35,548 nt of DNA from the IMG/VR virus record IMGVR_UViG_646564533_000012; one strand, given 5' to 3'. Source of the stretch: a virus. Lineage: Duplodnaviria > Heunggongvirae > Uroviricota > Caudoviricetes. How positions within the stretch are numbered: position 1 is the first letter of the stretch; every line of letters begins with the position of its first letter. A program made the translations under genes and the position numbers. The notes under the pieces are model-generated. The model did not search any database and was not told where the DNA came from. It saw only the letters and a list, made by a program, of their open reading frames with translations. Positions 1-35,548 of this stretch are shown here, in pieces.

Positions 1-61
1 GGTATCCGTTCTGCTGAAGTGTCATGGCGTTGATTTTACGGTGACTCTTCGACAGTGAAAA

Positions 62-92
62 GAAAAAAGGCCGCAGAGCGGCCATAAACACA
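62..92 (-). terminator. putative rho-independent terminator downstream of the int-cargo operon
   Basis: GGCCGC-N3-GCGGCC hairpin followed by a T-run when read on the minus strand; coordinates approx. Confidence 0.35.
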
Positions 93-189
93 AACAAAAA
101 TCAATAAGTTAGATAATTATCAAAGACTTACAGACACACAAAAACACAGCCAACCACAACAAATAACAGGGATGTGGTCACTTTGTGGA

Positions 190-606
190 TCATTCGCTCC
201 CCTCTTTTTCCTTATTTCGTTGAACGCCAATTGCGACACACGTACTAAGCAAATCTTTACATTTCTCTACGTCTTCAGACTTACGCAATTTGATGCTTTT
301 TACAGACTGCGGGCTACTGTCCGTAGCACGATACATCGTTATTTCAATATCATTTCGGTCTAAGAGTCCCATAATGGCTTTTGCAACCTCCACACCCTTC
401 TTCGCGAAATCAAAGAACAGAGCAAGTTTATATGGATTTTCGACGGAAAAAACTTCAATTTTGCTAAAACCAACATCGTGTCGAGAAAAATATTGCTCAA
501 CCTCATCTCGAAGTTCTGGATCGCAGACAATGTCTATTCTCCAGTACTGACCTAAATGCAAATCGCTATTAACTGTTTTTTCCACAACATCCTCCTTACC
601 CAGCAA
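190..606 (-). CDS. hypothetical protein, AT-rich cargo gene coupled to int
   Basis: 138-aa track ORF whose start overlaps the int stop; strong AAGGAGG sits at the int stop, with an in-frame GTG about 5 nt downstream (alternative start near 585); visibly lower GC than the phage core; no recognisable motif. Confidence 0.55.
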   Translation of the reverse strand: MLGKEDVVEKTVNSDLHLGQYWRIDIVCDPELRDEVEQYFSRHDVGFSKIEVFSVENPYKLALFFDFAKKGVEVAKAIMGLLDRNDIEITMYRATDSSPQSVKSIKLRKSEDVEKCKDLLSTCVAIGVQRNKEKEGSE

Positions 607-1570
607 TAGGATTAAATCTCACCGCATCCTGCAAGTAATCCGGCGCAAGATGGGCATAAATCATCGTTGTCTGAATCTTTGCGTGCCCCAGAATTTTCTG
701 GAGCGTCAGAATATTGCCGCCGTTCATCATGAAATGACTGGCGAAGGTGTGGCGCAGCGCATGAACAGCCTGGCCGTCAGGAACATCAGGTGCGACCGTT
801 TTGATGACATCGCGAACCAATGGATAATCCAGCGTCGGAAACACCAGTTTCCCGCCCCGTTTTTTGATCTTTTCAAACAGGCTTTCAGAAATAGGAACGG
901 TACGGTTTTTGCTGTTCTTCGTTTTTGAAAAAGTGATTCGACAATGAAGAACACGGCGCTGCTCCAGTGCCGCTACCTCGCCCCATCGCGCCCCGGTCGA
1001 CAGAAGGATTTCGACAGCCAGCCGTTCATCGGGATTTTCAGCCAGTGCATCCAGCAACTGAACACATTCAGACTTACTCAGATATCCCATTTCGCGCTCG
1101 TTAACCTTCATTCCTTTAAGGCCTTGAACGGGGTTATCGTTAAGAAAATGGCCGGATGAGATGAGTGCGGTAAACATCGCGCTTAACGCCCCAATCTCTC
1201 GATTTATGGTGCTGGGCTGTATCCCCTGCTCTATCCTGGACACACGTAGCTCGGTGAGCATCGTTGTATTAAGTTTATGCACGCACGGGTCATCCATTGC
1301 CTCACTCAAGCGCAGCAATTTAAGGCGCGTGTTATGCCCTGACTTCATTAGCTGACCGTGGTATTTCCACCACAAGTCAATAAGCACTGACAGCGGACGG
1401 CGATCAATGGAGTTTCCTTTCCACTCATTGTTATGCTGTTGCGCCAGCACCCACCGCTCATATAAAACTGCATCCGATTTCGTTTTAAATTTTTTACGAA
1501 TGCGTTTGCCTTTACGCCCCTCCGGGCGCATGTCAAGAAGATATCCTCCCGGAATTGATTTTATGCTCAT
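596..1570 (-). CDS. int: site-specific tyrosine integrase (P2 Int family)
   Basis: Track ORF 596..1720 trimmed to the internal Met (MSIKSIPGG...); N-terminus and C-terminal HALRHTFASHF / LGH...T..YAH region align with P2 Int as I recall it. Confidence 0.93.
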   Translation of the reverse strand: MSIKSIPGGYLLDMRPEGRKGKRIRKKFKTKSDAVLYERWVLAQQHNNEWKGNSIDRRPLSVLIDLWWKYHGQLMKSGHNTRLKLLRLSEAMDDPCVHKLNTTMLTELRVSRIEQGIQPSTINREIGALSAMFTALISSGHFLNDNPVQGLKGMKVNEREMGYLSKSECVQLLDALAENPDERLAVEILLSTGARWGEVAALEQRRVLHCRITFSKTKNSKNRTVPISESLFEKIKKRGGKLVFPTLDYPLVRDVIKTVAPDVPDGQAVHALRHTFASHFMMNGGNILTLQKILGHAKIQTTMIYAHLAPDYLQDAVRFNPIAG

Positions 1571-1619
1571 TCGTGAAACCCCAGCGTTACAAGACCACCA
1601 TGCCCCCAGCGTTCCATGA

Positions 1620-1928
1620 TTAGCCGGGCTGTGTGCCAGTCTTGCGGGGTTTTTGAGAAGGCGATGTGCTTTTTGGCCCATCAGGGGAGAGAGACGGACT
1701 GATCTGCCCAGCAGCCTCATTTGTTTTTCCCGTCATAAGCCAATTCATGTACTTAAAAAAGCGAGGGTGATTAACAATCTTGATAAGCACTTCGCCCCCT
1801 ATGTTTTCAATCCGCCCCGTTTCATAACGACGCAAAGTGCCGATAGGCACATCAATCAGGCCGCAAAATTCTTCGCGCGTTAAATCCTCTGATTCACGAA
1901 TCACTCTAATTTTTTCACCGATAAGCAT
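1620..1928 (-). CDS. C: immunity repressor (P2 C-like HTH protein)
   Basis: Track ORF trimmed to Met13 (MLIGEKIRV...), about 103 aa; HTH segment and C-terminal FFKYMNWLMTG...GQISP resemble P2 C; divergent from the early operon. Confidence 0.85.
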   Translation of the reverse strand: MLIGEKIRVIRESEDLTREEFCGLIDVPIGTLRRYETGRIENIGGEVLIKIVNHPRFFKYMNWLMTGKTNEAAGQISPSLSPDGPKSTSPSQKPRKTGTQPG

Positions 1929-2024
1929 TGACAGTGTTCCTATAAGTACACTAAGCTTGCGCACAAGGTGTACTTATAAGTACACCAGGTCACAAACAAC
2001 CACAGATAGCGCAGGTTATCACAC
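1929..2024. promoter_or_regulatory. immunity switch region with divergent promoters and operators
   Basis: Perfect 18-bp palindrome GTGTACTTATAAGTACAC (approx 1968..1985) plus an upstream half-site TATAAGTACAC (approx 1941..1951); TTGACA near 1929; TATAAG looks like a -10 element. Confidence 0.55.
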
Positions 2025-2303
2025 ATGGCAAAAGTCCTGAACACACACGAACAGGCAGACTTTGAGCGTTTAGCAGCGTTCTATCCCTACCGCGATGAGC
2101 ATGGGTTACCAGTACTTGAAGAAAGCCTGAAAGATTACGCAAAGCGTACCAACCAAGCTGTTAACACAGTGAAAAGACAGGCTGACAGAGGTTCAATTCC
2201 CATCAACCAGGATGAAAAGAACTCAAGACGCACAGTAAATCTCTTCGCTCTTTTCCTGAAAACAATCAGGAGCGCAGAAAAATACGTGCAGATGACAAAA
2301 TAA
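2025..2303 (+). CDS. Cox/Apl-position small DNA-binding protein (excisionase/regulator candidate)
   Basis: 92-aa first gene of the rightward early operon, divergent from C; assignment is positional, I do not see clear similarity to P2 Cox. Confidence 0.5.
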   Translation: MAKVLNTHEQADFERLAAFYPYRDEHGLPVLEESLKDYAKRTNQAVNTVKRQADRGSIPINQDEKNSRRTVNLFALFLKTIRSAEKYVQMTK

Positions 2304-2317
2304 CGAGGTGTCATTTT

Positions 2318-2656
2318 ATGCTGAAGCAACGCCGTAATTTTCGTACCGGAACAGAACGCCACGCTAACCGTTTCACTACCAGTGCATCACGCAGCAACAT
2401 CCGCTACAGCCTGAGTGATACACACGCAACGCCGGATGGCTACCCAGTAAAACAAATCGGCGAGCACGCCTGGCTGATTGAGAAAGCTGGAATCGTGATC
2501 CACAAATGCCCACGCAATCCGTTTACCGGAAACCGCATTTTTGCATTGAGCTGTGGCGACAATCAGTTCGGGCAGGATTTCACATTATACGAAGCACTTC
2601 GCACGGTTGATCGTCTGCTTCGCGGGCAGAGTTTTATTAAACAGGCTGATTTATAA
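2318..2656 (+). CDS. hypothetical early protein
   Basis: 112-aa ORF with GAGGTG upstream, co-oriented in the early operon. Confidence 0.5.
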   Translation: MLKQRRNFRTGTERHANRFTTSASRSNIRYSLSDTHATPDGYPVKQIGEHAWLIEKAGIVIHKCPRNPFTGNRIFALSCGDNQFGQDFTLYEALRTVDRLLRGQSFIKQADL

Positions 2657-2666
2657 CGGGTGCTTT

Positions 2667-2954
2667 ATGACCAAAGACCATGCACAAGGTGTATTTATCC
2701 GTTTTATTGATTTTCGCGGTGAACTGTTATTACGTGCATCCGCTATTGACGGAGTGACTCCGGCGGGTAAAAACGGAGCCGACGAAGCCACTTACGTTTA
2801 TCTGAACGGCACGCGACTGCTTGTGGAACTTCCGTACCAGACCGTACGAGAAATCATTAGCGAAGCTGAAAAGGCACGCCAAGTTAATGGCGATGAACCC
2901 TATATCGAAATTATTTGTATGGATTCAGAAGCTGAAATACAGAAAGCAGATTAA
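2667..2954 (+). CDS. hypothetical early protein
   Basis: Track ORF 2553..2954 trimmed to the Met just after the upstream stop (MTKDHAQGV...), about 95 aa. Confidence 0.45.
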   Translation: MTKDHAQGVFIRFIDFRGELLLRASAIDGVTPAGKNGADEATYVYLNGTRLLVELPYQTVREIISEAEKARQVNGDEPYIEIICMDSEAEIQKAD

Positions 2955-2965
2955 AGGGTGTTGCA

Positions 2966-3208
2966 ATGGACAAAGAATATAAAACACTCATCAACAAAGC
3001 ACTTGAGCGTTTCTATTTTCGCTTAAGTGCATCAGGCGTTCATGCTGAACGTGCAGCCCGTGACTCATTGACCAGGGCAATCCGGAGTCTGTATGACGTG
3101 GCTTTTTACGCTGATGATCTGGATGCACTTAACGAACTTTCCGAGCTGATCTGTGCCGCAGAATGCGGAGAACATATTGAACCGTATAAGCTGGGGAATA
3201 TCGCATGA
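2966..3208 (+). CDS. hypothetical early protein
   Basis: 80-aa ORF in the early operon. Confidence 0.5.
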   Translation: MDKEYKTLINKALERFYFRLSASGVHAERAARDSLTRAIRSLYDVAFYADDLDALNELSELICAAECGEHIEPYKLGNIA

Positions 3209-3318
3209 GTATATTTATCTCATGGCTTGTTCTGATTATTTCGGTGGCCTGCGCCATTGGGATTATGCGAATTATTAATTCAGTGAAAAAGATCGAGCGT
3301 TTTTTCTCTGATGAATAA
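3205..3318 (+). CDS. small hydrophobic membrane peptide (37 aa)
   Basis: ATGA stop/start overlap with the upstream ORF; reads MSIFISWLVLIISVACAIGIMRIINSVKKIERFFSDE with one predicted TM helix; below the track size cut-off; coordinates approx. Confidence 0.4.
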   Translation: MSIFISWLVLIISVACAIGIMRIINSVKKIERFFSDE

Positions 3319-3411
3319 CGATACAAATAAAACATCAAATTAAATAAGAAAACGTGAAAACCATCCGTATTAACGGAGGTATTCGCACACGCAAATAACG
3401 GAGATACAAAA

Positions 3412-3822
3412 ATGCACGCAAAAGAAGAAGGTATCATCAGAGCACTGAAAGAAATTTCAAAGATGGAAAGCGAAGTAGCGAAAAAAGCCGTGGCCAATGC
3501 TCGCATGGACGTCGCAACCCACACAATGATAGTCGCAAAAGTCACGGCAGAAGCTGCCAAAATCATCGAAGAACAGGGTGTGGAACTTGCGCTTCTCAAA
3601 ACTAAACCAGTCACCGGACTGGATTTATCTGACACCGGACGCCTTATTTACACTATTGGCTCGGAGCCACAGCGATACACCATTATCGCCGGATTACAGA
3701 ACAAATACCTGATCACTCCTCACCCCATAAGGGAATCAGCGCTTCTGACAAATCTCCGCCTGATAGAGCGCTCTCAAGTTGCATTCATTGATGACGCCCG
3801 ACACACCGTATTTAACGCATAG
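3412..3822 (+). CDS. hypothetical early protein
   Basis: 136-aa ORF with GGAG upstream. Confidence 0.55.
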   Translation: MHAKEEGIIRALKEISKMESEVAKKAVANARMDVATHTMIVAKVTAEAAKIIEEQGVELALLKTKPVTGLDLSDTGRLIYTIGSEPQRYTIIAGLQNKYLITPHPIRESALLTNLRLIERSQVAFIDDARHTVFNA

Positions 3823-3845
3823 GGTTACTGGACAAAGGGGGTGCA

Positions 3846-4049
3846 ATGGCAATTAAGCATTTTCCCGTCGTTCGCTTTACCTCCAGAGGGCGCGAATACG
3901 AGGTCGACGAACGCCTGATTACCACTATCGACAAACATCGTTCGGAAAAGGATGCACACCACATCTACCTCACTGACGGCACTTACTTCTGCGCCACCAA
4001 CGTGGCGCGGGTGAATCTTATCCGACAGGTACAGGAGCCACGCAGATGA
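3846..4049 (+). CDS. hypothetical early protein
   Basis: 67-aa ORF, start/stop overlap with the next ORF. Confidence 0.45.
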   Translation: MAIKHFPVVRFTSRGREYEVDERLITTIDKHRSEKDAHHIYLTDGTYFCATNVARVNLIRQVQEPRR

Positions 4050-4312
4050 CCATTCTGGACTACATCGCTACTCATCCGGGTTGTAGCGGCGGAGAGATCG
4101 CCGCAGCACTGAATACTCCAACCACAGCCATTAATGCTGAGTTACGCCAACTTTGGCGCGGCGGCTTAGTCATCAGAACAAACCGCAGCACAGGTGGTCG
4201 CGCTCGCAAAACTGGAGGCCAGGCTTCTTACCACGTAAACCCGATGCCGTTCGGGTGTAGCAATCCACTTACTCACATGTTTAACCAGCTACTGAAGGAA
4301 GCCAGAACATGA
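4046..4312 (+). CDS. putative winged-helix DNA-binding protein
   Basis: 88 aa; segment GGEIAAALNTPTTAINAELRQLWRGGLV reads like a wHTH recognition helix and wing; translationally coupled on both sides. Confidence 0.5.
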   Translation: MTILDYIATHPGCSGGEIAAALNTPTTAINAELRQLWRGGLVIRTNRSTGGRARKTGGQASYHVNPMPFGCSNPLTHMFNQLLKEART

Positions 4313-4608
4313 GCACCATCAACCACCAGAAGCTACGCGAACTGGCATTTGCCCTGCAACGAATGGCAACGCCTCAAAAATTACTGGCGTTTCGCGCAAT
4401 GCTCTCGCCGTCTGCTGTGCTGGCACTGCTGGATGAGCTGGAGCACGCCAGAACCACGGCTCCTGCCATTCGCCTGACACTCCATCATGAAATCGCTGAT
4501 TTCTGCGCAACGTTGGAGGCACCCGGCGAACCGGAAACGCCGGAAGCAATACAGCAAGAGCTGCTGCAACGCATTGACAAGGTTTTTGATTTTTTTCTGA
4601 ACCAGTAA
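4309..4608 (+). CDS. hypothetical early protein
   Basis: 99-aa ORF coupled to the upstream gene. Confidence 0.5.
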   Translation: MSTINHQKLRELAFALQRMATPQKLLAFRAMLSPSAVLALLDELEHARTTAPAIRLTLHHEIADFCATLEAPGEPETPEAIQQELLQRIDKVFDFFLNQ

Positions 4609-4930
4609 GAAACCAGAACATGCACACACAAAAAAACCGCTTGCCATGCCGCAATCGGTCAGGTTACATTTCCGCTGCACCTCATAAAACGGGTGCCGGG
4701 ATTCTCAACCCGATACAGAGCAAAGCGCATAACCGCGCCAGCGGTTTTTTTGTGCGTACTGTATTGCCACGTCTTTTTCGCGTCAGAATTATGGCGGGGC
4801 GTACGGGGCCGACTTCGGTCGGGCCGGATTCTTTGCTCTCCGGTGTTGAGAACCCTGTACGTCTCGCCACCCCGAGATTCTCAACTCTGGATGGTGAGCT
4901 ATTTCTATCACCGAGCAAAGAGGCCACACC
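4609..4930 (+). ncRNA. structured non-coding region (candidate small RNA or protein-binding array)
   Basis: About 320 bp with no credible ORF between coupled early genes; UUCG-loop hairpin (approx 4807..4825); three copies of TTCTCAAC, two direct and one inverted (approx 4702, 4845, 4878). Confidence 0.3.
4731..4753 (+). terminator. putative intrinsic terminator inside the early region
   Basis: AACCGC-GCCA-GCGGTT hairpin followed by TTTTTTTG; coordinates approx. Confidence 0.35.
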
Positions 4931-5161
4931 ATGGCAAACCGCAAACAACAGCGCGCATACGCTGCGCGTCGTCACATCCAGACTGAAATCAACCGTAGAC
5001 TTTTCCGCGCATCACGCGTCGCGCAAATCATGCACATCAATATGCTGCATGAGCGCAGCCACGCACTATCAAACATTTATTCCGCCTCTGTTTTCAGTTA
5101 TCTGGCGGATGATCTGCACGAGCTTCAACAGCTCATCCAGCAGCAAAACAAACTCCATTAA
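4931..5161 (+). CDS. hypothetical small basic protein
   Basis: 76-aa ORF with AAGAGG upstream. Confidence 0.45.
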   Translation: MANRKQQRAYAARRHIQTEINRRLFRASRVAQIMHINMLHERSHALSNIYSASVFSYLADDLHELQQLIQQQNKLH

Positions 5162-5233
5162 TTCCTGTTCCGGGCCTTTCCTGCACCTTGCGGCGGGAGG
5201 CCTTCGCACATCTGTAGTAAAGAGAATTGCAGC

Positions 5234-5623
5234 ATGATTGACGCTCATGACTTCACAAGATGGGTGCGCACACAGGACACCCGTCTGGCTCCCGTTCTTC
5301 AGGGATTATTTGATCTCTACATCCGTGGTCGTGACAACAGAGCACACACCACAAAACCGGAAAATGCAGACACCCTTTATTTCACAGTAGACGACTGCTA
5401 CCGCGTGGACTTCACACCACACGGGCTGGCGTTGCATTGCCTGACACCACACGGAGAATCACTGCTGGCGTATTACGACTCCCCGGCCTCCGTATTTGCG
5501 GCAATGCTGGCGCATCGCACTGCTGGCGGGTGTGCCTCGCTGAGTGAATACACCGCTGAATTTAACCGCCTTTCTGCCCTCTTCTCGCAGGAGTGGCAGC
5601 GCGTGACGGGATACCAGCCATGA
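5234..5623 (+). CDS. hypothetical protein coupled to A
   Basis: 129-aa ORF whose stop overlaps the A start (ATGA). Confidence 0.55.
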   Translation: MIDAHDFTRWVRTQDTRLAPVLQGLFDLYIRGRDNRAHTTKPENADTLYFTVDDCYRVDFTPHGLALHCLTPHGESLLAYYDSPASVFAAMLAHRTAGGCASLSEYTAEFNRLSALFSQEWQRVTGYQP

Positions 5624-8460
5624 GTGAGTTTGCATGGAGCTGGAATGAACCACGGCCAGCCATTGATCCGGCCAGATTTACGGAGCACAGGCAGGAAACT
5701 GAAACCGACCTACAACGCGCCATCCGTTACTACCTTGAGGCAGACAAAAAGGCTCTGGAAGAACAGGAAGCGAAGGAGGAAGCCTTTTTCGCACAATCCA
5801 CCGTGGGTAAAAAACTCATGGCATCCCTTGAGGAAGCCGGACAGCGTGAAAAGCTGGCACAAAGCATCATCAGCAAGCGTCAGGCAACAGAACAAGACCC
5901 GGTGGCCCGTGCTTTTGCCACACTGAAGGTGCTTCCCGTTTATCTGCGTGAACCTCTGAGCCGCCACCTCTCTTTCCTGCGCAAAAAACAGGAAGCCGAT
6001 CGCCAGAAAGGCAAAAAGAGCTGGCAGGCTGAACGCTACGCGCGCGGAACCCTGCGCAAAATATTCGAACGCCTGGACCGCACCGATCACCGCTGGCTGA
6101 CACCGGGTTATCGCTCCCTTGCCGGACGCGAACGCCTGGACGATTTGCTTTACCTGCCGCAGCTCAACAAACACCAGATACAGACGCTGGCCACCATGAC
6201 GGCGGCGATGTTCAGCAGCACCTTCGAAAAACTCTGCGATGGCTTTGGTGCGACTGATGGCGAACTGACCATGGATGTAACGCTGAAGGCGTATCAGATG
6301 CTGGCCCGCATGGCGTTACACCTGCACGCCATGCCTCCACATTATGACGCACTGACAACAGACAAAGACCGGAGGAACGAACCGGACACGGAGCTGCTGC
6401 CGGGCGCAACCCTTCGCCTGACCTGTGCGGAATGGTGGAAACGCAAACTGTGGCTGTTACGTTGCGAGTGGAGAGAAGAACAACTCCGCGCCGCCTGTCT
6501 GGTTTCCAGAAAAACATCACCCTATCTGAGCCAGGACGCGTTAAGCGAGTTTCGCGCACAGCGCGAGAAAACACGCGATTTCCTGAAAAGTTTCATGCTG
6601 GAAAACGAAGACGGGTTCACGATTGATCTCGAGACAGTGTATTACGCGGGAGTAAGTAACCCGGTTCACCGTAAGGCAGAAATGATGGCCACCATGAAGG
6701 GGCTGGAACTTCTGGCCGAAGCCCGTGGCGACAAAGCGGTGTTTCTGACTGTCACCTGCCCGTCAAAATACCACGCCACAACAGAGAACGGTCATCCGAA
6801 TCCCAAATGGAACGGGGCCACCATGCGCGACTCCAGCGATTACCTGGTTAACACGTTTTTTGCGGCGGTCCGCAAGAAACTGAACCGCGACGGCCTGCGC
6901 TGGTATGGCATCCGCACAGTGGAGCCTCACCATGACGGCACCGTGCACTGGCATATGATGGTCTTTGCTCATCCGGAAGAAATCGACACCATTGTGTCCC
7001 ACACCCGCGATATTGCCATTCAGGAAGACCGCCACGAGCTGGGCAATGATATTACTCCGCGCTTTAAGGTGGAGTATGTCGACGGCTCAAAAGGCACGCC
7101 AACCAGCTACATCGCCACCTACATCGGAAAGAACCTGGACAGCCGCGCCGTGGATGGCATCGACCCGAAAACGGGCAAGCCACGCGTTGACCACGAAACC
7201 GGAAAATCAATGGCCGAGAGCGTGGAACGCGCCATCGGCTGGGCACGCCTTCACCGGGTCCGCCAGTTCCAGTTCTTTGGCATCCCCTCCCGTCAGGTAT
7301 GGCGTGAACTCCGCCGCCTTGCCAGCCAGATGGCACGCAACCCGGAAGGCCCACAACGGCTGAAGGATGATGCAATGGATGCGGTACTCGCTGCCGCTGA
7401 TGCCGGGTGTTTTGCCACCTACATTGAGAAACAGGGCGGCGTACTTGTTCCACGCAAAGACTACCTGATTCGCACCGCCTACGACCTCGCAGATGAGCTG
7501 AACGATTACGGCGAACAGAGCGTACAGATTTACGGGATCTGGTCACCACTCATCGGGGAATCCTCCCGTGTGTGCACGCACCCGGATAACTGGAAGCTGG
7601 TAAGACGTAAACCGGAAGCGGAAGACAGCACCCGCGAAAATGGTTTTGACCTTCAGGGCGGCCCTGCCGCCCCTTGGACTCGTGGCAATAACTGTCCCCG
7701 TGTACAGGAAACGGACAACAACGGGACAGAACAGCCGGAAGAACGGCCAGCACCGTGGCCGCAGCTCCCTGACGGCGTTGATGTGGATGAATGGATGCGC
7801 TCACTGAAACGGCACGAACGCCGGGCGCTGATGCGTTCGCTTCGTGACAAACAGGCAAAAAACAGCAGTGATGAAATGCAGAGCTGGACACAGAGCCGCA
7901 AACAGCAGCGGCCTTTGCCTGATAACCACGAATTACTCGCTAAAGAATGGCGGGAGTCTGCTGAATCTCTCGGCCTGCATATCGGTGAACAACAGATGCA
8001 GCACCTGTTACGGGGCGGCAGTCTGTACGTTGACGGCAGCATCATTGCACCGCAGGGATTTGAAATTGTACGCAAACCGGATACCCGCCCGGACAGCCGA
8101 ATCACGCAGCTCTGGCAGCGCCTGAGCCGTAATCATGGCGTAAGCAGCACGGAGATCCGCCATAACCCGGTCGCCAGCTATCTGACACAGCTGGAGGCAT
8201 CAGACCCTGAAGCCGCCGCACGCCTGGCATCCACACTTCAGCAGGACCAGAACACCATGAAAACACCCGTTACCGTGCTTTCTGACATGCTGCGCGCCAT
8301 CCGCGACGCAGAGCACGCACAGAGAATCAGTGAAACCACTGAACGCGCCCGCCGCAAAGCAGACCTGCTGCGGGGTGGCCTGACCAGTGGAAACAAAAAA
8401 CAGACAGAAACGGGACTCACGAATCCCGCAAATGAGCAAAAAACGCGCAGCGATATATGA
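5620..8460 (+). CDS. A: replication initiation endonuclease A (rolling-circle, HUH superfamily)
   Basis: Track ORF trimmed to MSEFAWSW; HUH-type motif HWHMMVF and paired catalytic tyrosines in TPTSYIATYIGK; about 946 aa with a long low-complexity C-terminal extension. Confidence 0.93.
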   Translation: MSEFAWSWNEPRPAIDPARFTEHRQETETDLQRAIRYYLEADKKALEEQEAKEEAFFAQSTVGKKLMASLEEAGQREKLAQSIISKRQATEQDPVARAFATLKVLPVYLREPLSRHLSFLRKKQEADRQKGKKSWQAERYARGTLRKIFERLDRTDHRWLTPGYRSLAGRERLDDLLYLPQLNKHQIQTLATMTAAMFSSTFEKLCDGFGATDGELTMDVTLKAYQMLARMALHLHAMPPHYDALTTDKDRRNEPDTELLPGATLRLTCAEWWKRKLWLLRCEWREEQLRAACLVSRKTSPYLSQDALSEFRAQREKTRDFLKSFMLENEDGFTIDLETVYYAGVSNPVHRKAEMMATMKGLELLAEARGDKAVFLTVTCPSKYHATTENGHPNPKWNGATMRDSSDYLVNTFFAAVRKKLNRDGLRWYGIRTVEPHHDGTVHWHMMVFAHPEEIDTIVSHTRDIAIQEDRHELGNDITPRFKVEYVDGSKGTPTSYIATYIGKNLDSRAVDGIDPKTGKPRVDHETGKSMAESVERAIGWARLHRVRQFQFFGIPSRQVWRELRRLASQMARNPEGPQRLKDDAMDAVLAAADAGCFATYIEKQGGVLVPRKDYLIRTAYDLADELNDYGEQSVQIYGIWSPLIGESSRVCTHPDNWKLVRRKPEAEDSTRENGFDLQGGPAAPWTRGNNCPRVQETDNNGTEQPEERPAPWPQLPDGVDVDEWMRSLKRHERRALMRSLRDKQAKNSSDEMQSWTQSRKQQRPLPDNHELLAKEWRESAESLGLHIGEQQMQHLLRGGSLYVDGSIIAPQGFEIVRKPDTRPDSRITQLWQRLSRNHGVSSTEIRHNPVASYLTQLEASDPEAAARLASTLQQDQNTMKTPVTVLSDMLRAIRDAEHAQRISETTERARRKADLLRGGLTSGNKKQTETGLTNPANEQKTRSDI

Positions 8461-8501
8461 AGCGCGCACAAAACAGGCAAAAACGGGATTTCAGAATCCC
8501 G
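8411..8501. repeat. two near-identical 18-bp palindromes (CGGGAYTC-N2-GAATCCCG), about 73 bp apart, at the A/parM junction
   Basis: Approx 8411..8428 and 8484..8501, each within a longer conserved direct repeat; candidate ParR-binding centromere/operator, or minus-strand terminators. Confidence 0.45.
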
Positions 8502-8536
8502 TAAACGATTAATTAATCAACATAAGGAAAAGCGAC

Positions 8537-9496
8537 ATGAAAATTTGTATCGACGACGGCTCCACCAACATCAAGCTGGCATGGACTGAGAACGGCGAAC
8601 GCCGCAACGCCATCAGCCCGAACAGCTTCAAGTCGGAATGGTCTGCGCCGTTCGGTGGCACGCAGCCCGCGAACTACATGCTTGATGGCGTGCGCTATGG
8701 TTTTGATCCGGTCAGCGATCGCTTTGTCCAGACGACCGACACGCAATACCAATACAGCGATGTGAATGTCATTGCCATTCATCACGCGCTGGTCAAATCA
8801 GGCATCACACCACAGGAGGTGGATGTGGTTGTCACCCTGCCACTGAGCGAGTATTTCGACACAAACGCACAGCCGGACATGGCCAACATCAACCGCAAAA
8901 AAGCGAACGTTATGCGCCCGGTGGAGTACCAGAACGGCGAAGCATTCACTATCCGTAACGTGCGGGTTATGCCTGAATCCATTCCGGCTGGCTTTAAGGC
9001 ACTGGCTGACATGAGTCCGTTTGAATCCCTGCTGATTGTGGATTTGGGCGGAACCACGCTGGATGTGGCAAAGGTTCAGGGGCAACTGGCAGGTATCAGC
9101 CAGGTGTTTTGCGATCCACACGTAGGCGTTTCTCTGATGGCCGATGCCGTACTGTCGGTGATGGCCACTAACGGTATGCGCACCAGTCACCACATCGCCA
9201 ATACCATTATCGAACATCGCCATGATGAAGCCTGGCTGCGCCAGCACATCCACAATGACGCGCATTACGACAGCCTGATGGCGGTTATTCGTGAAAAGGA
9301 AGAAACACTGAAACAACGAGTGATCCGCGCGCTGGCGGGTTTTTCGGGTTACGGGCGGGTGATGGTTGTCGGTGGCGGGGCGGAGATTGTGGCACCCGCT
9401 ATCCGCGAAGCCTGCGGAGTTAATGCGACTTTCATCGCGGACGGGGTGCCACAGTTTGCTCTGGTTAATGGGCTGTACGCAATGGACAAGGAGTAA
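8537..9496 (+). CDS. parM: ParM/StbA-like actin-type segregation ATPase
   Basis: N-terminus MKICIDDGSTNIKLAW matches the plasmid R1 ParM phosphate-1 motif; similarity continues (SPNSF, YSDVNV, HHAL, LIVDLGGTT); 319 aa. Confidence 0.88.
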   Translation: MKICIDDGSTNIKLAWTENGERRNAISPNSFKSEWSAPFGGTQPANYMLDGVRYGFDPVSDRFVQTTDTQYQYSDVNVIAIHHALVKSGITPQEVDVVVTLPLSEYFDTNAQPDMANINRKKANVMRPVEYQNGEAFTIRNVRVMPESIPAGFKALADMSPFESLLIVDLGGTTLDVAKVQGQLAGISQVFCDPHVGVSLMADAVLSVMATNGMRTSHHIANTIIEHRHDEAWLRQHIHNDAHYDSLMAVIREKEETLKQRVIRALAGFSGYGRVMVVGGGAEIVAPAIREACGVNATFIADGVPQFALVNGLYAMDKE

Positions 9497-9500
9497 ACCA

Positions 9501-9812
9501 ATGACGACACCAACCAGACGGATAAGTTTCTATCTGAAGCCCGCCGCCGTCAAGAACGAAGGCGAAGCATGCACCTGGCTGGACAGCCTTACACCAGAAG
9601 CCCGCAAAAGCGGCCAACGTGTGGCTTTTCTGGCCGGGCTGGCACTTCTGAAAATGAATCCGGCAGAGGCTTACCGACTGGCTGCATGGGCTGACGATGA
9701 GGCGTTATCAGTGACACAAACCAGGACAGAACGCCCCGCGTCACAGCCAGTACCAACCTCACAGATAACCAGTCGGATGGCCGGAAATATCAGGGCGTTA
9801 TTTCCCGAATAA
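9501..9812 (+). CDS. parR: ParR/StbB-like centromere-binding adaptor
   Basis: Track ORF trimmed to the Met behind AAGGAG (MTTPTRRISFYLKP...); ISFYLKP, WLDSL, AFLAGLAL and NIRALFPE align with R1 ParR; immediately downstream of parM. Confidence 0.78.
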   Translation: MTTPTRRISFYLKPAAVKNEGEACTWLDSLTPEARKSGQRVAFLAGLALLKMNPAEAYRLAAWADDEALSVTQTRTERPASQPVPTSQITSRMAGNIRALFPE

Positions 9813-9819
9813 CACAACA

Positions 9820-9845
9820 TCAGGGCGCATCCGCCCTGATGACTT
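9820..9845. promoter_or_regulatory. perfect 10-bp-arm inverted repeat (CATCAGGGCG-N4-CGCCCTGATG)
   Basis: Lies between parR and the next gene; operator or terminator hairpin; coordinates approx. Confidence 0.35.
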
Positions 9846-9875
9846 TAATCCGGGAACATAAACAAGGGGGACACA

Positions 9876-10208
9876 ATGCAACACATTGACAGAGAAAAAG
9901 CGCAGCGACTGATTGAGCGGATGGAAGCGCTGGCGAAAGAAGAAAATGTCAACATCCAAAAAATAGCTGAATGTGGCCAGATAGTTCTTCGTCGTGAAAA
10001 AGACCTCAAACAACTGATGTCTGGCGAAACCAGCAAAACATGGACTTCAGGCGAGGAGACGATTTATTGCAGCTTCTGCAATAAATCTCAGTACGAAGTC
10101 ACAAAGGTGATTGCCGGACCGTCTGTTTGCATCTGCAATGAGTGCGTGGATTTGTCCAATGAAATTATCAGGAGAGAAGTGACAGACAAAAAGGGAAAAA
10201 ACGCATGA
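9876..10208 (+). CDS. small protein with ClpX-type C4 zinc-finger (ZBD)-like C-terminal domain
   Basis: [39 protein letters not shown] nearly matches the ClpX N-terminal zinc-binding domain as I recall it; charged, helical N-terminal half. Confidence 0.78.
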
Positions 10209-10543
10209 ACAGAAAACAAAAACAAGAGTTGAAATACTTTTTACGTAAAGAAATTGCCAGGCTTGAAGATGCAGAATCACAATCATCAGAAATTCCGTTC
10301 GGAATGGATATCAACGACGCCCGTATGCTCCAGGCATACCGCATAGCTCAGGCTGCACTACAGGCAAAACCGTCAGATGGACTGGTTAGAGCAGTACGAT
10401 TCTATGAACTGGTAAAGCGTGAGAATCCGCCAGCCGAAACCGGAGCATGGAAAGACGCTGTTGACTGGGTACTCAAAGAGGCTTGTCAGGTTGTAAACAC
10501 TGGCATCAAAGGAGACCTAGCCCAGCCTGCATCAAAGCTATAG
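10205..10543 (+). CDS. hypothetical protein coupled to the ZBD gene
   Basis: 112-aa ORF with ATGA overlap to the upstream gene. Confidence 0.5.
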
Positions 10544-10552
10544 AAATGAGCC

Positions 10553-10580
10553 AAAACGCCCTCTTCCAGGGCGTTTATTT
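10553..10580 (+). terminator. rho-independent terminator of the accessory operon
   Basis: AAACGCCCT-CTTCC-AGGGCGTTT hairpin followed by a T-rich run. Confidence 0.5.
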
Positions 10581-10583
10581 CAA

Positions 10584-11034
10584 TGCACAATAGTGCACAA
10601 ATTTGCACAATTTTTTTGAACGACTTTTTGCCCTTCCGGCCCGCGTGGCGGCTGGATCCGTCAAGGATCCGTGCGTGCACAAAAAAACGCGCTTTTTCTG
10701 CGCGCAGGTGACGGGGGAACAGCCCGCGTTTCAGGGGGTAAATAGCATCCCCTGAACGATGTCGCAGCAACACAACAGAATGGCTGTATTTCTCACGCTG
10801 AGCGTGAAAAAAACGTGAGGGCTTTTGATTTGATGGGGTGAAAGGTAAGGCCGTCAAAATCGCACTGAGGCGGCGAGAACATGCAGTTAACGCGGTGGGA
10901 TTGCGTAAGAGTCTGACCGTCGATGATGGCAATAAGCAGGAAAGCGTCGTGAAATTATCTGACTGATACAGGAGCTGGAGAGTCGGGGCATAAATTTTTT
11001 ATGCCCCGGCGAAGCAGCAGACAAGCGAAGCGCG
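10584..11034. other. putative cos / packaging-recognition region
   Basis: About 450-bp non-coding gap in the position of P2 cos, upstream of Q; TGCACAA x3 at 10-bp phasing (10584, 10594, 10604) plus a fourth copy near 10676; GC-rich GCGTGGCGG and GAGGCGGCG segments resemble 186/P2 cohesive ends; exact cos not assignable. Confidence 0.35.
10984..11009. terminator. strong hairpin just downstream of Q
   Basis: GGGGCATAAA-TTT-TTTATGCCCC, about 25 bp past the Q stop; coordinates approx. Confidence 0.3.
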
Positions 11035-12081
11035 TCAGGATGTGGGCTGGGTGTCCAGCAGTGCATAAGGGTTAAAGCGGATCACCTCTTCGCCAAGCCA
11101 GTCATTGATGTGCTTCATGGCCTCCATGACGGGCATCAGCTCGTTAATTGCGTAAACCCGCGCGGCCTTCTCCACATCACCAAACGCACTTTTTTCACCC
11201 GGCATCGCCCCCATCAGTTGCGGCGGGACACGGTGCGCAGCCAGCACATCATCACGGGATGCCGCCTTAACATTCATGAACTCATCCTTTGCGGTGATCT
11301 GCTGGAACGGCAAAATTTGCACCCCCTCTTTGCCCCCGTTGGGCGCATGAATGAGCACGTTTTTAAACGCACCACCACCACGTGCACCCTGTAACGTTTC
11401 TTTCAGGGAGTCCATGCTTTCGCGGTTTACCTGCGCTGCACCGATGTAGATGATGCACCCGGCGTGGGATCCGTTGTCGTAATACAGTTTTCTGAACATG
11501 TCCGCCGAATGAGACAGGCTGGCCGAGAGTAATGCGCCGAGATATTCCGGCATGCCGTAAATTTCCTGGTTAATGTCCGGATTCATCAGGTGGCACACTT
11601 TGCCAGGGCGAAACTGGAACGCGTCCTTGCCATCCTGCACATACCACCATGATTCAAGATCGCTTCCGCGTCGCATGTATTTCGCCAGTGCGTGCCGTAA
11701 TTTAAGCGGTTCGCAGAGCATATTGCTTCGAAGCTCAAGGAATGCGTTACCGAACACAAACCAGTCCAGCGCCAGCGCCGAGAAATCCTGCCGGGAAAGC
11801 AGCGGGTGCGGAATATAGCAACCGAGCAATACATTCCGCTTAAAGTAAAGCGCAGACTGATGCCAGGACGTTTGCCGGGCAGCTCTTGCCAGACCGTACC
11901 AGTCCACCGGGGTTTCATACCACCGCCCGTTATCAGCACAGTACATATTGTCCAGCAGGTCATGCCCGGTCAGGCGATAAGGACCATCAAATGTGAATGC
12001 ACTGAGCGATGATTCTTTCCTGAGCGCATCAGCGAGATCAATGCGTGAACTCATGCGCACTTTTTTATTTTTTCTGCTCAT
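11035..12081 (-). CDS. Q: portal protein Q
   Basis: 348 aa, position and size match P2 gpQ; stop/start overlap with P. Confidence 0.9.
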   Translation of the reverse strand: MSRKNKKVRMSSRIDLADALRKESSLSAFTFDGPYRLTGHDLLDNMYCADNGRWYETPVDWYGLARAARQTSWHQSALYFKRNVLLGCYIPHPLLSRQDFSALALDWFVFGNAFLELRSNMLCEPLKLRHALAKYMRRGSDLESWWYVQDGKDAFQFRPGKVCHLMNPDINQEIYGMPEYLGALLSASLSHSADMFRKLYYDNGSHAGCIIYIGAAQVNRESMDSLKETLQGARGGGAFKNVLIHAPNGGKEGVQILPFQQITAKDEFMNVKAASRDDVLAAHRVPPQLMGAMPGEKSAFGDVEKAARVYAINELMPVMEAMKHINDWLGEEVIRFNPYALLDTQPTS

Positions 12082-13832
12082 CAGAACTCCATAACCGTGA
12101 AACGCTCGTTTTCTCCTTCGCCGCCAATCGGTTCGTTAATGACAGCAAGCATGGTTGCCCACGCAAGGTCGCCGTGGCTGATCCCCCTCGCTCGGTCCGT
12201 TTCGTAAGTGATAAAGCCGCCCGGTGTTTTCACCTTACGCACGGCGTTAAAGGCCGCGACCAGCTCACGTTCGGCGCGATCGTATTCCCACCGCCCGGCA
12301 CGCATTATTTGCAGCATTTTCAGTACCAGCGACCGTTTTGATGACAGCGTGAAGGTGTACGGAATAGCAGCAGGGAAAAACCGCTTCACTATCTGATAAA
12401 CAGCCTCCCCGTTCCCGCCCGTCACATCAATGCCGATGTGTTCCACGTTGTAGCGATACGTGAACTCTTCAATGACTCTGGCCTGTTCTTCAAACTCCAG
12501 CCCCTGAACGCGTCGCGTCTCCACCGTTCGAAAACGGCCACCAGGAACAGCCGGAGGAACCACCACGGACACAGCGCCGCTGTCGCCGTTGCCACTACTG
12601 CCGTTTGCGTCATACCCAATCCATACCGGACGATTCCCCATCGGTCGGGGAGCAAAAGGTTTCCAGTCTTTCCAGTCGTCGTATCCGTCAACACCGCAGC
12701 CAATCAGGATATTCAGGTTAAATGCCGATTCCCCTTCGCGGACAAACTCACACATATAGAGATTGAGGAACTCGTCTTCGGTGTTTTCATCACGAATTTC
12801 GTCGATATCGGTGTGTTTCCAGCCATGATTAACCACATCTTCCAGCGTGACAATTTGCCGCCACGTCCGGTCAGGGCAGATAAGCCCGTTATGCAGCGTT
12901 TTCCAGTCCACAGAAAAACGCTGGCGTTTATGCGAGGCCTTTTTCTCGTTCCAGCGGTCGCCGTTCCAGTAGGCGTATGCCTCGTGCGTTTCGGTGGATG
13001 GCGTGGAGAAGTAGGTGCGCCGCAGTCCGCTGAGGGTTGCCATAGCGCCAGCCACCTTGCGCAGTTCAGCAAAGCGACTGACCCAGAAAAATTCATCAAA
13101 ATAAAAATTGCCCGTATAGGACTGTGCCGACGCAGCAGAAGTGCCGAGAAAATGCAGCTCTGCGCCGTTTGAGAGGATGATTTTATCGCCCCCTTTCAGC
13201 TCCACATCAACTTCAGCCGCGGCCTTCTGAATAATGCTTTTAAACTGGAACGCCTGACGACGCGACGCAGACAAAAAAATCTGGTTACGCTGGTAAGGTT
13301 GCGCCACATCGTCACGCAGCGCCATCAGCAGTGCTTCCTGTGCAAAATACCAGGTCGCCCCAATCTGTCGGGATTTCAGGATCATCCTGTTACGTATCCC
13401 GGCTTCCCTGCAAAGGGTCAGGGAGTCAAACCAGCCCCGCTGATGCCACTCCAGCCTGCTGATGATTTTTTCCCGCAGTGCGGCAATCTGTTCCGGCGTG
13501 AAATGATTTTTGAGCTTTTTCGCCCGGCCTTTCTTTCCTGTGGCCGTCGCATCCGGCTGGCCATCATGCAGTTTTTTAAGCTGCCGTGTCAGCAGGTCTA
13601 TTTCCTTGAAGTCACCACCTGTTTTATTCTGTTTTTCAGTAAGCTGGATGAGGCGCGCATCGATGGACTGCGTGACACGCTGCACGGGTGGCGTTTCATC
13701 CCACTGGTCGCGTTTTTTCCACGCATAAATCGTGTTCGGGTTTATTCCCATCAGACGTGATATTTCTGCGGGCGGATAACCCTGCCAGTAAAGTTGCCGC
13801 GCACGCTGGCGCACAAAAGCGTCCTGAATCAT
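12081..13832 (-). CDS. P: terminase large (ATPase) subunit P
   Basis: 583 aa, leftward with Q and divergent from O, as in P2. Confidence 0.9.
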   Translation of the reverse strand: MIQDAFVRQRARQLYWQGYPPAEISRLMGINPNTIYAWKKRDQWDETPPVQRVTQSIDARLIQLTEKQNKTGGDFKEIDLLTRQLKKLHDGQPDATATGKKGRAKKLKNHFTPEQIAALREKIISRLEWHQRGWFDSLTLCREAGIRNRMILKSRQIGATWYFAQEALLMALRDDVAQPYQRNQIFLSASRRQAFQFKSIIQKAAAEVDVELKGGDKIILSNGAELHFLGTSAASAQSYTGNFYFDEFFWVSRFAELRKVAGAMATLSGLRRTYFSTPSTETHEAYAYWNGDRWNEKKASHKRQRFSVDWKTLHNGLICPDRTWRQIVTLEDVVNHGWKHTDIDEIRDENTEDEFLNLYMCEFVREGESAFNLNILIGCGVDGYDDWKDWKPFAPRPMGNRPVWIGYDANGSSGNGDSGAVSVVVPPAVPGGRFRTVETRRVQGLEFEEQARVIEEFTYRYNVEHIGIDVTGGNGEAVYQIVKRFFPAAIPYTFTLSSKRSLVLKMLQIMRAGRWEYDRAERELVAAFNAVRKVKTPGGFITYETDRARGISHGDLAWATMLAVINEPIGGEGENERFTVMEF

Positions 13833-13986
13833 TGCTCCCCCTGAGTAATTACAGGAAGATTACCCGCGCGCGAAACTGTTCTCCTTAACCCCCTGTTCTG
13901 GCCGTTTTCTTACAACAAAAGCCCTTTGTATCAGCCTGTTACGCTTTGCCATCATGACTGAAGAACCAGTCAGAGGGGCAAAAACT
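13833..13986. promoter_or_regulatory. divergent late promoter region (P and O operons)
   Basis: Intergenic between divergent P and O; several TGT...ACA dyads, but no clean TGT-N12-ACA Ogr box identified. Confidence 0.35.
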
Positions 13987-14823
13987 ATGGCTAATGAAAA
14001 AAAGACATCCCGCAAAAAGTTTCGCGTGGCTGTCTCCGGATCAACTGTTGATGGCCGTGAAATCAGTCCGGTGCATCTGCGTGAAGCCGCCGAGAACTTC
14101 AACCCGGATGTTTACGCTGCCCGCGTGAACGTTGAGCACTATCTCTCGCCATGCCCGTCAAGCGAATTTTCCGCAATGGGCGATGTCACCGCACTGAGTA
14201 CGGAAGACATTACGGAAGGTCCGCTGGCCGGACGTACTGCGCTGTATGCAGAAATCGAACCGACCGAGCGCATGAAGCAGCTTGTCGCGGACGGCAAGAA
14301 AATCTATTCCAGTATCGAACTGCACCCGCAGTTCTCCGTTAACGGGCGCGCCTATCTGGTCGGGCTGGCGATGACCGACACCCCGGCAAGCCTGGGCACT
14401 GAGCGCCTGAAATTCACGGCACAGCAACGTCAGGCGGTAATGACGTTCAACAGTGTCCAGGGTGAAGCGCCGCTTATCTCCGAAGCCATCGAGTCTGAAA
14501 TCATCGAAATGGCAGAACAACGCCAGGAAGAAGGCACCCAGTGGTTTAACCGCGTAATGGGGATTATTGGCCGTGGCCGCAAAGCGGATGACGCCAGTTT
14601 TTCCCGTATTCAGGAAGCGGTGGAAGGCGTCGCAACGTCACAGGCCGACATTATCGACCGTTTTAATGTGCTGGAAACCCGCCATCAGCAGGACCGCCAG
14701 AAAATCACGTCACTGACCACAGAGCTGACAGCACTGAAGGAAAAACTGCGCACGCAGGACGGCGATCCGCAGAACCGGTTCACCGCAACGGGCGCAGCCT
14801 CCGACCAGCTGGCTGACTTCTGA
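13987..14823 (+). CDS. O: capsid scaffolding protein O
   Basis: Track ORF 13954..14823 trimmed to MANEKK; FRVAVSG...DGR..S and YLVGLAMTDTPASLGTE align with P2 gpO. Confidence 0.88.
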   Translation: MANEKKTSRKKFRVAVSGSTVDGREISPVHLREAAENFNPDVYAARVNVEHYLSPCPSSEFSAMGDVTALSTEDITEGPLAGRTALYAEIEPTERMKQLVADGKKIYSSIELHPQFSVNGRAYLVGLAMTDTPASLGTERLKFTAQQRQAVMTFNSVQGEAPLISEAIESEIIEMAEQRQEEGTQWFNRVMGIIGRGRKADDASFSRIQEAVEGVATSQADIIDRFNVLETRHQQDRQKITSLTTELTALKEKLRTQDGDPQNRFTATGAASDQLADF

Positions 14824-14846
14824 TAAGACAAAGGAGCAAATTTTTT

Positions 14847-15899
14847 ATGAATCTGGTGATGTCAGATATTACCCGCAACAAGCTGGGTTGCTATATGGCG
14901 CAGCAGGCGTCGCTTAATAATATCCCGGTTTCTGCGCTGGTATCGCGATTTACCGTAGAACCCTCGGTGCAGCAGCGTTTTGAAAACGCCTCAAAGGAAA
15001 GCACCGAATTTACAAAAAGAATTAACGTGATCGGCGTGACCGACCAGAAAGGCGAAAAAATCCTCCTGGATACCACAGGACCGATTGCGCGCACGAATAC
15101 CAGTTATGACGGCACAAAACGCCGTAACCCGAATAACGTGGTTGATCTGAAAAACCGCAAATACCAGTGCGAACAGGTGAACTACGACACGTTTATTTCA
15201 TATCCGCAGCTTGATGCCTGGGCGGCACATCCTGATTTTCAGTCCCGCATCAGCGCACAGATTGCCCGACAGGTGGCGCTTGACCGCATCATGATCGGTT
15301 TCAACGGCACGTCTCACGCGGATGAGTCCAACTTCAGCACCAACAAGCTGCTTCAGGACGTTAACGTGGGGTGGCTGGAGCACATCAGAACCGACGCCAG
15401 CGAACGCGTTATGAATGACGTGACGCTGACCTCCCGTAACATGGACAACACCGTGGCGCACGCGGGTAAGTATGCGAACGCTGATGCACTGGTACAGGAC
15501 GCGCGCTCATCCCTGCTGGATGAATGGCACAAGGAAGCTGACGACCTCGTGGTGATTATGGGGCGCAACCTGTTTAACTCGCTGCGTCTGCCCGTGTTGA
15601 ACAGCATCAGCGGCCAGAATCCCAATGCGGAATTACTCGCCGGGCAGCTCATCCTGTCATCGCGCACCATTGGCGGGCTGGGCGTGTTCCTTGCGCCGTT
15701 CTTCCCGGATGCAACGATGCTGATCACCTCGTTCAACAACCTGTCGATTTACTGGCAGAAAGGTTCAATGCGTCGCCTGATGAAAGACGAGCCGGAATAC
15801 AACCGCATCGCCACCTACCAGTCCATCAATGACGCTTATGTCGTTGAAGACTATGGCAAGTGCGCGATGGTCACTGGCCTGAAGTTCGCCGACAGCTAA
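14847..15899 (+). CDS. N: major capsid protein N
   Basis: 350 aa; FTVEPSVQQ, GFNGTS and VVEDYG motifs shared with P2 gpN. Confidence 0.92.
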   Translation: MNLVMSDITRNKLGCYMAQQASLNNIPVSALVSRFTVEPSVQQRFENASKESTEFTKRINVIGVTDQKGEKILLDTTGPIARTNTSYDGTKRRNPNNVVDLKNRKYQCEQVNYDTFISYPQLDAWAAHPDFQSRISAQIARQVALDRIMIGFNGTSHADESNFSTNKLLQDVNVGWLEHIRTDASERVMNDVTLTSRNMDNTVAHAGKYANADALVQDARSSLLDEWHKEADDLVVIMGRNLFNSLRLPVLNSISGQNPNAELLAGQLILSSRTIGGLGVFLAPFFPDATMLITSFNNLSIYWQKGSMRRLMKDEPEYNRIATYQSINDAYVVEDYGKCAMVTGLKFADS

Positions 15900-15944
15900 T
15901 CAACTCACGGCGGGCATCATGCCCGCCAGTAACGGAGAGAACAA

Positions 15945-16745
15945 ATGATTACTCCTGCACAGCAACACTGGCAGAACGTGATGGCACAGCGCGCAGGCCG
16001 GGCGAATGAAGGCGTGGACCACGCCGCGCGTACCGCGCATGAAGAGGTGCTGTATCGTCTGCGTCTGGCACAGGCCCGGCTTAAGGGCGTACAGGCCAGA
16101 AGCGCGAAAGCCGCCATCAAAAAAGAGTTGTTGCCGGATTTTTCCGGCTGGATTGAGGGAACGCTGGAGGCTGACGGCGGGCAGCAGGATGAAGTGATTG
16201 CCACGCTGATGGTGTGGGCGATTGACTGCGGCGATCTTCCGCTGGCGTTGCGTATTGGTGCGTATGTGGTCCGTCATAACCTCATTATGCCGGATAACTT
16301 TGGCCGTACTGCTGCCACAGTGCTGACCGAAGAAATCTGCAACCCGGTACTGACGCAGGCCGGGGCGGATGCCGACGCGGATTTGTCCGCCTTTATCGAA
16401 CCACTGGACACCCTCCGGAAGATTGTCACCGACCAGGACATGCCGGACGAAGTACGCGCCAAATTATGCAAGGCGTGCGCCTTTGCCCGTCGTGGTCTAA
16501 CCGATGCAGACAACATGGCCTTATCACTGAAGCTGCTGCGCGAAGCGATGCACCTGAACCCGAACGCAGGTGTGAAACGCGAGATTGCAACCCTTTCCCG
16601 CGCCCTGAAAAAAGCCGATTCCGCAGCCGAACCAGAAGACGCCAGCGCACAGCAGGCGCAGGACGAAAGCAGCAAAAGTAAAAAGACAACGCGGAAGCCT
16701 GCAACACGAAAAACCACCGCGACGCAGAAGGCGAAGCGCGGTTAA
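15945..16745 (+). CDS. M: terminase small (endonuclease) subunit M
   Basis: 266 aa; ITPAQQHW N-terminus and DMPDEVRAKL motif as in P2 gpM; basic C-terminal tail. Confidence 0.88.
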   Translation: MITPAQQHWQNVMAQRAGRANEGVDHAARTAHEEVLYRLRLAQARLKGVQARSAKAAIKKELLPDFSGWIEGTLEADGGQQDEVIATLMVWAIDCGDLPLALRIGAYVVRHNLIMPDNFGRTAATVLTEEICNPVLTQAGADADADLSAFIEPLDTLRKIVTDQDMPDEVRAKLCKACAFARRGLTDADNMALSLKLLREAMHLNPNAGVKREIATLSRALKKADSAAEPEDASAQQAQDESSKSKKTTRKPATRKTTATQKAKRG

Positions 16746-16847
16746 CGACTGACCCCGTCAGCGGGCGGCGTGCGCGGTGTTCCGGTTTGACTCCGTGACC
16801 GTTTACACCGCGCACCCACCGCCCGATTTTTTTCAGGAGTGAACCCC

Positions 16848-17342
16848 ATGAGTATGGTTGCCAGAACTGAACCCAGACCCGCAGAGGACGACATCACCGA
16901 TACCGATGATGGCGATACCCGCATTTCAGCGGGTGCATTCTGGCCGGATATTGTGCTGCGCGAGCTGCGTCTGGCGGTACGACTGCCGGGCCGCGTGACC
17001 ACCTCCCGCCTGCTGCATACTGCCACCGGGGCTGTGGCACACGTTACCCGCGAGCTGGAAGCATGGCAGCAGGAACAGCAGGCAGCTGGCCATCAGACGC
17101 TGGCCGATGTTCCGGCACCCGTAATTAACGGAGAAAGCGTCAATATCTGGCACTGGCGCAATGCTGTTTATACCGCCACGCGCGCCCTGATTCTGGAGCG
17201 TTATCGTGATGCAGACACAACGGACAAGGGCGACCGCCGGGCGGACGCTCTGGATATACAGACATCGGATTTGTGGCGTGATGTGAGCTGGGCCATCTCT
17301 GACATTCTGTGCCGCCCGCGAATCTTTGCGGAGTTGTGCTGA
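16848..17342 (+). CDS. L: capsid completion protein L
   Basis: Track ORF trimmed to the ATG behind CAGGAG; ERYRD and WAISDI..PR.F.EL align with P2 gpL. Confidence 0.88.
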   Translation: MSMVARTEPRPAEDDITDTDDGDTRISAGAFWPDIVLRELRLAVRLPGRVTTSRLLHTATGAVAHVTRELEAWQQEQQAAGHQTLADVPAPVINGESVNIWHWRNAVYTATRALILERYRDADTTDKGDRRADALDIQTSDLWRDVSWAISDILCRPRIFAELC

Positions 17343-17542
17343 TGAAAGTGAAGGCACTGGAAGGCGACACCGTGGATTCGCTCTGTTTCCGGTACTACGG
17401 CACGACGCAGGGCGTCACCGAAAAGGTGCTGGATGCCAACCCCGGACTCTGTCAGCAGGTATTTCTGGACGCCGGGCAGGAAGTTGAGATGCCGGAGCCG
17501 GAGAAGAAGAAACGAGAAATGATTCAGTTGTGGGGGAAGTAG
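17342..17542 (+). CDS. X: tail protein X
   Basis: 66 aa MKVKALEGDTVDSLCFRYYGTTQGV...ANPGL matches P2 gpX; ATGA overlap with L. Confidence 0.85.
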   Translation: MKVKALEGDTVDSLCFRYYGTTQGVTEKVLDANPGLCQQVFLDAGQEVEMPEPEKKKREMIQLWGK

Positions 17543-17544
17543 CA

Positions 17545-17868
17545 GTGAGCACCATTCAAACAGGGATCACAGAGCAGGTTATTGCGTGGCTCTTTGACCA
17601 CCTGCCAACGGTGTATGCAGTAGGCGCGGCGGTCAGTATTTCCGCGCTGATGAGTCTTTATGACGGACGAACACTGGTTCAGACCGTAACGGGATCGCTG
17701 GCGTGCGGCGTTCTTGCCATGGCCGTGGCCGGGTCGTTGCGCTTCTTCGGGTTTTCTGAAGATGCCGTGACGTTTATCGGCGCATCAATCGGTTTTATGG
17801 GTGCAGAGAAAGCACGCGACAAGGTTATTGCGGCCTTTAATCGCAGGGTGAAGGAGAAGGACGAATGA
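17545..17868 (+). CDS. Y: putative holin
   Basis: GTG start behind GGGGGAAG; about 107 aa with hydrophobic helices; sits in the P2 gene Y position before the endolysin. Confidence 0.55.
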   Translation: MSTIQTGITEQVIAWLFDHLPTVYAVGAAVSISALMSLYDGRTLVQTVTGSLACGVLAMAVAGSLRFFGFSEDAVTFIGASIGFMGAEKARDKVIAAFNRRVKEKDE

Positions 17869-18257
17869 GCAACACATTTAAATTCAGCAGCCGGAGCGAA
17901 AAGAATTTGCAGGGCGTAAATCCTGATCTGGTGAAAGTGACCCGACGGGCACTGGAAATCTCGGAAGTGGATTTTGGTATCACCGAAGGGTTGCGCAGCC
18001 GTTACCGCCAGAAGCAACTGGTGGCCACGGGTAAGAGCCAGACCATGAACAGCCGCCACCTTACGGGGCATGCCGTGGATGTTGTGGCTTATATCGGCAG
18101 CCAGGTGTCATGGGAATGGCCGCTGTACGAAAAAATCGCAGCAGCATTCAGACAGGCCAGCCGGGAACTGAATATTCCGGTGGAATGGGGCGGCGACTGG
18201 AAGACCCTGAAAGACGGACCGCATTTTCAGTTACCACACGGAGCCTATCCGGCATGA
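17865..18257 (+). CDS. endolysin, M15-family peptidase type (L-alanyl-D-glutamate peptidase-like)
   Basis: 130 aa with SRHLTGHAVD zinc-ligand motif typical of VanY/M15 peptidases; in the P2 K position. Confidence 0.8.
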   Translation: MSNTFKFSSRSEKNLQGVNPDLVKVTRRALEISEVDFGITEGLRSRYRQKQLVATGKSQTMNSRHLTGHAVDVVAYIGSQVSWEWPLYEKIAAAFRQASRELNIPVEWGGDWKTLKDGPHFQLPHGAYPA

Positions 18258-18661
18258 AGCTCTGGCCCACGCTGGGCGTCGCTTTCCTTCTGATTGCCGC
18301 ATGGGGAACATCCATGCGTCTGTCGTGGTCGCTGGGCCGGGAGAACGCCAGAAACGAAGCGCAGGCCAGCACCCTGAAAAGTACCGTCGACACCCTGAAT
18401 ATCATCAGCACCGGGGTACAGGATATGCAGCAGGTGCTGGCGCAACTCCGCGTGGAAAATCAACAGAGAAATCAGGACGGAGAGGCCAGACGTGAACAGC
18501 TACGCAACGATATTGCAAAAGATGAATGCGCCCACGCTTTGCCTGACGCTCGTTTTACTGACAGGTTGCGCAGGCACGCAGAACGCGCCACTGCCAGCGC
18601 CGTCAGTCCGGCTTATACCGCAGACGCTGACCATACCGGTAATGCCTCCTCCCTTCCCTGA
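18254..18661 (+). CDS. lysB: LysB / Rz-like inner-membrane spanin
   Basis: Track ORF trimmed to MKLWPTLGVAFLLIAAW (N-terminal TM) followed by a Q/R-rich helical region; ATGA overlap with the endolysin. Confidence 0.7.
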   Translation: MKLWPTLGVAFLLIAAWGTSMRLSWSLGRENARNEAQASTLKSTVDTLNIISTGVQDMQQVLAQLRVENQQRNQDGEARREQLRNDIAKDECAHALPDARFTDRLRRHAERATASAVSPAYTADADHTGNASSLP

Positions 18662-18812
18662 CACTCCCACATGGGGAAATCTCGGTATATGGGGCGACCG
18701 CCTTCTGGATGCACTGGAAACCTGTAACGCGGATAAACGGGCCATTGAATTACTGGAACAGCGCAGGCTGCAACGACTGAACAACGAGGATAACAACCAT
18801 GCTGAAAACTGA
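18522..18812 (+). CDS. lysC: LysC / Rz1-like outer-membrane lipoprotein spanin
   Basis: Embedded out of frame in the 3' end of lysB; MNAPTLCLTLVLLTGCAG lipobox signal; proline-rich. Confidence 0.7.
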   Translation: MNAPTLCLTLVLLTGCAGTQNAPLPAPSVRLIPQTLTIPVMPPPFPDTPTWGNLGIWGDRLLDALETCNADKRAIELLEQRRLQRLNNEDNNHAEN

Positions 18813-19266
18813 TTCCCTGCGTGAAGCCATGACCCGTTCATGCCGATGGTGTCAGGCTAACCCGGAAAAATTCACCATTTTCGTGGAGAGCGGCAACATT
18901 GAAACGACCGGAGAAACGCCCTCGTTTGTTTACCGCTATCAGATGGTGATGTTTGTCATGGATTACGCCGGGGAGCTGGACGACCTCACGCTGCCGCTGC
19001 TGGCGTGGTTATCCGAAAATCAGCCACAGTTGTTGCTCAACCCTGAGCGTAATCAGGACATCAAATTCTCCGCCGTTATCAATGACGATGACAGCGCCGA
19101 TCTCCTGTTTACGCTCCCCCTGCGGGAACGCGTTCGCATCACGCGCAGCAGTCAGGGCACACCGCAGGCAGAACACCTGCCGGAGCCAAAACCCCGCCTG
19201 CCATCTTCCGAAGGCGACTGGTCACATGTATTCCAGGATGTGACGTGGGGTGAAAGCGATGGATAA
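18799..19266 (+). CDS. R: tail completion protein R
   Basis: 155 aa, same size and position as P2 gpR. Confidence 0.82.
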   Translation: MLKTDSLREAMTRSCRWCQANPEKFTIFVESGNIETTGETPSFVYRYQMVMFVMDYAGELDDLTLPLLAWLSENQPQLLLNPERNQDIKFSAVINDDDSADLLFTLPLRERVRITRSSQGTPQAEHLPEPKPRLPSSEGDWSHVFQDVTWGESDG

Positions 19267-19894
19267 GGCATTCACCCGCGTGGATGAAACCTTTGAGGCC
19301 ATCCGCGACAGCCTGAATCAGCAGGCCATCAATAACATCGCCAGAAAGCTGGCACAGGATTTACGCCGCGCCCAGCAGGCGCGTATCCGGTCACAGAAAG
19401 CGCCGGACGGGACCGCGTGGACACCACGCAGACGCCGCGTAACCCGGATACAGGAACGCATTCGCTTTATCTGGAATAACGAAGCACGCACGCTGAAAAA
19501 CTGGCATCACGATACGGGGAAATACGGGCGAACCATTACCGGGTGGGATGAGGATAAAAACAATATCCGCACGTTTTACCGGGATGACATCGACCGTTTT
19601 CTGGAAATACGCACCCGGCGCATCAACCAGGACAGCACAAAGCGCGTCCCCATGTTCGTAAAACTGCGCACCGCCCACTACCTGAAAGCCCGTGCAGATG
19701 CTTCCGGTGTGACGGTGGGTTACAGCGGCGTGGCCGCACGTATTGCACGCGTTCATCAGTTCGGTGAGCGCGATCAGGTTGCGCCGGGCATTTTCACCGA
19801 TTACCCGGTACGTGAGCTGTTGGGTATCAGCCAGGCAGATGAGCGCCTGATTTATAACACGGTGCTGGGCCGGATTGCGGAGGCTGTACGGTGA
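19250..19894 (+). CDS. S: tail completion / virion morphogenesis protein S
   Basis: Position matches P2 gpS; 214 aa, longer than the ~150 aa I recall for P2 S; start may be the ATG at 19259. Confidence 0.75.
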   Translation: MKAMDKAFTRVDETFEAIRDSLNQQAINNIARKLAQDLRRAQQARIRSQKAPDGTAWTPRRRRVTRIQERIRFIWNNEARTLKNWHHDTGKYGRTITGWDEDKNNIRTFYRDDIDRFLEIRTRRINQDSTKRVPMFVKLRTAHYLKARADASGVTVGYSGVAARIARVHQFGERDQVAPGIFTDYPVRELLGISQADERLIYNTVLGRIAEAVR

Positions 19895-20472
19895 GCGCAG
19901 AACTCATGCGACTGCTGAGCAACATCATCCGCACCGGGATCATCTCTGAAGTTGATGAGGAATCCTGGTGCGTGCGCGTTCGCAGCGGCGAACTGGAAAC
20001 AGGCTGGTTGCGCTGGAACACCACGCGCGCGGGAGCCTTCAATGTGTGGCTGCCGCCATCACCAGGCGAACAGGTGGCAATTGCCTGCATCGGCGGCAAC
20101 CCGGAAACCGCCATGATAATCGGCAGCCTGTGGAGTGATGCCATTCCGGCACCCGGCAAAAGCCTGAAAGAAATCGTGGTCAGCGCGCCGGACGGCGCGG
20201 TGTTCCGCTACGACGCAGACGCTGGCGCACTGAGCGCCAGCGGCATGAAAACAGCCACCCTGCAGGCATCCGTCAGCGTGACACTGGATACGCCCGTCGT
20301 GGAATGCACAGACCTTCTGAGAACAGCGACGCTTGACGTCACAAAAGGGGGAAAGATGAGCGGCAATATCACGCACAGCGGCGGCGATTTCACCTCAAAC
20401 GGCATCACAGTGCATACGCATAAGCACGGTGGCGTTAAAGGTGGCAGCGATTCGACAGGAGGCCCGCAGTGA
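19891..20472 (+). CDS. V: baseplate spike protein V
   Basis: 193 aa with GTG start overlapping the S stop; position and size as P2 gpV. Confidence 0.88.
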   Translation: MSAELMRLLSNIIRTGIISEVDEESWCVRVRSGELETGWLRWNTTRAGAFNVWLPPSPGEQVAIACIGGNPETAMIIGSLWSDAIPAPGKSLKEIVVSAPDGAVFRYDADAGALSASGMKTATLQASVSVTLDTPVVECTDLLRTATLDVTKGGKMSGNITHSGGDFTSNGITVHTHKHGGVKGGSDSTGGPQ

Positions 20473-20819
20473 CAACCCGCTACACAGGAATGAACCCGGA
20501 CGGAACGGGAAACCTGAACGATATGGAGCACCTGAAACAGTCAGTCAGGGACATCCTGACCACCCCGCTGGCCAGCCGGGTTATGCGACGGGAATATGGC
20601 AGCCTTGTGCCTGATTTGATTGACGAACCCATGAATAACACCACGCGTCTGCAATGCATGAGTGCTGCCGTGATTGCGCTGACACGATGGGAACCCCGCA
20701 TTGCCCTGGATGCCATCGACGTTGTCTGGAAAGCGGGAGGCCGCGCCGGGGTGACGCTGTCGGGCACTGTCATGCAGACCATGCAGAATGTTGAGTTAAC
20801 CATCACGCTGAGGGAGTAA
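20469..20819 (+). CDS. W: baseplate wedge protein W (gp25-like)
   Basis: 116 aa, size and position as P2 gpW. Confidence 0.88.
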   Translation: MTTRYTGMNPDGTGNLNDMEHLKQSVRDILTTPLASRVMRREYGSLVPDLIDEPMNNTTRLQCMSAAVIALTRWEPRIALDAIDVVWKAGGRAGVTLSGTVMQTMQNVELTITLRE

Positions 20820-20822
20820 ATC

Positions 20823-21719
20823 ATGCCCGCCGTTGACCTTTCCCAGTTACCGGAACCCGCCATCATCGCGGAGCCTGACTTTGAGGCAATTCTGGCTGAC
20901 ACAAAGGCCATGATGATTGCGGCTTATCCCGCCGAACAGCGTGAAGCCGTCTCCGCCGCGCTGGAGCTGGAATCGGAACCCCTGAACGTTATCGCCCAGA
21001 CAACAGCGTTTCGTGAAATGCTGTTACGCCAGCGGGTCAATGAGGGGGCACGCGCCTGCATGTTAAGCCACAGCGCCGGGACAGACCTGGACAACCTCGC
21101 GGGCAATATGAACACAAAGCGCCTGACCATCACTCCGGCAACGGATACCACCGACGCAGTGATGGAAAGTGACACCTCGCTGAGACTGCGGGCGCAGCGG
21201 GCGTACGATGGCCTGAGTGTTGCTGGCCCGTCAGGTGCATACGAGTATTTTGCCCGCAGCGCCAGCGGTCTGGTGCGTGATGCGCGGGCTATCAGTCCGT
21301 CTCCGGCAAATGTGACGGTTTCCATCCTGTCCACTGAAGGCGACGGCACAGCAACGGAGGCGTTGCTTAATACCGTTCGCGCCGTTCTGAATGCAGAGGA
21401 TACCCGCCCGGTGGCCGACCGCCTTACTGTACAGAGCGCCAGAATCGTGACATGGCGGCTGAATGCAAAACTGTACTTTTACCCCGGCCCGGAATCCGAA
21501 CCTATTCTGGCGGCGGCTGAATCGTCGTTCAGGAAGTGGCTGGCTGAGCAGGGGCTTATCGGTCAGGACGTGGCGTTGTCCGCCATTGCTGCCGCACTGC
21601 ATGTGCACGGTGTGCAACGCGTGGAGATAATCGAACCCACACAGAATATGGCCATCAGCGACATACAGGCGGCGCGCTGTGAGTCGTTCACCATCAGCGA
21701 AGGTGGACGCAATGAGTAA
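20823..21719 (+). CDS. J: baseplate assembly protein J
   Basis: 298 aa, size and position as P2 gpJ. Confidence 0.88.
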   Translation: MPAVDLSQLPEPAIIAEPDFEAILADTKAMMIAAYPAEQREAVSAALELESEPLNVIAQTTAFREMLLRQRVNEGARACMLSHSAGTDLDNLAGNMNTKRLTITPATDTTDAVMESDTSLRLRAQRAYDGLSVAGPSGAYEYFARSASGLVRDARAISPSPANVTVSILSTEGDGTATEALLNTVRAVLNAEDTRPVADRLTVQSARIVTWRLNAKLYFYPGPESEPILAAAESSFRKWLAEQGLIGQDVALSAIAAALHVHGVQRVEIIEPTQNMAISDIQAARCESFTISEGGRNE

Positions 21720-22320
21720 TTCGTTGTTACCACCATCAGCCAGCAATTTCATGCGTTGTGCCGAAGCCGTCGGAACACGCATTACAGACATTCCGGTAGA
21801 CCTCAACACGCTGTGGTCGCCGGACACCTGCCCGGTGCATCTGCTGCCTTATCTCGCCTGGGCGTTTTCCGTTGACCGCTGGGATCGCAACTGGCCGGAA
21901 GAGACAAAGCGACAGGTGATTCGTGATGCCTGGCTGATACACCGACACAAAGGGACCATCAGCGCACTGCGAAGAGCCGTGGAGCCTCTCGGCTACCTGA
22001 TTGAAGTAAAGGAGTGGTGGCAACTCAACGAGGAGCCAGGAACATTTCGCATTGTTGTCGGAGTACTTGATCAGGGCATCACCGATGAAATGTATCAGGA
22101 ACTTGAGCGCCTTATTGCGGATGCAAAACCAGTAAGTCGCCATCTGACGGGGCTGGCGATCAGCCTGAGTGTGAACGGAAAGATTTTCGTTGGTACGGGA
22201 TGCTATCACGGCGATGCCCTGACGGTTTATCCCTACACCCCGGAGTCCATTATTGTCGAAGGGGATTATTTCCCTGCCCCAGCCATTCATTTAATTGATA
22301 ATCTGAGAGTAAACGCATGA
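21712..22320 (+). CDS. I: baseplate / tail protein I
   Basis: Track ORF trimmed to MSNSLLPP, overlapping the J stop. Confidence 0.82.
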   Translation: MSNSLLPPSASNFMRCAEAVGTRITDIPVDLNTLWSPDTCPVHLLPYLAWAFSVDRWDRNWPEETKRQVIRDAWLIHRHKGTISALRRAVEPLGYLIEVKEWWQLNEEPGTFRIVVGVLDQGITDEMYQELERLIADAKPVSRHLTGLAISLSVNGKIFVGTGCYHGDALTVYPYTPESIIVEGDYFPAPAIHLIDNLRVNA

Positions 22321-23672
22321 CAGTGAAATACTACGCCATTCTGACTAATCAGGGCGCGGCACGACTGGCTAACGCGACGATGCTCGGCAGTAAGCTGAAT
22401 CTGACGCAAATGGCCGTTGGTGATGCAAATGGTGTGTTACCAACACCAGACCCTGCACAAACAAAACTGATTAACCAGAAACGCATTGCACCGCTGAATC
22501 TTCTGAGTGTTGACCCTAACAATCAGAGCCAGATTATTGCGGAGCAAATCATCCCTGAAAACGAGGGAGGATTCTGGATCCGTGAGATTGGTCTTTATGA
22601 TGATGAAGGTGTACTCATTGCGGTGGCAAACTGCCCGGAAACGTACAAACCGCAGTTGCAGGAAGGCAGTGGACGCACCCAGACTATCCGCATGATTCTG
22701 GTTGTCACGAACACCGAAGCCATCACGCTGAAAATCGACCCGTCTGTGGTTCTGGCAACCCGCAAATATGTGGATGACAAAATCTCAGAGCACGAACAGT
22801 CACGACGTCACCCGGACGCCTCGCTGACCGCAAAAGGTTTTACTCAGTTAAGCAGTGCAATTAACAGTGAATCAGAAACACTGGCCGCAACACCGAAAGC
22901 GGTTAAGGCTGCATATGACCTGGCTAACGCGAAATATACTGCCCAGAACGCCACCACAACACAAAAAGGGATTGTTCAGCTCAGTAGCGCCACGAACAGC
23001 ACGTCTGAAACGCTGGCAGCGACACCAAAAGCTGTTAAGGTGGTAATGGATGAAACGAACAAGAAAGCACCATTAAACAGCCCGGCACTGACCGGAACGC
23101 CAACAACACCAACAGCGCCACAGGGGACTAATAATACCCAGATCGCAAGCACAGCTTTCGTTATGGCCGCGATTGCCGCACTTGTAGATTCGTCACCTGA
23201 TGCACTGAACACGCTGAACGAACTGGCTGCGGCGCTGGGCAATGACCCGAATTTTGCGACCACCATGACTAACGCGCTTGCGGGTAAGCAACCGAAGGAT
23301 GCCACCCTGACGGCGCTGGCGGAGCTTGCTACATCAGCAGATAAACTCCCATATTTTACAGGGGCAGATCGTGCCGCGTTAACCGCGTTGACAAGTGTTG
23401 GACGTGCCATTCTTGGTAAAACCAGCACTCAGGGCGTTCTTGATTACCTTGGTTTGGGGGAAGGCTCTGCGCTGCCCGTTGGTGTGCCCGTTCCATGGCC
23501 CTCAGCCACGCTGCCAACGGGGTGGCTGAAATGTAACGGCGCAGCATTTTCTTCTGAAATGTACCCCAATCTGGCAAAGGCCTACCCCACCAATAAATTA
23601 CCGGATTTACGGGGAGAATTTATTCGTGGCTGGGATGATGGACGCGGTGTGGACATGGGAGAGCATTATTAA
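22317..23672 (+). CDS. H: tail fiber protein H (constant N-terminal part fused to a frameshift-truncated C-terminal cassette)
   Basis: Conserved N-terminus MTVKYYAILTNQGAARLANA; internal SETLAATPKAVK repeats; enters the shared cassette block GLGEGSALPVGVPVPWP at 23451, then terminates early (…GVDMGEHY). Confidence 0.88.
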   Translation: MTVKYYAILTNQGAARLANATMLGSKLNLTQMAVGDANGVLPTPDPAQTKLINQKRIAPLNLLSVDPNNQSQIIAEQIIPENEGGFWIREIGLYDDEGVLIAVANCPETYKPQLQEGSGRTQTIRMILVVTNTEAITLKIDPSVVLATRKYVDDKISEHEQSRRHPDASLTAKGFTQLSSAINSESETLAATPKAVKAAYDLANAKYTAQNATTTQKGIVQLSSATNSTSETLAATPKAVKVVMDETNKKAPLNSPALTGTPTTPTAPQGTNNTQIASTAFVMAAIAALVDSSPDALNTLNELAAALGNDPNFATTMTNALAGKQPKDATLTALAELATSADKLPYFTGADRAALTALTSVGRAILGKTSTQGVLDYLGLGEGSALPVGVPVPWPSATLPTGWLKCNGAAFSSEMYPNLAKAYPTNKLPDLRGEFIRGWDDGRGVDMGEHY

Positions 23673-23881
23673 GCAGCCAAGAGGCTACAAATTTTTCTCA
23701 GCGTGCCGGAAATATAGGCGATGGTGCGGGCCACGCAATTAATTTTCATGATGGCATAGTCGGAAATCAGCCAGGATTTTCACGATTTAATTTCACCAGT
23801 AACTCTGTAGGCGATGGTATAAATTTTGTTGCTGTCAGGCCGCGAAATATCGCATTTAATTACATCGTAAGGGCAGCATGA
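23673..23881 (+). pseudogene. out-of-frame remainder of the H-attached tail-fiber cassette (type E copy)
   Basis: Downstream sequence encodes the rest of the cassette (…IAFNYIVRAA) in another frame; matches the intact inverted copy at 25969..26400 except for one A missing in GACAATGGG. Confidence 0.6.
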
Positions 23882-23888
23882 AAACGTT

Positions 23889-24395
23889 GGTTTGGGGGAA
23901 GGCTCGGCGCTGCCCGTTGGTGTGCCCGTTCCATGGCCTTCAGCCACGCCGCCAACGGGGTGGCTGAAATGTAACGGTGCAGCATTTTCTTCTGAAATGT
24001 ACCCCAATCTGGCAAAGGCCTACCCCGCCAATAAATTACCGGATTTACGGGGAGAATTTATTCGCGGCTGGGATGATGGGCGCGGGGTGGATGCTGGCCG
24101 CGCTTTGCTTAATTGGCAGCCACACACAATTTTGGATCATGCACACTATATGGAATTATGGACCGGGGATGGACTTGCCGCGGGAAGTACACGGGAAGGA
24201 GTAAACCCTGGAATACTGGCTACATACGGGGACGGGGGAATAGTTAAAACAGACGAACCCGGTTTAAAGGTGCCTTCCTCACTACGAGCCATTAGCTCTC
24301 GTAATGTAAAACGGTTTGGTGAAATTAGTGGAAATGTAGGTACAGAAACTCGCCCTCGCAACGTTGCATTTAATTACATCGTAAGAGCCGCATGA
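23889..24395 (+). CDS. alternative tail-fiber C-terminal cassette B (promoterless in this orientation)
   Basis: Begins with the shared block GLGEGSALPVGVPVPWPSATPPTGWLKCNGAAF, unique middle, shared C-terminus ETRPRN.AFNYIVRAA. Confidence 0.7.
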   Translation, partial: GLGEGSALPVGVPVPWPSATPPTGWLKCNGAAFSSEMYPNLAKAYPANKLPDLRGEFIRGWDDGRGVDAGRALLNWQPHTILDHAHYMELWTGDGLAAGSTREGVNPGILATYGDGGIVKTDEPGLKVPSSLRAISSRNVKRFGEISGNVGTETRPRNVAFNYIVRAA

Positions 24396-24402
24396 AAACG
24401 TT

Positions 24403-24882
24403 GGTTTAGGAGAAGGTTCTGCACTGCCCGTTGGTGTGCCCGTTCCGTGGCCCTTAGCAACACCACCAACGGGCTGGCTGAAATGTAACGGTGCAGCATT
24501 TTCTTCTGAAATGTACCCCAAACTGGCAAAAGCCTACCCCACCAATAAATTACCAGACTTACGCGGTGAATTTATCCGTGGCTGGGATGATGGGCGAGGA
24601 ATTGATGCGGCACGCGCTTTATTGAGCATTCAAAACGGGATGTTGGAAAAACACCGCCATATTGTTGTAGCTAACGATGGATATGACACAAAAGATGAAT
24701 GGGAGTTGGCTACGATTTTCAAAAAAACATATACACAAGGCAGGGGGCTTGATGCCACAAATACAGGAGGGAGTTTGATTCCATCACCAACGCTTCATTC
24801 ACGAGGAAGTATTGGTAACACAGGTGGTAGTGAAACCCGCCCCCGCAATATTGCATTTAACTATATCGTGAGGGCGGCTTAG
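24403..24882 (+). CDS. alternative tail-fiber C-terminal cassette C
   Basis: Same shared N-terminal block and C-terminal tail with a distinct, AT-richer variable middle. Confidence 0.7.
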   Translation, partial: GLGEGSALPVGVPVPWPLATPPTGWLKCNGAAFSSEMYPKLAKAYPTNKLPDLRGEFIRGWDDGRGIDAARALLSIQNGMLEKHRHIVVANDGYDTKDEWELATIFKKTYTQGRGLDATNTGGSLIPSPTLHSRGSIGNTGGSETRPRNIAFNYIVRAA

Positions 24883-24888
24883 TTATAT

Positions 24889-25500
24889 TCAACTGGCTGC
24901 TGCCAGTGGTATTTCCGGCAAGTTGATATCTGGTGCCATGTTTATATCCATTGCGTTCAGCGCGTCTATATAATCCAGCACGGCATTAAGCCGGGTGGTT
25001 TCTGCCTGCGTCAACTTCCGCCCGGCCTGCAACTTCAACTGAATCAGACTTATGGAAGCCATTGCCGCATCAGCCAGTGACTGGCGCTTGGTTTCTGCCG
25101 CTTCTACTGCGGCACGATGTTGTGCCTCAGTATCTGTCACCCATTTTTCACCATCCCATTTATCGTATGGTGTGAACGGGGCGATAGTGGTTGTATTTTT
25201 CGGGTAGTCACCCAGCGCCGTGATTTCTTCGGTGTTTCCCGTGTCAGTGCTATAGACGGTTTCACCACGATGGTCTGGCGCATACTCCCATGAACTTAAA
25301 TTCTCCGAACGGCGGATAGCATAGCCCGCTTTATGTGCGCCCGGGGCATCTAAACAGGAATTTGCCGGAATACCGACACCCACAGCAAGATATTCAGTTG
25401 ATTCGGAAATATATTCCCGTGTCTCACCATCATAGTTATAAACGACGATGTTTCCTGCCTGTACGGCAATAAGGTCATCATTTAATATCGCGTTATTCAT
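24889..25500 (-). CDS. tail fiber assembly chaperone (Tfa / gpG-like)
   Basis: 203 aa, convergent with cassettes B and C and directly downstream of cassette D on the minus strand; typical Tfa-type sequence. Confidence 0.8.
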   Translation of the reverse strand: MNNAILNDDLIAVQAGNIVVYNYDGETREYISESTEYLAVGVGIPANSCLDAPGAHKAGYAIRRSENLSSWEYAPDHRGETVYSTDTGNTEEITALGDYPKNTTTIAPFTPYDKWDGEKWVTDTEAQHRAAVEAAETKRQSLADAAMASISLIQLKLQAGRKLTQAETTRLNAVLDYIDALNAMDINMAPDINLPEIPLAAAS

Positions 25501-25958
25501 TATGCGGTTCTCACAATATAATTGAAGGCAATATTGCGTGGGCGGGCTTCATTCCCCCCTGAGGATTCCGTTCTGTATTGACTGGTAAATCTACCGTTAA
25601 TTGCACCTTGCCGGACGGCGTTATCTGTCGACAACAGACTATCCCCTCCTTTGTCATTTGGCACCAGTACCGTGTTATCCCACGCGTCCCATGACCGAAT
25701 ATTATGATAATGACTTCCTGTTAACCACCCCTGCATGCTTAAGATGCCCCTTCCGGCATCCACCCCGCGCCCATCATCCCAGCCACGGATAAATTCACCG
25801 CGTAAGTCTGGTAATTTATTGGTGGGGTAAGCCATTGCCAGTCTGGGATACATTTCAGAAGAAAATGCTGCGCCGTTACATTTCAGCCACCCCGTTGGCG
25901 GCGTGGCTGAGGGCCATGGAACAGGTACACCAACAGGCAGTGCAGAGCCTTCCCCCAA
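25500..25958 (-). CDS. alternative tail-fiber C-terminal cassette D
   Basis: Shared N-terminal block on the minus strand, unique middle, shared C-terminus; stop overlaps the tfa start. Confidence 0.7.
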   Translation of the reverse strand: MGEGSALPVGVPVPWPSATPPTGWLKCNGAAFSSEMYPRLAMAYPTNKLPDLRGEFIRGWDDGRGVDAGRGILSMQGWLTGSHYHNIRSWDAWDNTVLVPNDKGGDSLLSTDNAVRQGAINGRFTSQYRTESSGGNEARPRNIAFNYIVRTA

Positions 25959-25968
25959 ACCAACGTTT

Positions 25969-26454
25969 TCATGCTGCCCTTACGATGTAATTAAATGCGA
26001 TATTTCGCGGCCTGACAGCAACAAAATTTATACCATCGCCTACAGAGTTACTGGTGAAATTAAATCGTGAAAATCCTGGCTGATTTCCGACTATGCCATC
26101 ATGAAAATTAATTGCGTGGCCCGCACCATCGCCTATATTTCCGGCACGCTGAGAAAAATTTGTAGCCTCTTGGCTGCTTAATAATGCTCTCCCATTGTCC
26201 ACACCACGTCCATCATCCCAGCCACGAATAAATTCGCCCCGTAAATCCGGTAATTTATTGGTGGGGTAGGCCTTTGCCAGATTGGGGTACATTTCAGAAG
26301 AAAATGCTGCGCCGTTACATTTCAGCCACCCCGTTGGCAGCGTGGCTGAGGGCCATGGAACGGGCACACCAACGGGCAGCGCAGAGCCTTCCCCCAAACC
26401 AACGTTTTCGTCTTTATCCCTACCTATACCAACTATGTATTTTTCACGAAACAA
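25969..26454 (-). CDS. alternative tail-fiber C-terminal cassette E (intact copy of the cassette fused to H)
   Basis: Shared block starts at 26400; the track ORF extends upstream to 26454 (MFREKYIVGIGRDKDENV); sequence equals the H-attached cassette apart from the 1-nt indel. Confidence 0.7.
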   Translation of the reverse strand: MFREKYIVGIGRDKDENVGLGEGSALPVGVPVPWPSATLPTGWLKCNGAAFSSEMYPNLAKAYPTNKLPDLRGEFIRGWDDGRGVDNGRALLSSQEATNFSQRAGNIGDGAGHAINFHDGIVGNQPGFSRFNFTSNSVGDGINFVAVRPRNIAFNYIVRAA

Positions 26455-26468
26455 AGAGGATGTTTTTT

Positions 26469-27068
26469 ATGCAAATTGGCTATATTCGTGTGTCAACAAA
26501 TGACCAGAACACGGATTTACAACGCAATGCACTGAACTGCGCAGGATGTGAACTGATTTTTGAAGATAAAATCAGCGGAACGAAATCAGCCAGACCGGGA
26601 TTGAAAAAACTGCTCAGAACGCTATCAGAAGGAGATACGCTGGTTGTCTGGAAGCTGGACAGACTGGGCAGAAGTATGAAACACCTGATCACGCTTATTG
26701 AGGAATTGCGGGAAAAAGGTGTTAATTTCCGTAGTCTGACGGACAGCATTGACACATCAACACCCATGGGGCGTTTCTTTTTTCACGTCATGGGGGCTTT
26801 AGCCGAAATGGAACGTGAATTAATTGTAGAGCGTACACTGGCCGGGCTGGCAGCAGCACGCGCACAAGGACGCATTGGCGGACGTCGCCCGAAGTTGACA
26901 AAAGAACAACACGAGCAAATAGCGAGGCTGATTAAAAACGGTCATGACAGGAAACAACTGGCGATCATTTACGACATCGGCATATCGACGATTTATCGTT
27001 ATCACCCTGTAGGCGATATACAGGCTGAAGAAACAACCAGGCAGACTCAGGAAAATGAAAACCGCTAA
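26469..27068 (+). CDS. serine recombinase DNA invertase (Hin/Gin/Cin/Pin family)
   Basis: MQIGYIRVSTNDQNTDLQRNAL...VVWKLDRLGRSMKHLI...MGRFFFHVMGALAEMERELI is near-identical in pattern to Hin/Gin; start behind AGAGGA. Confidence 0.92.
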   Translation: MQIGYIRVSTNDQNTDLQRNALNCAGCELIFEDKISGTKSARPGLKKLLRTLSEGDTLVVWKLDRLGRSMKHLITLIEELREKGVNFRSLTDSIDTSTPMGRFFFHVMGALAEMERELIVERTLAGLAAARAQGRIGGRRPKLTKEQHEQIARLIKNGHDRKQLAIIYDIGISTIYRYHPVGDIQAEETTRQTQENENR

Positions 27069-27090
27069 TCTGACCATTAGCGGTTTTGCG
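27062..27090 (+). terminator. terminator hairpin at the invertase / U convergent junction
   Basis: CCGCTAAT-N6-ATTAGCGG followed by TTTTG; a second GTTTTG-N7-CAAAAC dyad follows; coordinates approx. Confidence 0.4.
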
Positions 27091-27094
27091 TTAA

Positions 27095-27589
27095 TCAAAA
27101 CAGCCCTTTAACGGAGCTGGCCGCGCTGTTAAGGGATGATGTGACCTTGTCTTTGAAGCCGGACAGCATATCACTGAACGATGAGGATTGCAGGCGCTCC
27201 CGCAAATCCTCATCACAGCGTTCAAGAGTCAGTGAAAATTCTATCTTTTTCGCCTTACCGTAGCGATCAAACTCGGAGCGGGTCGTATTCGTTCCGGTCA
27301 GGACATACATGCCGTAAATCTGCCCGACACCATCAATCAGAGGCCAGGGGCGTCCTGTATATGCCTGCGTGGTCAGCAACGAAAGCGACACTTCGCCACC
27401 TGTAATTTCAGGATAAAGCACGCCGGAAAGCACGATGCGATCATCACCTGCACCGATATACTGCCAGCTTGCTGAACGGTTAACACGTTCATTTTTCACA
27501 TGCCGCCAGCTTTTGTTTTGCTGTAACTGCTGATGCGGCAGTGTGCGCAGCTCAAAAACAAACATGCCGTAGATCATCATCATGACCAT
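27095..27589 (-). CDS. U: tail protein U
   Basis: 164 aa; conserved LSGVLYPEITGG and WPLIDG.G.IYGMYV as in P2 gpU. Confidence 0.85.
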   Translation of the reverse strand: MVMMMIYGMFVFELRTLPHQQLQQNKSWRHVKNERVNRSASWQYIGAGDDRIVLSGVLYPEITGGEVSLSLLTTQAYTGRPWPLIDGVGQIYGMYVLTGTNTTRSEFDRYGKAKKIEFSLTLERCDEDLRERLQSSSFSDMLSGFKDKVTSSLNSAASSVKGLF

Positions 27590-27595
27590 GACTCC

Positions 27596-30412
27596 TCAAT
27601 CTTTATCGTAAAAACTGCCACGTCCGGCACGGGCGCGCCGTTCCATCTCTGCCCTGACCATTTCACCGACCAGTTTCGCCAGTTCGCGGGGATTCTGCGT
27701 AACAACGTTATGCAGATGAACATGAATTTCACCGCCAAATCCGGAGGCAACAGGCTCCCGGTTACGGGAAGTTACAGGAACTGATGCCACTGGAGATCGT
27801 ATGGCCTCCGCCACCGGGCGGGAGCTGGCCGCAACAACAGGGACCAGCGCCGGAGGCAGCGGAGCCGGGACCACGGGTGTGATATTAATTGCGGGGGCAG
27901 GCTTACTGACCTGCGCAATCTTCCGCTCCTGCCACTCCCCACGAACAGCAAGTGCGCGGGGCAGGTTCTTAAAGACAATATCGCCGGGGCCAATGCGTTT
28001 TTTCGTCTCATCAACCAGCTTACCTGTGTTATCAGCAATTTTGCTGAGTCTGCGTAGCGTCCCGGTATTGCTGTCTGTGAGCGGTTTGTTGTCTTTGGGT
28101 TTATCACCTCCGGTGCCATTGCCATTTTCCACAGGCTTCGGCGGATTGATTTTCGCAAGGTCCCCCTGAAGCAAGGCAACCTTGTCCTGAAGAATGGCCG
28201 CACGCTGTGCGTCTTCGATTTTCTTGCGCGCCCTTTCCGCTTCATCCGGAAGGACGCCAAGTTTTTCAAGTATCCACGCCAGCGTATCCAGTAGCATTTT
28301 TGCAGGTGTCAGAACAAGCTGTAACGCACCGCCAAGAACGTTACCGAATATCTCGCCAGCACTGGTACATTTATCCAGCGTTTCCTTGCTGGACTCCATC
28401 GGTGACAGCAGCGATTTAAACCAGTTAAACACCTGGCTGATCCCGCTTCCGATTGCGTCAAAAACAGGACCAAACCGTTCAAAGGTTTCGCGCAACGGGG
28501 TCAGCCTTTCCATAATCCCGCTGAACACCCCGGCAAAAAATGCCCTGATGGGATCCCAGTATTTCCAGATAAGAACGGCAGCTCCGGCAAGCGCAGCCAC
28601 GATAAGACCAACCGGACTGAACAGCGCCCCGATAGCGCCTCCCAGTAAAGAAACGGAACCCGTCACCATTCCCCACAGCGCAGGCAACACCCTGACGACA
28701 TTCATTGACCGGGTAAGAATGTCAAAACCAAGACGCAGGGTGGCCAGCTTCCCGTAAAGCACCCCAATAACCAGCGACAACGAGCCAATCGTTGCAGTCA
28801 TTGCCAGCAACGCACCGCCTGCTATCAGTAGCTGGCGCGTCAGTACCGGATGGGCCTGCGCCAGCGAGGTGATTTTTTCAAGCACCCGCGTGAGCCACTG
28901 CGTGACAGAACGCAGCGGACCGTCAACCAGATCACTGATGCGAATACGAAGACCTTCCCATGCGCTGTCGAGATTTTTCAGGTCCCCATCAAGATTATCG
29001 GCCATTACTTTTGCGACGCGATCGGCCTCTCCCCTTGCCCCCTGCAATTCTCTGGTCAGTTTTTGCAGCTCTCCTGAACCAGCCGCCGCAACAAGCGTCT
29101 GCAAACCAACGAACGCCTCTTCTCCGGCGATGTCCTTGAAGAAGGAAACCTGGTCCACCTGTCCGTATTTTTGTGTCGCCTTATAGAGATCAAGCAGCAC
29201 ATCCTCCATCGGGCGCATTTTGCCTCTGGCGTCAGCAACTGACACCCCCAGCTCTTTCAGTGCATCAGCCGCAGCTTTTGGCGGTGATGCAAGGCGGGAC
29301 AGACTTGCGCGCATGGCCGTACCAGCATCGCTTCCGCGAAGACCATTATTGGCAAGCATCCCGGCCATGGCCGCCGCTTCTTCAAGACTGATACCAAGTT
29401 TTGCGGCAACCGGACCGGTATACTTCATGGTTTCGCCCAGCGCGCGTAAATCAGTATTGGTCCGGGTGAATGCCGCTGTCAGCGTATCGCCAACACGGTC
29501 CATTTGATCGGCTGTCAGGTTGAACTGTGTGAGGATATTGGAGCCTATATCAGCCGTCTCGCCGAGTTCGACGCCACCTGCCAGCGCCATATTAAGAACA
29601 CCGGGCAATGCGGCCTGAATGGCCTGCGGAGTAAAACCAGCCATTGCCAGAAAGCTCTGCCCACTGGCGGCATCACTCGCAGTAAACTGTGTTTCAGAGC
29701 CAAGTTTTAACGCCTGCTCACGCAGCGCCTTAAACTGCGGGCTGTTTTTGTCGATTCGCGTCAGTGCCTGAACGCGGGACATCTCTTTGCCGAACCCGAT
29801 CGCAGGCTGCAAAAAACGCCCGGCAGCATAGCCGCCCGCCGCTGCCGCACCAATTGCCAGCGCACCACCTGTTTTCAGTTTCCCCGCGGTTTCCTGCGCG
29901 CGCGAATACCGCTCACGCGCCCGCGTTACACGCGCAAGCGCCTGCCGTTCGCGTTCAAGCTGGTTGTTGTACTGTTCGGTGCGTCTGATGGCCTGCTGGA
30001 TGGTGTTATCGCTGCCTGTCAGGGAAATGCCGTGTCGTTTCAGTTCTCCGCCAAGTTCCCGCATTTTCTGAATTTCCCGTGTGCGCGATTCATTCAGGCG
30101 TTCAAGCCGGGTGCTTAACTGCTGCATCAGCTTTTGTTGTTTTTCGCTGAGCACTGTACCCGTGCGTTGTAACTGATTAAGGGCGTTAAGCTGGCGTCGT
30201 GCTTTCACGATGCCCGCATCCGCTTTACTGACAGCGTCACGGGCGCGCTCAAATGAACGCGCCTGACGCTCGAGATTTTTGATCGCCCCCTGCGTTCGCT
30301 GGATGGAGTCACCAAACTGCCCCATCAGGCGGCGGGCGTTTTCGGCAGGCCGGGTCAGCCTGTCAACGGCGCTGAAAGCGACCCGGATATCAAGAGTCTT
30401 CATTGTCTGCAT
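27596..30412 (-). CDS. T: tail tape measure protein T
   Basis: About 940 aa, helical N-terminal half and Gly/Ala-rich hydrophobic core typical of tape measure proteins; start trimmed to MQTMKTL after the E' stop. Confidence 0.9.
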   Translation of the reverse strand: MQTMKTLDIRVAFSAVDRLTRPAENARRLMGQFGDSIQRTQGAIKNLERQARSFERARDAVSKADAGIVKARRQLNALNQLQRTGTVLSEKQQKLMQQLSTRLERLNESRTREIQKMRELGGELKRHGISLTGSDNTIQQAIRRTEQYNNQLERERQALARVTRARERYSRAQETAGKLKTGGALAIGAAAAGGYAAGRFLQPAIGFGKEMSRVQALTRIDKNSPQFKALREQALKLGSETQFTASDAASGQSFLAMAGFTPQAIQAALPGVLNMALAGGVELGETADIGSNILTQFNLTADQMDRVGDTLTAAFTRTNTDLRALGETMKYTGPVAAKLGISLEEAAAMAGMLANNGLRGSDAGTAMRASLSRLASPPKAAADALKELGVSVADARGKMRPMEDVLLDLYKATQKYGQVDQVSFFKDIAGEEAFVGLQTLVAAAGSGELQKLTRELQGARGEADRVAKVMADNLDGDLKNLDSAWEGLRIRISDLVDGPLRSVTQWLTRVLEKITSLAQAHPVLTRQLLIAGGALLAMTATIGSLSLVIGVLYGKLATLRLGFDILTRSMNVVRVLPALWGMVTGSVSLLGGAIGALFSPVGLIVAALAGAAVLIWKYWDPIRAFFAGVFSGIMERLTPLRETFERFGPVFDAIGSGISQVFNWFKSLLSPMESSKETLDKCTSAGEIFGNVLGGALQLVLTPAKMLLDTLAWILEKLGVLPDEAERARKKIEDAQRAAILQDKVALLQGDLAKINPPKPVENGNGTGGDKPKDNKPLTDSNTGTLRRLSKIADNTGKLVDETKKRIGPGDIVFKNLPRALAVRGEWQERKIAQVSKPAPAINITPVVPAPLPPALVPVVAASSRPVAEAIRSPVASVPVTSRNREPVASGFGGEIHVHLHNVVTQNPRELAKLVGEMVRAEMERRARAGRGSFYDKD

Positions 30413-30928
30413 TCCCGCTGCGAAGTGCCGCCCGCTCACGCCAGCTAACCACTTCGCCGGGCGTCATCATGAAGATTTCGGCGGGCGACCAGTTAAAAAT
30501 GGCGGCGATATCTGCCACCAGATCTTCGATGTGCTCAAAGCACACCAGGGTGATTACGCTGCCGTCTCCTGCACGCTCTTCGCGCCAGAGTCTGGCTCGC
30601 TCATAAAATTTACAGCCACAGCGCACAACTGAATAAAATCGCGTGACGACATTTTTTTAATCATCACTTCATCCAGTCGTGGCGAGGTCACGCGAGGCAA
30701 CAGCGTGAACATGGTATCCGCTTTCAGATTCAGCACATCAGACAGCGACAGACCACGCAGGGATCCAGCCTGTTCAATAGCCCCGGTGATCTCCACATAC
30801 GTGATTTTTTCGCCACCACGCTCAATTGGTCGGGTCAGTTTTACGCCACGTTCGACAGCCATATCCTCACCTGCCGTCACATCATCCGCCACGGTGTTAT
30901 TCCGGGTTTCAGTATCGATGTCTTTCAT
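30390..30928 (-). CDS. tail assembly chaperone E+E' (-1 programmed frameshift product)
   Basis: Seven-A run at approx 30653..30659 on the coding strand (ATT AAA AAA ATG); the -1 frame continues as the 30390..30626 track ORF; analogous to P2 E/E+E' and lambda G/GT. Confidence 0.65.
30554..30928 (-). CDS. E: tail assembly chaperone E
   Basis: 124-aa ORF between FII and T; contains the A7 slippery run. Confidence 0.8.
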   Translation of the reverse strand: MKDIDTETRNNTVADDVTAGEDMAVERGVKLTRPIERGGEKITYVEITGAIEQAGSLRGLSLSDVLNLKADTMFTLLPRVTSPRLDEVMIKKMSSRDFIQLCAVAVNFMSEPDSGAKSVQETAA

Positions 30929-30983
30929 CAGTTGTCTCCTTTTCAGTCAGAGGCGACGCACTGCGCCGCCTGCATATTACTTA

Positions 30984-31496
30984 TCAGCCAAGCCCAAGCG
31001 CGGAACGGATACGGTCAGGCACAATGTCCTTGCCGTCCTTCCGGTAAATGAAGTTCAGCAGGTCAATCTCCCACAGCGGGCGATCGTTAACGCTCAGCTT
31101 GTAGTAGGTGTTTTTAATGGCGTAAGAGTGTGATGTGGCTTCGCCCTGTTTGGCTTCCCCCATATCAATTTCCGTCACACGTCCGCGCATTTCGACTTCA
31201 TACAGGTCGCTTTCTGCATCGGTGTAGTATTCACCCGCAAAACGCAGCAGCGTGCCGTCAATCGTGCCGCCATACTTAAGGAACAGCTCACGAACTGCGC
31301 CCCCCATGACAAAGCTCGCATCAAGCGCGGAGTCGTCCAGACCGAGATCAATACTTACCGCACCCATCATGCCACCACCCCGGTAGCTGTCGGTTTTGCG
31401 CGTCAGCTTAGGCAGAGTGACGGACGTCACCTTACCCACTTCGTTTTCACCATCCACAAACAGCGTAAAAAAGCGAAGATGTTTTGGCACAGCCAT
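30984..31496 (-). CDS. FII: tail tube protein FII
   Basis: 170 aa, size and position as P2 FII. Confidence 0.9.
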   Translation of the reverse strand: MAVPKHLRFFTLFVDGENEVGKVTSVTLPKLTRKTDSYRGGGMMGAVSIDLGLDDSALDASFVMGGAVRELFLKYGGTIDGTLLRFAGEYYTDAESDLYEVEMRGRVTEIDMGEAKQGEATSHSYAIKNTYYKLSVNDRPLWEIDLLNFIYRKDGKDIVPDRIRSALGLG

Positions 31497-32680
31497 CAGG
31501 CACCTCCCAGCACCGCAAATGCGGGTTCAAAGTATTCATCAGTAAACGTCTGGTAAAGCTCCATATCTTCCAGCGGGGGAACAGGCGTATATTTGTAGCG
31601 AATACGCACACGCCCCTGACGTAAATCCGTGGTGCTGTTATCCACCACGTCATACCAGCACTCCGCGCCAATCAGTTTCCCGGCAGTAACCAGTGAATCC
31701 AGTTTTGCCCTGATGGCACTGATAACATCCTTCACGTTCGCAGGCGTCAGTGGACTGTCGATGGTTTCAAACTGCGCTTCCGCAATTGAATCAGCCAACA
31801 CCTGTGCGGTTCGGGTATACACCTCAAAGATGTAGGCGTTCGTTTCCGGTGTGCGGTTGCCCCAGAAGCGGAACCCGTTGCGACGAATAATGGTCGTGAT
31901 TTCTTTGTTGTTGAGGCTGTTGGCATCACTGTCTTCGGCCTGCAACGACCAGAACACATGCCTGGACATCCCCAGCACATTTTTAACCGGAACGTTGGAC
32001 AGCGATTTGTGCCAGCCCTGTTCATGGTCAATGTACGCACGGAGGCCGCACGCATAGGCAGGCGCGGGGAACGTTTCGTTTTTGCCACTTTTGGGGTTGT
32101 AGGCGATGAAGTCCGGCCATAAGAGCATCACCTCACGTTCGTTGAATTTCTGGCGGTAGGTAATCGCCTCAGCCATCGTGTTACAGCCGTGACATGAGGC
32201 ATACACAAACGCGCGCAGTTTACCTGCAATCACGCACAGGGATTTTGTTACAGCCTCCGTGTCCAGCTCCGGCGCGGCCAGAATACGCGGACGGTATCCG
32301 ATGCTTTCATCCTGCTCTGCAACAAGCAGCGCATACATCCCCGTATAGCTGCCGTCATCCTCAGAACCACCGATAACCAGTTGATCCTGCGTCTTTCCGT
32401 CTTCTTCTTTGTGTTCAGCCACGCGAACGACGATCACCTTTGTGCTCACCTGGTCTGCAATGGCCTTAAGCGCACGATAAAGCGTCCCCGTTGTCCCGCA
32501 TTTTCCCAGCACGTCATTGACGCGGATCAGCAGTGTGGGCTTGTTCAGCGGGAACAGCTTCGCGTCCGCATCATCCGCCGTTGCCACGATACCGATAACG
32601 CTGGAATCAACATCGTTAATCGCTGTTACCAGGTCGGTATTTTCCGTAACACGGGCACCATGAAAACGAGTTTCACTCAT
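31496..32680 (-). CDS. FI: tail sheath protein FI
   Basis: 394 aa, size and position as P2 FI. Confidence 0.92.
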   Translation of the reverse strand: MSETRFHGARVTENTDLVTAINDVDSSVIGIVATADDADAKLFPLNKPTLLIRVNDVLGKCGTTGTLYRALKAIADQVSTKVIVVRVAEHKEEDGKTQDQLVIGGSEDDGSYTGMYALLVAEQDESIGYRPRILAAPELDTEAVTKSLCVIAGKLRAFVYASCHGCNTMAEAITYRQKFNEREVMLLWPDFIAYNPKSGKNETFPAPAYACGLRAYIDHEQGWHKSLSNVPVKNVLGMSRHVFWSLQAEDSDANSLNNKEITTIIRRNGFRFWGNRTPETNAYIFEVYTRTAQVLADSIAEAQFETIDSPLTPANVKDVISAIRAKLDSLVTAGKLIGAECWYDVVDNSTTDLRQGRVRIRYKYTPVPPLEDMELYQTFTDEYFEPAFAVLGGA

Positions 32681-32837
32681 AGCTTCAGCCCCTTGTATCC
32701 GTTAAATGATTCGGCAACAATCATCACCCACCACGCGCGTAATCTCACCCCTGCGCCGTTCTCCCGACCCGGCGACAACAAAAAGCAGTAACCCCCTCCG
32801 CACGCACATGCGACCATGCCGCACAGGGAGGGAACAG
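32681..32837. promoter_or_regulatory. divergent promoter region between FI (leftward) and D (rightward)
   Basis: 157-bp gap between two divergent starts; promoters inferred from arrangement only. Confidence 0.3.
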
Positions 32838-33947
32838 ATGACCGACACCACCATGCAATTGCTCAGTCAGGGCACAGACCCCGTGAAAATGCCGGATTTT
32901 GATATTCTTGCGGAGGGTAAAACGCTGTCAGGCGTGGCAGAGCGCCTGATGAGCCTGTCACTGACCGACAACCGGGGATTTGAGGCGGACCAGCTCACCA
33001 TCACGCTGGATGATGCGGATGGTCAGTTGCAGCTACCGCCACGGGGCGCGCGCCTGACGGTTCTCATTGGCTGGAAAGGAGAACCGCTGACAGAAAAAGG
33101 CACTTACATTGTTGATGAAATCGCTCACGAAGGACCGCCGGACAGGCTGACTGTTTCAGCCAGAAGCGCAGATTTTCGGGATGAATTTAACGTTAAACGT
33201 GAGGTGTCCTGGCATGATGTGACCCTTGAGCGTGTGGTATCCGCCATCGCTCATCGGTATGGTCTGAAACCACAAATCAGCGAAATGCTGATGGATATCG
33301 AAATCGACCACGCCGACCAGACCGAAGAAAGCGACATGTCCTTCCTTACGCGCATGGCGGAAATGCTGGGCGCAATCACCACGGTAAAAAGCGGTAATCT
33401 GTTATTCATCATGCCAGGCGGTGGCGTGAACGCACAGGGCCAGCCGTTGCCCTCGTTCGCCATCACGCGCAGCAGTGGCGATCGCCATCAGTTCCGCATT
33501 GCTGACCGCGAAGCGTATACGGGGGTACGCGCTTACTGGCTTGATCTTAATTACGGGAAAAAGAAAAAAGTCAGCGTGAAACGCCGCAAACCGCCAAAAC
33601 CCAAAAAGGAGAAAAGCAGCAGCCGTGAAGGTGATTATATGGAAGGCGCAGAAGGCAATGTGTTTGTGTTACGCAAGACTTATCAGAACGAGCAGGCAGC
33701 AAGACGCGCAGCGGCGGCAAAGTGGCAGCAGCTACAACGCGGAGCCGCAGCGTTCTCCATCACACTGGCACGTGGACGCGCAGAACTCTACCCCGAAATG
33801 CATGGCACGGTAACAGGATTTAAAAGCGAAATTGATAATCAGGACTGGATTATTGCAAAAGCCGAGCACACCATTGATAACAGTGGCTTTACCACGCAGC
33901 TTGAGCTTGAAGCCAAAATCCCGGAATGGATAGCAGAAACAGAGTAA
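32838..33947 (+). CDS. D: tail protein D (late control gene D family)
   Basis: Track ORF 32706..33947 trimmed to the Met behind GGGAGGGAACAG; about 369 aa, size and neighbourhood match P2 gpD. Confidence 0.82.
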   Translation: MTDTTMQLLSQGTDPVKMPDFDILAEGKTLSGVAERLMSLSLTDNRGFEADQLTITLDDADGQLQLPPRGARLTVLIGWKGEPLTEKGTYIVDEIAHEGPPDRLTVSARSADFRDEFNVKREVSWHDVTLERVVSAIAHRYGLKPQISEMLMDIEIDHADQTEESDMSFLTRMAEMLGAITTVKSGNLLFIMPGGGVNAQGQPLPSFAITRSSGDRHQFRIADREAYTGVRAYWLDLNYGKKKKVSVKRRKPPKPKKEKSSSREGDYMEGAEGNVFVLRKTYQNEQAARRAAAAKWQQLQRGAAAFSITLARGRAELYPEMHGTVTGFKSEIDNQDWIIAKAEHTIDNSGFTTQLELEAKIPEWIAETE

Positions 33948-34141
33948 ACAACTTAGATGCATTAGCCCTGACATTTGCTAACGCGCTTACAGCAAGAATC
34001 ATAACCAATCTGACAGCCTACCCGGTGTCAAAATCAGAAGAGCCTTACATTAGAATATGTTAATTTGTAGCAAACAAATTTACACACAAATGATTACTGC
34101 TGAAATAGCCCCCATAAATACCATGTCAAAGGATCCATGTT

Positions 34142-34807
34142 ATGAATATGCAAATTTTTATCGCACCAGCAGCCACAGTTGCTGCAGTCTGCCTTGCTGC
34201 ATATTTTGCTTTACGAAATGAACGTAAAAAGAAAGCACTTGAGATTAGAACAACTCAACTAGATCGAATATCAGAGCTAGTAAACCGAGCATCTACCAAT
34301 TTGATGCAATATACAGGTACTCTTGCCTCTATACTGGAAGCGCACGCCAAAGATAATTATCTACCGAACAAAAAATTTGACATTAATGTAATTAGCAAAT
34401 GGAAAGATTGCCTCGATGAGAGTGAGGTCTGGGCGATTGATAGACAGCAACTAAGAACATGTCAGCACAGTCTGGAGTTTCATCGTGAAAAAGAATGGGC
34501 TGAATGGAAAAAAATAATTCCACCATTACTTGATAAAATTGACCAATTTTTTCTCATATCTAAGCCAGGGCAACCTGTTACGTTTATAAATGGCCAAAAC
34601 AAAACAGCTGATGAACTACTTGTTTTCTCAAGATATTTGAGAAAACAAACAGCAGAAATTGAATCAGTACGTCAGCTGTTACTTTCTCAAATGAGAGAGG
34701 AATTCATCGAGTTAACTAGCTTTGAACCTGTCACAATGTTTAGCTTATTTAAATCAATAAAGAAAAATGTCATGCAATTTTTCTGTATCAGTGCTCTTAA
34801 AAATTGA
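34142..34807 (+). CDS. hypothetical membrane-anchored protein, AT-rich cargo gene
   Basis: 221 aa with N-terminal TM helix IFIAPAATVAAVCLAAYFAL; markedly AT-rich against flanking D and ogr; own AT-rich upstream region and downstream terminator. Confidence 0.6.
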   Translation: MNMQIFIAPAATVAAVCLAAYFALRNERKKKALEIRTTQLDRISELVNRASTNLMQYTGTLASILEAHAKDNYLPNKKFDINVISKWKDCLDESEVWAIDRQQLRTCQHSLEFHREKEWAEWKKIIPPLLDKIDQFFLISKPGQPVTFINGQNKTADELLVFSRYLRKQTAEIESVRQLLLSQMREEFIELTSFEPVTMFSLFKSIKKNVMQFFCISALKN

Positions 34808-34821
34808 CGCTCTGTTGCAAG

Positions 34822-34852
34822 CAACCCCAGTGTTAAACTGGGGTTATTCTTG
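34822..34852 (+). terminator. putative terminator after the cargo gene
   Basis: AACCCCAGT-GTTAA-ACTGGGGTT hairpin followed by ATTCTTG; coordinates approx. Confidence 0.4.
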
Positions 34853-34956
34853 CTAAGAGACCTTTCTACGGCATCAGTAAACAAAACGAACTATCAGTTG
34901 GAGTCTGAGCAAGTTCAGCCTAAACTAGCGACAGCACTACGTTAAGGGAGGTCGCT

Positions 34957-35217
34957 ATGTTCCGTTGTCCGCTTTGTGGCGCATCTGCCCGTATCCGCAC
35001 CAGTCGTCCGGAAAATGATTCAAACACCGTGCGGCAAAAGTATTACCAGTGTAACAACCTGGAATGCGGCGTATGCTTCTCAACACTGGAAGCTTTCCAT
35101 AAATTCACATCGAAACACGCCTCCGGCATCCACTCTTCAGAAGGTATCCCGTGGCATGAGCTGCCAGCTTCACACAGGGGAAACAATCAGATGAGCTTGC
35201 CTTTACCTCAGAATTAA
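34957..35217 (+). CDS. ogr: late transcription activator Ogr/Delta family zinc-finger protein
   Basis: MFRCPLCGASARIRTSR...YYQCNNLECGVCFSTLE matches the P2 Ogr C-X2-C...C-X4-C pattern; AAGGGAGG upstream. Confidence 0.9.
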   Translation: MFRCPLCGASARIRTSRPENDSNTVRQKYYQCNNLECGVCFSTLEAFHKFTSKHASGIHSSEGIPWHELPASHRGNNQMSLPLPQN

Positions 35218-35277
35218 CAGGCAGAATTGCCGGAGTAACAAAAAAGCGATAGATTACGCGCGGGTGCCTTTCGGCTG

Positions 35278-35490
35278 ATGGTCGGAGGGAATACCCGAAG
35301 GCCAGATGTGGAAAGGCCCCGGAAAACATCTCTGTTTAACCGAGGCCCTAACCGCATTACCTTGACAAGTGAAAGGTTAGCGCCTCTCCGGAAAAGGAGC
35401 AAGTGCTATGTCGCAAAAATCGCTTACGGCCATCACGTTCTGCGTGACGGCAATCCTCATCATCTGGATGTTGCACGGTTCGCTGTGTGA
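35278..35490 (+). CDS. mok-like overlapping reading frame of the hok locus
   Basis: 70-aa ORF starting upstream of and overlapping the hok-like frame, as in hok/mok/sok loci. Confidence 0.35.
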   Translation: MVGGNTRRPDVERPRKTSLFNRGPNRITLTSERLAPLRKRSKCYVAKIAYGHHVLRDGNPHHLDVARFAV

Positions 35491-35548
35491 AATACGGATG
35501 AGCTTCTGGGGAGCGGAGTTTGCGGCGTTCTTACAGTGTAAGCAGTAA
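35408..35548 (+). CDS. hok: Hok/Gef-family type I toxin (46 aa)
   Basis: MSQKSLTAITFCVTAILIIWMLHGSLCEIRMSFWGAEFAAFLQCKQ: one TM helix then the SLCEIR...AAF signature of Hok/Gef toxins; below the track cut-off; stop is the last codon of the window. Confidence 0.6.
   Translation: MSQKSLTAITFCVTAILIIWMLHGSLCEIRMSFWGAEFAAFLQCKQ

What the first reader, a model, noticed from the sequence alone, without database searches (positions are those of the whole stretch)
190..606. AT-rich unknown gene translationally coupled to the integrase
Canonical P2 has no gene between int and the attachment site. Here a 131 to 138-aa AT-rich ORF begins inside the last codons of int behind a consensus AAGGAGG and is followed by a terminator, so it is expressed with int in the lysogen. 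No family is recognisable; it is a candidate lysogenic-conversion, defense or integration-accessory factor.
Basis: partly seen in the sequence, partly recalled or inferred. Interest (0 to 1): 0.55.

Follow-up and report, generated by a model that had tools for sequence, protein, structure and literature searches.

The report
Unknown cargo gene beside prophage integrase
A small gene of unknown function sits in a swappable cargo slot between the integrase and the attachment site of a P2-like prophage of E. coli; the slot is already known, and the protein is uncharacterised and probably helps the lysogen, perhaps against other phages.

Summary
The ORF is real. It is a 131-aa gene (GTG 585 to TGA 190, minus strand), 40% GC against 49% for int. 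Its AAGGAGG box overlaps the int stop codon. The 138-aa TTG start is not conserved.

The window starts in E. coli DNA just upstream of btuC. P2-type Int arm repeats (173-192) abut the ORF stop codon, so the gene lies just outside attP.

The gene is under purifying selection (dN/dS 0.20-0.25). It belongs to PHROG 14142, about 68 clusters, all Enterobacterales and all unnamed. It occurs in 158 of 5426 complete E. coli genomes.

Sampled sister prophages with 99% identical Int and the same attP carry an unrelated two-gene cassette in the same slot. Distant relatives lie on the other side of attP, convergent with hok or ogr, not next to int. This argues for swappable cargo rather than an integration factor.

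The predicted fold is only weakly beta-grasp-like, and no defence model matches. Two published surveys already describe this region as a minor P2 hotspot.

Verdict: a new member of a known kind. Function is unknown, with lysogen protection as the best guess. Modest interest.

The parts
1..56 (.). Host E. coli DNA immediately upstream of the btuC start codon, which lies just left of position 1. It includes a promoter-like site on the minus strand at 61..33.
   Evidence: Positions 1-83 match 5425 of 5426 complete E. coli genomes. btuC ends at locus position 6000, the base before window position 1.
57..83 (-). Attachment core at attL, which is also the ihfA intrinsic terminator hairpin (stem 69-83, T tract 59-68). 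It is the only terminator-like site downstream of the ORF.
   Evidence: The host match ends at 83. The same 25-27 nt recur at attR next to ihfA in strain EC43. The empty site in MG1655 has ihfA, this hairpin, then btuC. The terminator scan is.
84..172 (.). AT-rich spacer of the P' arm of attP (33% GC). By analogy with P2 it would hold the Cox-binding region.
   Evidence: The stretch is conserved at 95-100% in 300 E. coli genomes whatever the cargo. The core-to-arm distance is 90 nt here and 87 nt in the annotated P2 record.
173..192 (+). P2-type Int arm-binding direct repeats, TGTGGTCA ctt TGTGGATCA. The second repeat overlaps the ORF stop codon.
   Evidence: The pattern is unique in the window, with none found in 100 shuffles. 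The published P2-type consensus is tgTGGaCa, as direct repeats on both arms (PMC3448106). The P2 P' arm reads TGTGGACActgTGTGGACA. The repeats are conserved in all cargo variants and in Salmonella.
190..585 (-). The gene: 131 aa, about 15 kDa, pI 5.3, no membrane segment, PHROG 14142.
591..597 (-). Shine-Dalgarno box AAGGAGG. It overlaps the int stop codon and lies 5 nt upstream of GTG 585.
   Evidence: Read directly from the sequence. The 10-nt gap is conserved in homologues.
596..1570 (-). P2-type tyrosine integrase (324 aa). Its last 3-4 codons belong to the variable cassette.
   Evidence: Pfam Int_N and Phage_integrase hits. It is 99% identical to Int of prophages with other cargo, differing only at the C-terminal residues.
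1620..1928 (-). C-type HTH immunity repressor, the first gene of the presumed lysogenic C-int-ORF transcript.
   Evidence: The P2 record shows the Pc promoter upstream of C.
2025..2303 (+). Cox-like excisionase/repressor at the canonical position, so the directionality factor is already accounted for.
   Evidence: phrog_575 'Cox-like excisionase and repressor', E 1.1e-7.
35262..35548 (+). hok/sok locus after ogr, on the other side of attP. In the circular phage it is the convergent neighbour of the ORF.
   Evidence: Pfam HOK_GEF for 35408-35548. Rfam sok at 35262-35421, E 1.3e-9. attR lies about 250 nt beyond the window.

Best explanation
The 131-aa ORF is a horizontally acquired accessory (cargo) gene. 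It occupies the variable slot between int and the P' arm of attP in a P2-like prophage inserted at the ihfA terminator upstream of btuC.

Inferred, not shown:
- It is the third cistron of the lysogenic transcript C-int-ORF.
- It is translated from a ribosome-binding site that overlaps the int stop codon.
- The transcript ends at the hairpin that doubles as attachment core and ihfA terminator.

The product is a small, soluble, mildly acidic alpha/beta protein with no recognisable catalytic motif, so it most likely acts by binding a partner.

My best guess for its role is protection of the lysogen against other phages (superinfection exclusion or defence), as for other cargo of P2 hotspots.

Confidence differs by step. 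I put about 0.85 on 'swappable cargo gene in the int-att slot, co-expressed with int', and about 0.35 on the defence role. The overall figure reflects the whole statement.
For: Real, selected gene:
- dN/dS is 0.20-0.25 against E. coli and Salmonella homologues at dS 0.6-1.2.
- The match to PHROG 14142 is full-length.
- About 68 clusters exist across Enterobacterales.
- The AlphaFold model is confident, pLDDT 80.8.

Foreign composition: GC 40% against 49-53% for its surroundings.

Exact slot: the att core is at 57-83 and the Int arm repeats at 173-192, touching the stop codon. The geometry matches annotated P2.

Swappable:
- 300 E. coli genomes share this attP arm, and 158 of them carry the ORF.
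- Four sampled genomes without the ORF carry a zinc-ribbon protein (phrog_4293) plus a coiled-coil membrane-anchored protein instead.
- In three of those four Int is intact and 99% identical, and two of them share the same C repressor protein accession as EC43. The fourth (K_EC180) is a decayed prophage with a truncated int.
- The cassette edges fall at the last codons of int and at the stop codon beside the arm repeat.

Coupling: the gap between the int stop and the first cargo gene is 2-10 nt in all variants, with a Shine-Dalgarno box inside or over the end of int.

Literature: the int-att interval is reported to hold 3% of P2 defence systems (PMC13586616). A third P2 hotspot between a tail protein and CI has also been reported (bioRxiv 10.1101/2024.10.15.618418).
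Against: - There is no experimental or transcript evidence.
- No PADLOC, Pfam or NCBIfam hit.
- Neither a window-type nor a major-clade query matches any of 50,697 sequenced phage records or 72,556 plasmids. It is therefore not yet seen in a phage shown to be viable.
- The simple promoter scan did not even detect Pc, so it says nothing about internal promoters.
- The defence role rests on guilt by location only.
Confidence: 0.4

Rival explanations
1. Integration or excision accessory factor. The protein would modulate Int or Cox at attP, for example by stabilising the prophage or biasing directionality.
For: It always lies next to attP. In circular phage order it is always downstream of int and co-directional with it: int-ORF-attP in this window, int-attP-ORF in other lineages. 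Its translation start is tightly placed after int.
Against: - P2 lacks it.
- Sampled prophages with 99% identical Int and the same attP arm carry unrelated cargo.
- A Cox-like factor is present at the canonical place.
- The protein is acidic (pI 5.3) with no HTH or other DNA-binding signature.
- In most lineages integration separates it from int by the whole prophage.
Confidence: 0.08
2. Counter-defence or establishment factor. It would be made from the Pc transcript of the incoming circular phage and would help it survive host defences or settle as a lysogen.
For: It lies downstream of int in the circular order in all lineages examined. Several copies have no consensus promoter of their own and a hairpin just upstream. 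It is small, mildly acidic and non-enzymatic, as many anti-defence proteins are (general knowledge).
Against: The 2026 survey found few anti-defence genes in P2 elements (PMC13586616). One relative has a divergent intergenic region that could hold its own promoter (L057). There is no similarity to any known anti-defence protein in the libraries searched.
Confidence: 0.15
3. Lysogenic-conversion factor acting on host physiology or virulence rather than on phages.
For: It is present in pathogenic lineages: O104:H4 outbreak strains, O111 STEC and O127:H6 EPEC. Conversion genes classically sit next to att sites (general knowledge).
Against: It is also present in commensal, animal, food and soil isolates. 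It has no signal peptide, membrane segment or effector-like feature. It is also found in plant-associated Pectobacterium and in Enterobacter and Citrobacter.
Confidence: 0.1
4. Component or modulator of the neighbouring hok/sok killer locus.
For: It is convergent with hok at about 150 nt in several lineages. Across attP it is also the neighbour of hok in this phage.
Against: Many family members have ogr or tail genes instead of hok as neighbour. hok/sok systems are self-contained, and a sok-like RNA is present here.
Confidence: 0.05

Closest known systems
Cargo of the P2 hotspots (old/tin between gpA and gpQ; Z/fun among the tail genes)
   Same: AT-rich accessory genes sit at a fixed position of a P2-like genome. 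They are exchanged between otherwise near-identical phages and are thought to be expressed from the prophage.
   Different: The slot differs (int to P' arm of attP). There is no sequence or fold relation. This is a single small protein without an enzymatic domain, and its phenotype is untested.
Minor 'integrase-att site' defence hotspot of P2-like prophages (PMC13586616), and the 'tail protein-CI' hotspot found by iLund4u (bioRxiv 10.1101/2024.10.15.618418)
   Same: The same interval of the genome. Here it is shown at base resolution for the ihfA/btuC-integrating lineage.
   Different: Those surveys counted recognised defence systems. This cargo is not recognised by PADLOC v2, and neither paper's text as read here discusses this family.
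Morons and lysogenic-conversion genes next to att sites of temperate phages
   Same: An extra gene of deviant composition at a prophage end, followed by a terminator.
   Different: No promoter of its own was found. It appears to ride on the int transcript, whereas a classical moron has its own promoter.
Beta-grasp (ubiquitin-like, PB1, UBX, ThiS) domains

Membership tests
PHROG 14142 (phage protein family of unknown function) | Significant full-length match to the family profile | tested here: met
   E 2e-69, residues 8-135 of the 138-aa form against profile positions 1-128 of 128. Distant relatives P0013 and P0012 hit the same profile.
Cargo of the P2-like int-att hotspot | Lies inside the prophage, between int and the attachment site | tested here: met
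   att core at 57-83, arm repeats at 173-192, ORF at 190-585, int at 596-1570.
Cargo of the P2-like int-att hotspot | Replaced by unrelated genes in otherwise near-identical prophages | tested here: met
   Int is 99% identical and the attP arm is the same, with phrog_4293 plus a coiled-coil membrane protein in place of the ORF.
Cargo of the P2-like int-att hotspot | Composition deviates from the phage backbone | tested here: met
   GC 40.2% (GC3 36%) against 49.2% (GC3 53%) for int.
Known anti-phage defence systems | Match to a model of a described defence protein | tested here: not met
   No PADLOC v2.0.0 hit at E up to 10. Systems described after 2023 could not be tested.
Known anti-phage defence systems | Confers resistance to phage when expressed | not testable with these tools
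   Needs plating assays.
Moron (Hendrix definition) | Own promoter upstream and terminator downstream | tested here: inconclusive
   A terminator is present at 83..59. No promoter-like site was found inside int, but the scan also missed Pc.
Recombination directionality factor (Cox/Xis/Apl type) | Small basic DNA-binding protein with an HTH or winged helix | tested here: not met
   pI 5.3. No HTH family hit. Fold matches are beta-grasp-like, not winged helix. A Cox-like gene is present at 2025-2303.
Beta-grasp / ubiquitin-like fold | Clear structural match to beta-grasp domains | tested here: inconclusive

The most novel reading that the evidence does not exclude
The family may be an att-flanking gene whose expression is rewired by integration. 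In circular phage order it always lies downstream of int on the same strand. In this lineage it stays with int after integration. In most relatives attP lies between int and the gene, so integration cuts it off from the int transcript and places it behind a co-directional host gene (raiA, dsbB, mlaA or fabF), often with only a hairpin and no promoter upstream. That would make it a sensor or effector of the integrated versus free state, loosely comparable to lambda sib retroregulation, and possibly a new single-protein exclusion system.
Probability: 0.1. Interest if true: 0.6.

Novelty: new member of a known kind. Interest (0 to 1): 0.3.

Why it matters
If the protein turns out to protect lysogens, it would add a small, domain-less family to the defence repertoire. 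It is carried by P2-like prophages of clinically important E. coli (O104:H4, O111, EPEC).

It would also support mining the int-att slot, where both cargo types seen here (this gene and the zinc-ribbon/coiled-coil pair) are uncharacterised.

The base-level map of the slot shows how tightly cargo can be packed against attP without disturbing it: the cassette runs from the last codons of int to a stop codon that overlaps the Int arm repeat.

As it stands, this is an ordinary hypothetical cargo gene in a hotspot that has already been described.

Tried and rejected
Searches that found nothing useful for function:
- Pfam, NCBIfam and PADLOC on the protein, and Pfam on 43 family members. The latter gave only chance-level hits such as LytR_C, ACT_9 and EACC1 at E 0.03-0.2.
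- Profile searches of PDB sequences.
- tblastn against 50,697 phage records and 72,556 plasmids, with both the window protein and a major-clade member: no match.
- A scan of 185,579 species-representative genomes found only 2 loci.
- The full HMMER scan of 1.84 billion representatives found 12 proteins. One is a 2029-aa repeat protein that I judged spurious.
- A literature search for the RefSeq accession found nothing.

Ideas rejected:
- The att core lies inside the ORF. It lies at about 57-83.
- The 138-aa TTG start. That frame holds a stop codon in Salmonella.
- A coding alternative on the plus strand. The plus-strand ORFs at 172-363 and 290-550 are not annotated, and the minus-strand frame is the one that is conserved.
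- An obligate link to hok. Several lineages lack it.
- An RDF role.

Full report
**Observation.** A minus-strand ORF runs from 606 (TTG) or 585 (GTG) to the TGA at 190-192. RefSeq annotates the 131-aa GTG form as a hypothetical protein directly after a phage integrase. The ORF is 40.2% GC (GC3 36%), against 49.2% (GC3 53%) for int and 52.8% for the window. AAGGAGG lies at 591-597. It overlaps the int stop codon (596-598) and sits 5 nt upstream of GTG 585. In Salmonella the homologous gene starts with ATG at the position of GTG 585. The frame that would give the 138-aa form reads TAG there, while the 10-nt gap after the int stop is conserved. The gene is therefore 131 aa and starts just after int, not inside it. 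A terminator-like hairpin follows on the minus strand (stem 83..69, T tract).

**Where the window sits.**
- Positions 1-83 match 5425 of 5426 complete E. coli genomes. The btuC start codon lies one base left of the window.
- In a prophage-free genome the order is ihfA, this hairpin, then btuC.
- At the far end of the same prophage in strain EC43, the same 25-27 nt (gaaa[a]gaaaaaaggccgcagagcggcc) recur next to ihfA.
- The attachment core is therefore about 57-83, and it is the ihfA terminator.
- At 173-192 lies TGTGGTCA ctt TGTGGATCA. This pattern is unique in the window and absent from 100 shuffles. It matches the published P2-type Int arm consensus tgTGGaCa, which occurs as direct repeats (PMC3448106), and the annotated P2 P' arm TGTGGACActgTGTGGACA.
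- The core-to-arm distance is 90 nt here and 87 nt in P2.
- In P2 the P' arm lies inside the 3' end of int, and nothing separates int from attP. Here the second arm repeat overlaps the ORF stop codon.
- The extra gene is thus inserted exactly between int and the outer edge of attP.

**It is a real gene.**
- Against E. coli (78% aa identity) and Salmonella (60%) homologues, dN/dS is 0.20-0.25 at dS 0.6-1.2. For int it is 0.08.
- PHROG 14142 (unknown function) matches at 2e-69 over its whole length.
- A first search of 5.8 billion proteins found only 10 relatives. A profile search found 68 clusters, all Enterobacterales: Escherichia, Salmonella, Citrobacter, Enterobacter, Klebsiella/Raoultella, Yokenella, Kosakonia, Pectobacterium, Yersinia and Pantoea. 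All are unnamed and most are 126-138 aa.
- HMMER over 1.84 billion representatives found 12 proteins.
- The conserved positions are H10, C21, F33, C45 (V in this protein), the block I71-M-G-L-L-x-R-x-D-x-E-I-E83, T88, K99-L-R101, D105, C109 and L112.
- The gene is present once, chromosomally and next to int, in 158 of 5426 E. coli genomes. These include O104:H4 outbreak strains, O111 STEC and O127:H6 EPEC, as well as animal, food and soil isolates.
- Neither the window protein nor the major-clade member P0013 matches any of 50,697 phage records or 72,556 plasmids. The family occurs in only 2 of 185,579 species-representative genomes.

**The slot is a cargo slot.**
- Three hundred E. coli genomes carry this attP arm, and 158 of them have the ORF.
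- Four sampled genomes without it (MS8345, two O157:H7 strains, K_EC180) carry two genes instead.
- Those genes are diverged versions of one module: a CxxC...CxxC zinc-ribbon protein (phrog_4293) and a coiled-coil protein with a C-terminal hydrophobic anchor. They are also AT-rich. They have no convincing PADLOC or Pfam assignment.
- Int of the three with an intact int is 99% identical to the window's, differing only in the last 3-4 residues. In K_EC180 the prophage is decayed and int is truncated. The C repressor carries the same protein accession in EC43, MS8345 and one O157 strain.
- Sequence identity between variants breaks at the last codons of int on one side. Those codons carry each cassette's own Shine-Dalgarno box, 2-10 nt from the first cargo start. 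On the other side it breaks at the stop codon next to GTGGATC.
- The int-att interval has been reported as a minor defence hotspot of P2-like prophages, holding 3% of their systems (PMC13586616). A third P2 hotspot "between a tail protein and CI" has also been reported (bioRxiv 10.1101/2024.10.15.618418).

**Relatives elsewhere.**
- Only the clade that integrates upstream of btuC (at least 60% identity, E. coli and Salmonella) has the gene right after int.
- All more distant members examined lie at the opposite prophage end. The order there is host gene (fabF, raiA, dsbB or mlaA), terminator/att core, arm repeats in inverse orientation, a hairpin, then the ORF reading inward. It is convergent with hok (about 150 nt away) or ogr (33-88 nt away).
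- Rewritten as circular phage, these are int, attP, ORF, then hok/ogr pointing back. The window is int, ORF, attP, then hok/ogr pointing back. hok/sok and ogr are at 34957-35548.
- The gene therefore belongs to the att-proximal accessory region, not to int.
- In some copies only about 20 nt separate the upstream hairpin from the start codon, and no consensus promoter is found. One copy has a divergent methylase gene and a 300-nt intergenic region. How those copies are transcribed remains open.

**Mechanism.**
- Shown: position, boundaries, selection, swappability and tight spacing after int.
- Inferred from P2: transcription from Pc as C-int-ORF in the lysogen (the Pc annotation is; that int lacks its own promoter is from my own knowledge), with the transcript ending at the core hairpin.
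- Inferred from location only: a lysogen-protective role, which I put at about 0.35.

**Rivals.**
- An integration accessory (0.08). It is contradicted by the cargo swap with identical Int and attP, by the Cox-like gene at 2025-2303, and by the acidic, non-DNA-binding character of the protein.
- A counter-defence or establishment factor made from the circular phage (0.15).
- A host-directed conversion factor (0.10).
- A hok partner (0.05).

**Verdict.** The gene is a new, uncharacterised member of a known kind, namely cargo of a described P2 hotspot, and interest is modest.

Noticed in passing
window 35262-35548 (and about 250 nt beyond the window end, seen in L003 2000-2290): A complete-looking hok/sok locus lies between ogr and attR. 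The Hok/Gef ORF is at 35408-35548 and a sok-like RNA at 35262-35421 (E 1.3e-9, below Rfam's gathering score). This is a second att-proximal cargo on the other arm of attP.
   Followed up: partly
L002 4209-5008; L005 3610-4648; L006 3609-4284; L007 3599-4637: Sampled sister prophages with the same attP arm carry a two-gene module in place of the ORF (int is 99% identical in three and truncated in L006). It consists of a CxxC...CxxC zinc-ribbon protein (phrog_4293) plus a coiled-coil protein with a C-terminal membrane anchor (phrog_9415-like; one copy annotated DUF1640). It is uncharacterised and has no convincing PADLOC hit.
   Followed up: partly
window 1-124, minus strand: There is a weak Rfam match to the enterobacterial sRNA STnc540 (22.5 bits, gathering score 38). 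It spans the host ihfA-btuC spacer, the att core and the start of the phage arm. If the match is real, the insertion would split that sRNA locus.
   Followed up: no
window 22317-26454: A tail-fibre gene (451 aa) is followed by four extra Collar-domain C-terminal cassettes on both strands and a tail-fibre assembly gene. Direct repeats of 235-267 nt occur at 23402-24620 and 25736-26409. This looks like an invertible or shuffling tail-fibre tip region. No invertase was identified.
   Followed up: partly
L030 + L061 (IMG/VR UViG 2778261161_000003): One 15.7-kb provirus contig holds two paralogues of the family. A window-type copy follows int at one end. A major-clade copy, cut at residue 72 by the contig edge, is convergent with hok/ogr at the other end.
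   Followed up: partly
L014 6400-6700 and L020 7000-7300: Downstream of the family gene there is about 1 kb without called genes. It is rich in short repeats (CCGTCACA / TGTGATG motifs) that look like iterons or operators.
   Followed up: no
L017 6750-6900, L018 6560-6710, versus L057 1226-2017: A decayed fragment of a DNA methyltransferase (DPFMGSGTT motif) lies upstream of the family gene in two Salmonella loci. The same gene is intact and divergent in L057. This is evidence of cargo turnover in this region.
   Followed up: no
window 33-61, minus strand: A promoter-like site (TTTTCA-17-TAAAAT) overlaps the T tract of the att-core terminator, just upstream of btuC. It is host sequence and remains intact in the lysogen.
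   Followed up: no

What the first reader, a model, noticed from the sequence alone, without database searches (positions are those of the whole stretch)
4609..4930. Structured 320-bp non-coding island inside the early operon
A gap between translationally coupled early genes holds a terminator-like hairpin, a UUCG-loop hairpin, and three copies of TTCTCAAC (two direct, one inverted, the last two forming an 8-bp stem). This reads like a small RNA, an attenuator controlling read-through into replication gene A, or a protein-binding array.
Basis: seen in the sequence. Interest (0 to 1): 0.5.

Follow-up and report, generated by a model that had tools for sequence, protein, structure and literature searches.

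The report
IsrK–C4 antisense RNA immunity cassette
The "non-coding island" is a known kind of phage switch: a small antisense RNA with its leader RNA that blocks translation of an anti-repressor-like gene and so probably gates the replication genes, found here in a very common P2-like E. coli prophage and also crossed by a conserved reading frame.

Summary
The gap 4609-4930 holds a terminator hairpin, a UUCG hairpin and three TTCTCAAC copies.

Rfam identifies the parts above its gathering scores: an isrK-type leader RNA (4677-4751, 62.8 bits) and a C4/CI-type antisense RNA (4787-4874, 78.5 bits). The repeats are the C4 loops a'/b' and their targets, a1/b1 upstream and a2/b2 downstream. Target b2 overlaps the Shine-Dalgarno of a 76-aa homologue of the P4 epsilon derepression protein, followed by orf129 and replication gene A.

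Five P88-like phages carry four specificity types with matching changes at all six sites. Across 103 distinct IMG/VR modules, cognate loop-target complementarity far exceeds non-cognate. P4, P1 and Gifsy-1 have the same layout.

The island is not simply non-coding. A 205-codon ORF (4620-5237) crosses it in the frame of P4 eta and Gifsy-1 orf45. It stays open through the epsilon-like gene in all 25 relatives and usually ends in ATGA on the next gene's start.

Verdict: a new member of a known kind. The small-RNA and attenuator readings are supported; the protein-binding array is not. The cassette occurs in about 25% of complete E. coli genomes, and the two RefSeq records inspected leave the gap unannotated.

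The parts
4620..5237 (+). Eta/orf45-like ORF of 205 codons. It spans the whole RNA cassette and the epsilon-like gene (in that gene's +1 frame). Its ATG lies 11 nt after the upstream gene's stop, and its TGA overlaps the ATG of orf129 (ATGA).
   Evidence: It uses the same frame relative to the C4 RNA as P4 eta and Gifsy-1 orf45. Pfam Phage_ASH scores 19.2 bits here (below the cut-off of 26), 27.1 in P88 and 82.4 in P4 Eta. The frame has 0 stops across the epsilon gene in 25 of 25 relatives, and 22 of 25 end in ATGA. Synonymous recoding leaves it open in only 0.6-19% of trials.
4624..4644 (+). Left arm of a long-range helix, a candidate anti-terminator. It is present only in transcripts that start upstream of the internal promoter.
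   Evidence: It forms a 21-nt, 90% inverted repeat with 4737-4757. The fold of 4620-4760 replaces the terminator hairpin with this helix (-51.4 kcal/mol, z = -5.0). The feature is specific to epsilon-class modules, and L024, L099 and L130 carry a covarying variant.
4641..4670 (+). Internal sigma-70-type promoter (TTGCCA, 18 nt, TACATT). The predicted start is near 4677.
   Evidence: Consensus scan gives 9 of 12 matches. Both hexamers are invariant in five P88-like phages. The position matches that of P4's and P1's annotated P1c4/P51b promoters and of better-matching hexamers in Stx phages.
4677..4753 (+). IsrK / P4 seqA-type leader RNA: two hairpins, the a1 and b1 boxes, and an intrinsic terminator.
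   Evidence: Rfam RF01394 scores 62.8 bits (gathering score 50), full length. The fold is -24.5 kcal/mol, z = -2.5. Hairpins 1 and 2 are 99% paired, and all 6 pairs of hairpin 1 show double-sided changes over 71 sequences.
4702..4709 (+). Target box a1 (TTCTCAAC), in the loop of leader hairpin 2. It is complementary to C4 loop a'.
   Evidence: It changes together with a' and a2 in the four specificity types.
4717..4725 (+). Target box b1 (AGAGCAAAG), complementary to C4 loop b'.
4731..4753 (+). Rho-independent terminator of the leader RNA (6-bp stem, GCCA loop, T7).
   Evidence: It matches the terminator part of the isrK model and is invariant in P88-like phages.
4787..4874 (+). C4 / P4 CI-type antisense RNA. 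By analogy with the annotated P1 C4, the mature form is predicted at about 4793-4871.
   Evidence: Rfam RF01695 scores 78.5 bits (gathering score 45), full length. The fold is -47.6 kcal/mol, z = -4.9. Over 67 sequences, 97.8% of cells are paired and 16 of 28 pairs show double-sided changes; 0 of 500 shuffles match this. P1's misc_RNA c4 lies 6 nt inside the 5' end and 3 nt inside the 3' end of its Rfam match.
4809..4822 (+). UUCG-tetraloop hairpin inside C4 (helix 2).
   Evidence: All 5 of its pairs show compensatory changes.
4830..4839 (+). C4 loop b' (UCUUUGCUCU), antisense to b1 and b2.
4845..4852 (+). C4 single-stranded segment a' (GUUGAGAA), antisense to a1 and a2.
4878..4885 (+). Target box a2 (TTCTCAAC).
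   Evidence: It also pairs in cis with a' (4839-4852 with 4878-4891).
4913..4923 (+). Target box b2 (GAGCAAAGA), overlapping the Shine-Dalgarno AAGAGG (4918-4923) of the epsilon-like gene.
   Evidence: The geometry matches the annotated b2 in front of icd in P1.
4931..5161 (+). 76-aa homologue of the P4 epsilon helper-derepression (anti-repressor) protein. It is the first gene controlled by C4.
   Evidence: Pfam PF25738 scores 32 bits (cut-off 27). BLASTP to P4 epsilon gives 33% identity over 51 aa, E = 5e-9. It also matches phrog_3688.
5234..5623 (+). orf129 (phrog_3237, function unknown). Its ATG overlaps the stop of the eta-like ORF, and its stop overlaps the ATG of gene A.
5620..8460 (+). 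Replication gene A (P2 GpA-type endonuclease), the last gene in the ATGA-coupled chain.
   Evidence: Pfam Phage_GPA, E = 1.6e-130. The RefSeq start corresponds to window 5620.

Best explanation
The island is an IsrK-C4 (P4 seqA-CI-seqC; P1 a1b1-c4-a2b2) antisense-RNA control cassette, built into the early operon of a P88-like (Xuanwuvirus, P2-type) prophage.

Shown from the sequence:
- An internal promoter (4641-4670) precedes a 77-nt leader RNA (4677-4753). The leader carries boxes a1 and b1 and ends at an intrinsic terminator.
- Read-through RNA contains the C4-type RNA (4787-4874). Its exposed segments b' and a' are complementary to a1/b1 and to a second pair, a2/b2.
- b2 overlaps the Shine-Dalgarno of the epsilon-like gene.

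Inferred from the homologous P1, P4 and Gifsy-1 systems:
- In the lysogen the internal promoter makes the leader RNA and, by processing, mature C4.
- C4 pairs with a2/b2 and blocks ribosome binding to the epsilon-like gene. The untranslated RNA is then terminated before orf129 and gene A.
- The cassette therefore acts as a sequence-specific second immunity that keeps the anti-repressor-like protein and replication off.

Inferred from comparative evidence:
- When the early promoter fires, ribosomes arriving from the upstream early genes translate the 205-codon eta-like ORF (4620-5237) straight through the terminator, C4 and the target boxes.
- A long-range helix (4624-4644 with 4737-4757) that only these longer transcripts can form competes with the terminator.
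- These ribosomes bypass the antisense block and are handed on through ATGA overlaps to orf129 and A.
For: Family identity. Both RNAs match full length above Rfam gathering scores. The same pair is found in P4 itself at seqA/CI, and C4 with c4-a1b1 is found in P1, where a1, b1, c4, a2, b2 and icd are annotated in the same order. Gifsy-1 has the same pair.

RNA structure. C4 has 97.8% of cells paired and 16 of 28 pairs with double-sided changes, against at most 48.6% paired in slid controls. Leader hairpins are 99% paired.

RNA-RNA pairing.
- In five P88-like phages, 45 of 68 variable positions fall in the six a/b sites, which make up 97 of 315 nt. They define four specificity types, each internally complementary.
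- Over 103 distinct modules with 47 loop combinations, cognate targets have at least 7 nt of Watson-Crick complementarity in 92% (a1), 99% (a2), 71% (b1) and 89% (b2). Non-cognate pairs reach this in 21%, 21%, 3% and 5%.
- b2 overlaps the SD 8 nt upstream of ATG 4931.

Controlled gene. It is a homologue of P4 epsilon.

Promoter. It sits at the position of the P4, P1 and Stx-phage promoters.

Eta-like ORF.
- It is in the frame of P4 eta. Its in-frame AUG at 4791 corresponds to the first AUG (+107) of Gifsy-1 orf45, which was shown by tagging to be translated and to be coupled by AUGA to the anti-repressor gene.
- The frame is open in about 90% of the 103 modules, while the other two frames are closed.
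- It has 0 stops across the epsilon gene in 25 of 25 relatives, against 1-5 in the other frame. In 22 of 25 it ends in ATGA, on at least five different next genes.
- The chance of openness is 0.6-19% per sequence, and relatives of only 48-58% nucleotide identity keep it open.

P4 mechanism. Summarised in PMC10111431, PMC4825925 and PMC3632133.
Against: There are no expression, end-mapping or genetic data for this phage, so every functional step is by homology.

- The promoter matches only 9 of 12 positions.
- The eta-like ORF has no recognisable SD, and in this window it scores below the Pfam cut-off (19.2 against 26).
- Its peptide is poorly conserved (17-23% identity where epsilon keeps 34-43%). 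If it is translated, what matters is the act of translation, not the product.
- The role of a1/b1 differs between model systems. In P4 it is needed for immunity; in Gifsy-1 the short leader RNA activates.
- In a few relatives b1 complementarity is only 5-6 nt.
- The epsilon-like protein is 95% identical between this phage and P88, although their repressors are only 36% identical. Its target is therefore unclear.
- The long-range helix is invariant in most relatives and rests on a single covarying variant.
Confidence: 0.75

Rival explanations
1. Gifsy-1-type activator logic. The short leader RNA is the active regulator. Acting in trans, it pairs through a1/b1 with the a'/b' region of the long transcript (or titrates C4). 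This opens the structure and switches ON translation of the orf45-like frame from AUG 4791, and by AUGA coupling the downstream genes. On this reading the cassette is mainly an induction trigger rather than an immunity device.
For: The Gifsy-1 cassette is homologous (isrK 79 bits, C4 69 bits). Its orf45 starts at the same conserved AUUAUGG and ends in AUGA on the next gene. IsrK in trans raised anrP translation more than 100-fold, and orf45 translation was needed. The window keeps the in-frame AUG at 4791 and an ATGA end at 5234-5237.
Against: In P4 and P1 the same elements repress. AUG 4791 sits at the base of the 17-bp C4 stem with no SD. In the window the frame from 4791 must run 148 codons through another gene. 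The two logics are not mutually exclusive.
Confidence: 0.3
2. It is simply a protein-coding gene (an 'Ash family' protein of 205 aa), and the RNA matches are incidental.
For: An ORF spans the region. It has a Pfam Phage_ASH match and PHROG 'transcriptional regulator' matches. PhiR44_2 annotates it as a CDS.
Against: Substitutions keep base pairs, not amino acids. At the a/b sites, GILNPIQSK becomes GFRSLLTTQ, GISTPLTTT or GIGTPLTTK. The stems show compensatory changes. The Ash profile covers exactly the RNA module, including in P4, where (by published work I recall but could not read here) the immunity factor is an RNA. The C-terminal half overlaps the better-conserved epsilon-like frame.
Confidence: 0.03
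3. The repeats are an operator or iteron array bound by a phage protein, for example the neighbouring wHTH protein.
For: There are three copies of an 8-mer within 184 nt, next to a MarR-type wHTH gene.
Against: The repeat sequence is completely different in sister phages that encode near-identical neighbouring proteins, yet always stays complementary to the C4 loops. The inverted copy lies in an unpaired segment of a covarying RNA fold.
Confidence: 0.02
4. It is a plain intrinsic terminator or attenuator that separates two early transcription units, or a decayed remnant of a captured P4-like cassette with no present function.
For: A canonical terminator lies at 4731-4753. The cassette is shared with satellites and lambdoid phages, so it is mobile.
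Against: All six pairing sites, the promoter and the stems are intact here and in hundreds of E. coli prophages. Specificity diversification with matching changes at all sites implies ongoing selection.
Confidence: 0.05

Closest known systems
Satellite phage P4 immunity region (PLE, seqA, cI/CI RNA, seqC, eta/kil, epsilon, then the alpha replication gene)
   Same: Both Rfam families hit P4 in the same order (isrK at seqA, C4 at CI). The promoter is internal to an ORF that spans the RNAs in the same frame (eta = Pfam Phage_ASH). An epsilon homologue and then replication genes lie downstream. In P4 the antisense RNA causes premature termination, and translation from an upstream promoter overrides it.
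   Different: The host element is a full P2-type helper-like phage, not a satellite. The first gene after the targets is the epsilon-like gene itself, not kil. It lies out of frame (2 extra nt before the ATG), so it is overlapped by, rather than nested in, the eta-like ORF. The replication gene is P2 A-type, not the alpha primase. orf129 is unrelated to P4 orf151. The long-range helix was not seen in the other IMG/VR module classes (Kil-like, Rha, 77-aa); P4's own sequence was not examined for it.
P1/P7 immI (P51a/b, a1 b1, c4, a2 b2, icd, ant)
   Same: The order of elements is the same, with b2 at the RBS of a small first ORF (icd is 73 aa; the ORF here is 76 aa). An anti-repressor function is controlled, and specificity is set by the loop sequences.
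   Different: P1's upstream part matches Rfam c4-a1b1 rather than isrK. No eta-like frame is open across P1 c4. Ant1/2 are unrelated to the epsilon-like protein.
Gifsy-1 isrK-orf45-anrP locus (STnc1160 is the C4-like RNA)
   Same: It has an isrK plus C4 pair. An ORF starting at the conserved AUUAUGG runs through C4 and ends in AUGA on the next gene. The nucleotide sequence is conserved while the peptide varies, and an anti-repressor is the output.
   Different: The Gifsy-1 ORF is 45 codons and couples directly to the anti-repressor. Here the frame is open from 4620, covers 205 codons, crosses the epsilon-like gene and couples to orf129 and A. The published logic for Gifsy-1 is activation by the short RNA.
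N15 anti-immunity locus (cA 'secondary immunity repressor' RNA)
   Same: blastn of 4677-4880 hits the N15 cA region at 71% over 80% of the query. Barquist et al. list N15 among phages that use this RNA system.
   Different: N15 is a linear plasmid-prophage with different downstream anti-repressor genes. It was not examined further here.

Membership tests
C4 antisense RNA (Rfam RF01695; P1/P7 C4, P4 CI) | Covariance-model match at or above the gathering score, full length | tested here: met
   78.5 bits against a gathering score of 45, model positions 1-87 of 87, at 4787-4874.
C4 antisense RNA (Rfam RF01695; P1/P7 C4, P4 CI) | A long closing stem enclosing two hairpins, with the antisense segments unpaired | tested here: met
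   The minimum-energy and centroid folds are identical at -47.6 kcal/mol, z = -4.9. Over 67 sequences, 97.8% of cells are paired and 16 of 28 pairs show compensatory changes.
C4 antisense RNA (Rfam RF01695; P1/P7 C4, P4 CI) | Two complementary target pairs on the same transcript, one upstream (a1b1/seqA) and one downstream (a2b2/seqC) | tested here: met
   8-nt and 9-10-nt Watson-Crick matches at 4702-4709, 4717-4725, 4878-4885 and 4913-4921. The sites co-vary together.
C4 antisense RNA (Rfam RF01695; P1/P7 C4, P4 CI) | The downstream target occludes the ribosome-binding site of the first downstream gene | tested here: met
   b2 (4913-4921) overlaps AAGAGG (4918-4923), 8 nt before ATG 4931. 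The annotated b2 and icd in P1 have the same geometry.
C4 antisense RNA (Rfam RF01695; P1/P7 C4, P4 CI) | Matured from a longer precursor (RNase P / PNPase) to about 77-79 nt, and represses an anti-repressor or replication genes in vivo | not testable with these tools
   Only a prediction by alignment to the annotated P1 C4: mature form about 4793-4871.
isrK / P4 seqA leader RNA (Rfam RF01394) | Covariance-model match at or above the gathering score | tested here: met
   62.8 bits against a gathering score of 50, model positions 1-77 of 77, at 4677-4751.
isrK / P4 seqA leader RNA (Rfam RF01394) | Own promoter immediately upstream, and a Rho-independent terminator at the 3' end | tested here: inconclusive
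   A promoter-like site ends 7 nt before model position 1. It is conserved and positionally equivalent to the P4 and P1 promoters. A canonical terminator is present. No transcript data exist.
isrK / P4 seqA leader RNA (Rfam RF01394) | Hfq binding | not testable with these tools
   Nothing to report.
P4 Eta/Kil (Pfam PF10554 Phage_ASH): translated ORF enclosing the immunity RNAs | HMM match at or above the curated cut-off | tested here: not met
   The window ORF scores 19.2 bits against a cut-off of 26. The orthologous P88 ORF scores 27.1 and P4 Eta 82.4.
P4 Eta/Kil (Pfam PF10554 Phage_ASH): translated ORF enclosing the immunity RNAs | An ORF open across seqA-CI-seqC in the P4 eta frame, with the promoter inside it | tested here: met
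   The frame is AUU-AUG-G relative to the C4 start.
P4 Eta/Kil (Pfam PF10554 Phage_ASH): translated ORF enclosing the immunity RNAs | A nested in-frame C-terminal product (Kil) that starts just after the downstream target | tested here: not met
   In all 25 epsilon-class modules the post-target ATG is out of frame (+2) because of 2 extra nt. It is in frame in 69 other modules.
P4 Eta/Kil (Pfam PF10554 Phage_ASH): translated ORF enclosing the immunity RNAs | Translation of the ORF suppresses termination | not testable with these tools
   Indirect support only: selection for an open frame and for ATGA coupling.
P4 epsilon derepression protein (Pfam PF25738) | HMM match at or above the cut-off, and similarity to P4 epsilon | tested here: met
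   32 bits against a cut-off of 27. 33% identity over 51 aa, E = 5e-9.
P4 epsilon derepression protein (Pfam PF25738) | Binds and inactivates a P2-type C repressor | not testable with these tools
   Caveat: the protein does not co-vary with the phage's own repressor.
Protein-binding repeat array (operators or iterons) | Repeat sequence conserved together with the binding protein | tested here: not met
   The repeats differ completely among sister phages with near-identical flanking genes, yet stay complementary to the RNA loops.

The most novel reading that the evidence does not exclude
P88-like helper-type phages have taken over the P4-style immunity and derepression cassette and rebuilt it in three ways.

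- A 205-codon 'ribosome conduit' ORF, selected only to stay open, overlaps two RNA genes and the entire epsilon-like gene out of frame. It hands ribosomes to the replication genes through ATGA overlaps.
- A promoter-specific long-range anti-terminator helix lets early-promoter transcripts ignore the leader terminator.
- Freely recombining a/b loop modules (at least 14 combinations in this clade) create a second, RNA-encoded hetero-immunity layer. That layer may also mediate conflict with P4-like satellites.
Probability: 0.4. Interest if true: 0.55.

Novelty: new member of a known kind. Interest (0 to 1): 0.33.

Why it matters
The cassette sits in prophages present in about a quarter of complete E. 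coli genomes (1353 of 5426). In the two RefSeq records inspected the 322-nt gap is blank and no ncRNA is annotated. In the phage records inspected it is unannotated or called a hypothetical or 'Ash'-like protein.

Recognising it has three consequences.
- It assigns a likely function (RNA-based secondary immunity, and gating of an anti-repressor-like gene and of replication) to a very common prophage region.
- It shows that P2-type phages, the helpers of P4, carry homologues of P4's own immunity RNAs and of epsilon. One survey states that delta is the only P4-specific gene with clear homologues in P2-like phages.
- It flags that Pfam Phage_ASH, used in that survey as the 'epsilon' marker for satellites, actually models the translated RNA module.

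The natural set of specificity variants, with matching changes at all sites, is a ready-made orthogonal set for testing RNA-RNA recognition rules.

Tried and rejected
- tRNA/tmRNA scan of the window: nothing found.
- Weak Rfam matches in 4300-5300 (CRISPR-DR33, STnc410, Ms_IGR-4, Hrs13) are all far below their gathering scores. I treated them as chance.
- The second promoter-like site at 4764-4792 would start inside the C4 closing stem. Its '-10' is the conserved AAUUAU leader. I rejected it as a functional start.
- The fourth TTCTCAAC (35077) and the fourth GAGCAAAG (6963, minus strand) are not adjacent to each other and are within chance expectation. There is no evidence for trans targets in the window.
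- orf129 against P4 orf151: no similarity.
- A first attempt to score loop-target pairing while allowing G-U gave noisy cross-matches. I replaced it with Watson-Crick runs over 103 modules.
- My first extraction of leader RNAs picked the wrong T-run in epsilon-class loci and was redone. In the resulting alignment the terminator helix scores only 65% paired, because two stem types are misaligned; this does not mean the stem is absent.
- Forti et al. 1999 (PMC94026) is not held. The P4 mechanism is therefore cited through secondary summaries.
- The long-range anti-terminator helix was not found outside the epsilon class.
- No a'/b' combination is shared between the epsilon class and the satellite (Kil) class in this sample. 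Direct cross-immunity with P4-like satellites is therefore not supported so far.
Full report
1. WHAT IS THERE

The window is a P88-like (Xuanwuvirus, Peduoviridae; P2-type) prophage. The best deposited relative is Escherichia phage PhiR44_2, at 94.7% identity over 4300-5700. Its left end carries an integrase (596-1720, minus strand), an HTH repressor (1620-1964, minus strand) and a Cox-like gene (2025-2303). A rightward early operon follows and ends in replication gene A.

The finding's coordinates, 4609-4930, are exactly the gap between the stop of an Ead/Ea22-like ORF (4309-4608) and the ATG of a 76-aa ORF (4931-5161).
- the terminator hairpin at 4731-4746 followed by T7;
- the UUCG hairpin at 4809-4822;
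- TTCTCAAC at 4702, 4878 and, inverted, 4845.

The window holds four copies of TTCTCAAC against 1.0 expected, and none of 100 shuffles reaches four. Three of the copies lie within 184 nt.

2. IDENTIFICATION

Rfam gives two full-length matches above gathering score:
- isrK (RF01394) at 4677-4751, 62.8 bits against a gathering score of 50;
- C4 antisense RNA (RF01695) at 4787-4874, 78.5 bits against 45.

The same pair occurs in every relative I fetched. It also occurs in satellite phage P4, where the isrK match lies on seqA and the C4 match on the CI immunity RNA. P1 has C4 together with c4-a1b1. Gifsy-1 has isrK and C4.

The P1 record annotates the order P51a/b, a1, b1, c4, a2, b2, icd, ant. 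Using that nomenclature, the window has:
- a1: TTCTCAAC, 4702-4709
- b1: AGAGCAAAG, 4717-4725
- b': UCUUUGCUCU, 4830-4839, the loop of C4 hairpin 3
- a': GUUGAGAA, 4845-4852, an unpaired segment of C4
- a2: 4878-4885
- b2: 4913-4921

b2 overlaps the Shine-Dalgarno AAGAGG (4918-4923) of the 76-aa ORF. The three 'repeats' are therefore one antisense segment and its two targets, and there are two such sets.

3. IS IT MORE THAN CHANCE, AND IS THE PAIRING FUNCTIONAL?

Folding. C4 folds to -47.6 kcal/mol (z = -4.9) and the leader to -24.5 kcal/mol (z = -2.5).

Stem covariation. I collected 120 IMG/VR loci with a loop-agnostic pattern.
- On 67 C4 sequences, the structure has 97.8% of cells paired and 16 of 28 pairs with changes on both sides. 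None of 500 shuffles reaches the observed values, and slid controls give at most 48.6% paired. Helix 3 was partly fixed by the search pattern.
- On 71 leader sequences, hairpins 1 and 2 are 99% paired, and all six pairs of hairpin 1 show double-sided changes.

Loop-target co-variation is the strongest evidence. Five near-identical P88-like phages are 93-95% identical in the flanks but only 86% identical in the island. Of 68 variable positions in the island, 45 lie in the six a/b sites, which make up 97 of 315 nt. These positions define four specificity types, each fully self-complementary:

| Phage | a box / a' | b box / b' |
|---|---|---|
| window | TTCTCAAC / GTTGAGAA | GAGCAAAG / CTTTGCTC |
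| PhiR44_2 | TTCGCAG / CTGCGAA | CTACACAAG / CTTGTGTAG |
| P88 | TTTCCAC / GTGGAAA | CAACTACAG / CTGTAGTTG |
| Shae_phiSM | TTGGAAC / GTTCCAA | CAACCAAAG / CTTTGGTTG |

The wider sample has 103 distinct modules and 47 loop combinations. The share of modules with at least 7 nt of Watson-Crick complementarity is as follows:

| Target | Cognate | Non-cognate |
|---|---|---|
| a1 | 92% | 21% |
| a2 | 99% | 21% |
| b1 | 71% | 3% |
| b2 | 89% | 5% |

This is what selection on RNA-RNA pairing predicts. It excludes a protein-binding array.

4. CONTEXT AND OUTPUT

The 76-aa ORF is a homologue of the P4 epsilon helper-derepression protein: Pfam PF25738 at 32 bits against a cut-off of 27, and 33% identity over 51 aa to P4 epsilon, E = 5e-9. 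Next come orf129 (phrog_3237, function unknown) and gene A.

P4 has the same order: seqA, CI, seqC, (kil), epsilon, further genes, then the alpha replication gene.

In the IMG/VR sample the first gene after the targets falls into four classes:
- Kil-like, 64 aa, in P4-like satellites;
- Rha-family or anti-repressor proteins, 120-187 aa;
- a 77-aa protein;
- the epsilon-like protein, with 25 distinct modules.

Among deposited phages the epsilon-like protein is found only in Xuanwuvirus-type phages.

A promoter-like site (TTGCCA, 18 nt, TACATT; 4641-4670) ends 7 nt before Rfam isrK position 1. It is invariant in the five P88-like phages. It lies where P4 and P1 (annotated P1c4/P51b) have promoters and where Stx phages have near-consensus hexamers.

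5. THE ISLAND IS NOT SIMPLY NON-CODING

An ORF of 205 codons (4620-5237) spans the region. It starts 11 nt after the upstream stop.

Homology of the frame.
- It is the frame of P4 eta relative to C4, read as AUU-AUG-G.
- Pfam Phage_ASH is in effect the translation of the isrK-C4 module. It scores 82 bits on P4 Eta, 68-76 on the N-termini of Stx and ASU11 Rha proteins, 27 on the P88 ORF and 19 on the window ORF.
- The in-frame AUG at 4791 is the same conserved AUG as the first start (+107) of Gifsy-1 orf45. I verified this on the Gifsy-1 sequence. That ORF runs through the C4-like RNA and ends in AUGA on the anti-repressor gene anrP.
- Hershko-Shalev et al. showed by tagging that orf45 is translated and that anrP translation needs it. 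They also found its nucleotide sequence conserved while its peptide varies.
- For P4, secondary accounts state that PLE lies inside eta, that eta is translated only from the upstream promoter, and that its translation prevents termination.

Comparative evidence.
- The frame is open from at least 150 nt upstream to at least 290 nt downstream of the C4 core in about 90% of the 103 distinct modules. The other two frames are closed.
- In all 25 epsilon-class modules the post-target ATG is out of frame, because of two extra nucleotides. The eta-like frame is therefore the +1 frame of the epsilon-like gene.
- That frame has no stop across the epsilon-like gene in 25 of 25 modules. The +2 frame has 1-5 stops.
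- Synonymous recoding of each epsilon protein with this phage's codon usage leaves the +1 frame open in only 0.6-19% of trials, typically about 6%.
- Lineages with only 48-58% nucleotide identity to the window (L024, L099, L130) still keep the frame open. In that frame the peptide is only 17-23% identical, while epsilon keeps 34-43%.
- In 22 of 25 modules the ORF ends in ATGA on the start codon of the next gene, and at least five different next genes are involved.

In the window this completes a chain of coupled genes: 3846-4049, 4046-4312, 4309-4608, an 11-nt gap, 4620-5237, 5234-5623, then 5620-8460.

I conclude, with probability about 0.65, that ribosomes traverse the cassette in this frame. 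What seems to be selected is passage of the ribosome, not the peptide.

6. A FURTHER FEATURE: A LONG-RANGE HELIX

4624-4644 is 90% complementary to 4737-4757, which is the 3' arm of the terminator plus the U tract.

When the upstream arm is included, the predicted fold replaces the terminator hairpin with this helix (-51.4 kcal/mol, z = -5.0). The arm lies upstream of the internal promoter, so only transcripts from the early promoter can form it.

The helix is specific to the epsilon class: 15 nt are perfectly complementary in 13 of 25 modules, against a background of 8 nt or fewer in most other classes. L024, L099 and L130 carry a covarying version, CACGUACAAAAACCGC with GCGGUUUUUUUACGUG. This is suggestive, but it rests on one alternative sequence type.

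7. MECHANISM

Shown from sequence: the architecture, the RNA folds, complementarity conserved through co-variation, occlusion of the SD by b2, and the open frame with its ATGA ends.

Inferred from homologous systems (P1, P4, Gifsy-1):
- In the lysogen the internal promoter yields the terminated leader RNA and, by read-through and processing, mature C4 (predicted at about 4793-4871 by alignment to the annotated P1 C4).
- C4 binds a2/b2 and blocks translation of the epsilon-like gene.
- The untranslated RNA is terminated before orf129 and A. This gives a sequence-specific second immunity.

Inferred from comparative data:
- Transcripts from the de-repressed early promoter are translated through the eta-like ORF and can form the anti-terminator helix.
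- They therefore bypass both the terminator and the antisense block, and they deliver ribosomes to orf129 and A.

The role of a1/b1 is unresolved. It may be a co-target needed for repression, as in P4, or a decoy and activator, as reported for Gifsy-1 IsrK.

The target of the epsilon-like protein is also unknown. It is 95% identical between this phage and P88, whose repressors are only 36% identical.

8. COMPARISON WITH WHAT IS KNOWN, AND NOVELTY

The RNA families are curated. Their equivalence across P4, P1, P7, N15 and lambdoid prophages has been stated in print as the 'IsrK-C4 immunity system' (Barquist et al. 2013). At least one Stx-phage record annotates both RNAs. The finding is therefore a new member of a known kind.

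Variant features that I did not find described in the papers I could search:
- the location inside the early operon of a P2-type phage;
- control of an epsilon homologue that lies out of frame inside the eta-like ORF;
- ATGA hand-over to the replication genes;
- the long-range helix.

One survey of P4-like satellites states that delta is the only P4-specific gene with clear homologues in P2-like phages. It used PF10554 as its 'epsilon' marker. Both points are qualified by the results here.

The cassette with the epsilon-like gene occurs in 1353 of 5426 complete E. coli genomes. The two RefSeq records I inspected leave the gap unannotated.

9. VERDICT

- Observation: confirmed.
- Interpretation: partly supported. 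The small-RNA reading and a P4-like attenuation reading hold. The protein-binding array does not, and 'non-coding' needs qualification.
- Interest: modest (0.33). The core is textbook phage biology that a covariance-model scan identifies at once.
- Still worth an experiment: the overlapping conduit ORF and the natural set of specificity variants.

Noticed in passing
window 4620-4953; L008 (P4) 8168-8767, minus strand: Pfam PF10554 'Phage_ASH' models the conceptual translation of the isrK-C4 RNA module (P4 Eta scores 82 bits). A published survey of P4-like satellites used PF10554 as its 'epsilon' marker, whereas true epsilon is PF25738. P88-like phages would therefore register as carrying that marker.
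   Followed up: partly
L027 9729-11072; L019 4711-5401; L101: Some IMG/VR contigs carry two or three C4 cores about 656-659 nt apart. These are tandem isrK-C4-Rha-like (about 120 aa) cassettes with different loop sequences.
   Followed up: no
IMG/VR modules: The loop combination CGATAACG/TACGCC is shared by modules in front of Kil-like (P4-satellite), 77-aa and Rha-type genes. This suggests possible RNA cross-immunity between unrelated elements. Epsilon-class combinations were not shared with other classes in this sample.
   Followed up: partly
window 5172-5203: A GC-rich hairpin lies between the epsilon-like stop and the orf129 start (5155-5240 folds to -28 kcal/mol, z = -1.65). It is conserved among close relatives. 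It could be a pause or termination signal analogous to P4 timm, or it could be chance.
   Followed up: no
window 8537-9496: A ParM/StbA-type actin-like plasmid segregation protein is encoded directly after replication gene A, in both this prophage and P88. That is unusual for an integrating P2-type phage.
   Followed up: no
window 5234-5623 (L131 1826-2215): The orf129 homologue WP_089567520.1 is named 'inositol monophosphatase' in RefSeq. No Pfam family supports this, and the only PHROG match has unknown function. The name is probably spurious.
   Followed up: partly
window 1620-1964 (minus strand) compared with L001 1170-1451 (minus strand): The window's repressor is only 36% identical to the P88 C protein, while the epsilon-like proteins are 95% identical. 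The RNA specificity type, the repressor type and the gene after the epsilon-like gene (orf129 or orf121) appear to assort independently among P88-like phages.
   Followed up: partly
window 3846-8460: An almost unbroken chain of 4-nt ATGA stop/start overlaps links six consecutive early ORFs. The only break is the 11-nt spacer before ATG 4620.
   Followed up: yes
window 35077-35084 and 6963-6970: There is a fourth copy of TTCTCAAC, and a fourth copy of GAGCAAAG on the minus strand inside gene A. They are not adjacent and are consistent with chance.
   Followed up: yes

Follow-up and report, generated by a model that had tools for sequence, protein, structure and literature searches.

Gene content and integration site of the prophage

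The stretch of DNA analysed here (the window, 35,548 nucleotides) is a prophage integrated in E. coli O55:H7 CB9615 and matches that copy at 100%. A check of the flanks placed it on the chromosome in the btuC/ihfA interval, with a 25-bp att repeat at its ends and at a site that is unoccupied in E. coli Sakai. The host element is P2-like and carries an integrase, as recognised in a first-pass annotation made from the letters alone, and positions 8380-9850 share 99.0% DNA identity with P88 (Xuanwuvirus, NC_026014). Between replication gene A and portal gene Q, an interval that holds orf91, tin and old in the P2 record, lie a parM-parR gene pair and two upstream palindromic repeats (Table 1). The right boundary of the module is marked by a GC-rich hairpin whose folding energy is -20.5 kcal/mol for the plus and -25.8 kcal/mol for the minus strand, with z of about -4.6 to -4.8. 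A hok/sok-like addiction locus is also present in the prophage.

Table 1. Features of the parM-parR locus and its surroundings, in window coordinates
Feature	Position	Strand	Details
Replication gene A, P2-type HUH rolling-circle initiator	5593-8460	+	955 aa; Pfam Phage_GPA, E 1.6e-130
Predicted origin nick site inside gene A	7660-7700	+	Homology to mapped P2 ori nick
Repeat unit 1	8394-8435	.	Palindrome 8410-8429 (ACGGGACTCACGAATCCCGC); candidate ParR-binding (parC/operator) site
Repeat unit 2	8467-8508	.	Perfect palindrome 8483-8502 (ACGGGATTTCAGAATCCCGT); candidate ParR-binding site
parM, actin-like segregation ATPase	8537-9496	+	319 aa; N-terminus MKICIDDGSTNIKLAW
parR, centromere-binding adaptor (by homology)	9501-9812	+	103 aa
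GC-rich terminator-like hairpin 3' of parR	9818-9841	.	Detected on the minus strand
Portal gene Q	11035-12081	-	

Products of parM and parR

The two genes had been read as a plasmid R1-type partition pair, and profile searches against ParM/StbA and ParR/StbB bore this out with significant matches. The parM product matched Pfam StbA_N (E 1.8e-82), the ParM C-terminal domain (E 1e-68), PHROG 691 'partition protein' (E 1e-90) and, over residues 2-316, the solved R1 ParM 1mwk (E 1.3e-92). Identity to R1-type ParM is 47% over the full length, and the R1 motifs IDDGSTNIK, MPESIPAG, DLGGTTLD and GGGAE are unchanged in the alignment.

The true start of parR is an ATG four bases past the parM stop, preceded by a GGAG that overlaps the end of parM; the start given in the open reading frame list was an upstream TTG at 9366. 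The parR product matched Pfam Plasmid_stab_B (PF10784, E 4.4e-24), and a profile of 37 ParR homologues gave pB171 ParR (2JD3) as its best solved match (E 0.018). The protein comprises an N-terminal DNA-binding domain (approximately aa 1-66, pN/pS 0.146), a hypervariable linker (approximately aa 67-92, pN/pS 0.72) and a conserved C-terminal tail, NIRALFPE (pN/pS 0.047), so that a near-neutral linker stands against a strongly constrained tail; this layout fits the published ParR plan (reviewed in PMC5016525). A ParR from an IncL/M plasmid has the same C-terminal motif. An AF2 monomer model (pLDDT 59) placed helices at residues 20-61 and 87-100 with disorder at 62-86, and a Foldseek search with this model returned no match.

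Distribution and sequence conservation

The module was found in 14/14 phage records whose A protein is of the P88 type (identity of 85% or more) and in 0/368 other P2-like records. Among 5426 complete E. coli genomes, 1304 carry it, with the parC-plus-parM stretch at least 80% covered in 1279. The hypervariable slot of these prophages lies downstream of parR, where 26 gene contents were counted among 62 loci. The module is a lineage-wide core trait of P88-like phages and not variable cargo, contrary to the first-pass annotation, which had assigned it to the accessory slot used by P2 for tin and old.

Strong purifying selection acts on parM (pN/pS 0.057 over 71 distinct alleles, against 0.25 for the adjoining end of gene A). 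The gene is intact in 87/88 related loci, and the module is conserved in Escherichia, Citrobacter, Salmonella, Hafnia and Cronobacter copies. A truncated parM (182 aa) in the remaining locus, truncated parR genes in a few loci and partial modules in about 2% of matching E. coli records could point to a decaying or neutral hitch-hiker that has lost its current function, an explanation that the selection data, including those for the ParR tail, effectively refute.

A non-partition role, whether in incompatibility or exclusion of plasmids or phages, in anti-phage defence or as a repurposed cytoskeleton of benefit to the host, is very improbable. The module does adjoin both the hypervariable cargo region and the P2 slot that holds the exclusion genes tin and old; moreover, plasmid incompatibility is known to be set by ParR specificity (PMC9426499), and a ParMR pair on a chromosome is reported to have been co-opted for cell shape (bioRxiv 10.1101/2025.06.27.661541). 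However, PADLOC matched neither ParM and ParR nor the two proteins encoded downstream, the palindromes are absent from the R1-type and IncL/M centromeres examined, and the pair has kept complete ParM motifs and the ParR tail. The real cargo also turns over while the module stays invariant and in 1:1 association with one type of replication gene.

At least 5000 plasmid records hold a ParM homologue; among the matches listed, none lay at 60-95% identity and the best genuine plasmid ParM reached 52.9%, which argues against a recent plasmid donor. The proposal that a plasmid stability module had been captured therefore holds in a deep evolutionary sense and fails for a recent capture.

Repeats upstream of parM

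The palindromic repeats noted directly 5' of parM were confirmed as two 20-bp palindromes, each within a 42-nt direct repeat whose copies are 79% identical and spaced 73 bp from start to start. Unit 1 lies within the 3' end of gene A, and the palindrome of unit 2 lies 34 nt 5' of the parM start codon. The pair is the sole repeated cis-element adjoining parM-parR; an R1-like iteron array was sought near these genes and not found. The pattern ACGGGATT-N4-AATCCCGT has only two matches in the 35.5-kb window (0.08 by chance; two matches in 0/100 shuffles). Its consensus among relatives is ACGGGATT-CACA-AATCCCGT, and relative to related loci palindrome 1 of the window carries minority alleles at three positions (8416 C, 8421 G and 8429 C). 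In IMG/VR, parM lies at most 200 nt away in 105/116 palindrome-bearing contigs, and a Hafnia relative (ParM 94% identical) retains both the core and the spacing of 73 bp while its flanks and spacers have changed. Diversity in the palindrome arms (0.048-0.064) falls only a little short of that at synonymous sites (0.078), and the lowest of all classes was found in the site 1 flank (0.019). No co-variation was detected between palindrome variants and ParR type.

These palindromes are only candidates for ParR sites, and the centromere assignment is unproven because they can also be read as leftward terminators. It is conceivable, if rather doubtful, that they act as a tandem pair of intrinsic terminators, keeping antisense transcripts out of the early replication operon, with ParR binding elsewhere or only regulating. 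Both palindromes score as terminator-like on the minus strand, with hairpins of -10.5 kcal/mol (unit 1) and -10.4 kcal/mol (unit 2) followed by the U-rich tails UUUCUGUCUGUUUUUU and UUUUUGCCUGUUUUGU. The 42-nt repeat is asymmetric, with a conserved A-rich flank on one side only, as predicted by a hairpin-plus-tail structure and not by a symmetric protein site, and the lack of an R1-like iteron array near parM-parR points the same way. Against this, better candidates already serve the right-hand minus-strand genes (10705-10687 and 9841-9818), and the minus strand of 8540-9812 contains nothing that needs termination. Split centromeres flanking the region 5' of parM are the rule in this family of systems; two clusters are present in R1-type and in IncL/M plasmids as well, those of IncL/M likewise spaced 73 bp, and the A/C-rich flank is similar in composition to R1 iterons. 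The two readings are not mutually exclusive. The first-pass suggestion of centromere or operator sites thus stands in so far as the sites are non-random candidates, which fit leftward intrinsic terminators equally well. The candidate centromere holds just two palindromes (four half-sites) as compared with ten 11-bp direct iterons in R1, and ring models in print contain about 12 ParR dimers (PMC5016525).

Gene A, predicted origin and expression context

The A protein has a C-terminal extension that is absent from other P2-like A proteins, which align only to aa 84-811. The nick in the P2 record lies at 29892, between GCCGCGCCTC and GGAGTCCTGTCAATAACTGT, and the homologous window stretch is GCCGCCCCTTGGACTCGTGGCAATAACTGT; by this homology the nick site is predicted inside gene A, approximately 0.8 kb upstream of parM-parR, so that replication gene, origin, candidate centromere and parMR would form one compact block. 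Gene A and parM are on the same strand and separated by 76 bp, and a scan of this interval found no plus-strand terminator and no recognisable sigma-70-like promoter, which together suggest that parM-parR are co-expressed with the early replication operon. Judging from these absent consensus signals, the pair is probably expressed during the episomal phase rather than in the quiescent lysogen.

Proposed function

We favour, as a fairly probable reading, that the locus works as a type II (ParMRC-like) DNA-segregation system in the core genome of P88-like temperate phages, acting on extrachromosomal circles. ParR dimers would bind the repeated element just 5' of parM, and the conserved ParR C-terminal tails, by analogy with R1 and from their sequence conservation, would capture the ends of ParM filaments, whose ATP-driven growth would push ParR-bound phage DNA circles apart. 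Since the phage is normally integrated, the substrate would be the extrachromosomal circle present after infection or excision, during protein A replication from the gene A origin; P88 is inducible by mitomycin. Such a module may have one or both of two payoffs: fewer non-integrated or excised copies lost at cell division, as with srpMRC of SXT/R391, or replicating genomes spread or positioned for efficient replication, as with AlpAC of CGP3.

The module is already known, its genes being annotated and discussed in print, and the searchable literature yielded no paper testing the P88-type parM-parR module. On the strength of its partition and replication genes, P88 was listed as a possible phage-plasmid by Pfeifer et al. 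2021 (PMC7969092), who proposed 'episomal and integrative states' for it, so the episomal idea of the first-pass annotation is not new. In its full form, this idea has the phage as a facultative phage-plasmid, with stable low-copy plasmid lysogeny (protein A replication, ParMRC partition) as an alternative to integration, which we regard as unlikely. The circular 'plasmid' record pZ1323PEC0009-2 (34,461 bp) consists of an entire P88-like phage with its integrase, but an induced, replicating phage would also assemble as a circular phage-sized contig. There are 1305 matching E. coli records for 1304 matching genomes and two copies on plasmid records, so one genome apparently has its sole copy on a plasmid record; the other 1442 of the 1444 copies counted in complete E. 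coli genomes lie on chromosomes. Most PLSDB matches are not phage-sized episomes and lie on 'plasmid' records of 228 kb-1.4 Mb or on a linear degraded prophage contig. The hok/sok-like locus and parMRC are homologues of both R1 stability loci, and P2-like KS14 is experimentally a plasmid prophage; however, KS14 relies on plasmid RepB and ParA, not on protein A and ParM. P2-type protein A directs rolling-circle lytic replication and is not known to support copy-controlled plasmid replication. For the window copy, integrated between att repeats at a known empty site, a stable plasmid lifestyle is not supported, and a segregation module serving extrachromosomal circles remains the preferred reading.

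Comparison with known systems

In this module, P88 is essentially no different from the CB9615 copy: its gp17/gp18 stand in the same gene order (A-parM-parR-ClpX zinc-finger gene) and are annotated 'plasmid segregation protein ParM' and 'partition protein'. The same module is found in Citrobacter phage phiSM and RefSeq E. coli prophages. The parA (stb) system of R1/R100 resembles the phage module in gene order, in its upstream cis element and in the division of that element into two blocks. It differs in the cis element itself (iterons in place of palindromes), and the phage module has no recognisable promoter between the blocks. The phage ParR is shorter than that of R1 (103 versus 117 aa), with 33% identity over the N-terminal 61 aa and no alignment past aa 61, and the phage module, unlike that of R1, resides in an integrating phage with a rolling-circle initiator.

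Two plasmid prophages carry partition genes. KS14 (Burkholderia), which is P2-like and does not integrate, is a proven plasmid prophage with ParA and plasmid RepB, and D6 is a P1-like 91-kb plasmid prophage whose StbA-type ParM is 48% identical to the phage ParM. Unlike both, P88-like phages have kept the P2 integrase, replicate by means of the A protein and occur as integrated prophages.

AlpAC/alpS of the integrated Corynebacterium prophage CGP3 (Donovan et al. 2015, PMC4446434) pairs an actin-like protein with a co-transcribed adaptor, which binds DNA upstream of the operon that encodes it; it is induced early on excision and required for efficient replication of circular phage DNA. AlpAC belongs to another actin-like lineage, has the adaptor gene first and occurs in a Gram-positive host. 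The ParMRC-type srpMRC of SXT/R391 (Carraro et al. 2015, PMC4489591) is strictly conserved in integrase-carrying integrated elements, is expressed solely upon activation and stabilises the excised circle, which replicates by the rolling-circle mode. SrpM and SrpR are no more than distant relatives of R1 ParMR, SrpR having no recognisable domain, whereas the phage pair is clearly of the R1 family; the function of srpMRC is demonstrated in an ICE, and that of the P88-like module is predicted in a phage.

Identity and layout of the parMR module

The two genes directly 3' of replication gene A are tightly packed in the same orientation and belong to the two protein families of the R1 partition locus. 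ParM matched the Pfam family StbA_N (PF06406, E 1.8e-82) and the C-terminal domain PF21523 (E 1e-68), and the solved structures of R1 ParM matched it over residues 2-316 (E ~1e-92), with 47% identity to R1-type ParM. At the sequence level, the phosphate-binding, catalytic and adenosine motifs of R1 ParM are all unchanged, with IDDGSTNIK, VMPESIPAG, DLGGTTLD and GGGAE identical in the alignment of the two proteins. The ParR product matched PF10784 (StbB/ParR, E 4.4e-24). A single-sequence search of the PDB with ParR gave no match, and a profile from 37 ParR homologues found pB171 ParR (2JD3) as its best solved-structure match, a weak one (E 0.018). The AF2 monomer of ParR, predicted from the 37-sequence alignment (pLDDT 59), lacked an N-terminal strand and was of too low quality to establish the ribbon-helix-helix DNA-binding domain expected at the N-terminus; Foldseek comparison of this model with the PDB returned nothing meaningful. 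The first-pass annotation had read the genes as a plasmid R1-like ParM/ParR pair, and its description and coordinates were correct, given the family matches, the positions and the hairpin that closes the module.

Coordinates of the parMR module and of other loci in the prophage
Feature	Coordinates	Strand	Description
attL core	59-83		AAAGAAAAAAGGCCGCAGAGCGGCC, 25-bp direct repeat
ORF beside int	190-606	-	138 aa
isrK	4677-4751		Rfam 62.8 bits
C4 antisense RNA	4787-4874		Rfam 78.5 bits
'Derepression' family protein	4931-5161		76 aa, PF25738; resembles P4 epsilon; directly 3' of isrK and C4
Replication gene A	5593-8460	+	P2-type, 955 aa; Phage_GPA E 1.6e-130
42-nt direct repeats	8394-8435 and 8467-8508		73 bp start to start
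20-bp palindromes	8410-8429 and 8483-8502		one per 42-nt repeat
parM	8537-9496	+	319 aa; N-terminus MKICIDDGSTNIKLAW
parR	start ATG 9501	+	103 aa; 4 bases past the parM stop; GGAG ahead of the start
parR-to-Q interval	9813-11034		cargo slot
GC-rich hairpin	9818-9841		closes the 3' side of the module
ClpX-type C4 zinc-finger protein	9876-10208		110 aa; PF06689 E 7e-16
ORF overlapping the zinc-finger gene	10205-10543		112 aa, function unknown
Tail-fibre region repeats	23402-24620 and 25736-26409		direct repeats, 267 nt x3 and 235 nt x2
ORF beside ogr	34142-34807	+	221 aa
sok antitoxin RNA match	35262-35421		sub-threshold; 48 bits (gathering score 59), E 1.6e-9
Hok/Gef toxin gene	35408-35548		PF01848, above cut-off

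Host prophage and integration site

Over the module stretch, the window was a 100% match to a prophage of E. coli O55:H7 CB9615. Escherichia phage P88 (NC_026014; Xuanwuvirus, Peduoviridae) was 99.0% identical to the window over 8380-9850, with identities of 99.7% for ParM, 98.1% for ParR and 96.6% for the A protein (aa 104-955), and its record has the same gene order. Judged by this near-identity and shared gene order, the element is placed in Xuanwuvirus. Alongside parMR, the prophage has structural, lysis and regulatory genes of P2 type, and its replication gene encodes a phage-type protein A; in gene content, a full phage set with plasmid-type partition genes, it matches a phage-plasmid. 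P88 was among the records passing the screen of Pfeifer et al. 2021 (PMC7969092).

Flanked by btuC and ihfA, the prophage has one 25-bp att repeat at its left end and the attR copy 262 bp past the window end, and the same site is uninterrupted in E. coli Sakai. Because of the att repeats and the empty Sakai site, the window copy is judged an ordinary integrated prophage. A check of the source for att repeats and chromosomal flanks, proposed in the first-pass annotation, found both, and the extrachromosomal upkeep suggested there is not supported for this copy; across complete E. coli genomes, 1442 of 1444 module copies were chromosomal. The two ORFs at the prophage ends, beside int and ogr, had no Pfam or PADLOC match and are likely further cargo.

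Distribution and relation to plasmid loci

In a survey of 50,697 phage records, R1-type ParM occurred in 14 P88-like records; the P1-like plasmid prophage D6 has one of 48% identity, and two Acinetobacter phage records gave a very distant match. The same 14 records, and no others, encoded an A protein sharing at least 85% identity with that of the window; in the other 368 P2-like records A was less than 60% identical and aligned only to aa 84-811, and ParM was absent. The module was found in 1304 of 5426 complete E. coli genomes (~24%), including O157, O26, O104 and ST131 strains. ParM homologues were present in at least 5000 plasmid records, and in none of these was the identity 60-95%. Six records exceeded 95% and were P88-like prophages deposited as 'plasmid', and the best genuine plasmid ParM was 52.9% identical, with an IncL/M example at 52%. 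Among phage-borne ParMR lineages, the single-protein scans were confined to near-identical relatives and a Hafnia copy.

From this distribution, the module is an old, phage-specific branch of the R1 ParM family and a lineage-defining core trait; it was not acquired recently and is not part of the variable cargo. Of two earlier suggestions, the capture of a plasmid stability module applies at most to the distant evolutionary past, the nearest genuine plasmid ParM being so different, and the occupant of an accessory slot was given up: the module is core to the P88-like lineage, and the true hotspot lies downstream of parR.

In the P88-type A protein the C-terminus is extended (codons ~812-955; 8030-8460), a feature that no other P2-like A protein shows and that co-occurs 1:1 with parMR; the final codons of the extension overlap palindrome 1. 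Separately, a ParM 98% identical to that of the window was found on a 226-kb contig (NZ_JBQPOM010000071.1) assigned to the Gram-positive Vagococcus sp. WN89Y; the assembly is probably contaminated or mislabelled. A Shigella boydii 26.7-kb 'plasmid' was rejected as an episome, being a linear, IS1-riddled prophage fragment.

Selection and domain plan of ParR

parM was intact in 87 of 88 loci and had a pN/pS of 0.057, as against 0.25 for the adjoining part of gene A. Within ParR, the N-terminal domain was constrained (pN/pS 0.146), the linker was hypervariable and nearly neutral (0.72), and the C-terminal tail NIRALFPE was strongly constrained (0.047). A decaying module is contradicted by these values. 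The tail, N-I-(R/Q)-x-(L/F)-F-P-(E/K/D), was nearly invariant in 37 homologues, and a tail of the NIRALFPE type also occurs in an IncL/M plasmid ParR; it has the features of a conserved, flexible C-terminus predicted to bind ParM. As far as the sequence can tell, the layout follows the textbook ParR plan (review PMC5016525).

The ParR body is a mosaic (9555-9790; parR codons ~19-97). Across P88-like phage records ParM was at least 95.6% identical (at least 98.4% in all but one) and ParR fell to 52%, with two main types of N-terminal domain. DNA matches in ST131 and O157 strains end ~55 nt into parR, which marks an exchange point in many strains. The 3' part of parR seems to recombine along with the downstream cargo, with residues 1-18 and the C-terminal tail fixed.

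Candidate centromere upstream of parM

The pair of 42-nt repeats was the sole repeated cis-element, no other repeats being found inside, around or downstream of parMR. A search of the window with ACGGGATT-N4-AATCCCGT returned the palindrome pair as its sole matches (chance expectation 0.08). In related loci the consensus of both palindromes is a perfect 8+4+8, with almost invariant GGGA/TCCC cores and variable 4-nt spacers; palindrome 1 of the window carries the minority allele at three positions. The Hafnia relative, the most diverged obtained (ParM 94% identical), keeps both cores and the 73-bp spacing, with flanks and spacers changed, and parM lay less than 200 nt from the palindrome in 105 of 116 palindrome-bearing IMG/VR contigs. 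Because the pair is non-random, the sole repeat, kept in relatives and linked to parM, it is the only credible candidate for a centromere or operator, though several observations given below count against that role. The palindromes of the first-pass annotation are thus present, and the centromere or operator role assigned to them stays a candidate one.

ParR would be expected to bind this candidate centromere, which offers four half-sites compared with the ten 11-bp iterons of R1; in the R1-type cassette, the 11-bp iterons of parC stand in two clusters, and models of the ParR-parC ring hold ~12 dimers (PMC5016525). No iteron array, with the roughly ten tandem direct repeats of the R1 type, was found upstream of parM. 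Diversity of the palindrome arms (0.048-0.064) was barely under synonymous diversity (0.078), and a phylogenetic footprint of the palindromes gave no clear signal because total divergence is too shallow (pS ~0.08). Palindrome variants showed no co-variation with ParR body type, as both ParR types have residues 1-18 in common.

The 42-nt units may also be leftward intrinsic terminators: read on the minus strand, each folds into a hairpin of -10.5 kcal/mol with a U-rich tail behind it, a form that would explain the one-sided conserved A-rich flank of the repeat. A replication origin at the palindromes was rejected because a clear counterpart of the nick site mapped in P2 lies at ~7673, inside gene A. 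At this predicted ori nick (7660-7700), the DNA is conserved with P2 more than the encoded protein. For a ParR-autoregulated promoter of the kind that lies within parC in R1-type loci, a consensus scan of 8200-8540 found no sigma-70-like site, and only a weak TTTCAG-17-ATTAAT, noted by eye, overlaps palindrome 2.

Cargo slot and other prophage loci

The parR-to-Q interval is a hypervariable cargo slot, with 26 gene contents in 62 related loci. A role of the module in defence or exclusion of other elements found no support: PADLOC gave no match for ParM, ParR, the ClpX-type zinc-finger protein, the 112-aa ORF or two other cargo ORFs.

The stretch from isrK to the 'Derepression' gene looks like a P1/P4-type RNA-controlled antirepressor module in a P2-like early region, and it may explain the mitomycin induction of P88-like prophages, unlike P2. 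Sp13, a P2-like prophage of O157 Sakai with an epsilon-like gene, excises, circularises and replicates (PMC2669165). Next to the large repeats of the tail-fibre region is a gene for a DNA invertase; this arrangement suggests that host range is set by an invertible or shufflon-like cassette. At the right end, hok and the sok-like match lie inside the prophage, left of attR, and hok is also present in P88 and in the circular record pZ1323PEC0009-2. With this locus in addition to parMRC, the prophage has homologues of both R1 stability loci, parA and parB.

Proposed action on extrachromosomal phage DNA

Gene A, the ori, the candidate centromere and parMR are packed closely together. Neither a plus-strand terminator nor a recognisable promoter was found between A and parM, so parMR is probably transcribed with the early replication operon; expression would then coincide with the episomal phase that follows infection or excision. 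The module is most likely a working ParMRC-type machine that acts on an extrachromosomal phage circle. Its family membership, intactness and purifying selection are shown, and binding of ParR to the palindromes, the time of expression and the biological benefit are inferred.

A stable plasmid lifestyle of P88-like phages is possible and weakly supported. pZ1323PEC0009-2 (NZ_CP148288.1), from a cat E. coli isolate, is listed as a 34,461-bp circular 'plasmid' in PLSDB and RefSeq and comprises the whole genome of a P88-like phage, with its integrase, parMR and hok. The hok/sok-like locus counts in the same direction, and a plasmid prophage state is proven for the P2-like phage KS14, which, however, uses ParA and RepB. 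Against these stand the overwhelmingly chromosomal location of the module and the ambiguity of circular contigs as evidence, the 34.5-kb record included. P88-like phages may use an actin-like spindle to segregate the monomeric circles made by rolling-circle replication; that this gives them, beside integration, an optional episomal state (carrier or plasmid) under active partition, built on a minimal palindromic centromere that differs from plasmid iteron arrays, we consider unlikely.

The identification of the pair is correct and already known. Both genes are annotated in the P88 record, as ParM and a partition protein, and in RefSeq/GenBank; the paper on Citrobacter phage phiSM classed one of the two as a 'fitness' ORF, and Pfeifer et al. 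2021 noted the P88 partition genes and proposed episomal and integrative states (PMC7969092). No functional study of the module was found in the literature searched. An R1-family ParMRC is under strong purifying selection in an integrating phage of ~24% of complete E. coli genomes.

Comparison with known partition systems

Two experimentally studied systems provide a precedent for a module acting on the extrachromosomal DNA of an integrating element. srpMRC, strictly conserved in SXT/R391 elements, is switched on only when the element is activated, and it stabilises the excised form that replicates by rolling circle (PMC4489591). In the integrated prophage CGP3, AlpAC is induced early and linked to the circular phage DNA, whose efficient replication requires it (PMC4446434). 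In both, partition machinery serves the transient circular phase of an integrated element. If the biological payoff of parMR is to stabilise or position extrachromosomal phage DNA, this principle would reach a very common enterobacterial phage and would gain a genetically tractable E. coli system for partition in that phase.

The cis-acting sites differ in form, parC of R1 being an iteron array and the candidate site of the module two palindromes; both are located upstream of parM and divided in two. The closest plasmid parMR, on the IncL/M plasmid pKPC-2fe2, has T-rich 10-bp iterons in two clusters (2350-2472). These clusters are 73 bp apart from start to start, the same spacing as that of the phage palindromes.

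What the first reader, a model, noticed from the sequence alone, without database searches (positions are those of the whole stretch)
8411..8501. Paired palindromic elements straddling the A stop codon
Two near-identical 18-bp palindromes (CGGGAYTC-N2-GAATCCCG) sit about 73 bp apart, roughly seven helical turns, one inside the last codons of A and one in the A/parM spacer. Read on the minus strand each is a hairpin followed by a T-run, so they could instead be tandem terminators blocking antisense transcription into A.
Basis: seen in the sequence. Interest (0 to 1): 0.45.

Follow-up and report, generated by a model that had tools for sequence, protein, structure and literature searches.

The report
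Phage ParR centromere-like palindrome pair
Two matching 18-bp palindromes 73 bp apart just upstream of a plasmid-type partition gene pair (parM-parR) in a very common P2-like E. coli prophage are most likely the docking sites (centromere/operator) for the ParR protein, not transcription terminators; binding has not been tested.

Summary
CGGGACTCACGAATCCCG (8411-8428) and CGGGATTTCAGAATCCCG (8484-8501) are the only such sites in the window. A related 5.4-Mb host genome also has only two, both in its prophage. They are the cores of a 42-nt direct repeat spaced 73 bp.

The window is a P88-like (Xuanwuvirus, P2-family) phage carrying gpA, ParM and an RHH ParR of the StbB family.

Four prophage lineages, with ParM down to 62% identity, share a ParR that begins TRR[IV]SFYLKP. 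All four keep two YGGG-N10-CCCR sites 72-73 bp apart at the same distance from the parM start. About 65 other parM loci have none.

The inner palindrome arms, the hairpin stability and the T-runs are not conserved, and there is no covariation. The minus-strand terminator reading therefore fails outside the E. coli lineage.

The left mosaic junction of the par cassette lies at about 8396, the start of repeat 1. The sites therefore travel with parMR, whatever gene lies upstream.

Best reading (about 0.7): a minimal, split, palindromic parC/operator, each site bound by a ParR dimer-of-dimers. It is a new member of a known kind, with an unusual architecture. Binding, promoter position and partition activity remain untested.

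The parts
8411..8428 (.). Site 1: 18-bp imperfect palindrome CGGGACTCACGAATCCCG (family core YGGG-N10-CCCR), inside the last codons of gpA
   Evidence: The site is conserved at -125 to -132 from the parM ATG in four lineages.
8484..8501 (.). Site 2: 18-bp imperfect palindrome CGGGATTTCAGAATCCCG in the A/parM spacer
   Evidence: The site is conserved at -52 to -60 from the parM ATG in four lineages.
8394..8435 (+). Repeat unit 1 (42 nt): A-rich left flank, then site 1, then CAAATGA. Its left end coincides with the left mosaic junction of the par cassette (about 8396).
   Evidence: family D1; homology break in L053 and L060.
8467..8508 (+). Repeat unit 2 (42 nt, 79% identical to unit 1): A-rich left flank, then site 2, then TAAACGA
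   Evidence: The right flank NAAAYG is also kept in L163 and L085.
8429..8483 (+). 55-bp spacer between the sites. It holds the gpA stop codon (8458-8460) and a short GC inverted repeat (CGCGC 8444-8448 / GCGCG 8462-8466). It is the proposed loop region.
   Evidence: No sigma-70 consensus promoter was detected.
8508..8520 (+). ATTAATTAATCAA: an ATTAAT(CAA) element kept in all four lineages between site 2 and the parM ribosome-binding site (AAGGAA 8524-8529). It is a candidate -10 region; its function is not shown.
8537..9496 (+). parM (319 aa), actin-like segregation ATPase
   Evidence: Pfam StbA_N 1.8e-82 and ParM C-terminal domain 1e-68.
9501..9812 (+). parR (103 aa), ribbon-helix-helix adaptor of the StbB/ParR family. 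The N-terminal DNA-binding half is conserved and the C-terminal half is variable, ending in ..NIRALFPE.
   Evidence: Pfam Plasmid_stab_B 1.1e-23. The profile hits PDB 2JD3 (StbB) at E 2.2e-22. AF2 model. Alignments.
5593..8460 (+). gpA replication endonuclease. Its last ~21 codons are read from par-cassette DNA.
   Evidence: Pfam Phage_GPA 1.6e-130. Junction shown.

Best explanation
The two palindromes are the ParR-binding sites of a phage-borne type II (ParMRC) partition cassette. Together they form a minimal, split parC centromere that probably also serves as an operator.

**Proposed mechanism**
- ParR is a ribbon-helix-helix dimer. Two dimers bind each 18-bp site as a head-to-head dimer-of-dimers.
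- Each dimer reads one half-site of the form YGGGWY. The half-site centres are about 10 bp apart, so both dimers sit on one face of the helix.
- The two sites are 73 bp apart, about 7.0 helical turns, so both ParR tetramers face the same side. They can close the 55-bp A-tract-rich spacer into a small loop, as the two iteron clusters of plasmid R1 do around their 39-bp promoter core.
- The clustered C-terminal tails of ParR (..NIRALFPE) then capture the growing end of ParM filaments. The filaments push copies of the circular, non-integrated phage genome apart.
- Site 2 lies 6-10 bp upstream of a conserved ATTAAT element, so ParR could also throttle parMR expression.

**Shown here**
- The sites exist.
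- They are unique.
- They are conserved in core sequence, spacing and position.
- They are linked to the parMR module and to one ParR N-terminal type.

**Inferred, not shown**
- That ParR binds the sites.
- The stoichiometry.
- The looping.
- Any autoregulation.
- Any partition activity.
For: **Position.** The sites lie directly upstream of parM-parR. These genes are StbA/ParM and Plasmid_stab_B/ParR by Pfam. The ParR profile matches the solved pB171 StbB/ParR structure 2JD3 at E 2.2e-22. The AF2 model gives an extended N-terminus, helices at 18-29, 32-52 and 54-61, a disordered linker and a C-terminal helix.

**Conservation across lineages.** Two YGGG-N10-CCCR sites occur in each of four lineages:

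| Lineage | Position from parM ATG | Spacing (bp) |
|---|---|---|
| P88-like | -126 / -53 | 73 |
| L163 (Hafnia MAG) | -125 / -52 | 73 |
| L085 (Hafnia, ParM 62%) | -129 / -56 | 73 |
| L087 (Plesiomonas, ParM 63%) | -132 / -60 | 72 |

The shift of 72-73 is the top autocorrelation peak in all four lineages (z 3.2-5.5).

**Specificity.** No site occurs in the 263 nt upstream of about 65 other parM loci. The per-position chance of the loose motif is 8.5e-5. The expected number of pairs at 72-74 bp spacing is therefore about 6e-6 per locus (my arithmetic).

**Link to ParR type.** All site-bearing lineages have ParR starting ..TRR[IV]SFYLKP... Relatives with NRK or RRK types carry other repeats: Serratia L088, Apirhabdus L156, IncL/M and IncI-gamma/K1 plasmids.

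**Link to the module.**
- The left homology break of the cassette is at about 8396, the start of repeat 1. To its left lie the gpA tail (window) or an unrelated 155-aa ORF (L053).
- In L060 the DNA to the left is also unrelated, and site 1 is non-coding there.
- In Hafnia L085 site 1 lies inside a 167-aa ORF.

**Uniqueness.** A 5.4-Mb host genome has only these two copies.

**Pattern of variation.** Within the P88-like clade the outer GGGA and TCCC are largely kept, while the central 6-8 bp vary freely (TTCAGA versus TTAAAA). This fits two half-sites better than a stem.

**Precedent.** The split parC of R1 (PMC2241845, PMC5016525), and a ParR-bound parC made of palindromic repeats in C. botulinum (PMC12270681).
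Against: - No binding, stabilisation or expression data exist.
- Only two sites (four half-sites) are present, against 10 iterons in R1. Whether so few can build a ParM-capturing complex is unknown.
- There is no 10-11 bp periodicity of further iterons.
- No consensus sigma-70 promoter is found near or between the sites, so the operator role is weak.
- A common variant of site 2 has CCTG instead of CCCG, so the 'invariant' core is not absolute.
- All four site-bearing lineages are P2-like phages. A shared phage regulator other than ParR is therefore not strictly excluded.
- 1441 of 1443 E. coli copies are chromosomal, where a centromere has no obvious use.
Confidence: 0.7

Rival explanations
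1. Tandem intrinsic terminators on the minus strand. They would stop antisense transcription from reading into gene A.
For: In the window both sites score as hairpin plus T-rich tail on the minus strand. Their folding energies are -10.5 and -10.4 kcal/mol, with z-scores of -2.1 and -2.6.
Against: - The stem shrinks to 4 bp with a 10-nt loop, and stability is no better than shuffles, at site 1 of Hafnia L085 and Plesiomonas L087 (z -0.4 and -0.2).
- The T-run is absent at Hafnia site 2, which is followed by AAAAGG on the minus strand.
- There is no covariation beyond shuffles (score 0.091 against 0.075; 76 of 500 shuffles reach it).
- Any leftward transcript from the late genes would first meet terminator-like hairpins at 10705-10687 and 9841-9818. 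It would then have to cross all of parR and parM before reaching these sites.
- What is conserved is sequence (YGGG and CCCR) and spacing, not structure.
Confidence: 0.06
2. Operator for a different DNA-binding protein, either a phage regulator encoded elsewhere in P2-like genomes or a host factor. The protein would control entry of early-operon transcription into parMR.
For: - An 18-bp palindrome with half-sites about 10 bp apart also suits a helix-turn-helix dimer.
- All site-bearing genomes are P2-like phages sharing many early proteins.
Against: - The sites stay with parMR across mosaic junctions while the upstream genes change.
- P2-like Serratia prophages with a different ParR type lack the sites.
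- There are no other copies in the phage or in a 5.4-Mb host genome. A regulator with a single paired target next to a gene encoding an RHH DNA-binding protein is less economical than ParR itself.
Confidence: 0.12
3. Plus-strand RNA hairpins in the A-parM transcript. They could be processing or stability elements, or attenuators setting the amount of parM message.
For: - The frequent CCCG to CCTG change in site 2 keeps a G-U pair only on the plus-strand RNA.
- Variants of the GC inverted repeat in the spacer (CGTGC, GTGCG) are likewise G-U compatible on the plus strand only.
Against: - The hairpin is not conserved in the distant lineages.
- There is no compensatory change.
- No Rfam family matches.
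- C to T transitions at CpG-like positions are the commonest change anyway.
Confidence: 0.05
4. A duplication scar with no function of its own, for example a leftover of the cassette's insertion or of recombination at the A/par junction.
For: - The sites are part of a 42-nt direct repeat.
- Repeat 1 sits exactly at a mosaic junction.
- One genome keeps site 1 alone after losing parMR.
Against: - The core, the spacing and the position survive divergence to 62% ParM identity, while the flanks and spacer are randomised.
- Neutral scars would not keep YGGG-N10-CCCR twice in each of four lineages.
Confidence: 0.04

Closest known systems
parC of plasmid R1 (ParMRC, type II partition)
   Same: - It lies directly upstream of parM-parR.
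- It is bound by an RHH ParR of the same Pfam family.
- It is split into two parts, with intervening DNA that loops out.
- It doubles as an operator (PMC2241845, PMC5016525).
   Different: - R1 has 2 x 5 tandem 11-bp direct iterons separated by a 39-bp promoter core.
- Here there are only two 18-bp inverted-repeat sites, 73 bp start to start.
- No 10-11 bp iteron periodicity is present.
- No recognisable promoter lies between the sites.
- The replicon is an integrative P2-like phage, not a plasmid.
parC of the nearest plasmid ParMR systems (Apirhabdus plasmid L156, IncL/M such as the pOXA-48 type, IncI-gamma/K1)
   Same: - ParM is 47-62% identical and ParR belongs to the same family.
- The repeats are upstream and bipartite.
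- IncL/M also shows a 73-bp self-match.
   Different: - The plasmids use T-rich 10-11-bp direct repeats (e.g. GTTCTCAAATA, TATTTTTCT) flanking a clear promoter.
- Their ParR N-termini are RRK or NRK types.
- None has YGGG-N10-CCCR.
Chromosomal cParCMR of Clostridium botulinum (PMC12270681)
   Same: Its parC is made of palindromic repeats and was shown by gel shift to bind its ParR. The cassette sits on a chromosome.
   Different: - It has three palindromic repeats placed after parR.
- The organism is an unrelated Firmicute.
- There is no sequence relation.
- Binding is tested there and not here.
AlpA/AlpC/alpS of Corynebacterium glutamicum prophage CGP3 (PMC5539076)
   Same: It is a prophage-borne actin-like filament system with a DNA-binding adaptor and cognate DNA sites. 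It acts on phage DNA after induction.
   Different: - The actin-like protein and adaptor families are different.
- The phage type is different.
- The alpS sites are unrelated.
Palindromic operators of RHH repressors (Arc, Mnt, CopG) and the 20-bp repeat of pSK41 parC, each bound by a dimer-of-dimers (my own knowledge and PMC5016525)
   Same: Two half-sites lie about one helical turn apart, read by two RHH dimers that touch each other.
   Different: Those are operators or contiguous arrays. Here two such units are held 7 turns apart next to a ParM motor gene.

Membership tests
Type II partition centromere parC (ParMRC) | Lies in cis next to, and classically just upstream of, a parM-parR operon | tested here: met
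   The sites are at -126 and -53 from the parM ATG. parR follows parM.
Type II partition centromere parC (ParMRC) | The cognate adaptor is an RHH ParR with a C-terminal ParM-binding tail | tested here: met
   - PF10784 at 1.1e-23.
- PDB 2JD3 StbB at E 2.2e-22.
- AF2 topology.
- Conserved ..N-x-x-x-LFP tail.
Type II partition centromere parC (ParMRC) | Contains repeated sequence elements that co-vary with the ParR type | tested here: met
   - The two repeat units are kept in four TRR-type lineages.
- Other ParR types have other repeats.
Type II partition centromere parC (ParMRC) | Arrays of tandem 10-11-bp (or 20-bp) direct iterons, as in R1 and pSK41 | tested here: not met
   - Only two units are present, each an inverted repeat.
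- There is no 10-11 bp autocorrelation peak, whereas IncL/M shows one at z 4.6.
- This is a feature of the model systems rather than of the class; compare the palindromic cParC in PMC12270681.
Type II partition centromere parC (ParMRC) | Specific binding by ParR | not testable with these tools
   Needs a gel shift, footprint or ChIP.
Type II partition centromere parC (ParMRC) | Stabilises an unstable replicon in cis and exerts incompatibility | not testable with these tools
   Needs plasmid-loss and incompatibility assays.
Type II partition centromere parC (ParMRC) | Overlaps or flanks the par promoter and mediates autorepression | tested here: inconclusive
   - No consensus promoter is found in 8200-8700.
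- A conserved ATTAAT lies 6-13 nt after site 2.
- Lineage L163 has TGAACA-N16-TATAAG in the spacer by my reading.
- No transcript data are available.
Rho-independent (intrinsic) terminator, minus strand | GC-rich stem-loop directly followed by a U-tract | tested here: met
   Met in the window only. The tail of site 1 is weak (TTTCTGTC).
Rho-independent (intrinsic) terminator, minus strand | Structure and U-tract conserved in relatives, with compensatory changes | tested here: not met
   - The stems fall to 4 bp and the U-tract is lost in L085 and L087.
- Covariation is not above shuffles.
Rho-independent (intrinsic) terminator, minus strand | Placed at the end of a transcription unit on that strand | tested here: not met
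   - The nearest minus-strand genes (from the portal gene at 11035 onward) are followed by terminator-like hairpins at 10705-10687 and 9841-9818.
- The sites lie behind the antisense of parR and parM.

The most novel reading that the evidence does not exclude
P2-like integrative phages carry a stripped-down actin spindle. Its centromere is just two palindromic ParR sites held seven helical turns apart.

The cassette has no terminator between it and gene A. It would therefore be expressed with the early (replication) operon and work only while the genome is a free circle, after infection or induction. In that state it would spread or hold apart replicating phage genomes, or carry a transient plasmid state through cell division before integration.

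In the quarter of E. coli genomes that hold it, the chromosomal copy would stay silent under the immunity repressor.

If true, this would be the smallest natural parC. It would also define a phage life-cycle role for ParMRC distinct from plasmid maintenance.
Probability: 0.25. Interest if true: 0.6.

Novelty: new member of a known kind. Interest (0 to 1): 0.4.

Why it matters
The cassette is present in 1303 of 5426 complete E. coli genomes, including ST131, O157:H7 and O104:H4 strains. It is almost always chromosomal. Its genes are routinely annotated as 'plasmid segregation', but I found no paper that defines its cis site or its role.

Pinning the centromere/operator to two defined 18-bp sites makes the system directly testable by gel shift, stabilisation assay, or imaging of ParM filaments after induction.

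It also offers a very small, symmetric parC for asking how many ParR dimers are needed to capture a ParM filament. If the sites bind ParR, they show that ParR proteins of the R1/pB171 family can use inverted as well as direct repeats.

Tried and rejected
- **Terminator reading.** Folded the minus strand of all eight sites and counted pairs on 24 site variants. The structure is not conserved and there is no covariation, so this reading was rejected for the family.
- **Hidden array of 10-11-bp iterons.** By eye, A-rich 11-mers such as CAAAAACGGGA and CAAAAAACGCG recur. Autocorrelation gives no 10-11 bp signal in any of the four phage lineages, and the left flanks are not kept across lineages. 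This idea was not adopted.
- **Replication origin or nick site of gpA.** P2 has its ori inside gene A (my own knowledge). This was rejected. The sites stay with parMR when the upstream gene is not A (L053, L060, L085). They are also absent from the A gene ends of the Serratia phages.
- **Dispersed host repeat (REP-like).** Rejected, because a 5.4-Mb host genome has only these two copies.
- **Known RNA family.** None found.
- **Promoter search by consensus.** Nothing found at the tool's threshold. My hand-picked hexamers are weak and not conserved, so the promoter is left open.
- **Co-variation between site variants and ParR N-terminal variants within the P88-like clade.** None seen. The beta-strand is invariant.
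- **Literature.** No paper characterises the P88/phiSM par cassette. The pB171 ParR/parC structure paper was not held.
- **The window's own assembly.** It is not held.
Full report
**1. What is there**

The window is a P88-like phage of the P2 family (genus Xuanwuvirus). The region 7400-9600 is 96-99% identical to Escherichia phage P88, Citrobacter phage Shae_phiSM and others.

The local genes are all on the plus strand:

| Gene | Coordinates | Evidence |
|---|---|---|
| gpA replication endonuclease | 5593-8460 | Phage_GPA 1.6e-130 |
| parM | 8537-9496 | StbA_N 1.8e-82 |
| parR | 9501-9812 | Plasmid_stab_B 1.1e-23 |

The finding's coordinates are exact. CGGGACTCACGAATCCCG lies at 8411-8428 and CGGGATTTCAGAATCCCG at 8484-8501, 73 bp start to start. 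Site 1 is inside the last codons of A, whose stop is at 8458-8460. Site 2 is in the 76-bp spacer before parM.

The pattern occurs nowhere else in the 35.5-kb window. The expected count is 0.08, and none of 100 shuffles matched the observed count. A 5.4-Mb bacterial genome that carries a related prophage has exactly two copies, both in the prophage and 73 bp apart. The element is therefore not a dispersed host repeat.

The palindromes are the cores of a longer 42-nt direct repeat, 8394-8435 and 8467-8508, at 79% identity.

**2.

Close relatives are too similar to be informative, so I searched for distant ParM homologues and fetched their DNA.

P2-like prophages of Hafnia (L085, ParM 62%), Plesiomonas (L087, 63%) and a Hafnia MAG (L163, ParR 74%) have the same gene order: gpA, sometimes an extra ORF, then parM and parR. 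Each has exactly two sites of the form YGGG-N10-CCCR upstream of parM:

| Lineage | Site 1 | Site 2 | Position from parM ATG | Spacing (bp) |
|---|---|---|---|---|
| L163 | CGGGATTCATGAATCCCA | CGGGATTTGAAAATCCCA | -125 / -52 | 73 |
| L085 | TGGGATTGAGGAAACCCA | CGGGTTCATTAAATCCCA | -129 / -56 | 73 |
| L087 | CGGGACAACAAAAACCCG | CGGGACAACACTAACCCA | -132 / -60 | 72 |
| P88-like (incl. window) | see above | see above | -126 / -53 | 73 |

A scan of the 263 nt upstream of parM in every fetched locus found the motif in these lineages only. About 65 other parM loci, both plasmids and chromosomes with ParM 35-62% identical, had none.

The loose motif has a per-position chance of 8.5e-5. A pair at 72-74 bp spacing within 263 nt is therefore expected about 6e-6 times per locus (my arithmetic).

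Self-comparison of the 150 nt before parM gives 72 or 73 as the strongest shift in all four lineages (z 5.5, 4.5, 3.2, 3.3). No 10-11 bp periodicity appears.

**3. What is conserved is sequence and geometry, not a hairpin**

Between lineages only the outer YGGG and CCCR, a W at position 5, and a short right flank (NAAAYG in the E. coli and Hafnia lineages) persist. The inner arms that make the E. coli sites 8-bp palindromes are lost.

On 24 distinct site variants the 8-pair stem shows no covariation beyond shuffles (score 0.091 against 0.075 +/- 0.014; 76 of 500 shuffles reach it). Pairs 5-8 simply break in the distant lineages.

Minus-strand hairpins are moderately stable in the window (-10.5 and -10.4 kcal/mol; z -2.1 and -2.6). 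At site 1 of L085 and L087 they are no better than shuffles (z -0.4 and -0.2). The T-run after Hafnia site 2 is absent on the minus strand.

On the minus strand there are also terminator-like hairpins closer to the late genes, at 10705-10687 and 9841-9818. Terminators at 8411-8501 would let antisense RNA cross all of parR and parM first.

No Rfam family matches. I therefore reject the terminator reading for the family. It could at most be a side property in E. coli.

**4. The sites belong to the par cassette, not to gene A**

Among 83 P88-like loci there are 58 distinct upstream sequences. Two of these loci, L053 and L060, are unrelated to the window to the left of about 8396 and nearly identical to its right. 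The break falls at the first bases of repeat unit 1.

- In L053 a 155-aa ORF, not A, reads into the cassette.
- In L060 no ORF covers site 1.
- In Hafnia L085 site 1 lies inside a 167-aa ORF inserted between A and parM.

The last ~21 codons of A in the window are thus cassette DNA that the A frame happens to read. This also argues against a gpA origin or nick site.

One E. coli genome has lost parMR to an ead/Ea22-like gene but keeps the A tail with site 1 as a relic.

**5. Link to ParR**

The only DNA-binding protein in the cassette is ParR. A profile of ParR homologues hits the solved pB171 StbB/ParR structure 2JD3 at E 2.2e-22.

The AF2 model has an extended N-terminus (the ribbon strand forms only in the dimer), helices at 18-29, 32-52 and 54-61, a disordered linker and a C-terminal helix. 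This matches the published ParR layout of an RHH N-domain and a ParM-binding tail (PMC5016525).

All site-bearing lineages share the N-terminal motif TRR[IV]SFYLKP. Relatives with NRK or RRK motifs have other repeats:

- Serratia phages have a 14-bp inverted pair GAAATAGAAAAATG and a GCCGTTTAAACGGC palindrome.
- The Apirhabdus plasmid has classical 11-bp direct repeats GTTCTCAAATA in two clusters around a TTGTGT...TATAAT promoter.
- IncL/M and IncI-gamma/K1 plasmids have T-rich 10-bp direct repeats.

Within E. coli the RHH half of ParR is almost invariant, while the C-terminal half falls to 50% identity. This fits a conserved DNA target. I saw no co-variation of site variants with ParR variants.

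**6. Mechanism proposed**

Known parC sites are repeat arrays upstream of parMR. They are either contiguous or split in two, with the promoter between the parts. One ParR dimer binds each 10-11-bp iteron, and pairs of dimers form the unit of the ParR super-helix. The intervening DNA of a split parC loops out and is repressed (PMC2241845, PMC5016525).

I propose the following for the phage:

- Each 18-bp site binds a head-to-head pair of ParR dimers. The half-sites YGGGWY have centres about 10 bp apart.
- The two sites, 7.0 turns apart, sit on one face of the helix. The 55-bp A-tract-rich spacer can then loop.
- The clustered ParR tails then engage ParM.

Palindromic parC repeats that bind their ParR are documented in a C. 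botulinum chromosomal system (PMC12270681). An actin-like system acting on phage DNA is documented for prophage CGP3 (PMC5539076).

Binding, stoichiometry, looping, regulation and partition are all inferred here.

**7. Open points**

- No consensus promoter was found. A conserved ATTAAT(CAA) lies between site 2 and the ribosome-binding site in all four lineages and may be a -10 element.
- No plus-strand terminator separates A from parM, so read-through from the early operon is likely (inference).
- A frequent variant of site 2 has CCTG for CCCG.
- Only four half-sites exist, against ten iterons in R1.
- Transcript data could not be obtained.

**8. Context**

The cassette is in 1303 of 5426 complete E. 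coli genomes, at 1441 chromosomal places and 2 plasmid places. Seven PLSDB 'plasmids' match at 95-99%; the one I opened is a whole phage circle of about 34 kb with an integrase. Papers on P88 and phiSM do not discuss the cassette beyond annotation.

**9. Verdict**

- The protein-site reading is supported by strong comparative evidence, with ParR as the most economical ligand (about 0.7).
- The terminator reading is not supported.
- This is a new member of the known parC class with an unusual minimal, palindromic, two-site architecture.
- Interest is moderate.

Noticed in passing
window 8390-9812; E. coli genome collection: The par cassette occurs in 1303 of 5426 complete E. coli genomes (24%), at 1441 chromosomal places against 2 on plasmids. 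Carriers include ST131, O157:H7 and O104:H4 strains. Seven PLSDB records match it at 95-99%. The one opened, NZ_CP148288.1 (34,461 bp), is a whole P88-like phage genome with its integrase filed as a circular 'plasmid'.
   Followed up: partly
window 9501-9812 (parR): ParR is mosaic. Residues 1-50 (the RHH domain) are nearly invariant across E. coli, while the C-terminal half drops to about 50% identity. ParM stays at 92-99%. Only the last residues (..NI[RQ]ALFPE) are kept.
   Followed up: partly
window about 8396; L053 2457-2924; L060 2338-2817; L085 3453-3956: There is a variable slot between gpA and the par cassette. Some relatives carry an extra 155-167-aa ORF of unknown function there. The frame of whichever gene lies upstream runs on into cassette DNA and stops at the same TGA.
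   Followed up: partly
window 8444-8448 / 8462-8466: A short GC inverted repeat (CGCGC...GCGCG) brackets the gpA stop codon in the spacer. Natural variants (CGTGC, GTGCG) would keep G-U pairs only in plus-strand RNA. The significance is unknown.
   Followed up: no
window 8508-8520; L085 about 3975-3985; L087 about 3972-3982; L163 about 3014-3020: An ATTAAT(CAA) element is conserved just upstream of the parM ribosome-binding site in all four site-bearing lineages. It is absent from the Serratia and plasmid relatives. It may be a -10 element.
   Followed up: partly
L053 (IMG/VR UViG_2547132279_000014), sites at -126 and -53: Both sites carry the same G-to-A change (CAGG instead of CGGG) in one genome. 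This is a parallel change that could reflect gene conversion between the two repeat units.
   Followed up: no
L167 (NZ_CP115358.1) 3501-3576: One E. coli prophage keeps the gpA tail with site 1 and part of the spacer. From window position about 8466 onward, parMR is replaced by a frameshifted ead/Ea22-like gene. This is a second mosaic junction, inside the spacer.
   Followed up: yes
window 9818-9841 and 10687-10705: A strong 10-bp GC-rich hairpin lies right after the parR stop, and a clean minus-strand terminator (GCGCGC..GCGCGT plus T7) lies downstream of the portal gene. They are likely operon boundaries on either side of the variable region.
   Followed up: no
L002-L004 (IncL/M plasmids) 2340-2460: The IncL/M parC region has 10-bp T-rich direct repeats (TATTTTTCT) and also a 73-bp self-match, because TGTATTTTTC occurs in two clusters. 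The same start-to-start spacing as in the phage may be a shared feature of this ParR clade.
   Followed up: no
L088 (Serratia) 3880-3990: Serratia P2-like prophages with an NRK-type ParR carry a different set of repeats upstream of parM. These are a perfect 14-bp inverted pair GAAATAGAAAAATG / CATTTTTCTATTTC, two ATTTCATGACC direct repeats and a GCCGTTTAAACGGC palindrome. They are probably that lineage's own parC.
   Followed up: no

Follow-up and report, generated by a model that had tools for sequence, protein, structure and literature searches.

The stretch of DNA analyzed (35,548 nucleotides, hereafter the window) is a P2-like E. coli prophage of the P88-like type. Positions 8400-10900 share 98.6% identity with Escherichia phage P88 (Peduoviridae, Xuanwuvirus), and positions 9820-10580 match the chromosome of E. 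coli O55:H7 CB9615 at 100% identity. Two small genes, ORF1 and ORF2, reside between the replication gene A and the portal gene Q. The features of the region are:

5593-8460: gpA-type replication endonuclease, first in the local gene order
8537-9496, plus strand: parM (Pfam StbA_N/ParM_N)
9501-9812, plus strand: parR/StbB (Pfam Plasmid_stab_B)
9816..10583, plus strand: variable cargo slot, made up by the ORF1-ORF2 cassette and two flanking hairpins, delimited by homology breakpoints
9818..9841, no strand assigned: 10-bp hairpin, GC-rich, in the interval from parR to ORF1 (-18.4 kcal/mol, z=-7.6, RNA fold)
9876-10208, plus strand: ORF1, 110 aa, ATG start preceded by GGGGGA
10205-10543, plus strand: ORF2, 112 aa
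10554..10576, plus strand: hairpin followed by UUAUUU, 3' of ORF2 (-14.3 kcal/mol, z=-3.5, RNA fold)
11035-12081, minus strand: portal Q; terminase P, also on the minus strand, lies downstream of ORF1-ORF2 as well

About 490 nt of non-coding DNA separate ORF2 from portal Q. Homology with P88-like phages devoid of the cassette (phage 520873, phiSM) stops at 9812-9815 and restarts at 10584, the cassette boundary at 10583/10584 being located just past the hairpin found 3' of ORF2. Placed between gene A and portal Q, and present or absent among close relatives, the cassette is cargo of the gpA-gpQ variable hotspot of P2-like phages defined by Rousset et al., a site of many defence systems (PMC9122126). 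Arrangements of the type 'StbA + Plasmid_stab_B + zf-C4_ClpX + hypothetical (x3)' are found in Table S5 of the same paper (PMC9122126); the ORF1 gene is already annotated, and its arrangement catalogued without a function. The preliminary description of this DNA correctly placed ORF1 after parMR in the hotspot, parM and parR lying upstream and portal Q downstream. The two par genes are upstream context, outside the conserved unit of the ORF1 family, and an accessory role of ORF1 specific to parMR was discarded, since parMR does not adjoin the homologues of phage-plasmids or of other P2-like lineages.

The hairpin between parR and ORF1 has a terminator-like score on the minus strand only. On the plus strand its U-tract is weak, and read-through from parMR into ORF1 is therefore possible. 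A sigma-70-like site was not found by promoter scan upstream of ORF1. The hairpin 3' of ORF2 is probably the terminator of the ORF1-ORF2 cassette; no terminator was called there by the consensus scan.

ORF1, its domains and its family

Three regions are distinguished in the ORF1 product:

9876..10022, plus strand: N-domain, residues 1-49, two predicted helices (residues 6-23 and 27-48, AF2)
10023..10058, plus strand: linker, residues 50-61, predicted disordered (pLDDT <50 at residues 50-59)
10059..10187, plus strand: zinc-binding domain (ZBD), residues 62-104, with ligands C65, C68, C87 and C90

That the 110-aa protein ends in a ClpX-like ZBD, as first proposed by inspection of the sequence, is borne out by profile search, residues 64-99 matching positions 2-38 of the 39 of Pfam PF06689 (zf-C4_ClpX) with a score of 58.3 bits (E=7.1e-16; gathering cut-off 27 bits). 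The best PDB matches of ORF1 (phmmer) are the E. coli ClpX ZBD structures 1ovx and 2ds5-8 (E about 1e-16). The match to the ClpX ZBD is far beyond chance and statistically solid. The four ligands align with the ClpX ligand cysteines, are invariant in the ORF1 family, and feature the ClpX spacing (C65-x2-C68-x18-C87-x2-C90). Over 39 residues the window protein is 74% identical to E. coli ClpX, and the P88 allele 79%. In the AF2 model of ORF1 the ZBD has a pLDDT of 82-87 and the predicted fold of ClpX ZBDs, with beta-hairpins and a C-terminal helix; superposed by Foldseek on 2ds5, 2ds6 and 2ds8, it gives an rmsd of 0.7-1.0 A over 40-42 residues (TM 0.88-0.91), so that both cysteine spacing and predicted fold agree with those of the ClpX ZBD.

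The AAA+ unfoldase module (pore loops, IGF loop) was not found in ORF1, which scores 45.8 against TIGR00382 (cut-off 370.75) and matches positions 6-52 of the profile only. The protein would therefore be able to dock ligands, and unable to unfold them. The early notion of a stand-alone mimic of the ClpX ZBD suits this motor-less protein, lodged in a phage accessory slot. From sequence and model we infer that ORF1 may bind Zn, dimerise and bind ligands.

Conservation of the ligand pocket was compared at two named residues only, F16 and I46 of ClpX, which mark the hydrophobic site for lambdaO, trigger factor (TF), SspB and RssB (PMC7804408). The corresponding ORF1 residues, F67 and I97, are conserved across the P88-type family, and a Val is found at the I46 position in the D6 homologue. 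Two ZBD residues, Y85C and C94S, distinguish the window ORF1 from its P88 counterpart. The former change sits at a conserved aromatic position (Tyr34 of ClpX), where a Cys recurs independently in the homologues L093 and L095; the latter (Cys43 of ClpX) is found, among the sequences examined, in this allele only. The Tyr34Cys and Cys43Ser changes might alter the ligand site of the window allele.

Members of the family share an N-domain motif, …RLE…EN(I/L)(T/S)..EL(V/A).C.RI(V/I).RR…, followed by a linker which varies in length and sequence in the family alignment, and then by the ZBD. A single-sequence search with the N-domain (phmmer, 1.84e9 representative proteins) returned 12 matches, nearly all fragments or family members. 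A profile search returned 80 clusters from Escherichia, Salmonella, Serratia and Yersinia, all the full-length ones carrying PF06689, and nothing below E=0.15 when run against the PDB. As judged from these searches, the N-terminal helical hairpin is private to the ORF1 family, and fused only to a ClpX-like ZBD. Three other attributions were considered and dropped. Kinship of the N-domain with the N-termini of the ORF2 family ('ITREQAKKIIE'-like starts) was returned by neither phmmer nor profile search; the C-terminal tails, compared by eye, differ between family members, against their being a ClpX degron; the label 'carboxylate--amine ligase', given to the ORF1 family in several records, is supported by no search made.

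ORF1 corresponds to PHROG 6797, and has the RefSeq name 'ClpX C4-type zinc finger protein'. P88 gp19 (YP_009113062) is 98% identical to ORF1, D6 orf93 (YP_009914770) 47%. Among 5426 complete E. coli genomes, 112 (about 2%), UTI89, NU14 and O55:H7 CB9615 included, carry a P88-type gene, and a version 47-50% identical is carried by 90-110 kb plasmids in about 100 further E. coli genomes. Homologues were detected at 80 loci by the IMG/VR scan. In other P2-like lineages, where gpA is just 30-58% identical, the slot between gpA and portal again holds ORF1 homologues, with 28-70% identity and for the most part no parMR; in the phage-plasmids D6 and PhiR41_1 the homologue is embedded in arrays of closely spaced ead/Ea22-like, Eae and EaA genes. 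Type II TA modules adjoin ORF1 homologues in four independent contexts. The recognition of ORF1 as a two-domain family of temperate phages and phage-plasmids of Enterobacterales is new here.

Synonymous sites are saturated between the ZBDs of the ORF1 family and E. coli clpX (pS 0.85-1.0), amino acid identity being 69-80%, which argues for long-term selection keeping the domain ClpX-like. The dN/dS between P88-type and D6-type ZBDs is 0.17-0.24, and by these measures the ORF1 ZBD is kept ClpX-like by purifying selection. A recent capture of the ZBD from host clpX was rejected, because of the same pS values and because clpX was never matched by ORF1 in blastn 'distant' searches of the 5426 E. 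coli genomes. In five phage lineages ZBD cores are 72-86% identical to ClpX, L093 (56%) making exception, and N-domains just 13-50% identical to the N-domain of the window. ZBD identities are star-like, each lineage being nearer to ClpX than to any other phage lineage. The pattern is suggestive of selection for mimicry, not conclusive, because the same star would arise had the lineages diverged independently from a single ClpX-like ancestor.

ORF2 and its relationship to ORF1

ORF2 is made up by three segments:

10205..10375, plus strand: N-module, residues 1-57, found behind ORF1 in P88-type phages only, with various C-termini
10376..10516, plus strand: C-terminal module, residues 58-104, near-invariant
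10517..10543, plus strand: tail LAQPASKL and stop codon, relic of an 86-aa downstream gene

The 112-aa partner of ORF1 had been presented as an unknown. This is true of domain searches, as no match was found in NCBIfam, nor in Pfam at E<=1, PF13935 (ead/Ea22-like) included; it is not true of the C-terminal 47 residues, a module common to hundreds of mosaic prophage proteins. The module occurs in 591 protein clusters, some of them PF13935 ead/Ea22-like, with 29 invariant columns, and is 88-94% identical at the nucleotide level in lambdoid phages, Uetakevirus and plasmids. A 761-nt ORF1-ORF2 query matches 710 of the 5426 E. coli genomes, mostly over this module only. Searches of the PDB with the ORF2 sequence returned nothing meaningful, and the protein is unlike the solved CTD of lambda Ea22; the AF2 model, of low confidence (pLDDT 55), has four helices. 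ORF2 is an all-helical mosaic protein, a minimal member of the mosaic 'ea-region' family, without central segment.

Recombination breakpoints in ORF2 map at 10373/10376 and 10515/10517. At one locus (L004) the N-module is joined to an unrelated C-terminus. At another (L005) ORF2 is 104 aa long and ends in ...GIKGE, a separate 86-aa gene ends in ...LAQPASKL, and the match to the window is split in two pieces with an insertion between. By this comparison, the window ORF2 is a deletion fusion with the end of the 86-aa downstream gene.

The stop of ORF1 and the start of ORF2 share the sequence ATGA, a 4-nt overlap, which had been read as translational coupling within a two-gene accessory module. 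The overlap is present; the functional pairing does not stand, since the pair is not conserved. Overlaps of this size between start and stop codons are the rule in 'ea'-type arrays, which house both gene families, and for this reason the ATGA says little on partnership. Pairing was counted at 38 P88-type IMG/VR loci, 9 other P2-like loci and 27 phage-plasmid loci. The ORF2 N-module is found behind ORF1 in 24 of the 38 P88-type loci, as ORF2 in 20 and with another C-terminus in 4. Unrelated genes are found in the remaining 14, namely that other C-terminus but no ORF2 N-module (4 loci), an unrelated 174-aa protein (6 loci), or doc/phd on the opposite strand (4 loci). ORF2 was found at none of the 36 loci of other lineages carrying ORF1 homologues. 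At least six different genes, or none, follow ORF1 homologues, some being the last gene before the portal, and one prophage has kept an ORF2-like gene and deleted ORF1. Gene order thus compared, ORF2 is an interchangeable mosaic neighbour of ORF1 and no obligate partner, and the coupled two-gene module of the preliminary description, missing ORF2 at 14/38 P88-type and 36/36 other loci, is not supported.

Proposed mechanism and comparison with known systems

By analogy with the isolated ClpX domain, the likeliest reading of those considered, if at slightly less than even odds, is that ORF1 is a trans-acting ZBD decoy blocking the ZBD-dependent functions of ClpXP. The functional unit would be ORF1, presenting a ClpX-type ZBD to which no AAA+ motor is attached. 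As the isolated ClpX ZBD does, the protein would fold around one Zn, dimerise, and expose a hydrophobic pocket of the kind normally docking adaptors (the SspB tail, RssB, UmuD) and N-domain-dependent substrates (lambdaO, MuA, FtsZ). Made from the prophage or early in infection, ORF1 would compete with ClpX for these adaptors and substrates, a competition to be expected because its motor-less ZBD keeps both ligands and pocket. As a result, ZBD-dependent degradation and remodelling by ClpXP would be selectively damped, and substrates directly recognised by the pore, such as those carrying ssrA tags, would be spared. The N-terminal hairpin would confer a second function, e.g. stronger oligomerisation or the binding of a particular client, and ORF2 would not be needed for decoy activity.

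Titration of ClpX partners by ORF1 would be biochemically plausible, because purified ZBD, which forms dimers as revealed by rapid cross-linking, inhibits in trans the RssB-dependent degradation of sigmaS by ClpXP (PMC7226468). Immobilised ZBD binds XB-containing peptides at 35-82 nM (PMC12373786). The ClpX N-domain is required for the adaptors SspB and RssB and for the direct recognition of MuA and FtsZ, is dispensable for ssrA tags (PMC5415555), and lambdaO is not degraded by ClpX devoid of the ZBD (PMC7804408). The decoy would need high expression, because inhibition by free ZBD in vitro required a 5-20 uM excess over 0.6 uM ClpXP (PMC7226468).

Features of the locus speaking against a decoy are the strong hairpin before ORF1 and the failure to find a sigma-70-like site upstream of it; features of the protein are the Tyr34Cys and Cys43Ser changes in the ZBD of the window allele.

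A plain decoy does not explain the conserved N-domain, always attached to the ZBD, and two other models stay alive for this reason. According to the first, which we regard as unlikely, ORF1 would join the ClpX hexamer, via ZBD-ZBD pairing or docking of the N-domain, and hand over a client held by the N-domain to ClpXP for degradation, or reprogramme or poison the machine. A conserved N-domain found only with a ZBD is what would be expected of a bipartite tether, with a client end and a ClpX end; ZBDs are dimerisation domains (PMC7226468), and tethering to the ZBD is enough to have a protein degraded (CLIPPERs, PMC12373786). That the ZBD of each phage lineage is nearer to host ClpX than to those of other phage lineages also fits the model, yet is no proof of interface mimicry, independent divergence giving the same star-like pattern. 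Heterodimerisation with pre-formed ClpX ZBD dimers is moreover putative, and the N-domain, with no relatives elsewhere and no PDB match, points to no candidate client.

According to the second model, rather unlikely, ORF1 would act independently of ClpX, its ZBD serving as a compact, Zn-stabilised scaffold for dimerisation or peptide binding in a phage regulator with targets unrelated to ClpXP. The tuning of lysis-lysogeny or induction, as by other 'ea/exo-xis' genes, is an example of such a role. The residence of D6-type homologues within arrays of ead/Ea22-like, Eae and EaA genes is in line with this model, as Ea22 of lambda and the genes next to it modulate the choice between lysogeny and lysis (PMC10834534). 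Against it, an identity to ClpX of 72-86%, pocket residues included, after saturation of synonymous sites would be needless for a pure scaffold, and N-domain identity fell to 13-50% in the time over which ZBDs were conserved.

An obligate system made of the two genes, be it toxin-antitoxin, anti-phage defence or anti-defence, is very improbable: the ATGA overlap, the siting of the cassette in the defence-rich P2 gpA-gpQ hotspot, the ORF2 N-module directly behind ORF1 at 24/38 P88-type loci and the flanking of D6-type genes by Ea22-like or coiled-coil genes would favour it, but ORF2 is missing at the 14 P88-type and all 36 other-lineage loci mentioned above, swaps its C-termini, is a deletion fusion in the window, and has a relative persisting where ORF1 is deleted, PADLOC-DB v2 models match ORF1 nowhere and ORF2 only weakly (PDC-M28C, E=0.013), and the arrangement is in Table S5 of Rousset et al., yet 'ClpX' is absent from their table of tested systems (PMC9122126).

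Carrying the decoy further, the ORF1 family could be a dedicated mimic of the ClpX docking domain, a host-factor decoy of temperate phages serving either to exclude competitors or to set the half-life of antitoxins, an extension we hold to be distinctly unlikely. In the former case, N-domain-dependent ClpX functions could be shut off, and competitors needing them, e.g. Mu-type transposable phages, excluded. ClpX must remodel the MuA transpososome. MuA is recognised via the ClpX N-domain (PMC5415555). If true, such exclusion would be a defence in which a host dependency factor is mimicked. In the latter case, ORF1 could determine how long ClpXP-labile antitoxins, e.g. Phd, persist.

Under the control of ClpXP are sigmaS, proteins of SOS mutagenesis and cell division, some antitoxins, and lambda and Mu replication proteins. 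ORF1 is possibly relevant to the control of sigmaS, to the biology of Mu and lambda, and to the stability of antitoxins. Since the gene resides in ~2% of complete E. coli genomes and in many phage-plasmids, clinical strains would owe any effect on sigmaS or stress tolerance to lysogenic conversion. If the decoy mechanism is true, ORF1 would be the first viral factor aimed at ClpXP through a copy of its adaptor-docking domain, the phage inhibitors of proteases, few in number, would gain a 'domain-mimic' strategy, and a selective genetic tool would become available, turning off adaptor-dependent ClpXP proteolysis and leaving ssrA quality control untouched.

A literature search returned no paper on stand-alone phage ZBD proteins, on their function, or on phage inhibitors of ClpXP. 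P88 gp19, D6 orf93 and PHROG 6797 belong to the same family as ORF1, and are all uncharacterised. ORF2 resembles lambda Ea22 and the ead/Ea22-like proteins (PF13935) in being modular and helix-rich, with swappable C-terminal domains, some PF13935 proteins carrying the exact ORF2 C-module; it differs from them because it has no PF13935 match and no central segment. With the E. coli ClpX ZBD (1OVX, 2DS5-2DS8; PF06689) ORF1 shares the C4 spacing, 74-79% core identity, a predicted fold within 1 A and the F16/I46 residues. Unlike it, the ORF1 ZBD is motor-less, C-terminal behind a private hairpin, phage-encoded, and saturated at synonymous sites. The recombinant isolated ZBD is motor-less as well, and its activities as a competitor, the binding of XB peptides and RssB and the block of RssB-dependent sigmaS degradation (PMC7226468, PMC12373786), are those proposed for ORF1. 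That ZBD is a fragment made in the laboratory; ORF1 occurs naturally, is under selection, and has an additional domain and a putative activity.

Several small accessory proteins of phages interfere with ATP-dependent proteases of the host, as proposed for ORF1. Known inhibitors of host AAA+ proteases are lambda CIII (FtsH), T4 PinA (Lon), T7 Gp4.5 (Lon) and SPO1 Gp53 (ClpC). To our knowledge, none of these targets ClpXP by copying the docking domain of the protease, and none is related in sequence to ORF1. The outcome proposed for ORF1, an adaptor sequestered and a ZBD-dependent client stabilised, is also that of the anti-adaptors IraD, IraM and IraP, which keep RssB from delivering sigmaS. 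These are host-encoded, RssB-specific and of unrelated folds, whereas ORF1 would affect all ZBD ligands; a shared site on RssB has been proposed for ZBD and IraD (PMC7226468). By analogy, ORF1 is a promising candidate to join, conceptually, both the phage inhibitors of AAA+ proteases and the host anti-adaptors, by way of a copy of the docking domain of the protease itself.

Naming, allele and neighbours of ORF1

Homologues of ORF1, the gene encoding the ClpX-type zinc-binding domain, are widely named 'carboxylate--amine ligase' (P88 YP_009113062, D6 YP_009914770, many RefSeq/GenBank entries). None of the searches run here on these homologues supported such an identity, and the name therefore seems to be a propagated misannotation. 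The allele of the E. coli O55:H7 strain CB9615 differs from that of P88 by the changes Y85C (codon 85, window 10128-10130) and C94S (codon 94, window 10155-10157). Position 85 is a conserved aromatic position, corresponding to Tyr34 of ClpX, and a Cys arose there also in two further loci (L093, L095); C94S was found, among the sequences examined, in this CB9615 allele only.

ORF1 homologues are adjoined, in four independent contexts, by type II toxin-antitoxin modules, located in the following loci of related phages and prophages:

L003 3559-4310, toxin-antitoxin module
L043-L045 and L048 ~3506-4254, toxin-antitoxin modules
L087 1849-2630, toxin-antitoxin module
L014-L016 ~4094-5077, toxin-antitoxin modules
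L091 3402-4039, toxin-antitoxin module

Two of the four are of the doc/phd kind, one of them divergent (58% and 28% identity). The third has a gene for a 197-aa protein upstream of a YafO-toxin gene, and the fourth is a pair which translations suggest to be HicA/HicB-like. Phd is among the proteins known to be degraded by ClpXP (PMC3920263). The proximity could reflect either chance within a hotspot rich in toxin-antitoxin modules, or a functional link.

The neighbourhood of D6-type homologues (L059-L085) is distinct from that of the P88-type, and also more constant. Most D6-type homologues are preceded by an Ea22-like gene, and in 25 of the 27 loci are followed by a gene for a ~176-aa protein (e.g. 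L008 4300-4830), the C-terminal half of which is coiled-coil. Further hotspot cargo precedes the ORF1 homologue of a distant P2-like lineage (L091 2235-2945): a 236-aa protein featuring a DPPY motif, and read by eye as a putative N6-adenine methyltransferase.

Mosaic structure of ORF2

The C-terminal module of ORF2 (window 10376-10516) is found, at 88-94% DNA identity, in phages of the lambdoid group (mEp460) and of Uetakevirus, in phage-plasmids and in plasmids of 50-150 kb. Outside the module the genes bearing it differ, and it seems to act as a junction at which 'ea-region' genes recombine. The final 9 codons of ORF2 (window 10517-10543) derive from the 3' end of a separate 86-aa gene, intact in strain ECL27829 (L005 3386-4099), and joined to ORF2 in the window through a ~375-bp deletion. 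Protein P0032 and its relatives (P0029-P0035), 191 aa long and found on 143 contigs, consist of ParM residues 1-123 fused to ORF2 residue 37 onward, the result of a recurrent deletion that runs from the middle of parM into the 5' end of ORF2 and takes out the 3' half of parM along with parR and ORF1.

Non-coding DNA flanking the cassette

One hairpin lies on the parR side of the cassette:

9818-9841, perfect, GC-rich 10-bp hairpin directly 3' of parR (-18.4 kcal/mol, z=-7.6)

The hairpin has a terminator score on the minus strand, yet no minus-strand gene ends there. On the other side, the non-coding DNA that separates the cassette from the portal gene (window 10584-11034) is ~95% conserved in all P88-like phages compared. 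By analogy with P2 and 186, this interval presumably contains the cos site, and GCGTGGCGG, at ~10645, seems similar to the first bases of the cohesive end of 186.

What the first reader, a model, noticed from the sequence alone, without database searches (positions are those of the whole stretch)
17865..18257. Endolysin is an M15 peptidase type, with no lysA-like gene
The lysis cassette keeps the P2 order (X, holin, endolysin, lysB/lysC) but the endolysin carries the SxHxxGxAxD zinc-ligand motif of VanY/M15 peptidases, not a lysozyme fold. No lysA-like gene is seen between the endolysin and lysB. This is module exchange within a conserved cassette.
Basis: partly seen in the sequence, partly recalled or inferred. 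Interest (0 to 1): 0.22.

Follow-up and report, generated by a model that had tools for sequence, protein, structure and literature searches.

The report
Known M15 peptidase endolysin, P88-like phage

Summary
Confirmed, and ordinary. Window 17865-18257 (+) is a 130-aa ORF. It carries SRHLTGHAVD (aa 63-72) and D117-x-x-H120. It matches Pfam Peptidase_M15_4 (46 bits, cut-off 25) and PHROG endolysin family 465 (5e-77). It is 62-63% identical over its full length to solved L-Ala-D-Glu endopeptidases: Serratia ChiX (5OPZ), 23RI and,'s printed alignment, LysECD7 (8Q2G). It sits in the P2 gene order: X, holin, endolysin, lysB/lysC, R. The endolysin stop overlaps the lysB start, and P2 LysA has no match anywhere in the window.

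- Compared with P2, the holin (lambda S family, not P2 Y family) and LysB are also unrelated in sequence, not only the endolysin.
- The enzyme belongs to the M15C L-Ala-D-Glu peptidase group, not to the VanY D,D-carboxypeptidases.
- Direct proof of an endolysin-only swap comes from sister phages such as Citrobacter phage Shae_phiSM. Their flanks are about 96% identical, but they carry a GH108 glycosidase in the same slot.

The window is a P88-like Xuanwuvirus. P88's GenBank record already says "endolysin, Peptidase M15". RefSeq labels the gene "M15 family metallopeptidase", and the cassette is found in about 1,000 of 5,426 complete E. coli genomes. Novelty: already known. Interest: low.

The parts
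17342..17542 (+). Tail protein X (P2 gpX homologue), the gene just upstream of the lysis cassette
   Evidence: PF05489 Phage_tail_X, E=8e-21. 48% identical to P2 X.
17545..17868 (+). Holin, 107 aa, GTG start with GGGGGAAG upstream. It belongs to the lambda S family (three hydrophobic segments), not the P2 Y family. An in-frame GTG at 17530 lies inside X and has no Shine-Dalgarno sequence. No Met-Lys-Met type dual start is present.
   Evidence: PF05106 Phage_holin_3_1, 69.8 bits against a cut-off of 23.8. phrog_126 holin/anti-holin, 1e-34. No blastp hit to P2 Y, which is PF04550. Same coordinates as in the P88 and RefSeq annotations. Hydrophobic windows.
17865..18257 (+). Endolysin: a single-domain 130-aa M15C/LAS zinc peptidase, predicted L-alanyl-D-glutamate endopeptidase. 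It has no signal peptide or SAR segment. Its start overlaps the holin stop (ATGA).
   Evidence: 62% identical to ChiX and 63% to 23RI. 100% identical to the protein of Escherichia phage 503458. Maximum Kyte-Doolittle 19-residue window is 0.54.
18051..18080 (+). SRHLTGHAVD motif (aa 63-72). H65 and D72 are the first two zinc ligands.
   Evidence: Regex hit. These residues align with ChiX H68/D75. H65 and D72 are invariant in 74 homologues.
18213..18224 (+). D117-G-P-H120: catalytic acid/base (equivalent to ChiX D120) and third zinc ligand (equivalent to ChiX H123).
   Evidence: Alignment to 5OPZ. Residue roles from PMC5778951. Invariant in 74 of 74 homologues.
18254..18661 (+). LysB-position gene: Rz-like inner-membrane spanin, 135 aa, with an N-terminal membrane anchor. 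Its start overlaps the endolysin stop.
   Evidence: phrog_214 Rz-like spanin, 1.4e-40. Weak DUF2570 match. No blastp similarity to P2 LysB.
18492..18812 (+). LysC: Rz1-like outer-membrane lipoprotein spanin with lipobox LLTG|C. It lies in the +1 frame, starts inside lysB and ends inside R, as in P2. The start is uncertain: GTG 18492 has GGAGAGG 6 nt upstream, ATG 18522 is an alternative, and RefSeq uses 18543.
   Evidence: PF23793 LysC, 47.7 bits against a cut-off of 27. phrog_3001 and phrog_456. RefSeq lysC. Sequence.
18799..19266 (+). Tail completion protein R, the gene just downstream of the cassette.
   Evidence: PF06891 P2_Phage_GpR, 4.6e-40. 40% identical to P2 R.
17845..18280 (+). The segment that differs from the GH108-carrying sister phages. 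It covers the last ~8 codons of the holin, the whole endolysin and the first ~8 codons of lysB. This is the exchanged module.
   Evidence: Three-way DNA alignment of the window, P88 and Shae_phiSM. Two-piece 96.5% match covering 71% of the query.

Best explanation
The gene encodes the endolysin of a P88-like (Xuanwuvirus, Peduoviridae) temperate phage of E. coli. It is a small, soluble, single-domain zinc metallopeptidase of the LAS / MEROPS M15C type.

Proposed mechanism:
- Zinc is held by H65, D72 and H120.
- D117 acts as the acid/base and R44 helps bind substrate.
- By analogy with ChiX and the T5 endolysin, the enzyme cuts the L-Ala-D-Glu bond of the peptidoglycan stem peptide.
- It has no export signal, so it should accumulate in the cytoplasm during late gene expression.
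- It should reach the wall only when the adjacent lambda-S-type holin forms holes in the inner membrane.
- The LysB/LysC spanin pair would then disrupt the outer membrane.

The cassette occupies the P2 position, between X and R in the late capsid/tail operon, but it is a non-orthologous replacement of P2's Y-K-lysA set. The endolysin slot is itself exchangeable, because sister prophages carry a GH108 glycosidase there.

Shown here: family membership, intact catalytic residues, gene order, absence of lysA, the swap junctions, and the distribution. Inferred: bond specificity, zinc dependence, holin dependence and lysis timing.
For: Family: Pfam PF13539 at 46 bits against a cut-off of 25; phrog_465 at 5e-77; PDB 23RI, 5OPZ and 8Q2G at E=2e-48 to 3e-46, with 62% (5OPZ) and 63% (23RI) identity over residues 5-130.

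Residues: R44, H65, D72, D117 and H120 map onto ChiX R47, H68, D75, D120 and H123. The ChiX D120A variant is inactive, and ChiX was shown to be an L-Ala-D-Glu endopeptidase on E. coli sacculi (PMC5778951). All five residues are invariant in 74 homologues of 28-99% identity.

Export: no hydrophobic segment in the endolysin.

Neighbours: lambda-S-family holin, Rz-like and Rz1-like spanins, X and R.

Absence of lysA: ATGA overlap at 18254-18257; no P2 LysA, K or Y hit in the window.

Exchange: the GH108 variant sits in otherwise ~96% identical DNA. The M15 version covers at least 80% of the query in 1,007 E. coli genomes, the GH108 version in 32.

Mobility of the module: a 77% identical copy lies in a Mu-like prophage of Mixta; a 75% identical copy lies in a P2-like Enterobacter prophage that has a different (DUF2514) spanin; P2-Y-type holins sit next to M15 endolysins in Burkholderia and Achromobacter loci.

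Against: There is no biochemical or genetic test of this exact protein. Pfam's name for PF13539 is 'D-alanyl-D-alanine carboxypeptidase', so the bond specificity rests on homology to ChiX, LysECD7 and T5. No NCBIfam equivalog model matches. No structure was predicted here, so the fold is inferred from 62-63% identity to crystal structures. How lysis timing is set without lysA or a dual-start holin is unknown.
Confidence: 0.93

Rival explanations
1. The protein is a VanY-like D-Ala-D-Ala carboxypeptidase that trims stem peptides, as the Pfam family name and the first reader's 'VanY' label suggest, rather than an L-Ala-D-Glu endopeptidase.
For: Pfam PF13539 is described as 'D-alanyl-D-alanine carboxypeptidase'. 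The SxHxxGxAxD motif is shared with VanY (established knowledge).
Against: The closest solved and characterised relatives, at 62-63% identity, are L-Ala-D-Glu endopeptidases. ChiX was shown to be one on sacculi, the T5 endolysin is one, and LysECD7 is predicted to be one. A carboxypeptidase that only trims terminal D-Ala would not break the sacculus, yet the gene occupies the only endolysin slot of a phage that lyses its host.
Confidence: 0.04
2. The holin, M15 peptidase and spanin set works as a non-lytic, ChiWXYZ-like (type 10) protein-release device for the lysogen rather than as the phage lysis cassette.
For: The composition is the same as Serratia chiWXYZ: a lambda-S-family holin, a peptidase 62% identical to ChiX, and spanin homologues.
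Against: The genes lie inside the late virion operon, between tail gene X and tail gene R of a complete P2-like phage. The Serratia authors stressed that chiWXYZ is not in a prophage and sits beside its cargo genes. P88, with the same cassette, makes plaques. No cargo gene is adjacent.
Confidence: 0.02
3. The gene is a decaying remnant in a cryptic prophage and no longer encodes an active enzyme.
For: About 20% of E. coli genomes carry the cassette, and many prophages are defective.
Against: The ORF is full length. All five catalytic or ligand residues are intact and invariant across the family. The protein is 100% identical to that of phage 503458 and lies in DNA 98-99% identical to isolated phages. 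The overlapping start/stop coupling with the holin and lysB is preserved.
Confidence: 0.01

Closest known systems
Endolysin of Escherichia phage P88 and other Xuanwuvirus phages (PhiR44_2, 520873, 503458, 500465-2, P884B11, Chuche); RefSeq WP_000072327.1 'M15 family metallopeptidase'
   Same: It is the same gene. The cassette DNA (X to lysC) is 97.8-99.0% identical, the protein is 100% identical in phage 503458, and the neighbours and overlaps are the same.
   Different: Nothing of substance. The window differs from P88 elsewhere (first ~2.3 kb, and beyond ~23.4 kb).
Serratia marcescens ChiX (PDB 5OPZ) of the chiWXYZ chitinase-secretion operon
   Same: 62% identical over 126 residues. Same zinc triad, catalytic Asp and Arg. 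Same partners: a lambda-S-family holin and spanin homologues. No signal peptide.
   Different: ChiX is chromosomal, not in a prophage, and serves non-lytic secretion of chitinases. Here the gene sits in a virion late operon and serves lysis.
LysECD7 (PDB 8Q2G), PDB 23RI, and phage T5 L-alanyl-D-glutamate peptidase (PDB 2MXZ/8P3A): M15C endolysins of virulent phages
   Same: Single-domain enzymes of about 130 aa with the same motifs. 63% identical to 23RI, and a comparable match to LysECD7 (E=2.7e-46). More distant from T5 (E=9e-23; T5-like phage endolysins in the tblastn survey are about 38% identical).
   Different: They are carried by unrelated phage backbones. The T5 enzyme is calcium-activated (abstract of PMC10487532, listed); whether this one is was not examined.
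Phage P2 lysis cassette Y-K-lysA-lysB-lysC
   Same: Same position between X and R. Same order: holin, endolysin, spanins. lysC is in the same Pfam family, starts inside lysB in the +1 frame and ends inside R.
   Different: P2 Y is PF04550, whereas the holin here is PF05106. P2 K is a lambda-R-type lysozyme (1AM7), whereas the enzyme here is an M15 peptidase. lysA is absent. LysB shows no detectable sequence similarity.
GH108 endolysin variant of the same cassette (Citrobacter phage Shae_phiSM and 32 E. coli genomes)
   Same: The flanking X, holin, LysB and R are 90-100% identical in protein. The slot and the coupling to lysB are the same.
   Different: That endolysin is a 181-aa GH108 glycosidase with a PG_binding_3 domain, preceded by a 54-nt spacer instead of an overlap with the holin.
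P2-like Burkholderia phages (KS5, KS14, KL3, ST79)
   Same: These are P2-like backbones whose holin, endolysin and antiholin are unrelated to those of P2. ST79's endolysin is reported as a peptidase M15A. This is published precedent for lysis-module replacement in P2-like phages.
   Different: Their endolysins are larger (266-269 aa, with PG_binding_1), and they have a separate putative antiholin gene upstream of the holin. No such gene is present here.

Membership tests
LAS / MEROPS M15 zinc peptidases (subfamily M15C, L-Ala-D-Glu peptidases) | Zinc-ligand triad: His and Asp in an H-x6-D segment, plus a C-terminal His | tested here: met
   H65, D72 and H120 are present and align with ChiX H68, D75 and H123. 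They are invariant in 74 of 74 homologues.
LAS / MEROPS M15 zinc peptidases (subfamily M15C, L-Ala-D-Glu peptidases) | Catalytic acidic residue close to the last His (ChiX D120, Ply500 D130) | tested here: met
   D117 lies three residues before H120 and aligns with ChiX D120, whose D120A variant is inactive. Invariant.
LAS / MEROPS M15 zinc peptidases (subfamily M15C, L-Ala-D-Glu peptidases) | Profile match above the curated threshold | tested here: met
   PF13539 at 46.0 bits against a cut-off of 25. phrog_465 at 5e-77.
LAS / MEROPS M15 zinc peptidases (subfamily M15C, L-Ala-D-Glu peptidases) | LAS fold | tested here: met
   Tested by sequence only: full-length 62-63% identity to the crystal structures 5OPZ and 23RI, and E=2.7e-46 to 8Q2G. 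No model was built.
LAS / MEROPS M15 zinc peptidases (subfamily M15C, L-Ala-D-Glu peptidases) | Cleavage of the L-Ala-D-Glu bond; zinc dependence | not testable with these tools
   Needs a muropeptide assay. Inferred from ChiX.
Canonical (holin-dependent, soluble) endolysin | No signal peptide or signal-anchor-release segment | tested here: met
   Maximum 19-residue Kyte-Doolittle hydropathy is 0.54, and the N-terminus MSNTFKFSSRSEKN is polar.
Canonical (holin-dependent, soluble) endolysin | Adjacent holin and spanin genes within a phage late operon | tested here: met
   Holin 17545-17868, spanins 18254-18812, flanked by X and R.
P2-type lysis cassette (Y, K, lysA, lysB, lysC) | Position and order between X and R | tested here: met
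P2-type lysis cassette (Y, K, lysA, lysB, lysC) | Y-family holin (PF04550) | tested here: not met
   The holin here is PF05106, P2 Y is PF04550, and there is no blastp hit between them.
P2-type lysis cassette (Y, K, lysA, lysB, lysC) | K: lambda-R-type lysozyme/transglycosylase | tested here: not met
   P2 K matches 1AM7 at 5e-44. No similarity to K anywhere in the window.
P2-type lysis cassette (Y, K, lysA, lysB, lysC) | lysA (four-TM putative antiholin) between the endolysin and lysB | tested here: not met
   ATGA overlap of the endolysin and lysB. Best tblastn E-value is 1.9.
P2-type lysis cassette (Y, K, lysA, lysB, lysC) | LysB homologue | tested here: inconclusive
   No blastp hit to P2 LysB, but the functional class is the same: phrog_214 Rz-like spanin with an N-terminal anchor.
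P2-type lysis cassette (Y, K, lysA, lysB, lysC) | LysC lipoprotein that starts inside lysB (+1 frame) and ends inside R | tested here: met
   PF23793 at 47.7 bits against a cut-off of 27. Coordinates 18492-18812, compared with lysB ending at 18661 and R starting at 18799.
ChiWXYZ-type holin/peptidase secretion system | Lambda-S-family holin, ChiX-like M15 peptidase and spanin homologues | tested here: met
ChiWXYZ-type holin/peptidase secretion system | Chromosomal locus outside any prophage, linked to cargo genes | tested here: not met
   The genes are embedded in P2-like capsid and tail genes, and the window is a whole P88-like phage.

The most novel reading that the evidence does not exclude
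The endolysin slot of P88-like prophages may be a defined recombination site. Its junctions lie in the last ~8 codons of the holin and the first ~8 codons of lysB. At this site, wall hydrolases with different bond specificity (M15 peptidase in ~1,007 E. coli genomes, GH108 glycosidase in 32) would be swapped under selection from host wall chemistry or inhibitors. This phage group would also time lysis with no antiholin at all, having neither lysA nor a dual-start holin.
Probability: 0.15. Interest if true: 0.3.

Novelty: already known. Interest (0 to 1): 0.07.

Why it matters
It matters little beyond correct annotation. The result confirms a textbook point: phage lysis cassettes are mosaics in which holin, endolysin and spanin genes are replaced independently while position and order are kept. 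It also gives a clean natural example, M15 peptidase against GH108 glycosidase in otherwise ~96% identical prophages. That pair could serve as an isogenic system for asking whether endolysin bond specificity affects lysis timing or host range. The enzyme is a close relative of M15C endolysins that are being developed as antibacterials (LysECD7).

Tried and rejected
- NCBIfam gave no model for the endolysin, and only a sub-threshold lambda-holin hit for the holin (53.3 bits against 55.05).
- A PDB search with the holin found nothing meaningful.
- P2 Y, K, LysA and LysB were searched against the whole window by tblastn, in case they lay elsewhere. Nothing scored better than E=0.9.
- A dual-start antiholin form of the holin was considered. 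The only upstream in-frame start (GTG 17530) lies inside X, has no Shine-Dalgarno sequence, and would add MGEVA (net negative charge), unlike lambda S107. Rejected as unsupported.
- The 130-aa ORF on the opposite strand (17679-18071) was treated as a shadow of the holin and endolysin genes. No annotation in any related record supports it.
- The 14-bp attP of P88 is not in the window.
- PADLOC found no defence genes in the accessory slots tested.
- Structure prediction and the large protein-database searches were deliberately not run, because 62-63% identity to crystal structures already settles the fold.

Full report
**What is there.** Window 17865-18257 (+) is an ATG-to-TGA ORF of 130 aa with GGAGAAGG just upstream. 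Its start overlaps the stop of the preceding gene (ATGA at 17865-17868). Its stop overlaps the start of the next gene (ATGA at 18254-18257). The protein contains SRHLTGHAVD at residues 63-72 (nt 18051-18080), the only match to S.H..G.A.D, and D117-G-P-H120 near the C-terminus.

**Family assignment.**
- Pfam assigns the protein to Peptidase_M15_4 (PF13539, E=8.1e-12, 46 bits against a curated cut-off of 25).
- PHROGs assigns it to endolysin family 465 (E=5.1e-77).
- Against solved structures, it matches 23RI ('Peptidase M15C domain-containing protein', E=2.1e-48), Serratia marcescens ChiX 5OPZ (2.5e-48) and 8Q2G (2.7e-46) over its full length. It matches the phage T5 L-alanyl-D-glutamate peptidase 2MXZ at 8.8e-23 and Listeria Ply500 2VO9 at 3.6e-07.
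- Identity is 62% to ChiX and 63% to 23RI. 8Q2G is the endolysin LysECD7.
- No lysozyme family matches.

**Active site.** The ChiX paper (PMC5778951) reports zinc coordinated by His68, Asp75 and His123. It names Asp120 as the essential acid/base, because the D120A variant is inactive in vitro and in vivo. It implicates Arg47 in substrate binding. It also shows that ChiX is an L-Ala-D-Glu endopeptidase on E. coli sacculi. In the alignment these residues correspond to H65, D72, H120, D117 and R44 of the window protein, and all are present. I extracted 74 homologues (28-99% identity) from genomes of many bacterial groups. All five positions are invariant in them, as is W112. The protein has no hydrophobic segment (maximum 19-residue Kyte-Doolittle value 0.54). 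It is therefore a soluble, holin-dependent endolysin, not a signal-anchor-release type. That last step is an inference.

**Surroundings.** Family profiles identify the neighbours:

| Gene | Coordinates | Evidence |
|---|---|---|
| Head completion L | 16839-17342 | PF05926 |
| Tail protein X | 17342-17542 | PF05489 |
| Holin | 17545-17868 | PF05106 Phage_holin_3_1 (lambda S family); phrog_126 |
| Rz-like inner-membrane spanin | 18254-18661 | phrog_214, 1.4e-40 |
| Rz1-like lipoprotein LysC | 18492-18812 | PF23793; lipobox LLTGC |
| Tail completion R | 18799-19266 | PF06891 |

LysC starts inside the spanin gene in the +1 frame and ends inside R. This is the P2 order. P2's own region was fetched for comparison: L, X, Y, K, lysA, lysB, lysC, R, S.

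**No lysA.** There is no intergenic space between the endolysin and lysB. tblastn of P2 LysA against all 35.5 kb gives nothing better than E=1.9. X is followed directly by the holin, so there is also no Burkholderia-style antiholin gene upstream (compare). The holin has no Met-Lys-Met type dual start.

**How far the cassette is really 'P2'.**
- The flanking morphogenesis proteins are clear P2 homologues: L 36%, X 48%, R 40%, S 26% identity.
- Inside the cassette, only LysC shares a family with P2 (PF23793 for both; blastp E=0.003).
- The holin has no similarity to P2 Y, which is in a different Pfam family (PF04550).
- LysB has no blastp similarity to P2 LysB.
- P2 K is a lambda-R-type lysozyme (1AM7/3D3D, E=4e-44) and is unrelated to the M15 protein.

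So synteny is conserved, but holin, endolysin and inner-membrane spanin are all non-orthologous to those of P2.

**Direct evidence for an endolysin-only exchange.** The lysis region (X to lysC) is 97.8-99.0% identical to the P88-like Xuanwuvirus phages PhiR44_2, 520873, 503458, P88, 500465-2, P884B11 and Chuche. One relative, Citrobacter phage Shae_phiSM, matches in two pieces (96.5% identity, 71% coverage). Its X, holin, LysB and R proteins are 97, 90, 92 and 100% identical to those of the window. Between holin and lysB it carries a 181-aa GH108 + PG_binding_3 glycosidase. In the three-way DNA alignment, identity breaks down about 8 codons before the holin stop (~17845) and resumes about 8 codons into lysB (~18280).

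Among 5,426 complete E. coli genomes:
- 1,099 contain the cassette.
- 1,007 cover at least 80% of the M15 version.
- 32 cover at least 80% of the GH108 version.

**The module travels.** tblastn finds relatives in 1,326 phage records. They include Yersinia phage PY100 (64%), large T4-like phages (61-63%) and T5-like phages (~38%). Of 77 genomic loci encoding relatives, only four share the L-X-holin context.
- A 77% identical copy sits in a Mu-like prophage of Mixta tenebrionis (GemA, Mor, DUF1804).
- An Enterobacter soli P2-like prophage has the same L-X-holin-M15 arrangement, but with a DUF2514-type spanin.
- Burkholderia lata and Achromobacter piechaudii loci pair an M15 endolysin with a P2-Y-like holin.

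Each gene of the cassette therefore behaves as an independently exchangeable unit. This is the established picture of lysis-cassette mosaicism, and it was already described for P2-like Burkholderia phages (PMC3091744; ST79 peptidase M15A endolysin).

**Is it known?** Yes.
- The P88 GenBank record (KP063541) annotates the orthologue as 'endolysin; Peptidase M15'.
- RefSeq/PGAP annotates it as 'M15 family metallopeptidase' between 'phage holin family protein' and 'DUF2570 domain-containing protein'/'LysC'.
- The P88 paper notes that the P88 lysin is phylogenetically distinct from those of other P2-like phages. [quoted passage not shown] This is functional evidence that the cassette lyses cells.

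**Comparison with ChiWXYZ.** The composition is the same as the Serratia chitinase-secretion operon: a lambda-S-family holin, a ChiX-like peptidase and spanins (PMC4259817). That operon is chromosomal, lies outside any prophage and sits beside its cargo genes. Here the genes are inside the virion late operon of a complete phage. The window cassette works like the phage ancestor of such systems and is not a member of them.

**Verdict.** The feature is already known and annotated, so interest is low. The only mildly open points are how lysis timing is set without lysA or a dual-start holin, and whether the 97:3 M15/GH108 polymorphism has any selective meaning.

Noticed in passing
window 8537-9812 (+): A plasmid-type partition pair lies inside this integrase-bearing P2-like phage. 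It consists of ParM/StbA actin-like ATPase (8537-9496; PF06406 at 2e-82 plus PF21523 at 1e-68) and a Plasmid_stab_B (ParR/StbB-like) protein (within 9366-9812; PF10784 at 1e-23). The pair sits in the accessory slot between replication gene A (5593-8460) and the portal gene (11035-12081, -). No PADLOC defence hits there.
   Followed up: partly
window 23440-27068: A multi-inversion tail-fibre switch. Large inverted repeats (443 nt at 95%, 210 nt at 99%, 227 nt at 93% and others) flank alternative Collar-domain fibre C-termini on both strands (23892-24395 +, 24436-24882 +, 25500-25958 -, 25969-26454 -). A Caudo_TAP assembly gene lies at 24889-25500 (-). A serine recombinase (Resolvase + HTH_7, within 26274-27068 +) lies next to them. 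This resembles the Gin/Cin/Min inversion systems.
   Followed up: partly
window 1-2340 and beyond ~23400: These parts do not match P88 or PhiR44_2 at megablast level, and the 14-bp attP of P88 (GCCACCCGAAGGTG) is absent. The integrase (596-1720, -) and attachment site are therefore probably of a different type from those of P88.
   Followed up: no
window 18492-18543 (lysC start): The LysC start codon is ambiguous. GTG 18492 has a good GGAGAGG Shine-Dalgarno sequence 6 nt upstream and gives a 25-residue lipoprotein signal peptide. ATG 18522 gives 15 residues. RefSeq places the start at the equivalent of 18543 (a CTG), leaving only 8 residues before the lipobox Cys, which looks too short.
   Followed up: partly
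L007 2067-4321 (Mixta tenebrionis) and L010 1969-4384 (Enterobacter soli): A 77% identical M15 endolysin lies in a Mu-like prophage, after GemA and Mor. A 75% identical one lies in a P2-like prophage whose spanin is of the unrelated DUF2514 type. In L010, L012 and L016 the endolysin (71-75%) is more conserved than its neighbours X (52-58%), holin (56-57%) and R (36-38%).
   Followed up: partly
window 10486-10932 (-) and 34142-34807 (+): Two ORFs of 147 and 221 aa have no Pfam or PADLOC match. They lie in accessory regions of the phage.
   Followed up: no
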